A DNA stretch of 41,721 nucleotides, taken from the NCBI GenBank assembly GCA_030621805.1, contig JAUXGY010000001.1:1-41721 (forward strand), read 5' to 3'. A program made the position numbers and the translations under genes. The notes below the pieces were generated by a model. It was not told the DNA's origin, did no database searches, and was given only the letters and a program-made list of their open reading frames with translations. Positions 1-41,721 of this stretch are shown in pieces; position 1 is the stretch's first letter, and each line of letters begins with the position of its first letter. This DNA is from Kiritimatiellales bacterium. Lineage in GTDB: Bacteria > Verrucomicrobiota > Kiritimatiellia > Kiritimatiellales > Pontiellaceae.

Positions 1-525
1 AAGGCCAACTTCCCGGTGCGTATTGCCTTTAAGGTGACGGCAAAGGTCGACAGCCGAACGATTCTGGACCGTATGGGCGCCGACACGCTCCTCGGAAAAG
101 GCGATCTACTGTTCCTTCCTCCCGGATCAGACAAGCTGATTCGCTCGCAGGGGGCATTCGCCAGCGACGAAGAGATCAAGCGGGTCACCAACTTCTGCAA
201 GGAGCAGGGCAAGCCCGAGTTCATTGCCGAGATCCATGAGAAGATCGAGAAGAAGGATACCGATCTGCCCGATATGGACAGCGGCGAGGATGACGAGATT
301 CTCGAACAGGCGATTGAGGTGATCCGCCAAACCAAGCGCGCCTCCACCTCGTCGCTCCAGCGGCGGTTGCGCATCGGCTACACCCGCGCCGCGCGGGTAA
401 TGGACCTGCTCGAAGAGCGCGGTATGATCGGTCCGCCCGACGGCGCCGGTCCCCGAGAAATATTGATCGACCTTGACGGGGAGATTCCCCAGAACCCAGG
501 AGTGGAAAACGATGCAACAGACTAG
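1..525 (+). CDS. ftsK: DNA translocase FtsK, C-terminal part (gene starts before the window)
   Basis: RIAFKV...DSRTILD..GA..LLGKGDLL motor C-terminus, followed by the gamma domain ASTSSLQRRLRIGYTRAARVMDLLEERG. Confidence 0.97.
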   Translation, partial: KANFPVRIAFKVTAKVDSRTILDRMGADTLLGKGDLLFLPPGSDKLIRSQGAFASDEEIKRVTNFCKEQGKPEFIAEIHEKIEKKDTDLPDMDSGEDDEILEQAIEVIRQTKRASTSSLQRRLRIGYTRAARVMDLLEERGMIGPPDGAGPREILIDLDGEIPQNPGVENDATD

Positions 526-1120
526 CTTGAATATTGGAACCATTGGGCAAAAGCTCGAAACGGCCCGCCAAGCCAAAGGCGTGAGCGTCTCCGAGGCGGG
601 GCGCTCCACCAAGATCCTTTCCAAGTTTATCGAGGCGATGGAGTGCGACGATTTTGGCGTCCTCTCCGCCCCGGTCTATGCCAAGAGCTTTATCCGGATG
701 TATGCCAAGTATCTGGGGATCGAGTCTCAACCGCTGGTCGACGAATATGTGGAGCAGCATGCTCCCAAAGGCAAGCAGCTGTTGGCCGATGAGGTCCGCC
801 AGAACCTTACCCAGGTCGATCAGGTTGCAGCGGAACTCCCGAAGCCGACCACAGGGGGTGAAAAACAGGTCTTCGGTGGGGTCAACCAAGCTATTTCCAA
901 CCTTTCCGGGAGCAGAGTTCCCACAAAGACCTGGGCGATTGGTGGAGCGGGCGTGCTGTTTTTGCTCATCATCCTCTTCGCCGTCAAGAGTTGTGTTTCC
1001 GACGATGAAACCGTCCCGGCGGCCGGCGGCGCAGCGTCGGTCGGCCAGCGGCAGTTGTTGAGTGAGGGCATGCCGGATGCCTATCTCGTGAAACCCGGCG
1101 AAATCAAAGTGGATCAATAG
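512..1120 (+). CDS. RodZ-like helix-turn-helix membrane protein
   Basis: N-terminal HTH (IGQKLETARQAKG..S; VYAKSFIRMYAKYLG) and one TM segment; ftsK-rodZ-pgsA synteny; ATG at 512 overlaps the ftsK end. Confidence 0.85.
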   Translation: MQQTSLNIGTIGQKLETARQAKGVSVSEAGRSTKILSKFIEAMECDDFGVLSAPVYAKSFIRMYAKYLGIESQPLVDEYVEQHAPKGKQLLADEVRQNLTQVDQVAAELPKPTTGGEKQVFGGVNQAISNLSGSRVPTKTWAIGGAGVLFLLIILFAVKSCVSDDETVPAAGGAASVGQRQLLSEGMPDAYLVKPGEIKVDQ

Positions 1121-1129
1121 CAGCATCCT

Positions 1130-1693
1130 ATGAAAAGCCTTCCGAACCACCTAACCATTAGCCGCTTTTGGATGACCGCCGTAATGATGGTCTGCATGAG
1201 CATCGACTTTCCCTATGCCCGCATCGCCGCGCTGACGATCTTTATCATCGCCAGCATAACCGATGCGCTCGACGGCTACCTCGCCCGTAATTTCTTTGGC
1301 TGCACCTCCTTCGGCAAGCTCATGGATCCGCTGGCCGACAAGGTGCTCGTCTGCGCCGCCTTCATCGGCTTCGTCGAACTTGATAGCCTGCGTGCGTGGA
1401 TGGTGGTGCTGATTATCGCCCGCGAATTTATGGTAACCGGCATGCGCCTGCTGATGATTGAAAAAGGGATTGTGATGCCCGCCGGCCCGTGGGGCAAGGT
1501 CAAGACCACCGTGCAGATGCTCGTTATTTGCCTACTCTTCTTCGGGCTGATCTGGAAGCAAAGCTGGCTCCCGGCTCCGGGGAGCTCGTTTGCTTGGTGG
1601 CTCGGGCTCTCTGCCGCGCTGGTCACCGCCTGGTCCGGCATGGTCTACTTCTGGCAACAGCGCCACATCATTTGGGAAAAGGAAGACGCGTAA
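1130..1693 (+). CDS. pgsA: CDP-diacylglycerol--glycerol-3-phosphate 3-phosphatidyltransferase
   Basis: PNxLT start and CDP-alcohol phosphotransferase motif TDALDGYLAR...FGKLMDPLADK; hydrophobic. Confidence 0.95.
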   Translation: MKSLPNHLTISRFWMTAVMMVCMSIDFPYARIAALTIFIIASITDALDGYLARNFFGCTSFGKLMDPLADKVLVCAAFIGFVELDSLRAWMVVLIIAREFMVTGMRLLMIEKGIVMPAGPWGKVKTTVQMLVICLLFFGLIWKQSWLPAPGSSFAWWLGLSAALVTAWSGMVYFWQQRHIIWEKEDA

Positions 1694-1695
1694 AA

Positions 1696-1756
1696 GTATG
1701 TAGTTCCGCCTTTAGGCGGCCAGTCCGCAAAGCCGCCTAAAGGCGGGACTACATAC
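1696..1756. repeat. REP-like inverted doublet (GTAG family 1)
   Basis: 25-bp arms 1696-1720 and 1732-1756 with 1 mismatch and an 11-nt spacer; each arm is GTAG followed by the internal palindrome CCGCC-TTTA-GGCGG. Confidence 0.85.
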
Positions 1757-1774
1757 CGCTTCAAGGGATTTATT

Positions 1775-2305
1775 ATGGGACGCGAGAATGTTGATAACTG
1801 GCATGTAAAAAAGTGCGCCAAGGCGTGCGATGGCTGCGAAGAGGAGTTCCAAGACAAGCAGGTGCTCTACTCCCACCTCCGTTTCGACGAAGGTGAATAT
1901 ACACGGAAAGACTTCTGTAAAAAATGCCGAGAGGGGGACGGTTCTGCGCTGAGTACGTGGCAGACGCTCTTCATCGTCCCGCCGCCCCCGGCGGAAGAGG
2001 TCGTGAAAAAGGAAAACGCTGAATCGCTCCTACGTAAGCTACTGGCCAAGGAAAATGACGAAGACCTCAACGCCATATTCATCCTGACCGTCATGCTTGA
2101 ACGCAAAAAAATCCTCGTCGAGCGCGATACCCAAAAGATGGAAGACGGTCGCAAGCTGCGTATCTACGAGCACAAGAAAACCGGCGAAAGCTTTATGGTC
2201 ATCGATCCCGAACTCAAGCTCAACGAACTCGAACACGTCCAAGACGAAGTCGTCGTTCTCCTCGGCGGTCAGCCCCGCAACGCCCCACAAGAACCCGCCG
2301 ATTAA
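1775..2305 (+). CDS. Hypothetical protein with N-terminal CxxC...CxxC (putative Zn ribbon)
   Basis: 176-aa ORF co-oriented with pgsA; CDGC and CKKC pairs. Confidence 0.8.
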   Translation: MGRENVDNWHVKKCAKACDGCEEEFQDKQVLYSHLRFDEGEYTRKDFCKKCREGDGSALSTWQTLFIVPPPPAEEVVKKENAESLLRKLLAKENDEDLNAIFILTVMLERKKILVERDTQKMEDGRKLRIYEHKKTGESFMVIDPELKLNELEHVQDEVVVLLGGQPRNAPQEPAD

Positions 2306-2340
2306 AGAGAAGGTGCCAGCGAGGCTTCGTAGCAGAATTT

Positions 2341-2416
2341 TACAAAATAATTATGGACAAAATAATTCGGTGCGGACGGGGTTAAAAAAAATCATTTTGT
2401 CCCTAATCATTTTGTC
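2341..2416. repeat. MITE-like palindrome, variant copy (GACAAAATRATT units)
   Basis: Units at 2341-2352 and 2356-2367; inverted units at 2390-2401 and 2405-2416. Confidence 0.75.
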
Positions 2417-2467
2417 GAACATCTTCCTGCAGAGCTGATTTAGAAACAAATACCCTGGAGAATAACA

Positions 2468-3151
2468 ATGGAACGGACCGTTTTGATTACCGGCGCAACG
2501 CGCGGCATCGGGCGCGAGCTCGCGAAGCAATTGACGGAGCTTGGATTCCGCGTGTTTGCAACCGGGCGCGATGTGGAACTTTTGGAATCGCTGAAGGCGG
2601 AGGCGGGGTGCCTCGGGGCGGTGGCCGACCTGTCCGATCCGGAGCAGGTGGTTGGGCTCTACGCACAAGCCAAGAAGGTGCTGGGAACGGTTGATGTTTT
2701 AGTTAACAACGCCGGGTTGAACCACATCAAGGCACCCGTGGTGGAGATTGGTCTGGACGACTGGGAACTGCAATATGCCGTGAATCTGCGCGCACCCTTC
2801 CTGCTTTCTCGCGAAGCCTTGCGCGATATGGCTGAGCGCAAGCGCGGACATATCCTTAACGTCATCAGCACCATCGCTAAAACGTCGTCCCCCAACTATT
2901 CCATTTATACCACCATGAAATATGGGCTGATGGGCTTTACCCAATGCCTCATCAAAGAGGCGCGGGAAACCAACGTGAAAGTCACCGCGGTCTATCCCGG
3001 CGGCACCGACACCGACTTCCGCCCCGAGGTGCGCCCTGAATATCTCCGCGCCGAGTCCGCTGCGAAAATGATCGTCCACTGCATCACCGCACCCGACGAC
3101 GTAGTCGTCCACGACCTTACCTACCGGCCGCTGGTGGAAAGCAATTTCTAG
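2468..3151 (+). CDS. Short-chain dehydrogenase/reductase (SDR)
   Basis: TGATRGIG, DVLVNNAG and YTTMK (YxxxK) motifs; GGAG RBS. Confidence 0.95.
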   Translation: MERTVLITGATRGIGRELAKQLTELGFRVFATGRDVELLESLKAEAGCLGAVADLSDPEQVVGLYAQAKKVLGTVDVLVNNAGLNHIKAPVVEIGLDDWELQYAVNLRAPFLLSREALRDMAERKRGHILNVISTIAKTSSPNYSIYTTMKYGLMGFTQCLIKEARETNVKVTAVYPGGTDTDFRPEVRPEYLRAESAAKMIVHCITAPDDVVVHDLTYRPLVESNF

Positions 3152-3293
3152 GGAAAGGCTCTGGGTTTTAGGTAAGGTCGCTAAAGTTCTGTGGCAAAGC
3201 CCATGTCTACTACTCGAAACTCGACTGGCATCATGACGACTATTGGTGTGCCGAAAACCCAAGGCGAAATTGAGAAGGAAGACGAAGGGCAGC

Positions 3294-3379
3294 TGTAGGT
3301 GGGATCGTCGATCCCGCCCGCGTACGCAAAGCAAATAGGGTCTTAGCCGGACGCCCCGGGATCACCGATCCCGGCTGCA
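3294..3379. repeat. Degenerate REP-like inverted doublet (GTAG family 2)
   Basis: TGTAGGTGGGATCGTCGATCCCGCCC at 3294-3319 and inverted partner CCGGGATCACCGATCCCGGCTGCA at 3356-3379; a related copy lies at 30218. Confidence 0.7.
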
Positions 3380-3668
3380 ACATTCCGCCGTTCGGGATTG
3401 TCTGATGTGGTTTAGGTCCATGTCTTGAAGCAATGCCGACAATACTTCACATGTAGTTGCTCCATCAGATGCCCCGAAATCCCTGCCACCAAGATTGTTT
3501 TTTACACCGTGTTTTTCATGGGGTTGGGTTATGGGGAAGGGGGCGGAAGATACGGGCGATTCCAAATCATCGGCACAAACAAGCCGCCGTCTGGTGCAAG
3601 GTCTTGGAATACGGACTACGGGGCATTGCCCCCTTGGCTTCCGCCGCGGGTGCTGACATTATAATGCG

Positions 3669-4391
3669 CTATCTTCCACTGGCTAGGCGCAGGGCATTGC
3701 GGAAGGGGAGACCGGCGGCACGGACTTTCCGTTGGGTCGTTTCGATATCGTATTCCAGCCGCCGCAGGGTGACGGTCTGCGCTTCTAAGTCATAGATCGC
3801 ATAAGCTGTTTTTGGGTTGCGGTCGCGCGGCTGGCCCACGCTTCCGACGTTGATCAGGTATTGCTGCCCCGGGCAGATATGCAGGGTTTCGTAGAATCCC
3901 TTCTCGGTGGTCTTTCCTTTGATGAATGCCAGCGGAACATGGGTGTGGCCAAAGAAGCAGACGGGGTTGAATTGGTTTCGAAAGTTGGCGTCGGCTGCCC
4001 GCCGCTTGAAGATGTAGCTCCAGCGGTGCGGGTTGCTTAGCGAGCTGTGGACGAGGGTAAAGCTTTCCACGTCGAGAATCAGCGGAAGGTGACGGAGATA
4101 TTTTCGGTCGAACGCAGAGAGTTGCTTGCGTGTCCAGCGGATGCTCTTCTGCGCGATCGGCGTGAACAGCTCCATGGATTCGTTGCTGGCGGCAAAATAG
4201 TCGTGGTTGCCCTGGACAGTGGCACACTTGAGGTTGCGGACGATCTGGAGGCAGGCTTTCGGATCTGCATTATAGCCCACCACATCGCCGGTACTGGCAT
4301 AATGCGTTACGCCCTGTTTCTTCGCATCTTCCAGCACTGCATTGAGTGCCTCCAGATTGGCGTGGATATCTCCTAGAATAGCATACTTCAT
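3669..4391 (-). CDS. Calcineurin-like metallophosphoesterase
   Basis: GDIHAN, GDVVGY, GNHD, GHTH and NVGSVGQPRD motifs. Confidence 0.95.
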   Translation of the reverse strand: MKYAILGDIHANLEALNAVLEDAKKQGVTHYASTGDVVGYNADPKACLQIVRNLKCATVQGNHDYFAASNESMELFTPIAQKSIRWTRKQLSAFDRKYLRHLPLILDVESFTLVHSSLSNPHRWSYIFKRRAADANFRNQFNPVCFFGHTHVPLAFIKGKTTEKGFYETLHICPGQQYLINVGSVGQPRDRNPKTAYAIYDLEAQTVTLRRLEYDIETTQRKVRAAGLPFRNALRLASGR

Positions 4392-4681
4392 TAAAACGAA
4401 ATCCCAAATTGTTCATACTGGCTCGTTGCGGGCATCCAGTATATCTGTTCCTTGGTCACATACCGACCGATCCGCGCACCCTTGATGCCATGGAGAAAGT
4501 CGACAAGTTCTTGTTCCGCGCCCTCGGCCACCACCTCTACGCATCCATCCGGAAGGTTTCGGACATGGCCCGCCACAGCAAACACTTCCGCAACGCGGCA
4601 GACCGCATAACGAAAGCCAACGCTCTGAACCCGGCCGGAAAAGATAATCTTCATCTGTTTCTTGGCACCACCGGAATCCAT
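4391..4681 (-). CDS. acyP: Acylphosphatase
   Basis: GRVQSVGFR (canonical GRVQGVGFR) and GHVRNLPDGCVEVVAEG; start at 4681 or 4687. Confidence 0.88.
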   Translation of the reverse strand: MDSGGAKKQMKIIFSGRVQSVGFRYAVCRVAEVFAVAGHVRNLPDGCVEVVAEGAEQELVDFLHGIKGARIGRYVTKEQIYWMPATSQYEQFGISF

Positions 4682-4788
4682 GCACATGTTATATCGAAAA
4701 ATGATTTCTCCGCAAAGTTCCAACATAGTAAATCCACTATAGCTGAATTATCTGGATTTGAATTCGATGCAAGGGCAATGTCTATTTC

Positions 4789-5382
4789 ATGAAAACAAGT
4801 TTCGAAGAGCGGTATCAAACCGGAAACACACCATGGGATCATGGCATGCCGGATGGCCATCTGATTACGTGGGTCAAGCGGCGGCCAATTGAACCCTGCA
4901 AGGTGCTGGATATCGGTTGCGGAACCGGCGAGAATTCCATTTGGCTGGCTCAGCAGGGATTCCACACAACCGGTTGCGATCTTTCAAAAACGGCGATCGA
5001 GCAGGCGGAGGGCAAGGCGGCCTTGGTCAAGGTGGATTGCGCCTTCCATATGGCCGACTTTCTGGAAGACCACCTTCCCGGGCTGCCTTTTGGCTTTGCA
5101 TTCGATCGTGGGTGTTTGCATTGCATCGATGGCGAAGCCGATCGCCGTCGGTTTGCGCAAAACGTGGCCGACTGTTTGACCCAAGCGGGGTTGTGGCTAT
5201 CGCTGATTGGCAATGCCGATGAATCCGAACGGGAGGTGGGTCCCCCGCAACTCACCGCCGCCGAGGTGGTCGCGGCCGTCGAACCATGCTTCGAAATCCT
5301 GTCGCTCGAATCCGGGTATTTTGGATCCGACCAAGACAACCCTCCCCGCGCATGGATTTGCCTTATGCGCAAGCGCGGATAA
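4789..5382 (+). CDS. Class I SAM-dependent methyltransferase (TPMT-like)
   Basis: YQTGNTPWD, VLDIGCGTG and FDRGCLH motifs. Confidence 0.92.
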   Translation: MKTSFEERYQTGNTPWDHGMPDGHLITWVKRRPIEPCKVLDIGCGTGENSIWLAQQGFHTTGCDLSKTAIEQAEGKAALVKVDCAFHMADFLEDHLPGLPFGFAFDRGCLHCIDGEADRRRFAQNVADCLTQAGLWLSLIGNADESEREVGPPQLTAAEVVAAVEPCFEILSLESGYFGSDQDNPPRAWICLMRKRG

Positions 5383-5458
5383 AACAACTCTGAGATCTAA
5401 TGCCTTTCCTCCAGATTCGATGCGCGAACTTTGGTTCGTACACACCCTTGGAAAATGA

Positions 5459-7741
<2,283 letters not shown>

Positions 7742-7784
7742 ACGAGCAGGATTAACACCGTGGAAACCCGCAATGAAAAGGGCT

Positions 7785-8267
7785 TTATTTTTTGGCTAAT
7801 TGAACGGCGAGCGAGACAGCTTCTTGCGCGGTGCGAGCGATGTGGATTCCGGGATCGGGTTCGCCGTTGCGGTGGACTTCCCAGGTGCTTAATCCCACGA
7901 CGGGAACCTTGAGCCGCAGGGCGAAGGCGAGCTCGGAGAGGGTGCCGTATGCGCCGTGGATGGCAATGACGACATCGCACGAGCGCACAAGCAGTGCGTT
8001 GCGGTAGGCCCCCAGATCGGTGGGAATGGCAATGTCGATAAACTCGTTGGCGGCGGATTTGTCGGTGCCGGGCAGAATGCCGACGGTGCATCCGCCTTCC
8101 GCCTTTGCACCTTCAGCGGCGGCGCGCATCATACCCTCGAGCCCGCCGCAAAAGAGGGTGGCACCCGCCTGTGCAATGCACCGACCCACTTCGATACCGA
8201 GCTGGTATTGCTCGGGTGTCGTTACGTGCGGGCCGAGTACGCCGATGTGCAGGGTAGAGTTTTCCAT
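7785..8267 (-). CDS. TIGR00725-like LOG/SLOG-family nucleotide-binding protein
   Basis: CGGLEGMM..AAEGA, TVGILPG, RNALLV and GAYGTLSELAFA motifs. Confidence 0.9.
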   Translation of the reverse strand: MENSTLHIGVLGPHVTTPEQYQLGIEVGRCIAQAGATLFCGGLEGMMRAAAEGAKAEGGCTVGILPGTDKSAANEFIDIAIPTDLGAYRNALLVRSCDVVIAIHGAYGTLSELAFALRLKVPVVGLSTWEVHRNGEPDPGIHIARTAQEAVSLAVQLAKK

Positions 8268-8295
8268 GGTTGAGTCCTTTTCTACGGTTGAGAAG

Positions 8296-8344
8296 GGCAG
8301 AAAGATTGGGTGGCAGAATTATTTTTCCACGAAATCATTCTGCC
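8296..8344. repeat. MITE-like palindrome, internally deleted copy
   Basis: GGCAGAAAGATT-GGGT-GGCAGAATTATT ... AATCATTCTGCC, abutting the pcnB stop codon. Confidence 0.75.
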
Positions 8345-9552
8345 TACTTTCCTGTTGCTCGTAGATCGGTCCAGTAGGTGAGCAGCTCTTCATTGCGGTG
8401 GTGGGCTTTGGCGGAAAGTTTGAAGTAGAGGAAGGCGTCGGGGAAGCCTTTGTGTTGCAGGAAACGTTGGGGTACGCGGCCTTTGGTTTTGTGGAAGCGC
8501 AGCTGGTTGCTCATGATGTCCGAAACCTGATAGATGGCTTGCTTGGGGACACGGACATTTCCGCACATACCCTGAAGGTGCTTGTGTACCGCTTCGCGCG
8601 CAGCGTCATGCGGAGCGGTGCCAGCTTCGACGAGTTCCTTTGCGAGGAACTCGTGGTATTCGCCAAAGATGAGGGCGAAGAGTAGGGCGGGGTGGACGCG
8701 TAGCTCGGCCTTGCGCCAACGATCCATCTGCTCGAGCGTGTGGATCACCCAGTCGTGCCGGGTTTTGTCTTCATCGATCCAGTGGGAGAAGTCGTGAAAC
8801 ATGGGGTGGAGTAGGTCGGTTTTTTCCAGCCAGTGGAACACGGCTTTAGCATGGCCGCAGAAGAAGAGCTTTTGCACCTCCTCATACATGCGCGACGGGG
8901 CGGCGAGTGCGAGCTTGTCGGCGTTGCGGCAGATGGAGTCGTAGGCTTCCGGTTCGATCTCGAAGCCGAGGGTTCCAGCAAAGCGCGCTGCGCGGATCAT
9001 GCGGACGGGGTCTTCGGTGAAGCGTGTGTCGGGATCGCCGATCACACGGATGATCTTTTTTTTCAGATCTTCAAGTCCTCCAGCATAGTCGATGATGGAA
9101 AAATTGGCAATGTTGTAGAAGAGGGCGTTGATGGTGAAGTCGCGCCGGAGAGCATCCTGCTCGGGGGTGCCGAATACGTTGTCGCGCATGACCTGGCCAT
9201 CTTCGCCGGTGCGGAAGATATTGTCGGAATGCTCTCCTTCGTTTTCAGGAACGGGTGCCCGGAAAGTAGCGGTTTCGATGATTTCTCCACGGAAGAGAAT
9301 GTGGGCGAGCCGGAAGCGGCGGCCAATCAGGCGGCAGTTTCGGAACATCTTGCGGAGTTGTTCGGGGGTGGCATCGGTGGCGATATCGAAATCTTTAGGA
9401 CGTCGGTCGAGCAGGAGGTCGCGTACGCCGCCGCCAGCAATATACGCAGTATAGCCTTCATCTTTCAGGCGGTACAGAACCTTGATGGCGGCGGAACTAA
9501 TGTTCCTGCGACTCACATTGTGGTCGGAGCGCTTGAGGAGGATGGGTTCCAT
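8344..9552 (-). CDS. pcnB: Poly(A) polymerase I
   Basis: GGGVRDLL..KDFDIAT, PAP-diagnostic LIGRRFRLAHI, RRDFTINAL and EDPVRMIRA; start set at MEPILLK. Confidence 0.95.
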   Translation of the reverse strand: MEPILLKRSDHNVSRRNISSAAIKVLYRLKDEGYTAYIAGGGVRDLLLDRRPKDFDIATDATPEQLRKMFRNCRLIGRRFRLAHILFRGEIIETATFRAPVPENEGEHSDNIFRTGEDGQVMRDNVFGTPEQDALRRDFTINALFYNIANFSIIDYAGGLEDLKKKIIRVIGDPDTRFTEDPVRMIRAARFAGTLGFEIEPEAYDSICRNADKLALAAPSRMYEEVQKLFFCGHAKAVFHWLEKTDLLHPMFHDFSHWIDEDKTRHDWVIHTLEQMDRWRKAELRVHPALLFALIFGEYHEFLAKELVEAGTAPHDAAREAVHKHLQGMCGNVRVPKQAIYQVSDIMSNQLRFHKTKGRVPQRFLQHKGFPDAFLYFKLSAKAHHRNEELLTYWTDLRATGK

Positions 9553-9559
9553 GGGCGGG

Positions 9560-9931
9560 TTAGTCGTCCAGGTGTTCCTCAATCCACCGTAGGATGGCAT
9601 CGACGATCTTGTTGACCTGCGCCTCGGTGAGTTCCTTGCCTTTCTTGATCCCAAAGAATTGTTCGAGGCTATCGCGGTCATTGCAACCCGTAGCGTGCTG
9701 GGCAATGAAAACGGGGTGGCCTTTGGTCGGGGTTTGACGCCCGTCATTCTTTGGGTTTTCCGGGGCGAGGCGCTTATTTACAAAGTCGGTGGCGTGTAGG
9801 CGTAGAATATCCATTCCACGCGAGGTGACGTATTCCTGCTCGGGTTCACCGAGAACGAATTTGTCAAGCCGTCCATCCTTCGCCAGTTTCTTTTTGAGAG
9901 CTGTCCAATCCTTGCCTGATAATTTTGCCAC
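9560..9931 (-). CDS. DUF4186-family protein
   Basis: RLAPENPKNDGRQTP..GHPVFIAQHAT signature; GTG start with GAGGA RBS. Confidence 0.85.
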   Translation of the reverse strand: MAKLSGKDWTALKKKLAKDGRLDKFVLGEPEQEYVTSRGMDILRLHATDFVNKRLAPENPKNDGRQTPTKGHPVFIAQHATGCNDRDSLEQFFGIKKGKELTEAQVNKIVDAILRWIEEHLDD

Positions 9932-10027
9932 AACTAATTCCTCATCCTAAGGGTTCCTACATAACTGAAGAGAGTCTAGGCTACCTAGAGGAGTTGCGCA
10001 AGCCCTAGCTAGCGAAAAATACTAGAT

Positions 10028-10320
10028 TTATATATGGAGCCATCCCAGTGTCGATATGGGGTTTAAATCCTTTTCATGGATGAGCTCGCGCATTTCGGAA
10101 TGCCCAATGATTTCATGGAGTGTTCCGTGGTCGGCGATGCGTCCGTTTTTCATCAATACAATCTGGTCGCTGAGCTGCAGGATTTTGGAGAGGTCGAGTA
10201 GGGGCTCGATTCCGGTAAATTCGATCACCTGTTGCTCGGTGTAGGGCGTTTTTCCAGTAGGGTTTCCTTTGCCGGTATGCAGGTGTTTAAGCACGAACCA
10301 GTGTGGGCTTCATCAAGCTT
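10028..10320 (-). pseudogene. Degraded ABC-ATPase C-terminal fragment, possibly ModC-like
   Basis: DLSKILQLSDQIVLMKNGRIADHG resembles the region after the H-loop of ABC ATPases; no Walker A or signature motif; an LDEA (Walker B-like) string lies upstream in another frame. Confidence 0.45.
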
Positions 10321-10610
10321 TTCTTTATTTACAACCCCCTTTGTAATGCCTTGTTTGTGATTACTTTGCGCCGCTCAGTGCGACTTGTATGGGGCTAAAA
10401 CAACGGGTTTTCTATTTAGATTTTATATAAATTAGGCAGAGCTAACTTTCGCGTATACGTAAAAACCCTTTAAAAAGTGATGGATATAGTCATGTATACT
10501 GAGTCGCTCAAAAAAACACAATTTACACAGATACTTGATCATCATACTCTCGTCTATAGGTGGGCAACAGGTTTCAGTAGTGGCCTTAGATGCATACGGG
10601 TGTTTTGATT

Positions 10611-12527
10611 ATGGGCAGGTTTTCAACGATAATACCGAATATTGAATACTGGAAAGAGAATATTCCATGTCAAAATGCGTGCCCGGTTCATACGGATGCG
10701 CGGGGCTATGTTCGGGCGATTGCCGATGGTGATTTTGAAAAAGCCTATCTGATTGCCCGTGGGCCAAACCCGCTCGCTTCGGTCTGTGGTCGAGTCTGCG
10801 CCGCTCCGTGCGAAGCTTCCTGCCGCCGCGGCAAGATTGATGATCCGATTTCCATCCGCGGCCTCAAGCGCTATGTCACCACCCAATATGGCTCCGAAGC
10901 CAATCCCGAGGGTGGCCTGTTTGACTACTTAAAGGAAAAGCTACAGGAGCGGCAGTGCGAAGGGGTTGAAGAACTGCGCAACTATATTGATGGCTATGAC
11001 GGCTCGGGAGCGAAGGTGGCGATCATCGGATCGGGGCCGGCCGGATTGGCCTGCGCGCACGACCTCGCGTTGATGGGCTTCAAGCCGACCATTTTTGAAT
11101 TAGAATCCGTTGCCGCCGGTATGCTCTATGTCGGCATCCCGGAATACCGTCTGCCGCGCGACCTCATTCGCGCGGAAGTCGGCGTGGTGGAATCGCTCGG
11201 GGTTGAGATTAAATGCAACACCTGCATCGGAGAGGATATCACGCTCGACCAGCTACTGGCGGATCATCAGGCTGTCGTGCTGGCGGTGGGGGCGAAGAAA
11301 AGCCGCGCACTTCCCATCCCCGGAGCGGAAGGCCCCGGCGTGTTGGCGGGGATCGATTTCCTGCGCGACGTGGCGTTGGGGCGGTCGGTGACGATCGGCA
11401 AAAAGATTATCGTGATCGGCGGCGGCAATGTTTCCTACGATGTGGCGCGCAGCGCGTGGCGCAAGAAGGGTGAGGAGATTGAACCGAACCCCGCACGGTT
11501 TGTTGGCGAGGATGTTTCTCGCGTGGCGATCCACGAGGGCGACCACGCCGAAGTCCACCTCTGCTGTCTCGAAAGCCGCGAGCAAATGCTGGCCGACGAT
11601 ATTGAAGTGGAGGAGGCCGAGGAGGAGGGCGTGGTTCGCCATAACAGCATTGGTCCGCAGGAGGTTTTGCGCGATGCCGATGGCCGGATTACCGGAATGC
11701 GCTTTTCCAAGGTGATTAGCCTCTTTGATGAATCCGGGCGTTTCAGTCCTACCTTCGACCATGACCAAGCGGAAATTATCGAGTGCGATACGGTACTCGT
11801 TTCTATCGGCCAAATGTGCGACCTCAGTTTTCTCAGCGATCATCATGGCGTGGAGTTGAATGAACGCAACTATCCCGCCCACGACCCCGAAACCTTTATG
11901 ACCTCCGCCGATGGAATCTTTGTGGCGGGCGATCTACAAACCGGGCCGCGTTTGATTATTGATGCCGTGGCCTCGGGCAAAAAGTGTGCGCGTGGAATCT
12001 ATCAGCATTTGACGGGCAAGGCGGTCGATACCGAGAGCCAGCAACGCCACTTTGAGCTGGAGGACTATTCCCGCGAAATCGGCTACGAAGCCATCGGACG
12101 TTCGGAGATTGCCACGTTGCATCCGGAGGAGCGCCGCAGTTTTTCTAAGATTGTCGAACTCGGCTTTCAAGAGGACGAGGCTACGCTCGAAGCCTCGCGC
12201 TGTCTCGACTGCGGCGTGAATACCATTTTTGACGGCGAGCGCTGCATCCTGTGCGGCGGCTGTGCGGATGTCTGCCCTGAGCTCTGCCTGCGGTTGACCT
12301 CCGTCGATCAGCTCGATCTTTCAGGCGATGAATTAAAGGCGGTATTGGCGGACTGCGCCGAGGGCGTGGATTTGGCTGAGTGCTCGGTAATTATTAAGGA
12401 TGAAGACCGGTGCATTCGTTGCGCCTCCTGCGCGGAGCGGTGTCCGGTCGGCGCGGTTTCGATGGAGCAGTTTTGCTACCGCGACGAAGTGAAGCCGGAA
12501 TGTGCATTGGCAATAGGGGAGAAATAA
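10611..12527 (+). CDS. NAD(P)H-dependent FAD/FeS oxidoreductase (GltD/NfnB/DsrL-like) with C-terminal 2x[4Fe-4S] domain
   Basis: PCQNACP, CGRVCAAPCEASCRR, GSGPAG, GIPEYRLP, GGGNVS, EASRCLDCG, CILCGGCADVCP and CIRCASCAERCP; no signal peptide; alternative start 10590. Confidence 0.92.
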   Translation: MGRFSTIIPNIEYWKENIPCQNACPVHTDARGYVRAIADGDFEKAYLIARGPNPLASVCGRVCAAPCEASCRRGKIDDPISIRGLKRYVTTQYGSEANPEGGLFDYLKEKLQERQCEGVEELRNYIDGYDGSGAKVAIIGSGPAGLACAHDLALMGFKPTIFELESVAAGMLYVGIPEYRLPRDLIRAEVGVVESLGVEIKCNTCIGEDITLDQLLADHQAVVLAVGAKKSRALPIPGAEGPGVLAGIDFLRDVALGRSVTIGKKIIVIGGGNVSYDVARSAWRKKGEEIEPNPARFVGEDVSRVAIHEGDHAEVHLCCLESREQMLADDIEVEEAEEEGVVRHNSIGPQEVLRDADGRITGMRFSKVISLFDESGRFSPTFDHDQAEIIECDTVLVSIGQMCDLSFLSDHHGVELNERNYPAHDPETFMTSADGIFVAGDLQTGPRLIIDAVASGKKCARGIYQHLTGKAVDTESQQRHFELEDYSREIGYEAIGRSEIATLHPEERRSFSKIVELGFQEDEATLEASRCLDCGVNTIFDGERCILCGGCADVCPELCLRLTSVDQLDLSGDELKAVLADCAEGVDLAECSVIIKDEDRCIRCASCAERCPVGAVSMEQFCYRDEVKPECALAIGEK

Positions 12528-12528
12528 C

Positions 12529-13005
12529 ATGGATTCAGAAGAAAAAAAAAGCGATTCGGGCGATCGCCGGGATTTTGTGGGTAAGTGCGCTGCAGGGGCT
12601 TTTGTGGGAGCGGTTGGTCTTGCGGCGGCCGGTTCGTTGTGCGGGCTAAAACCTTCCGTGCTGCCCGATCCGTCGGAGCAGTTTAAGATTGGTTCCGGGC
12701 AGGATTTTCCGGTCGGTTCGGTGAAGGTGTTTGAGAAGGAAAACGTCGCGGTTTTCAGCGAGCCGGACGGGCTATACGCCATCTCGCTGGTCTGCACGCA
12801 CCTCGGTTGCATCGTCAGTTTGAACGCCAAGGAGGGTCAGTTCGACTGTCCGTGCCACGGCTCCCGGTTTACCCTCAAAGGGAAGGTCACGAGGGCGCCA
12901 GCCCCGAAGCCGCTACCTTGGTTTAAGATCACGGCGCAGCCGAGCGGCGCGTTGATGGTTGATAAGGGTATTTCCGTTGAGAGCGGAACGAAGGTGGTGG
13001 TATGA
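12529..13005 (+). CDS. Rieske [2Fe-2S] subunit of a Rieske/cytochrome b complex
   Basis: Tat-type RRDF plus TM anchor; CTHLGC and CPCHGS boxes. Confidence 0.96.
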   Translation: MDSEEKKSDSGDRRDFVGKCAAGAFVGAVGLAAAGSLCGLKPSVLPDPSEQFKIGSGQDFPVGSVKVFEKENVAVFSEPDGLYAISLVCTHLGCIVSLNAKEGQFDCPCHGSRFTLKGKVTRAPAPKPLPWFKITAQPSGALMVDKGISVESGTKVVV

Positions 13006-14564
13006 GCGACCCGAACAATAAACCCGGACTGCTCCAAGTTCTGGAAAACCTAAAGAACCTGCCTGCCAATGCGAAGGCGAGCTTCAGCCGCCGTGGCCCG
13101 GCGGATGGAAGCCGCCGAACCCGCGCGCAGACGGTATTCAACAATGTCTTCATGCACATTCACACGGTGCGCATTCACCGCTGGTCACTCAAGCCGACCT
13201 TTACGTTTGGCCTCGGAGTCGCTTCGGCGGCCTCGTTCATCATTTTGGCCGTGACGGGCATTGCATTGATGATCTACTACGAACCCTCGACGACCGGCGC
13301 ATACGAATCGGTTAAGAATATTACCTTCGTGGTGCCGGGCGGGCGGCTGATCCGCAACGTGCATCGCTGGGCGGCCTATATGATGGTCGTGACGGTTTTC
13401 CTTCACATGATCCGCGTGTTCTATACGAACTCCTATAAGAAGCCGCGCGAGTTTAACTGGGTGCTCGGCGTGATTCTTTTTGTCCTCACGCTGGCGCTGT
13501 CGTTCACGGGCTATTGCCTGCCGTGGGACCAGTTGGCCTACTGGGCGATCACCATCGGCGCGAACATTGCCGGTAGCCCGGTCGAGGTGACCGATGCGCT
13601 GGGCGTGACGCACCTCGTCGATGTTGGCGCGATGCAGAAGGAACTGATGCTCGGCTCCAAGTTTGTTGGCGGCCCCGCGCTGCTCCGTTTCTATTGGGCG
13701 CATTGCATCCTGCTTCCGGTCGCAATGATCGTGCTGATTCTTGCCCACGTTTGGCGTGTGCGCAAGGATGGCGGCCTGTCGCGCCCGAGCGACATTACCG
13801 ACGAAGATTTAAAGGGGACACCGATCGAAGAGTTGGCGGAAGAAGCCTTCTCTGAAAAGTCGCGCAAGAGCTATGGCCTGATGTGCGTTGTGCGCAACAA
13901 AACGGCGGCGGTGGATCGCGGCCCCGAGCGCACCGTTATGAGCTGGCCGCATCTGTTCAATGCCGAGATGCTCATCTTTGCCGTGCTTCTGGTCGTTCTG
14001 TTGATTCTCGGTTTGCTGGTCGATGCGCCGCTAAAAGAACTGGCGAATCCATCGGTTCCCGAGAACCCGGCGAAAGCGCCGTGGTACTTCCTCGCGATGC
14101 AGGAAATCATCTCCTACTCAGCCTTCTGTGGCGGCATGGTGATGCCCGGTTTGACGGTGGTTTTCCTAATGGGTATTCCGTTTCTTGATCGCGAAGAGGG
14201 CGACTCTGGTCGCTGGTTCGTCGGAGACGGCGTCAAGCGCACCACGATCAAAACAACCATCGTTTCCTCCATTGTGATAATCGGCATGCTGGCGTTCACC
14301 GTCACGTTCGGTTGGTTGCGCAACTGGTTCCCAGACATTAACCAGATATGGATCACGATCGTGAACCCCGGAACGGTACTGATGAGCTTTTTTGTGGTGA
14401 TTGCTTTCGCGGTCATCGCCAAAACGCGCTCCACCCGCCTTGGGATGACCGTGCTGTTTACCTATTTCTTAGTCAGCTTCGTGATCCTAACCTACTTCGC
14501 ATTGGTTCACCGCGGACCGAACTGGGACTTCTACTGGTGGCCCTCGCTTTGGCCTACACATTAA
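13002..14564 (+). CDS. Cytochrome b6-type subunit fused to subunit IV
   Basis: Heme b His pairs RNVHRW...FLHM and WAHC...LAHV; SFTGYCLPWDQLAYWA; subunit IV part WPHL...NPAKAPWYF; ATGA overlap with the Rieske gene. Confidence 0.95.
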   Translation: MSDPNNKPGLLQVLENLKNLPANAKASFSRRGPADGSRRTRAQTVFNNVFMHIHTVRIHRWSLKPTFTFGLGVASAASFIILAVTGIALMIYYEPSTTGAYESVKNITFVVPGGRLIRNVHRWAAYMMVVTVFLHMIRVFYTNSYKKPREFNWVLGVILFVLTLALSFTGYCLPWDQLAYWAITIGANIAGSPVEVTDALGVTHLVDVGAMQKELMLGSKFVGGPALLRFYWAHCILLPVAMIVLILAHVWRVRKDGGLSRPSDITDEDLKGTPIEELAEEAFSEKSRKSYGLMCVVRNKTAAVDRGPERTVMSWPHLFNAEMLIFAVLLVVLLILGLLVDAPLKELANPSVPENPAKAPWYFLAMQEIISYSAFCGGMVMPGLTVVFLMGIPFLDREEGDSGRWFVGDGVKRTTIKTTIVSSIVIIGMLAFTVTFGWLRNWFPDINQIWITIVNPGTVLMSFFVVIAFAVIAKTRSTRLGMTVLFTYFLVSFVILTYFALVHRGPNWDFYWWPSLWPTH

Positions 14565-14576
14565 GGAACTTGGACG

Positions 14577-17144
14577 ATGATAAAAAAACTCCTTTTAGTC
14601 TGTAGTATCGCAATCGTTGCATTGCTTGGAATCGAGGCGGTCAAACTGGTCGTTACGCCCGAGTATAAGACGCATCAAAAGAGATATAAAAAGATGCTGG
14701 TCGAAATGGCAGTCACCGCCGACGAAAAAGCGGCGGCGGATGCTTATGGCATCAAGCTCCGCCAGCTGGTGTGTCCTGATTTGGGCACAACGGATCGGTG
14801 TATTTCCTGCCATGCGGCCATTGAAGATTCACGCGTAACGAACGGCGTAAAGCCGCTGGTCTCGCATCCGCACGGTCTGCTCGTGGATCACGATATCCGA
14901 AAAATTGGCTGCACGGTCTGCCACGATGGACAGGGGCTGGCGACCAATAAAAAAGAGGCGCACGCCAACGAAATCCACTTTTGGGAAAAGATTCGGTTGC
15001 AGGGCGAACTCGTGCAGGCCAACTGCCTGCGCTGCCATCATATTGAAAGCCTACCGGAGCAAAAAACGATCCAGCTCGGCCATAAACTATTTGTTGAAAA
15101 CGGCTGTCGTGGATGCCACAAGATTGGCAACTCCGGTGGCTTCCTCGGCCCAGACCTTACGCTGATCGGCGATGCTTCGTTCCACTTGAAGGCCCCCGTG
15201 GGGCATAACCGACAGGAGGAGATCGGTAAGTTTAATCACAACGTCAATTTGGCTTATCTTTTTGAATCGGTAAAAAATCCGACGGCCAACGCCGAAGATT
15301 CCAAGATGATCGACAACCATTTCTCGGACGAGGAAGCTCTCGCGCTGGCCGTTTATCTCAAGAGCTTCCAAACCAAGAAGGTTCCCGACAGCCTTCAGGC
15401 GTTCGATAAGAATATTCCCGTGGCATCCGGTCGCGACATCTTCCTGGCGCACTGCTCCGCCTGCCATGGTTCCGAAGGGCAGGGGGCACCGTTGGATGAA
15501 ACCGATAAACTCGGGCCGTCACTCGCGAACGAAGCCTTCCAGTCCATCGCCACGCCGGAATTTGTTAAGGCCATGGTCATCGATCCCGGCAGCTCCATCA
15601 TGCCGGCCTGGGGCAAGTCCGGCGGACTCTCCGAAATAGAGATCGATAAGGTTGTGGCCTATGTCCTTTCGCTCAGGAAATATCCAGAGGAGAAGGATGG
15701 CGATGCGGAGTATGTTGGGAATCCAACCTACGGGAAAATCCGTTTTGAAAGCCGCTGCGCAGGATGCCACGGCATTGATGGAGACTATGAAATCGATCTC
15801 ATCGGCCCAACGCTAACGAGCCCCGAATTCAAGACCTACGCCACGCCGCACTTCCTCGAAACGACGATCCGAAACGGGCGCGCCGGAACGGCGATGCCAT
15901 CATGGTACTTCCTCGAAAATAAAGAGGTAAAAGACATCGTGGCCTTCCTTTCCGGTCGCCGAGAGCAGGCACCGCCGCTCGCGGAATGTTTGGAAGCCGC
16001 CGCGCAGCCCCAAGCAGCGGAACACGGCAAGAGCATGTTCCAAACCCGCTGCGCTTCCTGCCACGGTTTCGAGGCCGAAGGTCGCATCGGGCCGTCGCTC
16101 AACACGCCGGAACTGCAAGTCCTTGGGTCGAATGAATTTTTTCACCGCACCATTACTCACGGTCGCGAAGGCACGGCGATGGGGGGATGGGCGCATCTCT
16201 CGGCAACGGAAGTCGGATCGATCATGGCCTACCTGCGCACCTTCCCGAAAGGTACGATCCGTACGGCGGCACATAAAGCGGTCGCCAGCGAAAGCCAGGG
16301 CAAGGTTAACTTTGACCGAGTGTGCGCACAGTGTCATGGACCGGATGGTGTTGGGCATATTGGTCCCGCAATCGGCGGCAGGGATTTCCTCGCTTCGGTG
16401 GACGATCAATTCCTGCGCGAAATGATCAGCCATGGCCGCAGCGGAACGGGTATGCGTTCGAACCTTCAGGGCACCTCGGGCTTTGCCGGACTTTCGGCCT
16501 CGGAAATTGACGAGGTAATTTCTTATCTGCGCGTACTCGAAACCAAACCCTTCTCGACGATTGGAAGAACGGTTACGGCGGGCGATATTGAAGTTGGGCG
16601 CGATCTATTTGCCCGCACGTGTGCGCAGTGCCATGGCCCTGCGGGTAGTGGCGGTTCCGGCCCAGGCATTGGCCGACCGGGCTTCCTTGCAACCGTCAGC
16701 GATGGCTTTCTCGAAGGCACGATTGCCAACGGACGCACCGGCACGGAAATGCGCGGCTTCTCGCCGGGGCAGCATGCGCTGGCCGATCTGGCGGAACCGG
16801 AAGTCCGCGCCATCGTGGCTTACCTCCGTTCGGGCATCGACCACGACAAGCTGGTGCCGCGCGAAATTATCGGCACCCCGGAGCGCGGTGCAATGTTGTT
16901 TAAGCAGCAGTGTGTGTCGTGTCATGGCGATAAGGATGGCGAGAGCTTTGCACCGTGGTTGGCGAACCCGAAATATTTGGCGGCGGTGGGCAACCCCTAT
17001 CTACAGGCCACCATGTCGATGGGCCACGGCGCAAACATGCGTTCGATGATTCGCGGCGGTAGCGGGATTGTGGAAATGACGGGGCGGGATATCAACGACA
17101 TCATCGCCTACTTACGTAGTGATTTAAAAAATGACGATAAATAA
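14577..17144 (+). CDS. Membrane-anchored decaheme cytochrome c
   Basis: 10 CxxCH motifs (CISCH, CTVCH, CLRCH, CRGCH, CSACH, CAGCH, CASCH, CAQCH x2, CVSCH); N-terminal hydrophobic anchor. Confidence 0.95.
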   Translation: MIKKLLLVCSIAIVALLGIEAVKLVVTPEYKTHQKRYKKMLVEMAVTADEKAAADAYGIKLRQLVCPDLGTTDRCISCHAAIEDSRVTNGVKPLVSHPHGLLVDHDIRKIGCTVCHDGQGLATNKKEAHANEIHFWEKIRLQGELVQANCLRCHHIESLPEQKTIQLGHKLFVENGCRGCHKIGNSGGFLGPDLTLIGDASFHLKAPVGHNRQEEIGKFNHNVNLAYLFESVKNPTANAEDSKMIDNHFSDEEALALAVYLKSFQTKKVPDSLQAFDKNIPVASGRDIFLAHCSACHGSEGQGAPLDETDKLGPSLANEAFQSIATPEFVKAMVIDPGSSIMPAWGKSGGLSEIEIDKVVAYVLSLRKYPEEKDGDAEYVGNPTYGKIRFESRCAGCHGIDGDYEIDLIGPTLTSPEFKTYATPHFLETTIRNGRAGTAMPSWYFLENKEVKDIVAFLSGRREQAPPLAECLEAAAQPQAAEHGKSMFQTRCASCHGFEAEGRIGPSLNTPELQVLGSNEFFHRTITHGREGTAMGGWAHLSATEVGSIMAYLRTFPKGTIRTAAHKAVASESQGKVNFDRVCAQCHGPDGVGHIGPAIGGRDFLASVDDQFLREMISHGRSGTGMRSNLQGTSGFAGLSASEIDEVISYLRVLETKPFSTIGRTVTAGDIEVGRDLFARTCAQCHGPAGSGGSGPGIGRPGFLATVSDGFLEGTIANGRTGTEMRGFSPGQHALADLAEPEVRAIVAYLRSGIDHDKLVPREIIGTPERGAMLFKQQCVSCHGDKDGESFAPWLANPKYLAAVGNPYLQATMSMGHGANMRSMIRGGSGIVEMTGRDINDIIAYLRSDLKNDDK

Positions 17145-17156
17145 GGAGACGGGAAA

Positions 17157-19877
17157 ATGAGACGCAAGGGAATAGACTTATCGAGAAGAAATTTTACGGG
17201 CGGTTCGGTATCTGGTGCTGCAGCATTGGGGCTGGGCGGTCAGATCTTCGCCCCCACTGACATCCTGGCGGAAGCGCAAGGCGGCGGGAAGATTAAGACC
17301 TGTTTGGCGCAATGCCCGTATTGCGGTGTCGGCTGCGGTTCCGTGATTAAGTATGAGGCCGACTCCGGCCGCATTCTCGGTTGTGTGCCCGATAAACAGC
17401 ATCCGACCAATAAGGGAGTGCAGTGCATCAAGGGCTTGAATGCCGACGAACCGGTCTACATTGACCGCCTCACGAAAGTGCTCGTTCGCAAGGATATGAG
17501 CGACCCGATGACGGGTCACGTCTCCAAGACCAAGGGAAGCTTTAATCCGGACGATTTCTATGAAACGACCTACGAGGAAGCGGAGCATATCGTCGCGGAA
17601 AAGCTGGGCCAGATTTATAAGAAAGACGGCGGCAATTCCATCGGCCTCTATGGCTCCGGACAGCTGACGGTTGAAGCCCAGTGGATTGAAAACAAGTTTA
17701 TGAAGGGCGTGCTTGGCTCCAACTCCATCGAAGCCAATGCGCGCATGTGTATGACCTCGGCGGTGACGGCCTATTTTGCGACGCTTGGCTCCGACACTCC
17801 GCCGCTGTGCTACGACGATATTGAGCTTTCCGACATGATTACCTTCTGGGGCCACAACCCGCGCGGTGCGCATACCATCGTCTTTTGGCGCGCGGCTGAC
17901 CACAAGGCGAAGAAGGGCATCCCGACCGTGATTTCCGACCCGCGTCGCACCGGTAGTGTTCAGGCATTGGAGTCGATCAACCCCGAAAACTCGCACCATA
18001 TCCAAACCATCAACGGCGATATTTCGGTGCTCAACGCCATCGCGCACTGCATCCTGACAGAGCACGAGGACATTGTTGAATATGACTTCCTCAAAGAAAA
18101 CACCGTCAACTCGGAAGACTATATCAAGATGTGCCGCGAGGAATATTCCCCCGAGCAAGTCACGGAACTGACGGGTGTGGAGCCGCAACTCATCCGCGAT
18201 ATCGCCGACGACTGGGCAAACGCTACCCGCAAGGGAAAGCGTCGCGGCAAGGGCGGGGTGATCTCCTTCTGGGGCATCGGCTACAACCAGCACATCCACG
18301 GACAGCATAATGTGATTTCGGTAATCAACCTGCACGCGCTGACCGGCAATCTGGGCCGTCCGGGCGCAGGGCCTTTCTCGATGACCGGCCAGCCGAATGC
18401 GATGGGCGAACGCCTGATGGGCGGACTGACCGGCCGCCTGCCGTTCAACCAGGGCATCAAAGGATCGAAGGGGCTGAACCTCAAAGGAATCGAAACGATT
18501 TCCAAGGCGTGGAACTGCTCGCCCGACAAGTTGGTGCAATCGGCCAACGCGAAGAATCCCGGCATGATGGTGGGCTTGTTCGAACGGGCCATCATGGATG
18601 AGGAGACGCTGAAGCGTAACGAACTCGATCCCGTGAAGGCGATGGTCTATTGCTACACCACCCACGTCCATCAGCCCGACCTCAATAACTTGGTACGCCC
18701 GGCACTCAGCAAAATGTTTGTGGTGGTGCAGGATATCTATCGGCATGCACCGAACCTGCTTTACGGCGATGTCATTTTTCCGGCGCTGACGTGGGGCGAG
18801 TGGCAGGGCGGAACCTATATTTCCTCCGAGCGCCGCTTTAATGTCGTGGATGGTGTTGGCAAGGGGATTGACGGAATGGAGCAGTGTCTGCCGGATATGG
18901 ACCTAGCCATCGATAAGGCCAAGTCGGTCGCCCATGCAATTGGAATGTCCGATGCGGAAATTCAGAAAATGTGGCCGTACAAGAAAAAGAAATTCCACCC
19001 GAATGGGCCGGAGCTGTACGACGCGGAAGAGGTGTTTGAGGAGATCGTGAAAGCGTCGAAAGGCTCCGACTGCGATATGACCGGCATGCTGGAAGTACGC
19101 GAGCGCGACGGCATCGGTTTATACGATCAGCTGCGGCAGTTGCGCGGTATACAGTGGCCGGCACCGACCTATGCTCATGCGAAAGCTGGAGGAACACCGC
19201 GCCGGTTCATGGGGCAGGAGCAGTGGGGCAATAAACCCTACGGCAACTTCCGCCGTCCCGATGGCAAGATGGCCTTCAAGCCGTGTCGTCAGGACTACAA
19301 TGGGAAAGAGGAGGTCCATGCCGCGCTCAGCAAGATCGGTACCGATCCGACGGTCTTTGCCTCCGACAACAAGGAACTGCTGGTTAAGGCGCGCGACATG
19401 GGGCTGACGCCGGAATGGCCGGACAAGGAGCACCTAGGCAAGAAATGGGATGAAGTACCGAAAGACAAATATCCCTTCTGGTTGGGGCTCGGAATCGTGT
19501 ATGAGCATTTTCACACGGCCAAGACCATTCGCGGCGCAACCACGCGGCGGCTGGTGCCGGAGCAATATCTTGAAATGCACGAGCTCGATGCCAAAGAACT
19601 CGGCGTTGAAGATGGCGACATGGTGAAGATCACGACTCGGCGCGGGAGCTACCAAGGCCGCGTCTCGGTCGGTGGCATCCGCTCCAAGGTGAAACCGGCG
19701 CGTAATGAAGTTCCGCGCGGCTATGTATTCAGTCCGTGGAACCTTTCCGTGGCCGACTCGGCTGATCCAAAGCACAACAAGTGGCTCGTGAATGCGACCA
19801 GCCATCGGGCCTACGATCCGGTTTCGGGTCAGGTCGATTTCAAGAAGCTGGCAGCTCGGATTGAGCGGTTGTCGTAA
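17157..19877 (+). CDS. Divergent Tat-exported Mo/W-bisPGD oxidoreductase of the Nap/Nas family, substrate uncertain
   Basis: SRRNF Tat motif; CPYCGVGC...CIKG [4Fe-4S]; NARMCMTSA Cys ligand; TGQPNAMG; C-terminal molybdopterin dinucleotide-binding domain; AGGAG RBS. Confidence 0.9.
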   Translation: MRRKGIDLSRRNFTGGSVSGAAALGLGGQIFAPTDILAEAQGGGKIKTCLAQCPYCGVGCGSVIKYEADSGRILGCVPDKQHPTNKGVQCIKGLNADEPVYIDRLTKVLVRKDMSDPMTGHVSKTKGSFNPDDFYETTYEEAEHIVAEKLGQIYKKDGGNSIGLYGSGQLTVEAQWIENKFMKGVLGSNSIEANARMCMTSAVTAYFATLGSDTPPLCYDDIELSDMITFWGHNPRGAHTIVFWRAADHKAKKGIPTVISDPRRTGSVQALESINPENSHHIQTINGDISVLNAIAHCILTEHEDIVEYDFLKENTVNSEDYIKMCREEYSPEQVTELTGVEPQLIRDIADDWANATRKGKRRGKGGVISFWGIGYNQHIHGQHNVISVINLHALTGNLGRPGAGPFSMTGQPNAMGERLMGGLTGRLPFNQGIKGSKGLNLKGIETISKAWNCSPDKLVQSANAKNPGMMVGLFERAIMDEETLKRNELDPVKAMVYCYTTHVHQPDLNNLVRPALSKMFVVVQDIYRHAPNLLYGDVIFPALTWGEWQGGTYISSERRFNVVDGVGKGIDGMEQCLPDMDLAIDKAKSVAHAIGMSDAEIQKMWPYKKKKFHPNGPELYDAEEVFEEIVKASKGSDCDMTGMLEVRERDGIGLYDQLRQLRGIQWPAPTYAHAKAGGTPRRFMGQEQWGNKPYGNFRRPDGKMAFKPCRQDYNGKEEVHAALSKIGTDPTVFASDNKELLVKARDMGLTPEWPDKEHLGKKWDEVPKDKYPFWLGLGIVYEHFHTAKTIRGATTRRLVPEQYLEMHELDAKELGVEDGDMVKITTRRGSYQGRVSVGGIRSKVKPARNEVPRGYVFSPWNLSVADSADPKHNKWLVNATSHRAYDPVSGQVDFKKLAARIERLS

Positions 19878-19888
19878 CGGTAAAAATA

Positions 19889-20491
19889 ATGGGTAAAAAA
19901 AGCAGACGTTTATTTTTCGAGGCCGGGGCAGTTGCCGGAGCATCCGCCTTGGTGGGGGGTGTGCTGGCAGGCAACAAGTCCGATGCCATTGCCCGCTCGG
20001 GGAAGCTCCAGACGGCGGTGGTGCGCCCGCCGGGTGCACTGCCGGAGGAGGAGTTTATTGCCAGCTGCATCGGTTGCAAGCAGTGCGCGGAAGTGTGCTC
20101 GAACGGCTGTATTCAGTTTAGCCGTTGGGATCACGCGCCGGGAACTCCGTATCTCAAAACGCGCGAGCAACCCTGCATCCTTTGCATGAAATGTACGCAG
20201 GTTTGCCCGACGGGTGCGCTCAAGTCCGTGCCGTCGGATTCGGTGGCGGACATTCAGGCCAACGTGAAAATGGGTATTGCTAAGGTGGATGAAAACATCT
20301 GCAACTCATACAATGGCTATGTCTGCGGAGCCTGTGTCTTTGCCTGTCCGTTTTCGGGAACGGCTTTGAAGGCACTGGTCTGGGAGCAACCGATTGTCGA
20401 TCCCGACTACTGCGTCGGGTGCGGCCTATGCGAGAAGGCCTGCATCGTCTATCCCCAAGCCATTCGCGTCGTCCCCATCTCTGTGATATGA
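19889..20491 (+). CDS. napG: NapG/MauM-type periplasmic polyferredoxin
   Basis: SRRLFF Tat motif, VRPPGALPEEEF..CIGCKQCAEVC and further Cys clusters. Confidence 0.88.
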   Translation: MGKKSRRLFFEAGAVAGASALVGGVLAGNKSDAIARSGKLQTAVVRPPGALPEEEFIASCIGCKQCAEVCSNGCIQFSRWDHAPGTPYLKTREQPCILCMKCTQVCPTGALKSVPSDSVADIQANVKMGIAKVDENICNSYNGYVCGACVFACPFSGTALKALVWEQPIVDPDYCVGCGLCEKACIVYPQAIRVVPISVI

Positions 20492-21393
20492 AGCCAAAAA
20501 TTTCCATCCTCCGAATCGTGCTCCGCCTGTTGATTCTCGCGCTATTTTTTGTCATTGCGGGAATCAATCACTATTCCACTGTGAAGGCACAGCAGGGAGG
20601 GCAAGAGGTGATTAAGGACTCGGCGATGTTAAGCGCAATCGACAAGCTCTACGGTTCATCCCCACACCGTCCAATCTACGAACATGTGGCAGGCGGCGGG
20701 CTGTGGTCGTTCCAGATCAAGGGGTTTCGGGTGAGCGATCCGCTGGCGGTCGTGAGTGATATTGCCGCATCAAAGACGCTACATAAGCTGATGCTGATTT
20801 CGCTCATCATTCCACTGGTTGGAACGCTATTGCTGGGGCGCGTGTTTTGCAGTTGGATCTGTCCGATGGGTCTATTCGGTGATCTGCTGTTATGGGTTCG
20901 CAGACTGATTGGAAAGGTCGGGTTTAGTTTCTTTAATTTGCCCGTCAGCCGCCGGATTAAGTATTGGGTGCTAGGTTTCGGAACCCTCGTTTCTTTGGTG
21001 GTCTCGATCCAGTTTTTCTACCTTTTCTATCCGCCACGCATGATTTCCGACTGGGCACGCGATGGATGGACCAGCACGATTTCCGGCGTTGACCTTGTGG
21101 TTTTCGGAACCATTCTTTTCTTTGAACTCCTCCTGTGTCAGCGGCTCTGGTGCAAATGCCTCTGCCCCGGCGGCGCGCTCTATTCCCTGCTCAGCAAGTG
21201 GCGGATATTGCGCATCAATCGCGATGTCCATGCCTGCACGGCATGCGGCAAGTGCGACGACGCCTGTCCCTACGACCTTGAACCCGGCTCGCTTCCGCTC
21301 GGCGGCGAATGCGACAACTGCGGATTATGTGTGCAAGCCTGTGGTGACGATGCGATACATTATCGCCTTCAAACTGGCGGAGAAAAATCATGA
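20488..21393 (+). CDS. napH: NapH/MauN-type membrane quinol dehydrogenase component
   Basis: SDPLA, GRVFCSWICPMG, WCKCLCPGGALY and two C-terminal ferredoxin motifs; ATGA overlap with napG. Confidence 0.88.
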   Translation: MKPKISILRIVLRLLILALFFVIAGINHYSTVKAQQGGQEVIKDSAMLSAIDKLYGSSPHRPIYEHVAGGGLWSFQIKGFRVSDPLAVVSDIAASKTLHKLMLISLIIPLVGTLLLGRVFCSWICPMGLFGDLLLWVRRLIGKVGFSFFNLPVSRRIKYWVLGFGTLVSLVVSIQFFYLFYPPRMISDWARDGWTSTISGVDLVVFGTILFFELLLCQRLWCKCLCPGGALYSLLSKWRILRINRDVHACTACGKCDDACPYDLEPGSLPLGGECDNCGLCVQACGDDAIHYRLQTGGEKS

Positions 21394-22052
21394 TCGGGAA
21401 AAGGGTTGGCAGAAAAATTGAAGGGCAGAAAAATTGCCATGGCCTCGGTGTTTTTAATCATTCTGCCACAAAATCATTCTGCCTGAATTCTCGACAGCGA
21501 AGCCGCATTGGAAATTATTTTATTTTATTCATTCTGTTAAATTTTCTATTGTTGGTTTTCTCGGCCTCGGCCCACCACATCCGCGGTATCCCACACTACA
21601 GCTATCAGGAAAACTATCCGCAGGCTCCTGCGTTCGAAGAATTTCGTGAATCCGGACCGTGGGAACTCCAGTTTACCTATTGGCAGATTCCTTCACAGCC
21701 CGCGCTCGATCTCGCCCTTTATGTAAAACGGCGCGATACAGGGAAACCCTATTCCGACGCGGTAACGATCCAGGTTTTCCAGCAGGGCGAGGACGAAGCC
21801 AACGATCTCAATCATCCCGTCAACGCCTACGCCAATCCGCGGAATATCTATAAGGTGGGGTGGGTCTATGAAGAGGCGGGAATGTATGTCGTGAAGGTTG
21901 ATTTGGGCGAAGGCGATGAGCAGATTTCCGAACGCTTTACCCTTCAGGTCGGCACCGTTCCTCCCAACTACTGGTTCCTCGGAGGTGCGGTGGTTGCCGT
22001 CGTTGGCCTAATGGCTGCCGTGGCCATCATTAAAAAACGAAGTGAGGGCTAA
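21390..22052 (+). CDS. Hypothetical exported protein with C-terminal membrane anchor
   Basis: Hydrophobic signal ending ASA, then HHIRGIPHY; C-terminal TM followed by KKR; ATGA overlap with napH and GGAG RBS. Confidence 0.8.
   Translation: MIGKRVGRKIEGQKNCHGLGVFNHSATKSFCLNSRQRSRIGNYFILFILLNFLLLVFSASAHHIRGIPHYSYQENYPQAPAFEEFRESGPWELQFTYWQIPSQPALDLALYVKRRDTGKPYSDAVTIQVFQQGEDEANDLNHPVNAYANPRNIYKVGWVYEEAGMYVVKVDLGEGDEQISERFTLQVGTVPPNYWFLGGAVVAVVGLMAAVAIIKKRSEG
21408..21483. repeat. MITE-like palindrome inside the 5' end of the 21390 ORF
   Basis: GGCAGAAAAATT at 21408 and 21424; AATCATTCTGCC at 21456 and 21472. Confidence 0.85.
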
Positions 22053-22074
22053 ACGGTGTGCAGCAGAAGGAATC

Positions 22075-22152
22075 GGCAGAATGATTGGGTGGCAGACTTA
22101 TTTAAAACCCCTATAGTCCTGAAAAATTATTCTGTCACCCAATTATTCTGCC
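22075..22152. repeat. MITE-like palindrome, complete copy
   Basis: GGCAGAATGATT-GGGT-GGCAGACTTATT ... AATTATTCTGTC-ACCC-AATTATTCTGCC. Confidence 0.85.
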
Positions 22153-22194
22153 TACCATTTCACGGGTGACGGAACGCATAGTGGAAGAAACGAA

Positions 22195-23982
22195 ATGAAA
22201 TACTATCTGGCCATTCTGTTGTTGCTCGCGGTTCCTGTGGTTGGAACGGCGCAGGAAACCGCCGATGTAATATGCACGCAATGCGGTATGGTCAACTGCA
22301 CCATGCCATGCTGTGCCGACGCAAACCGCGCAGTCGATACGCCGGTTAATGGGGTGATCTGCGAGATCTGCGGCATGGTCAACTGCAAGATGGGCTGCAA
22401 GGCCGAGACGGTCGACTGGAAGGGCGATACGCTGATGGTGATGCCGGGACTGCCGAACTGGCTTTTCTATGCCTCCGTCATCGCCGTTCTCGTTTTCTCG
22501 TTCGTCATAGTCGAGGTGCTCGGCCGCCGCTCCAAACAGCAACCGCTCTGGCGCTATAACTTGTTCCACCTCCGTCCCATGAAGGCGCTGTTCAAGAGCC
22601 GCTTTTTCCCCGGACTCTTCCAAATGATTGTGACGATCTTCTTCCTATTTCTCGTCTATGCCGGACTCTACGGCCACCAAGTCATTAACATTACCCCGGC
22701 ACTGGTCTGGACCATCTGGTGGGCGGGGCTCATCTTTATCATCCTATTTTTCGGTAAGGCGTGGTGCACCATCTGCCCATGGGATTTCATGGCCACCGCG
22801 CTTTCCTCTCTCCGGCTGTGGGGCGTCGGAGATCGCCCACTGACGCTCGGCCTTAAATGGCCGCGATGGATGCGCAACATTTATCCCGCCATCGGACTCT
22901 TCATTATCCTCACCTGGCTGGAGCTGGGATATCACGTAACCACCTCGCCAAAAATGACCGCCTACATGGCCATCGGCATGCTCCTGCTTGCCATCATTCC
23001 CGCCTTCATTTTTGACCGCAAAGGCTTCTGCCGCTACGGTTGTTTTGTCGGCCGCATCTCCGGTCTCTATGCCAACTTTTCGCCCATCGAAGTCCGCTCC
23101 GCCGACAAGTCGGTCTGCGCCGGATGTAAAACCAAGGACTGCTATCGCGGCAACGAAAACGGCAACCCATGCCCAACCTTCCTCAACCTCGCCATGCTCG
23201 AAGACAACACCTACTGCATCATGTGTGGCGACTGTGTGAAATCCTGCCCGCACGACAACGTCGCGCTCAACGTCCGCCCCTTCGCGAGCGACCTGTTTAG
23301 TTATAATCAGCCACGCAAGGACGAGGCCTACCTCGCGCTCATCCTCCTATCGCTCACCAGCTTCCACGGGTTGACCATGACGCCCATCTGGGAAAACCCC
23401 GAGCAACCCGCCGGCACCATCATCGGCTGGATCAGCTCGCTTCTTGGAACCGGCCACCTTGGGTCGTTCACCATCGGCATGAGTGCCATTCTTGCCATTC
23501 CGATTATTGTCTACTGGCTCTTTTGCCTTACCGCACGCAGCATTGCGCAGCAATGGGGGAACGAAGTTCAACGCAGCATTCCGCTCTCGAAAATCTTCAT
23601 CGCCTTCGCCTATTCCGTCCTGCCCATCGCGCTCTGCTACCACGTTGCGCACAACGGCATGCACCTCTTCATGGAAGGGCAGAATGTACTCACGCTGATC
23701 TCCGATCCGATGGGCCGTGGTTGGGATCTATTCGGAACCGCCACCAAAACCTACCCGCCCATCCTCGGCGCCATGACCGTCTGGATTCTGCAAGTCATCT
23801 TGGTCGTGATTGGCCACATCTACGGCATCATCATTTCCCAGCGCACCGCCGAAAAGTTATTTGGAAAAGACCGCGTCGCCACCTGGGTTCAGCTACCGTT
23901 GCTACTCGCCATGATCCTCTTCTCCTTCATCTCCCTCTGGATCATGCACCTCGACATGAACATGCGCGGCACGCTCATGTAG
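22195..23982 (+). CDS. Polytopic membrane 4Fe-4S protein (NapH/CcoG/NosR-like core) with Cys-rich exported N-terminus
   Basis: GKAWCTICPW, FCRYGCFVG, CAGCKTKDC..CP and CIMCGDCVKSCP motifs; many TM segments; SDPMGRGWDLFGTA. Confidence 0.88.
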   Translation: MKYYLAILLLLAVPVVGTAQETADVICTQCGMVNCTMPCCADANRAVDTPVNGVICEICGMVNCKMGCKAETVDWKGDTLMVMPGLPNWLFYASVIAVLVFSFVIVEVLGRRSKQQPLWRYNLFHLRPMKALFKSRFFPGLFQMIVTIFFLFLVYAGLYGHQVINITPALVWTIWWAGLIFIILFFGKAWCTICPWDFMATALSSLRLWGVGDRPLTLGLKWPRWMRNIYPAIGLFIILTWLELGYHVTTSPKMTAYMAIGMLLLAIIPAFIFDRKGFCRYGCFVGRISGLYANFSPIEVRSADKSVCAGCKTKDCYRGNENGNPCPTFLNLAMLEDNTYCIMCGDCVKSCPHDNVALNVRPFASDLFSYNQPRKDEAYLALILLSLTSFHGLTMTPIWENPEQPAGTIIGWISSLLGTGHLGSFTIGMSAILAIPIIVYWLFCLTARSIAQQWGNEVQRSIPLSKIFIAFAYSVLPIALCYHVAHNGMHLFMEGQNVLTLISDPMGRGWDLFGTATKTYPPILGAMTVWILQVILVVIGHIYGIIISQRTAEKLFGKDRVATWVQLPLLLAMILFSFISLWIMHLDMNMRGTLM

Positions 23983-24149
23983 AAACCCGTTAGTGGAGAG
24001 GCAGAGGCCTGTGTCCTCTTTTCTAGATTTCGTATAAAGATGCTCAGTTTTGTCATCTTTACTTGCTCCTTGCTTGGTATTGGTGTTCACATCCCCCAAT
24101 TCGTGTAGCATGTCTGCCTGTTTTTATTTGAATCTAATGAGGTATCTGA

Positions 24150-24392
24150 ATGCCTGTTTGTAGTTATGTAGTGAATTCCGTGGAAGGAAAGTTTGATGAA
24201 CTGATGGAGGAACTTTCTGAAAAACCGGGGTGCGAGGCCTATCCGTCCGATGGGCGCGAGGTGATCGTGCTGGTCACCGATACCCCCACGAAGGAAGCGG
24301 ATAAGAAGCTTTATAAGGAATTAAAGGATCATGACAAAATCAGCTGCATCGCGATTAGCTTTGCGGACATACCAGAAGGGGAGGATGACTAA
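24150..24392 (+). CDS. napD: NapD chaperone
   Basis: 80 aa; MPVCSYVV...IVLVTD pattern; stop overlaps the napA start (TAATG). Confidence 0.8.
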   Translation: MPVCSYVVNSVEGKFDELMEELSEKPGCEAYPSDGREVIVLVTDTPTKEADKKLYKELKDHDKISCIAISFADIPEGEDD

Positions 24393-26707
24393 TGGATCGT
24401 CGTAAATTTATGAAAAATGCCGCACTGGCTTCAGCATGTTCAGCTGCGGCCGCCATGGTGCCGGGTGTAACGTTCGGGAGTGTTCAAGAGGTTGGGGTCA
24501 GCGGAAGCGGGCTCGAATGGCACAAGGCGCCGTGCCGTTTTTGCGGCGTGGGCTGCGGGGTTCTCGTTGGGGTTTCCGGCGGAAAGGCCGTGGCGGTGAA
24601 GGGCGATCCGTCCTCATCCGTAAGCCGTGGCCTCGGCTGCGTGAAGGGGCTGCACTCGGTGCAGATGCTCTATGCGAAAGATCGCTACAAACAAGCCTAC
24701 GTCAAGCGCGACGGCAAGATGGTTCCGGTTCCGATTTCCGAGGCGCTTGATATTGTTGCTGAAAAAATGCAGGCGACAATTGATAAGCACGGCAAAGATT
24801 CCGTTGCCCTCTACGGTTCCGGCCAGTGGACGATCCCCGACGGCTATGTGGCCAGCAAGTTTATGAAGGGTTGTATTGGTTCGAATAACCTCGAAGCTAA
24901 CGCCCGCCTCTGCATGGCCAGCGCCGTAACCGGTTTCCTCACCACGTTTGGTGCGGACGAGCCGATGGGCTGCTACGACGATATTGAACAGACCGAAACC
25001 TTCGTGCTGTGGGGCAACAATATGGCCGAGATGCACCCCGTGCTTTTCTCGCGCTGTCTGGAGCAACGCCGCCGAAATCCCGGTCGCGTCAAGATTATTG
25101 ATTTGGCCACCCGCACCACTCGCACCAGTCGCGCGGCGGACGATTCCTTCATCTTCCGCCCGCAGACTGACCTCGCGATTGCCAACGCGATCTGCCACGA
25201 GATTGTCAAGAACGACCAGGTCAACTGGGGCTTCTTCAACAAGCACGTCAATATCATGGAAGGAAAGACCGATATTGGCTACGGGCTGGAGGATAACTTT
25301 AAGTTTAAGGACGAAACCGCCAAGATCGATATGGAGGCCTACAAAGCCTTCCTGTCCGACTACACGCCGGAAAAGGTGGAGAAAATCAGCGGCGTTTCCG
25401 CCAACGATATCCGCAAACTCGCCGCCCTATACGGCGACCCAAACCGCAAGGTGGTCTCCTACTGGTGCATGGGCATGAACCAGCACTCGCGCGGCACCTG
25501 GATCAACAATCTCGTCTACAATATCCACCTGCTTGTGGGTAAGATCTCGCTGCCGGGCAACGGCCCGTTCTCGCTGACCGGTCAGCCGAGTGCTTGCGGC
25601 ACCGTCCGCGAGGTGGGAACGCTGACGCATAAGCTGCCGCACGGTGTGGTCATGAATCCTAAGCATCGCGCCTTTGCTGCCAAAATTTGGGGTGTTCCTG
25701 TTGAGCGCATTCCAGCCAAACCGACCCATCACACGATGGCCATGTTCCGGGCGTTGGATCGCGGCGACATCCGTTTTATCTGGACGCAAGTCACCAACCC
25801 GATGCAGACCATGCCCAAGCTTAAACGCTATTTTGAGGGCAGCATGAAAGAGGATCGTTTCATCGTGGTATCCGATGCTTTCCCGACGCCGACCACCGCC
25901 GTCGCCGATGTGATTCTTCCGGCCGCCTGCTGGATTGAGCGCGAGGGATTGTATGGAAATTCCGAACGCCGCACCCAGCAATTCGATCAGATTGTACAAC
26001 CGCCCGGAGAAGCCATGTGCGACACTTGGCAGATCATCGAGGTGGCCCGCCGCATGGGCTTCACCAAGGAATTTCCGTATCCACAGGAAACCTACATCCG
26101 CGACGTCTATGAAGAGTATCGCCTGCACCACGTCGGCATGAAACACGCGATGGCGCCGTATGACGAGCTCCGTAAATATCCCGGACTCCAGTGGCCTTTC
26201 GTAAACGGCAAAGAGACCAAGTGGCGCTATAACGAAAAGTATGACCCCGCCGTGAAGAAGGGCAGTGGTTTTGAGTTCTACGGAAAGAAGGACGGCAAAG
26301 CCGTCATCCTCGCTCGTCCATACGAACCCGCCGCCGAAGAACCCGATGCCGAATATCCATTCTGGCTCTGCACCGGACGCGTGGTCGAGCACTGGCACAC
26401 CGGCTCTATGACCCGCCGCATCCCCGTGCTGAACAAGGCGATGCCGGAAGGGTATGTCGAGATCAACACCGAGGATGCCCGCCGCATGGGGATTGTCGAT
26501 GGCCGCGAAGTTCGCCTCACCTCTCGTCGTGGAACGATCGTTCTGAAGGCCAAGGTGAATGGCCGCGGAAACCCGCCCTCCCTGTCGGTATTTGTTCCGT
26601 TCTTCGACGAAAACAAATTGATCAACGAGCTGACGCTGGATGCGTACTGTCCGATCTCCAAGCAGCCGGACTATAAGAAATGTGCCGTAAAGGTTGAACG
26701 GGTATGA
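24392..26707 (+). CDS. napA: Periplasmic nitrate reductase catalytic subunit
   Basis: DRRKFMK Tat motif, KAPCRFCGVGC, NARLCMASA, WGNNMAEMHPVL, WCMGMNQH, SLTGQPSACGTVREVG, TGRVVEHWHTGSMT and PDYKKCAVK. Confidence 0.97.
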   Translation: MDRRKFMKNAALASACSAAAAMVPGVTFGSVQEVGVSGSGLEWHKAPCRFCGVGCGVLVGVSGGKAVAVKGDPSSSVSRGLGCVKGLHSVQMLYAKDRYKQAYVKRDGKMVPVPISEALDIVAEKMQATIDKHGKDSVALYGSGQWTIPDGYVASKFMKGCIGSNNLEANARLCMASAVTGFLTTFGADEPMGCYDDIEQTETFVLWGNNMAEMHPVLFSRCLEQRRRNPGRVKIIDLATRTTRTSRAADDSFIFRPQTDLAIANAICHEIVKNDQVNWGFFNKHVNIMEGKTDIGYGLEDNFKFKDETAKIDMEAYKAFLSDYTPEKVEKISGVSANDIRKLAALYGDPNRKVVSYWCMGMNQHSRGTWINNLVYNIHLLVGKISLPGNGPFSLTGQPSACGTVREVGTLTHKLPHGVVMNPKHRAFAAKIWGVPVERIPAKPTHHTMAMFRALDRGDIRFIWTQVTNPMQTMPKLKRYFEGSMKEDRFIVVSDAFPTPTTAVADVILPAACWIEREGLYGNSERRTQQFDQIVQPPGEAMCDTWQIIEVARRMGFTKEFPYPQETYIRDVYEEYRLHHVGMKHAMAPYDELRKYPGLQWPFVNGKETKWRYNEKYDPAVKKGSGFEFYGKKDGKAVILARPYEPAAEEPDAEYPFWLCTGRVVEHWHTGSMTRRIPVLNKAMPEGYVEINTEDARRMGIVDGREVRLTSRRGTIVLKAKVNGRGNPPSLSVFVPFFDENKLINELTLDAYCPISKQPDYKKCAVKVERV

Positions 26708-27432
26708 GCGCGAAACAAGCATCCCCGTTGACCGGGGTAATCATTCTTGCGGGCTTCATTGCCATCGGCATGACGGTGTTGTTCACCGTCCGCGGCAAGT
26801 TGCAGGCACAGGATCAAGAGGCACACGCGGGGCACCATCCGTCGTGGGCCACCGCGCACGCCGCTTCCCATGCTGTGGTGGAAATCGTCGTTCCGCCGCG
26901 CACGGCGCAACCGGCTTTCGAGTCGGTTCCCCGCCCCGGTGCAAAGGTGCGCACGTTGCGCGAATTCTACAGTCGCCGCGCCTATGCCGGCGCTCCGCCG
27001 ATCATTCCGCATGCGGTGGAGGACGATGGCGTGATTAACGACGACTGCCTCTCCTGCCACCAAGATGGAGGCTATGTGCCGGAGTATAACGCCTACACGC
27101 CGGTCACTCCGCATCCGGAAATGGGGAACTGTCGCCAGTGTCATGTGGAGCAAATTGTTGAGGGGTTATTTGTGGCCACCGAGTGGATTCAACCCGCCCT
27201 TCCGAAGCGCGGGCAGCAGTCGATCCCCGGCGGACCATTGCAGATTCCCCATCCGTTGCAATTCCGCGAAAACTGTTTGGCGTGTCACGCCGGTCCGCAG
27301 GCCGTGGTGGAAATCCGTAGCTCGCATCCCGAACGCGAAAACTGTTTGCAGTGCCATGTGGTGGATCAAAATGTTCCGCCGTTTAAATCGCTAATCGACA
27401 CCCGTATGGAACTCGCCGATGTTGAAAAATAG
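26704..27432 (+). CDS. Tetraheme cytochrome c with duplicated NapB-like modules
   Basis: RRAYAGAPPIIPH..CLSCH..CRQCH and GPLQIPH..CLACH..CLQCH; N-terminal TM segment. Confidence 0.88.
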   Translation: MSAKQASPLTGVIILAGFIAIGMTVLFTVRGKLQAQDQEAHAGHHPSWATAHAASHAVVEIVVPPRTAQPAFESVPRPGAKVRTLREFYSRRAYAGAPPIIPHAVEDDGVINDDCLSCHQDGGYVPEYNAYTPVTPHPEMGNCRQCHVEQIVEGLFVATEWIQPALPKRGQQSIPGGPLQIPHPLQFRENCLACHAGPQAVVEIRSSHPERENCLQCHVVDQNVPPFKSLIDTRMELADVEK

Positions 27433-28009
27433 TTTGATCGCAGGAATGGCGGTTTGCGTTTTTGCCGGTTGCAGCAAGGAGCCGGAGCATATCTATTCCG
27501 AACCACTGGAGCAGGGCGACTATGATCGTCAGGAGCGGATTGCCGAGCACCGTGCACAACCCGTCGAAGTGTCGGGCTATGCCCACATCTATGTGGCCGG
27601 TCCTGAAACCGAACGTAAGGATTGCGCCCGGTGCCATAAGCCGGGGGAAGAACCCTATCGCGACGAGTCGCTTCCGCCCGGGCAGGATGCTCACTGGGAT
27701 ATTGCGATTCACCATGCGGGCGATATGGAATGCTTCTCCTGCCATAAGAAGGAGGATCCAGCCCGGTTGGTGTCGGTGCTCGATAAGGAGGCACGTTTAG
27801 AGACGGCCTATTTGCATTGCGGCAGTTGCCACAAGGATCAGTTTCAATCCTGGCTGGGCGGAGCTCATGGAAAACGCGTTACCGGATGGCTCGGGGTGCG
27901 CATTATTAAAAACTGCACCGATTGCCATGACCCGCATGTTCCGGCTCGTGAAACCACGCTTCCGGTTGCACAACCCACTATTACGCCTGAACGGGCGATG
28001 AGGCACTAG
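27419..28009 (+). CDS. Tetraheme cytochrome c, probable lipoprotein
   Basis: Lipobox FAGC; CARCH, CFSCH, CGSCH and CTDCH. Confidence 0.88.
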   Translation: MLKNSLIAGMAVCVFAGCSKEPEHIYSEPLEQGDYDRQERIAEHRAQPVEVSGYAHIYVAGPETERKDCARCHKPGEEPYRDESLPPGQDAHWDIAIHHAGDMECFSCHKKEDPARLVSVLDKEARLETAYLHCGSCHKDQFQSWLGGAHGKRVTGWLGVRIIKNCTDCHDPHVPARETTLPVAQPTITPERAMRH

Positions 28010-28010
28010 C

Positions 28011-28976
28011 ATGAAAGAAGGTTCTAAAACGTGTTCGGAAAAGTGTTTCGCCGATATGGCATTGAAGAAAAAAGGCTCGCGGCGCGGTGCTTTGACCGCA
28101 CTGCTCGGCGGCGCGGCCACGGCGGCGGCTTCGAGCGCAAGTGCCGCAATGGCTACCGACGAGGAGAAGGAACTCAAGCGCATTAAGCGCAATGAATTTT
28201 TTCAAAAATACTACCGCGTCATGACTGAAGAGGAGCGCGCGACCACCGTGGCCCGCTTCGAGCGAAAGGCCAAGTTGGAGCAGGGGATTGAGGTCAAGAT
28301 CGACGACACCTCCGCTCGACCCGATGTGATGTTCGGCTATGCCTTCAATATTTCAAAGTGCGAAGGCTCGCGCAAGTGTGTCGATGCCTGTGTGAAGGAG
28401 AACAATCAGGATCGCGCGAGTAACATTCAATATATCAAGTTGTTTGAAATGGAAGGCGGCGTCGGAAGCGTACACGGGGGCGATTCAGAATATTCCCACG
28501 AAGTTCCGGTGGATGGAAAATACTACCTCGGGACCCAATGCTTCCAATGCGAGAATCCCCCCTGCACGAAATCGTGCCCCACCGGCGCAACGTGGAAAGA
28601 GGCCGACGGCATTGTGGTGGTCGACTATAACTGGTGCATCGGCTGCCGCTATTGCGAGGCCGCTTGTCCGTACTTTGCGCGTCGCTTCAACTGGAAGGAA
28701 CCCGAGGTTCCAAAGGAAGAAATCAACCCGAAGCAGCACTACCTCACCAACCGCATGCGCATGAAAGGGGTGATGGAAAAATGCACCTACTGCGCGCAAC
28801 GCTCGCGGCATGGCAAGCTGCCTGCCTGTGCCGAGGCCTGCCCGACCGGTGCGCGCGTTTTCGGCAACCTGCTCGACCCCGATAGCGAGATTCGCTGGAT
28901 CCTCGCCAACAAGAAAGTGTTCCGCCTCAAAGAGGATTTAGGGACGGAGCCGACGTTCTGGTACTACGCGGATTGA
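28011..28976 (+). CDS. NrfC/PsrB-type four-cluster FeS protein
   Basis: CEGSRKCVDAC, CFQCENPPCTKSCP, CIGCRYCEAACP and KCTYC..PACAEACP; degenerate Tat motif SRRGAL. Confidence 0.93.
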   Translation: MKEGSKTCSEKCFADMALKKKGSRRGALTALLGGAATAAASSASAAMATDEEKELKRIKRNEFFQKYYRVMTEEERATTVARFERKAKLEQGIEVKIDDTSARPDVMFGYAFNISKCEGSRKCVDACVKENNQDRASNIQYIKLFEMEGGVGSVHGGDSEYSHEVPVDGKYYLGTQCFQCENPPCTKSCPTGATWKEADGIVVVDYNWCIGCRYCEAACPYFARRFNWKEPEVPKEEINPKQHYLTNRMRMKGVMEKCTYCAQRSRHGKLPACAEACPTGARVFGNLLDPDSEIRWILANKKVFRLKEDLGTEPTFWYYAD

Positions 28977-28980
28977 TTCT

Positions 28981-30216
28981 ATGAAAACATTCTTAAATTT
29001 TATCATGAGCGGGTTGGCGGTGGTGTTTACCGGATCGGTAAAATACTATCTTTGGCTAGGGCTCCTTCTTTCACTAATGCTTGCGGGTGCCTATGGCTAC
29101 TCGATCCAACTTAAGGAAGGACTCGGAGCCACCGGGATGCACGACCATGTGAGCTGGGGGATCTACATCAGCAACTTTATCTTCTTCGTCGGCGTGGCTG
29201 CCGGGGGCGTGATGCTGGTGATTCCGGCCTACGTCATGAAAGACCGCGATTTTTCCAAGGTGGTGCTCATTGGGGAGGGCCTTGCCGTGGCCGCCTTGAT
29301 CATGGCGCTCATGTTTGTCTTGGCCGACCTCGGCGGCGTGACGCGGTTCTGGCACATGCTCCCCGTGATCGGATTTTTCCATTTCCCGCAGTCGATGCTG
29401 ACCTGGGACGTGCTGGTGCTCAATGGCTATCTGGCGCTGAACCTGGCCATCCCCGCCTACATCCTCTACTGCCGCTACCAAGGTAAGGAGCCGATCAAAA
29501 AGATCTACGTTCCTTTCGTAATTCTCTCCGTTTTCTGGGCGTTCGGCATCCACCTTGTCACCGCCTTCCTGCTCGTGGGCGCCCCCGATAAAACCTTCTG
29601 GAGCTCGGCCATCCTCGGCCCGCGTTTTCTAGCCTCGGCCTTCACCGCCGGTCCGGCATTGATCATCATTATCTTCAGCATTATCCGTCAGACCTCGGAC
29701 TATAAGATTTCTGATGAAACCATCGACAAGCTCTCCACGGTGGTCATGTTCGCGGCGTATGCCAACCTCGTCATGCTTCTCTCCGAAATCTTCAAAGAGT
29801 TTTATTGGAGCTCCGAACATACCGCCCACGCACGCTATCTTTTCTTCGGGTTGGATGGCCACAACGCCGTCACCCCCTTCATATGGGGATCGGTCGTGAG
29901 CAATGTACTGGCCACGGTGCTGATTTCATTCCGTTCGCTGCGCGAAAACCATGCCGTCCTCGTTCCCGCCTGCTTCGTGCTCTTTATTGCGATTTGGATC
30001 GAGAAGGGGTTGGGACTTGTTATCCCCGGCTTTATTCCCTCATCGCTTGGCGAGATCGTCGAATACCTCCCCACGCTCGTGGAGATTCTCGTCACACTCG
30101 GCATTATCGGGTTTGGCCTGTTCACCCTCACCGCCCTGCTCAAGGTCTTCATCCGGATAGAAACCGGCGCGATGGACCGCAATAAAGGCTGGTGGGTTTC
30201 TCCCTCGGCAAAGTAG
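28981..30216 (+). CDS. NrfD/PsrC-family quinol-interacting membrane subunit
   Basis: VSWGIYISNFIFFVGVAAG, ADLG..RFW and YLPTLVE motifs; about 10 TM segments. Confidence 0.93.
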   Translation: MKTFLNFIMSGLAVVFTGSVKYYLWLGLLLSLMLAGAYGYSIQLKEGLGATGMHDHVSWGIYISNFIFFVGVAAGGVMLVIPAYVMKDRDFSKVVLIGEGLAVAALIMALMFVLADLGGVTRFWHMLPVIGFFHFPQSMLTWDVLVLNGYLALNLAIPAYILYCRYQGKEPIKKIYVPFVILSVFWAFGIHLVTAFLLVGAPDKTFWSSAILGPRFLASAFTAGPALIIIIFSIIRQTSDYKISDETIDKLSTVVMFAAYANLVMLLSEIFKEFYWSSEHTAHARYLFFGLDGHNAVTPFIWGSVVSNVLATVLISFRSLRENHAVLVPACFVLFIAIWIEKGLGLVIPGFIPSSLGEIVEYLPTLVEILVTLGIIGFGLFTLTALLKVFIRIETGAMDRNKGWWVSPSAK

Positions 30217-30217
30217 T

Positions 30218-30243
30218 TGTAGGCGGGATCGGCGATCCCTCCC
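30218..30243. repeat. REP-like hairpin (GTAG family 2) between convergent genes
   Basis: TGTAGGCGGGATCGGCGATCCCTCCC differs at 3 of 26 positions from the copy at 3294-3319. Confidence 0.75.
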
Positions 30244-30263
30244 TGCGCAGGAAGGCTTTCCAG

Positions 30264-30920
30264 TCATCGATCCGATGGTTCAAGCGCGCTGATGGCATCG
30301 AGGATCTTGTTGGCACAGTCGGTCTTTCCAATATAACCCCAGTCGAGGAAGGCGTCGGCTCTCGCGGCCAGAAAGCTGAAGGTGCCGCTTTCTGCTCCGA
30401 GGCTGGAGGGGGAGTTGAGCACAATGCCGTCGAGATGCTTGCTCTCCAGTTTGCGGCGGGCGTTGGCTTTTCCATCGGCGGTCTGTAGCGCAAAACCGAG
30501 GGTAATTTGATCGGCCCGTTTTCCCGCGCAGAGCGTCTGGGCAATATCAGGGGTGGGGCGCAGGCGCAGGGTTAATTCAGCATTGGACTTGGCCAGCTTT
30601 TCAGTCTGCTTTTCGACGGGAGCATAGTCGGCGACGGCTGCGGCAAAGAGAATGATGTCTGCTGTTTTAAAAAGCGGACGTGCGGTTTTTAGCATTTCTT
30701 CCGCACTGATGACGGGATGGATACGGAGGGTGCTGTCCGTGTTCGCCGGCAGGGTTTCGGTGGCAACGGGGCCGGTAATGAATTCAACACGGTAGCCGCG
30801 CCGCACGGCCTCTTCGGCGAGAGCTCGGCCCATCTTGCCGCTACTGGCATTGCCGACAAAGCGCACCGGATCGATGTATTCATGCGTCGGGCCGGATAGG
30901 ATGAGCACTTGTTTATTCAT
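30264..30920 (-). CDS. coaB: Phosphopantothenate--cysteine ligase (stand-alone CoaB)
   Basis: SGPTHEYIDPVRFVGNASSGKMG, AAAVADY, TPDI, GFA and KLESKHLDGIVLN; start at MNKQV. Confidence 0.93.
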   Translation of the reverse strand: MNKQVLILSGPTHEYIDPVRFVGNASSGKMGRALAEEAVRRGYRVEFITGPVATETLPANTDSTLRIHPVISAEEMLKTARPLFKTADIILFAAAVADYAPVEKQTEKLAKSNAELTLRLRPTPDIAQTLCAGKRADQITLGFALQTADGKANARRKLESKHLDGIVLNSPSSLGAESGTFSFLAARADAFLDWGYIGKTDCANKILDAISALEPSDR

Positions 30921-30952
30921 ATTGCGTACTCCAGAAGATGTCGCAGACCCGA

Positions 30953-30987
30953 AAATCAAAACTCGGCAATCGGCAATCAAAAATCAA
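30953..30987. repeat. Heptamer tandem repeat, 5 units
   Basis: AAATCAA AACTCGG CAATCGG CAATCAA AAATCAA, overlapping the coaC stop codon. Confidence 0.7.
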
Positions 30988-31538
30988 AAGATGGAGTGGA
31001 GGATGATCTGGACGATGGCGGAAGGGGAGCTCATCCGGCCATAGCCGTGGGTACCGCAGGCCAACCAGCCCTTCTCGGGGCCGATTTGGTGCCATCCCAT
31101 TTCCAGAAGCTTACGGCTGTTTTCACGGACGATGGACTGCTCCCACATCTGCACGTTCATGGCCGGGCAGAAGATGCGCTTGCAGTCGGGTTTGAGCGAG
31201 AGGGCGCTACAGCAGACAATATCGTCGCCAAAACCGTGCGCGAGCTTGGCAAGGGAATCAGCCGTGGCGGGCGCCACCACGAAAGCATCGGCTTCCGTGG
31301 CGGGGTAGAGGTGCGGGTAGATGACATCCTTTTCGCCACTACTGTTGTCCGGGAAGGTGGTGGTAAGCACCTTTTGCTGGCTAAGTGCTGCGAAGGTGAG
31401 CGGAGCGATAAACCGGGTGGCCGCCTCCGTCATCACCACGCGAACATCGACATGGGCCTTGACGAGCTGGCTAACAATGTCTGCTGTTTTGTAGGCCGCA
31501 ATTCCGCCGGTTACACCGATCAGCACCTTGGGTTTCAT
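30984..31538 (-). CDS. coaC: Phosphopantothenoylcysteine decarboxylase (stand-alone CoaC)
   Basis: GVTGGIAAYK, VAPATA, PAMN..MW and LACG..GYGRM motifs. Confidence 0.93.
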   Translation of the reverse strand: MKPKVLIGVTGGIAAYKTADIVSQLVKAHVDVRVVMTEAATRFIAPLTFAALSQQKVLTTTFPDNSSGEKDVIYPHLYPATEADAFVVAPATADSLAKLAHGFGDDIVCCSALSLKPDCKRIFCPAMNVQMWEQSIVRENSRKLLEMGWHQIGPEKGWLACGTHGYGRMSSPSAIVQIILHSIF

Positions 31539-31552
31539 GACTGCCCCCTTTT

Positions 31553-32110
31553 TTATACTTCGAGGATATCCTTTTCCTTGGCCGCGAGCATATCATCCAT
31601 TTTCTTGATGTGCCCGTTGGTAGACGTTTGGATGTCGTCCAGAGCGGCGTCGCGTTCGTCCTCGGTGATCTCGCTATTTTTCTGCAAGCCCTTGACCTGG
31701 TCGTTGGCATCGCGACGGATGTTGCGGATGGCGATTCGCTGCTCTTCGGTGGTGCGCCCTGCCATTTTGGCCATATCCTTGCGCCGCTCTTCGGAAAGTT
31801 CGGGGATGGGTACGCGGATCAGGCGGCCATCATTCATCGGGGTGATACCAATGTTAGCCGCGATGATAGCTTTTTCAATCAAGCCGAGAGAGGAAGGATC
31901 AAATGGATTGACGACAATCAGCCGGGGTTCGGGGGTGGAAATATTAGCGATGTCGCGCAGGCGGGTGGGGGTGCCGTAGTAGTCGACGGTGATGGTATCG
32001 ACAAGCGAGGGGTGGGCTTTTCCCGTGCGCAACCCGCTGAGTTCCTGCGAAAGGAACTGCACGGTCTTATCCATCTTATCTTCGGTTTCGAGTAGTATGT
32101 TGTCCAGCAT
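31553..32110 (-). CDS. frr: Ribosome recycling factor
   Basis: LRTGKA, VDYYG, PELSEERRK and IRNIRRDAN motifs. Confidence 0.98.
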   Translation of the reverse strand: MLDNILLETEDKMDKTVQFLSQELSGLRTGKAHPSLVDTITVDYYGTPTRLRDIANISTPEPRLIVVNPFDPSSLGLIEKAIIAANIGITPMNDGRLIRVPIPELSEERRKDMAKMAGRTTEEQRIAIRNIRRDANDQVKGLQKNSEITEDERDAALDDIQTSTNGHIKKMDDMLAAKEKDILEV

Positions 32111-32125
32111 GGTACGTTCTCCGGT

Positions 32126-32839
32126 TTATTGATGCGTAACGAGGGTCCCGGAATCCTTTCCGGCGAGCACCTCGACGATTCCGTTTTCCTTGAAAAAGTC
32201 AAAGACCACAATAGGAATGTTATTCTCCATGCACAATGAAAAAGCGGCAGCGTCCATGATCTTCAGCTGTTGGGAGAGGGCGTCCTGGTAGGAGATCTGG
32301 TCGAAGCGGGTGGCCTCGGGATGGGTGACGGGGTCGGCGGTATAGATGCCGTCGACTTTGGTGGCTTTCATAAGCACGTCGGCGTTGATTTCCGAAGCAC
32401 GCAGTGCGGCGGCGGAGTCGGTGGTGAAGTAGGGGTTTCCGGTGCCGGCGCCAAAGATGACGACGCGCCCTTTTTCCAGATGGCGCATGGCCTTGCGGCG
32501 GATGAACGGTTCGGCGATGGCGGGCATGGTGATGGCGGTCATGACGCGGGTTTCGATGCCGGCGTTCTCGAGCGCGGACTGGATGGCGAGGGAATTGATG
32601 ACGGTGGCGAGCATGCCCATGTAGTCGCCGGTGGTGCGGTCTGTGCCGGCTGTGGCGCCGGCGAGTCCCCGGAAAATATTTCCACCGCCCACGACGACCG
32701 CAATCTCTGCGCCCATACTGAGCATCTGCTTGAACTGTTCGGCCACGTCGGCGAGGATTTCTGGATCGTGGTTGAGTCCTTTGCTTTTGTTTTGCAAGGC
32801 TTCGCCACTGATCTTCAACAAGATTCGCTTATATTTCAT
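32126..32839 (-). CDS. pyrH: UMP kinase
   Basis: RILLKISGEAL, GGGNIFRG, DYMGMLAT and GTGNPYFTTDSAAALRA motifs. Confidence 0.98.
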   Translation of the reverse strand: MKYKRILLKISGEALQNKSKGLNHDPEILADVAEQFKQMLSMGAEIAVVVGGGNIFRGLAGATAGTDRTTGDYMGMLATVINSLAIQSALENAGIETRVMTAITMPAIAEPFIRRKAMRHLEKGRVVIFGAGTGNPYFTTDSAAALRASEINADVLMKATKVDGIYTADPVTHPEATRFDQISYQDALSQQLKIMDAAAFSLCMENNIPIVVFDFFKENGIVEVLAGKDSGTLVTHQ

Positions 32840-32929
32840 AAATACCTTTCATGTGAATACCCGAAAAGATTAGAACATGTTGCGGAGCGTGTAAATTTCC
32901 AATGTGTAGAATTTGAGGAAGGGGAATTG

Positions 32930-34126
32930 ATGAAGAGAATCAAAACGTGGCTGATGCTCTTGCTCGGAGTCGGGGTTGCTGCCGTGGTGGTGCTTTTGGC
33001 CTTGCGGGCTGCCCAGCCTGTGCTCCCTCCGGTACGTGCGCTGTGGGTGACGCGCTTTGACTACACCACGCCCGACGATGTTCAACAGATTGTTAACCAT
33101 GTTGCCGAGGCAGGATTTACCGATCTCTTTTTTCAAATTCGCGGAAATGGAACGACTTTCTACAAGAGCCAGCTCGAACCTTGGGCATTTGAACTTTCCG
33201 GCGATGAGGTGGGCTTACTGGGCACCGATCCGGGTTGGGATCCACTTCAATTGGCACTCGATACGGCACGGCCACACGGCCTGCGCGTGCATGCCTATAT
33301 GAATGTCCTTCCCGGATGGAAGGGACGGGAGGATCCTCCTGCGGGTGCTGAGCAGTTGTGGACGGCGCATCCCGACTGGTTCATGGTGGATTCGCTGGGG
33401 CAGAAGATGCTTCCAACTGCGGGCTGGTATGCCTTTATCAATCCGGTGCGGTCTGAAGTGCGCGCACATTTGCGGGGGATTGTCGGCGAGCTGTGTCACT
33501 ATGATGTGGCAGGCATTCACTTGGATTATATCCGGTATCCAGAGGACTACCGTCTCGTGGCCAGCGAGCATTATCCCGAGGCTTCGGAGGAGGAGATCCT
33601 GCGGCATTCCGATTTTTCATACGACCCTGCTTCGCAGGCCGCCTTGTTAAAGCGCTACGGCTGGGAGGTGTCCAAAAAAAAGATTGTGGATTTCCGGTGC
33701 GATTCGGTGACGCGCGTGGTGCGCGACATTTCATACACCATGCAGACGAAGCGGCCGGGCCAGTGCCTGCTGACGGCGAGCGTGATGGGGAACCCGGTGG
33801 AGGGACGGGCGCATGCCTATCAGGATTCCGGTGCGTGGGTGCGGCAGGGTTTGGTTGATTGGGTGGTACAGATGAATTATGGCACTAAATCCTTCGATCC
33901 CAATCTCAAGGCCATCCGGAAGGCGGCGGGTCGGCGCGGATTCAGTTCGTCGGTGGTGGTGGGGCTTTACTGCAAAAACGATGCGGAGGAGGTTGCTGCT
34001 CAGATCGATCAGGTTGATGCTTCCGGATGTCGCGGGGTTGCCCTCTTTTCCTATTCATTCCTGTTTGATGAATCCCACCAGATCACCGAAAAAGGCCGGA
34101 TACTCCTCTCGAAGATCCGGCCTTAG
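32930..34126 (+). CDS. Glycoside hydrolase-like family 10 (GHL10/YddW-like) protein
   Basis: VRALWV, FFQIRG.G, WDPL, GLRVHAY, GIHLDYIRYP, YQD..W and QMNY; N-terminal TM/signal; start at MKRIK. Confidence 0.9.
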   Translation: MKRIKTWLMLLLGVGVAAVVVLLALRAAQPVLPPVRALWVTRFDYTTPDDVQQIVNHVAEAGFTDLFFQIRGNGTTFYKSQLEPWAFELSGDEVGLLGTDPGWDPLQLALDTARPHGLRVHAYMNVLPGWKGREDPPAGAEQLWTAHPDWFMVDSLGQKMLPTAGWYAFINPVRSEVRAHLRGIVGELCHYDVAGIHLDYIRYPEDYRLVASEHYPEASEEEILRHSDFSYDPASQAALLKRYGWEVSKKKIVDFRCDSVTRVVRDISYTMQTKRPGQCLLTASVMGNPVEGRAHAYQDSGAWVRQGLVDWVVQMNYGTKSFDPNLKAIRKAAGRRGFSSSVVVGLYCKNDAEEVAAQIDQVDASGCRGVALFSYSFLFDESHQITEKGRILLSKIRP

Positions 34127-34146
34127 AACAGTAGGATTTTATCTGG

Positions 34147-36129
34147 TTATTCTGGAATCTCGGTCTCCAGCAAGGAGGTTTTTGTTGCTGGTTCTTCTTC
34201 TGACTCTGGTTGCGGCTCGGGCTCTTCCGTTTGCTTGGCCTTGTTTCGTTCGATCAGCTTGAGCACTTTTTTCTCTGCCTTCTTCCGCTCTTCGGGTTGT
34301 TCGGCATACTTGCAGGCCGTCGCATAACTGGCCCATGCCAGCAGACTGTTGGGCGCAAGCTCGGTGGCTTTGTTCAGCGATGCCATCGCCGCATCGAATT
34401 CCTTGAGCAATAACTGGCTGTTGCCCAGTCCAACCCATGTGCTTGGAATCGCCCCGTTTCCCTGCACCAGCAGGGAAAAGATGGCTTTTGATTCGACCGG
34501 CCGATTGAGGGCGAGGAAAATCCGACCCGAACCAATGAGCTCGGCAGGGTTTCCGGCACGGCACCCCTTACCGACCTTTGCGGCATATTCCGACCGTGCC
34601 GCTTCGAGTTTGACCAATCCTGCGGTTTGCACCTCTTTGTTATTCAGCAACGGGGCAAACTCCTCCTTGTTCAGCAGAAGGATGGCGGTGGTTCCGTCAA
34701 AGTAGGCCAGCCTCCAGATCCGCCGGGAGAGCAGGGTAACCACTCCTTGCGTGGAGATCGGGTTCAGGGTGTTAAGAATAATAGCCTCGGGGCGGTATTC
34801 TTCGAAGATCCGGTCATAGGCCGCGGGGTCTCCGAGCATCATGCTGTTGAGGTCTTCAAGCAGTTCGATCGGGTAGCGTCCGGGACGGTAGTCGATACAG
34901 ATCTTGCGGTTGTAGTTGAAGGCCAGATAGCCGCCGTCGGCGGCGAGGTTGAGGGTCTTTTCTCCCGATGGGAAGGCTTCGTGGGTAAGGAGGGCTTCTA
35001 GATCATTGGGATAGAGCTCTTCCTGCATGCCGAACCCAAAGGATGAAGTGCTGCCCAGCTTGGCATAGGCACAGTTGCTCACAATGGGGATGATCGACAA
35101 AATGAGGAGCAGGATGAGAATGCCTTGGGACAGCGGAGCCAGTAGTTTGGCCTGTTTACCCATCAGGGTTTTGAAGGATCCTTGTAGTGCTTCGCCAATC
35201 GCCGTAAAACTCAGTACCATGAAGGGAAAGGAGAGCACGGTGAAGAGCTGAACCGTGCGGGGCATGGTGTACGCCAGAAAGGCTCCGATAACCGCGAGGG
35301 TGGTGAGCATGATCGGCAAGCGTTTCTTAAGGGTGATCAGGCCGCCGGCTCCCAGAATGAGAACAAGGAAGATGAGGGGTTTTTGGCTTGGGATTTGGAA
35401 GTAATCCCCGAGTAGCGACGTCCAGTAGGTGGGGGCGGGCTGCATGATGCCTGCTATGACTTGACTATGCAGTTTGGTAAAATAGGGATTGATCAAGGTT
35501 GCAGCCAGAAGCGCGAGGGTAAGGCCCCCCATTATTCCAGGGGCAATGCCGATCTCTTTTTTGCGGCTGGCTCCTTTGGTGCTTTGCACGGTCTGTATGG
35601 TGACCAGCACCGCAATGATCGGACCCAGCAGGAAGGAGCCATGTAGGTTGGTCCACAGAATCTGGAGCGGGATAAGGATGCCGAAGAGCAGGGCTGGCTT
35701 CTTGAGGGTTGAGAGTAGATAAATAAACAAGGCGACGAAGAGCATCATGATGGTTTGCGGCCCAACATCCACGCTCCGGAAAATCAGATGCCCACAGAGA
35801 AGCAGGGCAAATCCTTGGCTCAATCCGCCGCCCCATTTTTCAGCAACCTTGAGCAGAAGGATAAAGGCGGCAAGCAGGCAGAGGACATTAACAAGAATCA
35901 GGGCGGATCCTCCGCCGACGCTCCAAAGAGTGTGGGTGATTTTGTCGTAGAGGGGGGTGGTGTTGATCGCGCTGTCGACTTCCAGATAGGAGATGGGGGC
36001 GTTAGTTCGGCCTTGTGCGAGGTGGGTCCAAATCTCGGGAGTGCTAATGGTTCGGATGCCGATTACGGCAATAAAGACTAGCCCCAGGATGGCAAAGATG
36101 GTTGGCGCAGCAGACAGCTTCTTGCTCAT
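34147..36129 (-). CDS. Polytopic membrane protein (GT-C-like by inference) with C-terminal TPR repeats
   Basis: IWTHL..G, LWTNLHGSFLLGP and many TM segments; TPR-like WVGLGNS..A..LNKATELAP. Confidence 0.8.
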   Translation of the reverse strand: MSKKLSAAPTIFAILGLVFIAVIGIRTISTPEIWTHLAQGRTNAPISYLEVDSAINTTPLYDKITHTLWSVGGGSALILVNVLCLLAAFILLLKVAEKWGGGLSQGFALLLCGHLIFRSVDVGPQTIMMLFVALFIYLLSTLKKPALLFGILIPLQILWTNLHGSFLLGPIIAVLVTIQTVQSTKGASRKKEIGIAPGIMGGLTLALLAATLINPYFTKLHSQVIAGIMQPAPTYWTSLLGDYFQIPSQKPLIFLVLILGAGGLITLKKRLPIMLTTLAVIGAFLAYTMPRTVQLFTVLSFPFMVLSFTAIGEALQGSFKTLMGKQAKLLAPLSQGILILLLILSIIPIVSNCAYAKLGSTSSFGFGMQEELYPNDLEALLTHEAFPSGEKTLNLAADGGYLAFNYNRKICIDYRPGRYPIELLEDLNSMMLGDPAAYDRIFEEYRPEAIILNTLNPISTQGVVTLLSRRIWRLAYFDGTTAILLLNKEEFAPLLNNKEVQTAGLVKLEAARSEYAAKVGKGCRAGNPAELIGSGRIFLALNRPVESKAIFSLLVQGNGAIPSTWVGLGNSQLLLKEFDAAMASLNKATELAPNSLLAWASYATACKYAEQPEERKKAEKKVLKLIERNKAKQTEEPEPQPESEEEPATKTSLLETEIPE

Positions 36130-36204
36130 AACTTCTCCCTAGTTAATAATCCAGTAATGCTACGGTCATTCATAATCGCATTGCAAGGGGCGATTAGACG
36201 AAAA

Positions 36205-38688
36205 TCAAAAGAGGTCGAGTTGCGAAATATTGGCCTTGAGCTTGTGCGGGCGTTTCTTCGCAATCTTCGGTTGGCCGGTATCACCAAACTCACCGTCTTC
36301 AAGATTATTGAGAATATCGTTCGCCCGCTCAATCACTTCATCTGGAAGACCGGCAAGGCGGGCCACCTGGATCCCATAGCTCTTGTCCGCCGCGCCCGGA
36401 ACAATCTTGCGCAGGAACGTGATGGCCTGTCCCTTTTCCTTCACCAGTACGCTAAAATTTTTCACGTTGGGCAGGGTTAGCGCGAGGTCGGTCAGCTCAT
36501 GGTAGTGCGTTGCGAAAAGCGTTTTTGCCTGCATGGCGGGATTTTTACAGAGGTATTCTGCGACCGACCAAGCGATGCTGATGCCGTCGAACGTGCTGGT
36601 TCCTCGCCCGATTTCGTCCAGCACGATCAGGCTCTTGGGTGTGGCGTTGTTTAGAATATTGGCGGTCTCCTGCATCTCCACCATGAAGGTGGAGCGACCG
36701 CGCGCGAGATCGTCGCTTGCGCCGACCCGCGTGAAGACGCGGTCGACCACGCCGATCTCCGCCGAGGACGCTGGAACGAAGCAACCCATGTGCGCCATGA
36801 TGGCAATCAACGCCACCTGCCGAATATAGGTCGATTTGCCTGCCATGTTGGGACCCGTGATAATGATCAACTGGTGTGTCTCGCAGTCGAGTGTTGTATC
36901 GTTCGGGACAAAGCGTTCTGCATCCGGCATCTGCTCTACCACTGCGTGGCGACCATCGCGGATTTCCAGCTTGCCGTTGTCGGTCATCTGCGGGCGTGTA
37001 TAGTTGTTCGAAAGCGCGCGCTCGGCGAAGGTGGCAAGTACATCCACTTGCCCGATGGCCAGCGCGTTATGCTGAATGGTTTCGAGATGTTCAACGACCT
37101 GCCGCCGTACCTCGGTAAAGAGTTCCTGCTCCAGCCCGACCGACCGTTCCTGCGCGCCGAAGATTTTGTTTTCGTATTCCTTGAGTTCGGGGGTAATAAA
37201 ACGCTCGGCATTCACGAGGGTCTGCTTGCGAATGTAGGTTTCCGGCACATCGGCGAGATAGCTTTTGCTGATTTCGATGTAGTAGCCAAACACCTTGTTG
37301 TGCCGAACCTTCAGCGACTTAATGCCGGTCCGCTCGATCTCCGAGGCCTGAAAATCCGCCAGCCACTTGCGCCCCTGTGTCGCCGCGTCGCGCAGTTCAT
37401 CGAGGTCCGCGTGGTAGCCCGGACGGATCACGCCGCCATCCTTCAGATTCAGCGGAGGTTCGTCCACGATCGCCGTGTCGATCAGTGCTACTAGTTCCGG
37501 CAAGGGGGTCATCTGTTCCCCCAGCGATTCAAGCATTGTGCCTTTTCCGGACAGGAGCGATTTGATAAGGGGCATCTGTTGGAGCGAGGCCCCCATGGCA
37601 CGCACATCGCGCGGGTTGGCGCTCGTGGAACCAATGCGAGAGATCAACCGCTCCACATCCTTGATGTCGCCCAGCACATCGCGCAGGGAGCGTAGATAGG
37701 TTTGGTTGCCCACCATCAACTCTACCGCATCATGCCGTCCATGGATTCGCTCCAAATCGTTCAGTGGACGCAGCAGCCACTCGCGTAGCAGGCGGCCACC
37801 CATGGCGGTGCAGGTTGAGTCCAGTACGTTGAGCAGCGTGGCTTTGTAGGCGGCGCGGGTATTGATCGGGACCACTAGCTCCAGATTCGTTGCCGTGGTT
37901 TCATCCATCAGCATATAGTCCGCCGGATTTTTAACGCGGAGATTCCGGACGTGGGAAAGGTTCCTTCGCAGCTCCGTCTTTACATAATAGAGCATTCCGC
38001 CCGCCGCACCCACTCCGGCCGAGAGAGCCGAGCAGCCAAACCCTTCCAGTGAGTGGACATCAAAATGCCGCAGCAAAAAATCATTTGCGTTCGACTGCTC
38101 AAACGTCCAATCCTCGCACGCCGTGAGCAGGGTATCGGTAGCGTCGAGCGTCAGTTCGCCCAGCTGCTCCTCGGCCATCACGCATTCCGCGGGCGCATAG
38201 CGCGACAGGTTGGCCTGTACGCTCGCCAGATCGTTCGATTCCTCAATCCAAAACTCGCCGGTCGAAAGATCCAGCATCGCCAATCCGAAGCACTCCTTCT
38301 CGCGGAATAGCCCCGCCAAAAAGTTGTTTTGGTTGTGGTCCAGCGTCACCTCGTCGAGGATGGTGCCCGGCGTGACGATCCGCGTGACATCGCGCTTCAC
38401 AATGCCCTTGGCTTCCGCAGGATCCTCCACCTGCTCGCAGATGGCCACTTTTACACCGGCTTTCACCAACCGTTCGAGATAGCCCGCTGCGGCGTGGTAG
38501 GGGATGCCGCACATCGGTGTCGTGTGCCGTTTCGTCAGAGTGATGCCGAGGATATCCGAAGCCACCTTCGCATCGTCGAAGAACATTTCATAGAAATCGC
38601 CCAGCCGGAAAAAGAGGATGGTATCCTCCGGCAGTTCGCGCCGTATCGATCGATACTGCGCCATCATCGGTGTTTCCTTCTTCGCCAT
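36205..38688 (-). CDS. mutS: DNA mismatch repair protein MutS
   Basis: TPMMAQY, GDFYEMF, TGPNMAGKST, STFMVEM, DEIGRGTST and SYGIQVA motifs. Confidence 0.99.
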   Translation of the reverse strand: MAKKETPMMAQYRSIRRELPEDTILFFRLGDFYEMFFDDAKVASDILGITLTKRHTTPMCGIPYHAAAGYLERLVKAGVKVAICEQVEDPAEAKGIVKRDVTRIVTPGTILDEVTLDHNQNNFLAGLFREKECFGLAMLDLSTGEFWIEESNDLASVQANLSRYAPAECVMAEEQLGELTLDATDTLLTACEDWTFEQSNANDFLLRHFDVHSLEGFGCSALSAGVGAAGGMLYYVKTELRRNLSHVRNLRVKNPADYMLMDETTATNLELVVPINTRAAYKATLLNVLDSTCTAMGGRLLREWLLRPLNDLERIHGRHDAVELMVGNQTYLRSLRDVLGDIKDVERLISRIGSTSANPRDVRAMGASLQQMPLIKSLLSGKGTMLESLGEQMTPLPELVALIDTAIVDEPPLNLKDGGVIRPGYHADLDELRDAATQGRKWLADFQASEIERTGIKSLKVRHNKVFGYYIEISKSYLADVPETYIRKQTLVNAERFITPELKEYENKIFGAQERSVGLEQELFTEVRRQVVEHLETIQHNALAIGQVDVLATFAERALSNNYTRPQMTDNGKLEIRDGRHAVVEQMPDAERFVPNDTTLDCETHQLIIITGPNMAGKSTYIRQVALIAIMAHMGCFVPASSAEIGVVDRVFTRVGASDDLARGRSTFMVEMQETANILNNATPKSLIVLDEIGRGTSTFDGISIAWSVAEYLCKNPAMQAKTLFATHYHELTDLALTLPNVKNFSVLVKEKGQAITFLRKIVPGAADKSYGIQVARLAGLPDEVIERANDILNNLEDGEFGDTGQPKIAKKRPHKLKANISQLDLF

Positions 38689-38831
38689 GGGTCTCCTTGA
38701 AAATCAAAGAAACCATTCTATCCAGACGGAGAGACGAATCAATCCCCGAATCGCTGGAGATTAAGGGCGGCCTAAAAAAGAAGGCGCCCGGATGGACGCC
38801 ACTGGATTGGATTTTTCCGAATCAGATTGCG

Positions 38832-40031
38832 TTACCAGCTAAGGCGGAGGGCGGAGGTTACGCCGTAGCCGTTGTAGTCGTCACCGGTTGACGCGAGGCC
38901 TTTACCAAAGTTGTATTCGACCGCGTTCTGCCATTTGAGTTTGTGGCCGTAAAGATACCAGTTGAAACCCAGTAGCAGGTTGTGTGCAGTTTCAACCCTT
39001 TCATCGGCGTTTTTAGAGGCATAGCGCGACATCTTGACGTCTGCCTGATTGTCGAGGCTGGTCACTCCTGCGTATTGAAGGACGAGTTGTAGGCTATCGG
39101 TAACGTTGTAGAAGGGCATGATATCCACACCGAGCAGGTCGCTTCCGTGGGACTGATCGGCAATGCCTTTGGCTCCGGCCACATCGGCCCAGAGCCCTAG
39201 CTTTTCGTTGATCATCTGCTTGTAGACGAGGGCGACCACGTGTTCGAGGTCTTTTGAGCCGACCGAGTAGTCACTTGTGTAATCGGGATCGTTGTAAACA
39301 TAGTCCAGACGAAGCGATCCTTTGTCTCCAATCTTGTGTCCGGCGGACAGCAGGGCAAAATAGCCGCTTTCAAAGTGTCCGAATTCGTTCTCCTTGCTGG
39401 CGGAAAATCCACCCACTTTATAGGACCAATCTTCGATGGCTCCAGAAAGGCCTGCTCCGGTAAAATACTCTGTGGTGAACCAGAGGTTTTCGGCCACAAT
39501 ACTACGTTCCGGAACGAGAAGTTTTTTGGAGGAGGTAGCACCGTCGAGAGTGAATCCGGCGGACTGTTTTCCTACTTTCACCTTTGCGGCTTTCGAAGAA
39601 CTCCAGCCGACGTAGGCATCGGTCAGGCGGCCATAGAACGCATCCCATGAATCTTCATCCACATCGTTCATATCTCCATCCATTTCAGCGTGCAGGGTGA
39701 AATCGTGGAAGAGCTTGGCTTTAAAACCAAGGCGGAGGCGTCTCCATTCAACATCTTCATATGAAGACTCTTCGCTTTGGAAGGAGTAGGCATCGCCCTG
39801 CAAGCGTCCGGTGAACGCCAGGCTTTGGAGGACGTTCGCGTCGTCGTTGTCGATAAACTTAGCGGTGTCCCAGATTTTATCATAAATTGAGGCGCTGCTG
39901 GATGAGCTTTCAATATCTTCCGCAGACACCTCTGATCCCGGCACGGCGGCACCGAGGTTCTTTTCGGCGAAGCCCGAAAGTGTAGAAATCGCGAGACCCA
40001 AGGTTATGCTGCATATGATTTTTTTATTCAT
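38832..40031 (-). CDS. OprO/OprP-like outer-membrane porin
   Basis: Signal peptide, GRLQ.D, WRRLRLG, DAYV, KVGK, LLVPERS, LGFNWY..GHKLKWQ and C-terminal W. Confidence 0.85.
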   Translation of the reverse strand: MNKKIICSITLGLAISTLSGFAEKNLGAAVPGSEVSAEDIESSSSSASIYDKIWDTAKFIDNDDANVLQSLAFTGRLQGDAYSFQSEESSYEDVEWRRLRLGFKAKLFHDFTLHAEMDGDMNDVDEDSWDAFYGRLTDAYVGWSSSKAAKVKVGKQSAGFTLDGATSSKKLLVPERSIVAENLWFTTEYFTGAGLSGAIEDWSYKVGGFSASKENEFGHFESGYFALLSAGHKIGDKGSLRLDYVYNDPDYTSDYSVGSKDLEHVVALVYKQMINEKLGLWADVAGAKGIADQSHGSDLLGVDIMPFYNVTDSLQLVLQYAGVTSLDNQADVKMSRYASKNADERVETAHNLLLGFNWYLYGHKLKWQNAVEYNFGKGLASTGDDYNGYGVTSALRLSW

Positions 40032-40305
40032 TGGTTAGTACCCTTTGTTTTGGTTCGTTGGTTGTGTGTTCATCTTAAGGTAGAAAGAAAAGCTAACAAG
40101 GGAGATTGGGAGTCCTCTTTTCAGTCGCGAAATTTTCCGCGCTTGGGTTCCCCTTTGCTCTCCTTTGCATGGGTCAAAGATGGGCGCCGAATGTTAGCGC
40201 TGTGTGAGCGAACCATTAAAGATTGGTATGGGGAAAGAGGGAGGCGATAGGCCAAAAAATGGAACCTTCACACCCGCATCGGAAAGGCCGGGCTTGATCT
40301 ACTCA

Positions 40306-41001
40306 TCAGCGGTTCACGGGGACTAGATTATCGTCGAAGCGGTCGTTTATCTTTGCTTTCTTGATTCGACCCACGTTTTTCTCAAGATTGGAGGGGCTTC
40401 CTTTTATGCAGATTATTTTTCCATTGTCGTCCTCGATAAAAACAAGATAGCCTTTGTACTGGTCTCCGTATTTGTTGCTGTAGGAGCTGTCTGAGTAACT
40501 TACCGAGCGTTGATTTCCGGAAAACTCCACCGTCTTTTGGTGTTCAAAGGAGAATTCATGCTTGGCCTTGTCAAGAATCCATAACTCATCGTCACGAATG
40601 TCTTCTGCGAAAACGTACAGGTGAGCGGTAAACTTCCTGTTCGAGGGGGCTTTGTTTTTTTTGAGCAGGGTTACCTTGCCTTTAATTTTTTCCTTCCTGC
40701 GGGAGTAGCCGTATCCATCGGAAGAAGTCTGTTTGTTTTCCTTCTTGATGTTAACCTCGATATCGATTTTAGGAGGGACTACGTTTTTCAGGTACTCTAG
40801 ATCTTTTTGGCTAAGGCCGTTTTGTGGAACTTTGATCTGTTTTCCTTCCGCTGTTTTTAAAACAACTTTTCCGGAAAAAATCTTTACGAATTCAGCTTCG
40901 ATGGAGTTGCCCTTTTTATCGGTCCATACACGCATTTCAGCATGGACGGTTGTTCCGCCGATCACCCACACAATCAAGATTACAAGCCATTGTTTTTTCA
41001 T
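40306..41001 (-). CDS. Secreted SHD1-domain protein
   Basis: Signal peptide ending VHA, then RVWTDKKGNSIEAEF...VVLK...LSQKDLEYL (SLA1 homology domain 1 pattern). Confidence 0.8.
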   Translation of the reverse strand: MKKQWLVILIVWVIGGTTVHAEMRVWTDKKGNSIEAEFVKIFSGKVVLKTAEGKQIKVPQNGLSQKDLEYLKNVVPPKIDIEVNIKKENKQTSSDGYGYSRRKEKIKGKVTLLKKNKAPSNRKFTAHLYVFAEDIRDDELWILDKAKHEFSFEHQKTVEFSGNQRSVSYSDSSYSNKYGDQYKGYLVFIEDDNGKIICIKGSPSNLEKNVGRIKKAKINDRFDDNLVPVNR

Positions 41002-41122
41002 TGCTTCCCCCAACGTTCGTATGCGTTTTTTTCATACAAGAAGCAAGTATGCTTAAAATAAGGAGGCTTAACAAGCAATTTATTATTAAGGCAACGCGGC
41101 CGCGCAAGGTCGCGTCTGCAGA

Positions 41123-41721
41123 TCAATCTTTTTTGTTTTTAGACGGGACTTGTTTTTTATGTGCCGGGCGCCCGTTTTCCTTGCCACTCTTCTGTCGATC
41201 AGCGGAGGGAAGGGCAATGTCGGAGAGGTCGGACTGGGTGCTGAGCAGGAGCAGGCGAAGTTGGTCTTCGATGTGAACGGGATAGGGAAGGACGCGCATT
41301 TGCAACAGGACCTGCACCTGGTTGGGGGTGAGCTTCAAGCCCTTGTATTCCGCGGGCAGAACAAATTTACAGCCCTCTTTCCAGCCGGAACAACCGTAGG
41401 CGATCTTGCCTTTAATGACCTCCTTTCCACAGAGGGGACAATCGCCCAAGCGGTCGGTATCGAGTTTGGAGGATGAACTCTTTTCGATCAGTCCACGGGT
41501 GTAGGAAACAATGCCGTCCATAAAGTCGACCGGGTCGGTTTCCTTGCGTTCGATTTGCTTGAGTTTTTCTTCCCACTCACCCGTCATTTCAGGCGATTTG
41601 AGCAGGGGATCGTGGATCAGGGCAATTAGGCATCGCCCCATATCGGAGGCGCGGATCTGTTTCTTTTCGCGGCGGATATAACTGCGCCGGAGTAGGGTTT
41701 CAATGATGGCGGCGCGGGTGG
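41123..41721 (-). CDS. topB: DNA topoisomerase III, C-terminal part (gene starts beyond the window)
   Basis: TRAAIIETLLRRSYI...LKSPEMTGEWEEKL and Zn-ribbon LGDCPLCG...YGCSGWKEGCKF. Confidence 0.92.
   Translation of the reverse strand, partial: TRAAIIETLLRRSYIRREKKQIRASDMGRCLIALIHDPLLKSPEMTGEWEEKLKQIERKETDPVDFMDGIVSYTRGLIEKSSSSKLDTDRLGDCPLCGKEVIKGKIAYGCSGWKEGCKFVLPAEYKGLKLTPNQVQVLLQMRVLPYPVHIEDQLRLLLLSTQSDLSDIALPSADRQKSGKENGRPAHKKQVPSKNKKD

Follow-up and report, generated by a model that had tools for sequence, protein, structure and literature searches.

Organisation of the MoX locus

The window, the whole 41,721-nucleotide stretch of DNA that was analysed, carries on its forward strand a series of genes for electron-transfer proteins flanking a molybdoenzyme designated MoX, together with a canonical nap module (Table 1).

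Table 1. Features of the MoX operon and the neighbouring nap module, with positions in the window
Feature	Position	Strand	Description and basis
NAD(P)-binding Fe-S flavoprotein, GltD/NfnB-like, C-terminal 4Fe-4S dicluster	10590..12527	+	645 aa; Pfam Pyr_redox_2, Fer4_20, Fer4
Rieske [2Fe-2S] protein, Tat-like RRDF	12529..13005	+	Pfam; PDB matches
Cytochrome b6-like domain fused with subunit IV-like domain	13002..14564	+	520 aa; Pfam Cytochrome_B; NCBIfam ExtP/ExtQ partial matches
Membrane-anchored decahaem cytochrome c	14577..17144	+	10 CxxCH; Pfam Cytochrome_CBB3/Cytochrom_C
MoX	17157..19877	+	906 aa; Tat-signal, Cys-ligated Mo/W-bisPGD enzyme, N-terminal [4Fe-4S]; Pfam, NCBIfam, model, alignment, tree
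MoX motifs (first residue)			SRRNF 9, NARMCM 194, NPRGAHT 234, WGIGYNQH 372, GQPNAMGERLMG 411, YTTH 500, WGEWQG 546, LGIVYEHFHT 778
NapG-like Tat polyferredoxin	19889..20491	+	200 aa; NCBIfam NapG 129 bits, under cut-off
NapH-like membrane Fe-S protein	20488..21393	+	NCBIfam NapH 124 bits, under cut-off; start inferred from 4-nt overlap
Exported protein, no known family (His-His protein)	21390..22052	+	Mature protein predicted to begin HHxxGxPHY; membrane anchor at the C-terminus
Polytopic membrane Fe-S protein, CxxxCP motifs	22195..23982	+	595 aa; distantly NapH/CcoG-like, weak NapH matches
Canonical nap module: napD, napA (771 aa), two tetrahaem cytochromes, NrfC/DsrO-like, NrfD/DsrP-like	24150..30216	+	Pfam, NCBIfam

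The MoX reading frame has an AGGAG ribosome site and starts 12 nt past the decahaem gene. Its product matches PF04879, PF00384 and PF01568 and, by C53, C56, C60, C90, C198 and its fold, fits the Fdh/Nap/Nas branch of the DMSO reductase (MopB) superfamily. The first-pass annotation had compared MoX with the NapA of the same window; its eight MoX motifs were all found as written, and the six canonical NapA motifs were located as claimed in the 771-aa ORF (24392-26707). The two proteins are 28% identical (BLAST), and while the 771-aa protein scores above both NCBIfam NapA models (997 against a cut-off of 904; 961 against 931), MoX lies far below both (306 and 290, respectively), as it does for the NapA/Nas models generally. 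The nap module has an identical gene order on a Flammeovirga plasmid and does not adjoin MoX in loci L001-L006; it is a local neighbour outside the conserved MoX operon, and the napD of the window belongs with the adjacent 771-aa napA.

Across the mapped loci a class I cytochrome c gene lies upstream of MoX (67/71), with NapG (56/57) and NapH (47/48) downstream, a NapC-type cytochrome being present at 7/53. No match to NapB or NapD was found in 87 loci with six queries, NapD being short and divergent. Two uncharacterised accessory genes without counterpart in nap operons accompany MoX. The His-His protein gene was found at at least 39 of 42 loci and that of the polytopic CxxxCP protein at 31 of 42. 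Residues H62, H63, G66 and P68 of the His-His protein are invariant in 50 homologues; its Atlas matches are unnamed clusters, with YtkA on 18% of one cluster. A complex prediction with MoX (score 0.00), in which the controls failed to fold as well, speaks neither for nor against an interaction. A promoter and terminator scan upstream gave matches at chance level.

The flavoprotein/cytochrome b module is present at 15/27 loci. The flavoprotein, in whose sequence no signal peptide was seen, matches NfnA/NfnI alpha and GltD in the PDB, and the Rieske protein best matches 9rk4 and 9rk3, the Kuenenia proteins Kuste4569 and Kustd1480; in CPCHGSRF it has the same Ser and Phe as Kustd1480. The cytochrome b reads APWY at the PEWY position. 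The decahaem cytochrome has three close-set haems and seven class I domains, with a candidate Met ligand after every one of the seven, and its residues 450-650 are the best match to the dihaem partners in 33 of 41 other loci. Encoded together, the flavoprotein, Rieske, cytochrome b6/subunit IV and multihaem cytochrome c form an anammox-type NAD(P)-linked gene set. MoX is likely to receive its electrons from this unusual, anammox-like complex of its own operon.

The MoX clade and its placement

MoX belongs to a tight clade of 240 clusters whose members are 55-99% identical. Identity to NapA or Nas is about 30%, and that of MoX to an AioA is 24%. The substitutions flagged in the first-pass annotation are fixed in 238-240 of the 240 sequences and so reflect neither assembly noise nor drift, although G237, P235 and T501 vary. 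In all, 284 positions are conserved at 98% or more, and the stem of the clade is long (0.74). The clade is spread over many phyla, with an estimated 1500 or so metagenome stretches, and Thiohalobacter sp. IOR34 and Ruegeria sp. HKCCD8929 are named isolates that carry the enzyme. A search of 72,556 plasmid records found no member (best 29%), and ESM Atlas matches were confined to general Nap/Nas/Aio clusters. Members are annotated as 'anaerobic selenocysteine-containing dehydrogenase', as 'hypothetical' or sometimes, in JGI labels, as NapA. No paper describing the clade was found in the literature searched, mainly openly accessible journals. The NapA phylogeny of JBC 2025, going by its available text, took in only cultured DdNapA homologues of similar length and at least 30% identity, criteria that would probably exclude the MoX clade; members might be present in the supplementary data of that study or of PMC10100899.

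In the tree, for which 34 of 77 rows were used, the clade falls within the Nap/Nas radiation and apart from Fdh (100/100), but outside both NapA and Nas (100/100), each of which forms one group without MoX (100/99 in both cases). A broader tree left out 18 of the 77 rows, namely three degenerate long-branch sequences without the Mo-Cys, two aberrant ones and near-redundant ones. Nesting of MoX in crown NapA was rejected by the AU test (p-AU 0.0035). MoX is sister to NapA in the best tree (88/93), whereas a sister relationship with Nas was not rejected (p-AU 0.444). Thus the separate clade proposed at the outset was supported, MoX not having nested within characterised NapA/NasA clades that share its substitutions, and by sequence NapA and Nas are joined by MoX as a third lineage. 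The description 'Nas-like' holds in part: the GQPNAMG-x-R spacing and Thr214 agree with it, while the best tree does not.

MoX shares with NasA/NasC/NarB that spacing, GQL-x-x-E, WGE, the H-T-x-K-T ending and a non-acidic residue at position 156. Unlike the cytoplasmic Nas enzymes, however, it is exported by prediction, the Tat signal noted earlier (SRRNF) being present in 208 of 234 full-length clade members, and it is without C-terminal Fe-S or diaphorase domains; nor do the mapped loci have adjoining assimilatory nitrite reductase genes, the partners being respiratory.

Active site and predicted fold

A first predicted structure, built with 25 close sequences, had a pLDDT of 66 with poor cofactor loops and was set aside. 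The AlphaFold model (pLDDT 96.6), superposed on Desulfovibrio NapA as had been suggested, has as its predicted closest fold the monomeric enzyme of D. desulfuricans (DdNapA; 2NAP/2JIO), with Z 47.6 and an rmsd of 1.8 Å over 694 residues, followed by Fdh (Z 43.7, W-Fdh) and AioA (Z 39.5). Enzymes of the AioA/IdrA type have no protein ligand to Mo, a [3Fe-4S] cluster and a soluble Rieske small subunit. An AioA/IdrA identity was rejected, as Cys198 and four cluster Cys are present, identity is low and the Rieske protein goes with cytochrome b.

The [4Fe-4S] Cys set, the adjacent Lys and the Cys-Met pair, reported as retained on first inspection, proved to be so throughout: the four cluster Cys, Lys92, Gln169, Arg196, Cys198, Met199, Asp213, Asn234, Gln378, Gln412, Arg419, His784 and His786 are kept in 238-240 of 240 sequences, and Arg427 in all 240. 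DdNapA Cys140-Met141, Asp155, Gln346, Arg354 and the cluster Lys are all among the residues retained, Arg419 and Asp213 aligning with Arg354 and Asp155, which have been named as funnel residues (PMC13223375). Arg196, Asp213, Arg419 and Arg427 match four of the six CjNapA channel residues of PMC12769810, with numbering inferred from ranges.

The proposed remodelling of the funnel and pterin contacts was borne out across the clade, all 240 sequences having lost residues that are fixed elsewhere (the pterin Arg, Met308, Asp355 and Asn-Pro). From the NapA funnel set (Arg354, Asp155, Glu156 and Asp355 in DdNapA) only the Arg and Asp155 are kept, Glu156 being Thr and Asp355 Leu/Phe (Leu in MoX) in 240/240. 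Met308 is Ile throughout (M in 14/14 Nap; M or Q in 24/24 Nas), and Asn-Pro is replaced by Thr-His across the whole clade. The NapA pterin patch, as defined in PMC13223375, changes from Thr-Gly-Arg-Val-x-x-His-Trp-His to Leu-Gly-Val/Ile-Val-Tyr-Glu-His-Phe-His; both His are retained and Trp becomes Phe, while the domain IV Arg of Thr-Gly-Arg, present in 14/14 Nap, 24/24 Nas and 4/4 Fdh, is absent in 240/240 (Ile in MoX). Gained clade-wide are Arg236, Glu418 and His503 (240/240), and Tyr782 is also new. Comparison with a single NapA had nevertheless overstated some of the changes, real as the motif differences are: DdNapA (2JIM/2NAP) reads GQPNACGGVRD and GSNTSEAHP, so that GQPNA and NxxxAH are ordinary, and WGE is common among Nas sequences. 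DdNapA likewise shares Tat export and the lack of NapB, but is only about 30% identical, lacks some 150 residues that MoX carries in insertions, and is partnered by NapM rather than a class I cytochrome; no NapD was found in the MoX operon. The Sporomusa Nap (PMC12780646), set apart by its description, has a 2262-bp napA with napD, unlike the MoX operon.

Electron supply and candidate substrates

The clade and its fold are established, as are the core residues that it retains and the conservation of its operon. On balance, MoX is probably a new type of periplasmic nitrate reductase that draws its electrons from quinol. Folded MoX would be exported via Tat. NapH/NapG would oxidise quinol, a step taken by NapC in proteobacterial loci or, in this operon, by the Rieske/cytochrome b complex. 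Class I haem domains, predicted to be of high potential, would replace NapB in passing electrons to the [4Fe-4S] cluster and by way of Lys92 and the pterin to Mo. Nitrate would enter the funnel lined by Arg196, Asp213, Arg419 and Arg427 and lose an oxygen atom to give nitrite. The fixed substitutions may retune affinity, potential or pterin contacts with the reaction unchanged.

Nitrate is the better bet over other substrates because of the conserved core residues and the nitrogen-oxide neighbours. Among hand-picked neighbours, an ammonium transporter, a NapC-type tetrahaem and an HAO-like octahaem lie co-directionally directly 3' of napH in G395 and close to MoX in L003, which also has Hcp; NarK occurs in L001 and a NarQ/X-like sensor in L069. 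The majority of loci have no nitrogen gene close by. In seven of 14 MoX genomes (88-94% complete) neither NapA nor a NarG/NXR-like enzyme was found, and six of these seven have NrfA or an HAO-like octahaem; NrfA co-occurrence is, however, uninformative since 16 of 22 relatives without MoX, kin rather than independent genomes, carry NrfA too.

A possible, if less probable, reading is that MoX, with the same wiring, is the terminal reductase for a different high-potential acceptor, either an oxyanion such as iodate, chlorate, bromate or selenate or else an N- or S-oxide. The clade-wide rebuilding of funnel and pterin contacts speaks for it, as do the dedicated accessory genes that travel with MoX and the other seven of the 14 genomes, which already have NapA or a NarG/NXR-like enzyme, here adjoining MoX. 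CjNapA reduces chlorate and perchlorate, with channel residues tuning preference (PMC12769810), and the operon of G488 is flanked by genes for a SulP transporter and for a binding protein of the phosphonate/selenate type. Against this, the Cys-Met, Gln and funnel arginines are nitrate-reductase-like, the chlorite dismutase family gave only partial matches in 2/14 genomes, and no peroxidase, arsenic or selenate-reductase genes were seen among about 100 hand-picked neighbours; the AioA/IdrA type, in the accessible part of PMC10100899, is without the Cys ligand. The long stem and strong conservation fit a changed function and count against nitrate. It is conceivable, though doubtful, that MoX is the catalytic subunit of an undescribed respiration, its rebuilt pterin pocket and funnel allowing a non-nitrate high-potential acceptor, such as iodate or another oxyanion, to be reduced. 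This reaction would pull quinol bifurcation in the attached Rieske/cytochrome b complex so as to drive NAD(P)H formation uphill, and a second metal would come from the His-His protein.

It is very unlikely that MoX is instead a dehydrogenase, for example from nitrite to nitrate, with reverse flow via cytochrome c and Rieske/cytochrome b to NAD(P)+. The haems are of a high-potential class I type, the Rieske protein carries the Ser seen in anammox proteins of +300 mV, an NAD(P) flavoprotein is attached, potentials could be shifted by the absence of the pterin Arg, and oxidised CjNapA weakly oxidises nitrite (PMC13223375); however, the flavoprotein/cytochrome b module is limited to about half of the loci scored, and many carriers are, by their names, presumed heterotrophs. 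NapG/NapH and NapC-type cytochromes are quinol-oxidising modules, and since these are the partners of MoX the oxidative direction raised in the first-pass annotation is unsupported. Drift from an ordinary NapA or Nas paralogue is highly improbable and largely refuted: several flagged motifs do occur in DdNapA or Nas, JGI calls some members NapA and grouping with Nas was not rejected, but the Nap and Nas groups exclude MoX, as does the test of crown nesting, the model scores are far too low, NapB and NapD gave no match in the 87 loci with six queries, and the substitutions are fixed rather than scattered. Least credible is the reading of MoX as a formate dehydrogenase or CO2 reductase of the periplasm, perhaps a tungsten enzyme. 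The fold is shared with Fdh and the Fdh-alpha model gives 286 bits, near the NapA model scores, whereas Met199 replaces the catalytic His (240/240; His in 4/4 Fdh), TGQPN (TGQPNA, 240/240) stands where Fdh has RGQNN (RGQxNV), the tree parts the two, and an incidental look at the mapped loci noticed no FdhD/FdhE-like neighbour. Searches for molybdate/tungstate binding proteins in five genomes did not distinguish Mo from W.

As a nitrate reducer, MoX would add a third class, spread over many phyla, to the dissimilatory nitrate reductases, and, since annotation misses or mislabels it, the capacity of low-oxygen communities to respire nitrate would be underestimated; with another substrate it would represent a new respiration. 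Either way the clade is a natural experiment on the pterin Arg, Met308 and Asp355, residues thought essential in Nap/Fdh.

For quinol-fed nitrate reduction by way of a bc complex, C. jejuni offers a precedent, and in Campylobacterota Nap (napAGHBFLD) with QcrABC, as the available part of PMC6195509 describes it, NapG/NapH and a bc complex likewise feed a periplasmic Mo enzyme; in Caldithrix, Rieske/cytochrome b genes lie within the nap cluster (PMC5317091, in its accessible text). The MoX system differs from that of Campylobacterota in its catalytic clade and in having the bc genes in the same operon, fused to the decahaem cytochrome and joined by the NAD(P) flavoprotein. Here the second quinol electron may pass via cytochrome b into a Q-cycle or to the flavoprotein, making NAD(P)H, a route that follows the proposal for anammox complexes; quinol bifurcation to NAD(P)+ is, in the available portion of PMC12954380, a proposal only, even in Kuenenia. 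The like sets of Kuenenia stuttgartiensis (Kuste4569-4574 and Kustd1480-1485) cluster the genes for an NAD(P) oxidoreductase, a Rieske protein, a multihaem cytochrome c and a b6-like cytochrome b that is accompanied by subunit IV. In contrast to Kuenenia, b6 and subunit IV are fused in the MoX operon, with no haem cN Cys seen by eye, the high-potential sink is a molybdoenzyme rather than an HAO-like octahaem, and the host is by its relatives a non-anammox organism. The operon thus sets an anammox-type NAD(P)-linked bc complex beside an assayable terminal enzyme, making NAD(P)H bifurcation testable outside anammox bacteria.

Position of MoX among Nap and Nas enzymes

The observation on MoX in the first-pass annotation is confirmed: the eight motifs quoted for it were all found in its ORF, and the six quoted for NapA in that of the canonical 771-aa protein, to which MoX is 28% identical. 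The 771-aa protein passes as NapA with the NCBIfam models; MoX scored 306 bits against a NapA cut-off of 904 and 290 bits against one of 931, and fell likewise well under the Fdh-alpha and Nas cut-offs.

The MoX clade set comprised 240 clusters, the best 120 from each of two homologue searches, with pairwise identities of 55-99% (sample of 1500 pairs) and 284 positions conserved at 98% or more. Clustering at 50% left a single full-length representative (1244 bits), followed by two deep relatives (965 and 642 bits) and ordinary Nap/Nas proteins at about 400 bits or less. Two trees, a quick one of 59 rows and a careful one of 34, included annotated NapA (from E. coli and C. sphaeroides), Nas, FdhF/FdsA and AioA sequences for reference. 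In both, the MoX clade formed one group on a long stem (support 100/100 and stem 0.74 in the careful tree), and Nap (100/99) and Nas (100/99) were each a single group excluding it. The clade was weakly placed beside NapA (88/93), and a constraint joining it to Nas was not rejected (p-AU 0.444). Nesting with crown NapA was rejected (p-AU 0.0035). With Nap and Nas each monophyletic without MoX and this nesting rejected, the MoX clade is therefore a third lineage inside the Nap/Nas radiation.

Among the named sources of clade members are Kiritimatiellia, Lentisphaerae, Omnitrophica, Myxococcota, Hydrogenedentota and Alpha- and Gammaproteobacteria, as well as two isolates, Thiohalobacter sp. IOR34 and Ruegeria sp. 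HKCCD8929. A metagenome scan confirmed MoX in 540 of 597 stretches, with about 1500 estimated for the whole collection. Distribution was patchy (11/401 genomes of the window's class; 2/251 of another phylum). No description of the clade was found in the literature listings and abstract openings searched; a superfamily survey, in the passages covered, treats the Nas and Nap sequences of MAGs as one group and leaves the MoX branch unnamed (PMC10100899).

Among the protein rows compared with MoX, P0122, P0123, P0129, P0133, P0144 and P0151 represent further Nap/Nas-like lineages with a Tat signal. Two of them, P0122 and P0123, are deeply branching relatives of the MoX clade in which Arg236 is already present and the pterin Arg already lost, with Met308 (DdNapA numbering) still in place. 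P0148, P0164 and P0195, MopB-fold proteins of about 940 aa, keep the [4Fe-4S] Cys and have neither the Cys that ligates Mo nor the pterin motifs; they are possibly a cofactor-less lineage.

Active site

Residues of the 240 clade sequences were compared with those of a reference set from Nap (14 sequences), Nas (24) and Fdh (4). Kept in 238-240 of the 240 were the four cluster Cys, Lys92, Gln169, Arg196, Cys198-Met199, Asp213, Asn234, His239, Asn377-Gln378, Gln412, Arg419, Glu548, Arg559, His784, His786 and Lys896. Arg419 and Asp213 align with Arg354 and Asp155 of Desulfovibrio desulfuricans NapA (DdNapA), reported as funnel residues (PMC13223375), and Arg196, Asp213, Arg419 and Arg427 are counterparts of four of the six channel residues reported for C. 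jejuni NapA (PMC12769810). GQPNA and NxxxAH had also been listed as changes from NapA; since DdNapA itself reads GQPNACGGVRD and GSNTSEAHP at these sites, neither departs from the family.

Clade-specific changes were Met308 to Ile374, Asp355 to Leu/Phe420, Asn-Pro to Thr502-His503, Thr-Gly-Arg to Leu-Gly-Val/Ile and Trp to Phe785, with gains of Arg236, Glu418 and Tyr782; Glu156 to Thr214 is a Nas-like change. The lost Arg of Thr-Gly-Arg, present in every sequence of the Nap, Nas and Fdh reference set, is reported to be a conserved pterin contact (PMC13223375), and Arg236 may make up for it. The predicted model (150-row alignment; pLDDT 96.6, pTM 0.95) resembled DdNapA most, with Z 47.6 and an rmsd of 1.8 A over 694 residues, as against Z 43.7 for Fdh and 39.5 for AioA.

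Operon and electron transfer

The nine genes of the MoX operon run in one direction, separated by -4 to 12 nt except for 142 nt ahead of the last gene, in the order NAD(P) flavoprotein, Rieske, cytochrome b6/subunit IV, decahaem cytochrome c, MoX, NapG, NapH, His-His exported protein and membrane Fe-S protein. A separate napD-napA module begins 167 nt beyond.

Coordinates of features in the window and in other MoX genomes
Feature	Record	Position	Strand	Remark
Divergent ORF remnant	window	10028-10294	-	5' of MoX operon
MoX operon	window	10590-23982		nine genes
MoX ORF	window	17157-19877	+	906 aa
His-His exported protein	window	21390-22052
Canonical NapA module	window	24150-30216	+
NapA ORF	window	24392-26707		771 aa
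Second Rieske/cytochrome b module	G395:C27 (L134)	159901-172000
Type II molybdoenzyme	G395:C27	178014-179810
Rrf2-family regulator	L139	4010-4411		divergent
Rrf2-family regulator	L143	3217-3612		divergent
Rrf2-family regulator	L002	1185-1595		divergent

The loci mapped numbered 82 (87 minus 5 near-duplicates); they comprise the 80 best of 540, together with loci from genomes, and denominators count loci having enough flank. A class I cytochrome c with 2, 4, 6 or 10 haems, by locus, lay immediately 5' of MoX in 67/71; NapG was present in 56/57, NapH in 47/48, the His-His protein in at least 39/42, the membrane Fe-S protein in 31/42, and flavoprotein with cytochrome b in 15/27. A NapC-type cytochrome lay 5' of MoX in 7/53, and neither NapB nor NapD was matched among the loci mapped. 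Cytochrome c, MoX, NapG and NapH thus form the invariable core, and the quinol-side module is the variable part.

The best PDB matches of the window's Rieske protein were Kuste4569 and Kustd1480 of Kuenenia; it shares the Ser/Phe pattern of Kustd1480, whose potential was measured at +335 mV (PMC12954380). Feeding of Nap by a bc complex is reported as shown in C. jejuni (PMC6195509) and suggested for Caldithrix (PMC5317091). In the MoX operon the low-potential electron would either enter a Q-cycle or be handed to the flavoprotein to reduce NAD(P)+, a route that for anammox complexes is likewise a proposal. We infer all of these electron-transfer steps, as well as the substrate.

Several neighbouring features were recorded. 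The predicted mature N-terminus of the His-His protein is an invariant His-His-x-x-Gly-x-Pro-(His)-Tyr, which we take to resemble N-terminal metal-binding hooks; no Pfam or NCBIfam family matched the protein. SCO1/SenC and thioredoxin-like DUF255 genes adjoining some operons (L034, L057, L063, L069) hint at copper handling. Genomes G395 and G304 (C2, L145) have another Rieske/cytochrome b module, which includes an octahaem cytochrome and stands in tandem with or near the operon; in G395 it also has a second NAD flavoprotein. At loci L043 and L045 the operon lacks the upstream cytochrome and is followed by ActA/ActB-like genes of alternative complex III, and in several genomes an Rrf2-family regulator lies 5' of it. 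In the window's NapA module, two tetrahaem cytochromes and NrfC/NrfD-like (DsrO/DsrP-like) proteins replace NapB/NapC, the same gene order as on Flammeovirga kamogawensis plasmid p1. The short ORF remnant resembled by eye an ABC ATPase tail, and Pfam gave no match to it.

Substrate and alternative readings

MoX probably works in the manner of a Nap, reducing nitrate, yet belongs to neither NapA nor Nas. In G395 an ammonium transporter, a NapC-type tetrahaem and an HAO-like octahaem follow napH co-directionally, the same three are near MoX in locus L003, and other loci are flanked by NarK, a NarQ/X-like sensor, Hcp or molybdopterin synthesis genes. These neighbours, proteins picked by hand with no tally, are clues for nitrate. 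NrfA or an HAO-like octahaem occurred in 11 of 14 MoX genomes, NapA in four, a NarG/NXR-like enzyme in four and neither of the latter two in seven, which are 88-94% complete. Counts for genomes and for loci L001-L006 were kept separate because both may hold the same records. The weight of these clues is lowered by NrfA in 16/22 relatives without MoX, by another nitrate-converting enzyme in half of the MoX genomes and by the absence of a nearby nitrogen gene at most loci.

That MoX acts on another oxyanion or oxide is unlikely but deserves consideration; chlorate or perchlorate respiration is disfavoured because chlorite dismutase family matches were rare (2/14 MoX genomes, partial; 0/22 relatives without MoX). 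Operation in the oxidative direction appears improbable. A drifted NapA or Nas is more improbable still, the rejected crown-NapA nesting standing against it, and a formate dehydrogenase is the hardest reading to credit; Met199, instead of His, after the Cys ligand speaks against it.

Tat-bearing type II (NXR/NarG-like, 1160-1190 aa) molybdoenzymes were seen at L110, L111, L119/L144 and in G395; such enzymes occur in 4/14 MoX genomes, two of them about 20 kb or less from MoX. Genome G000 encodes NrfA, an NrfH-like tetrahaem and several more multihaem cytochromes with 6-12 CxxCH, on contigs C460, C36, C24, C151, C235, C257, C270 and C459.
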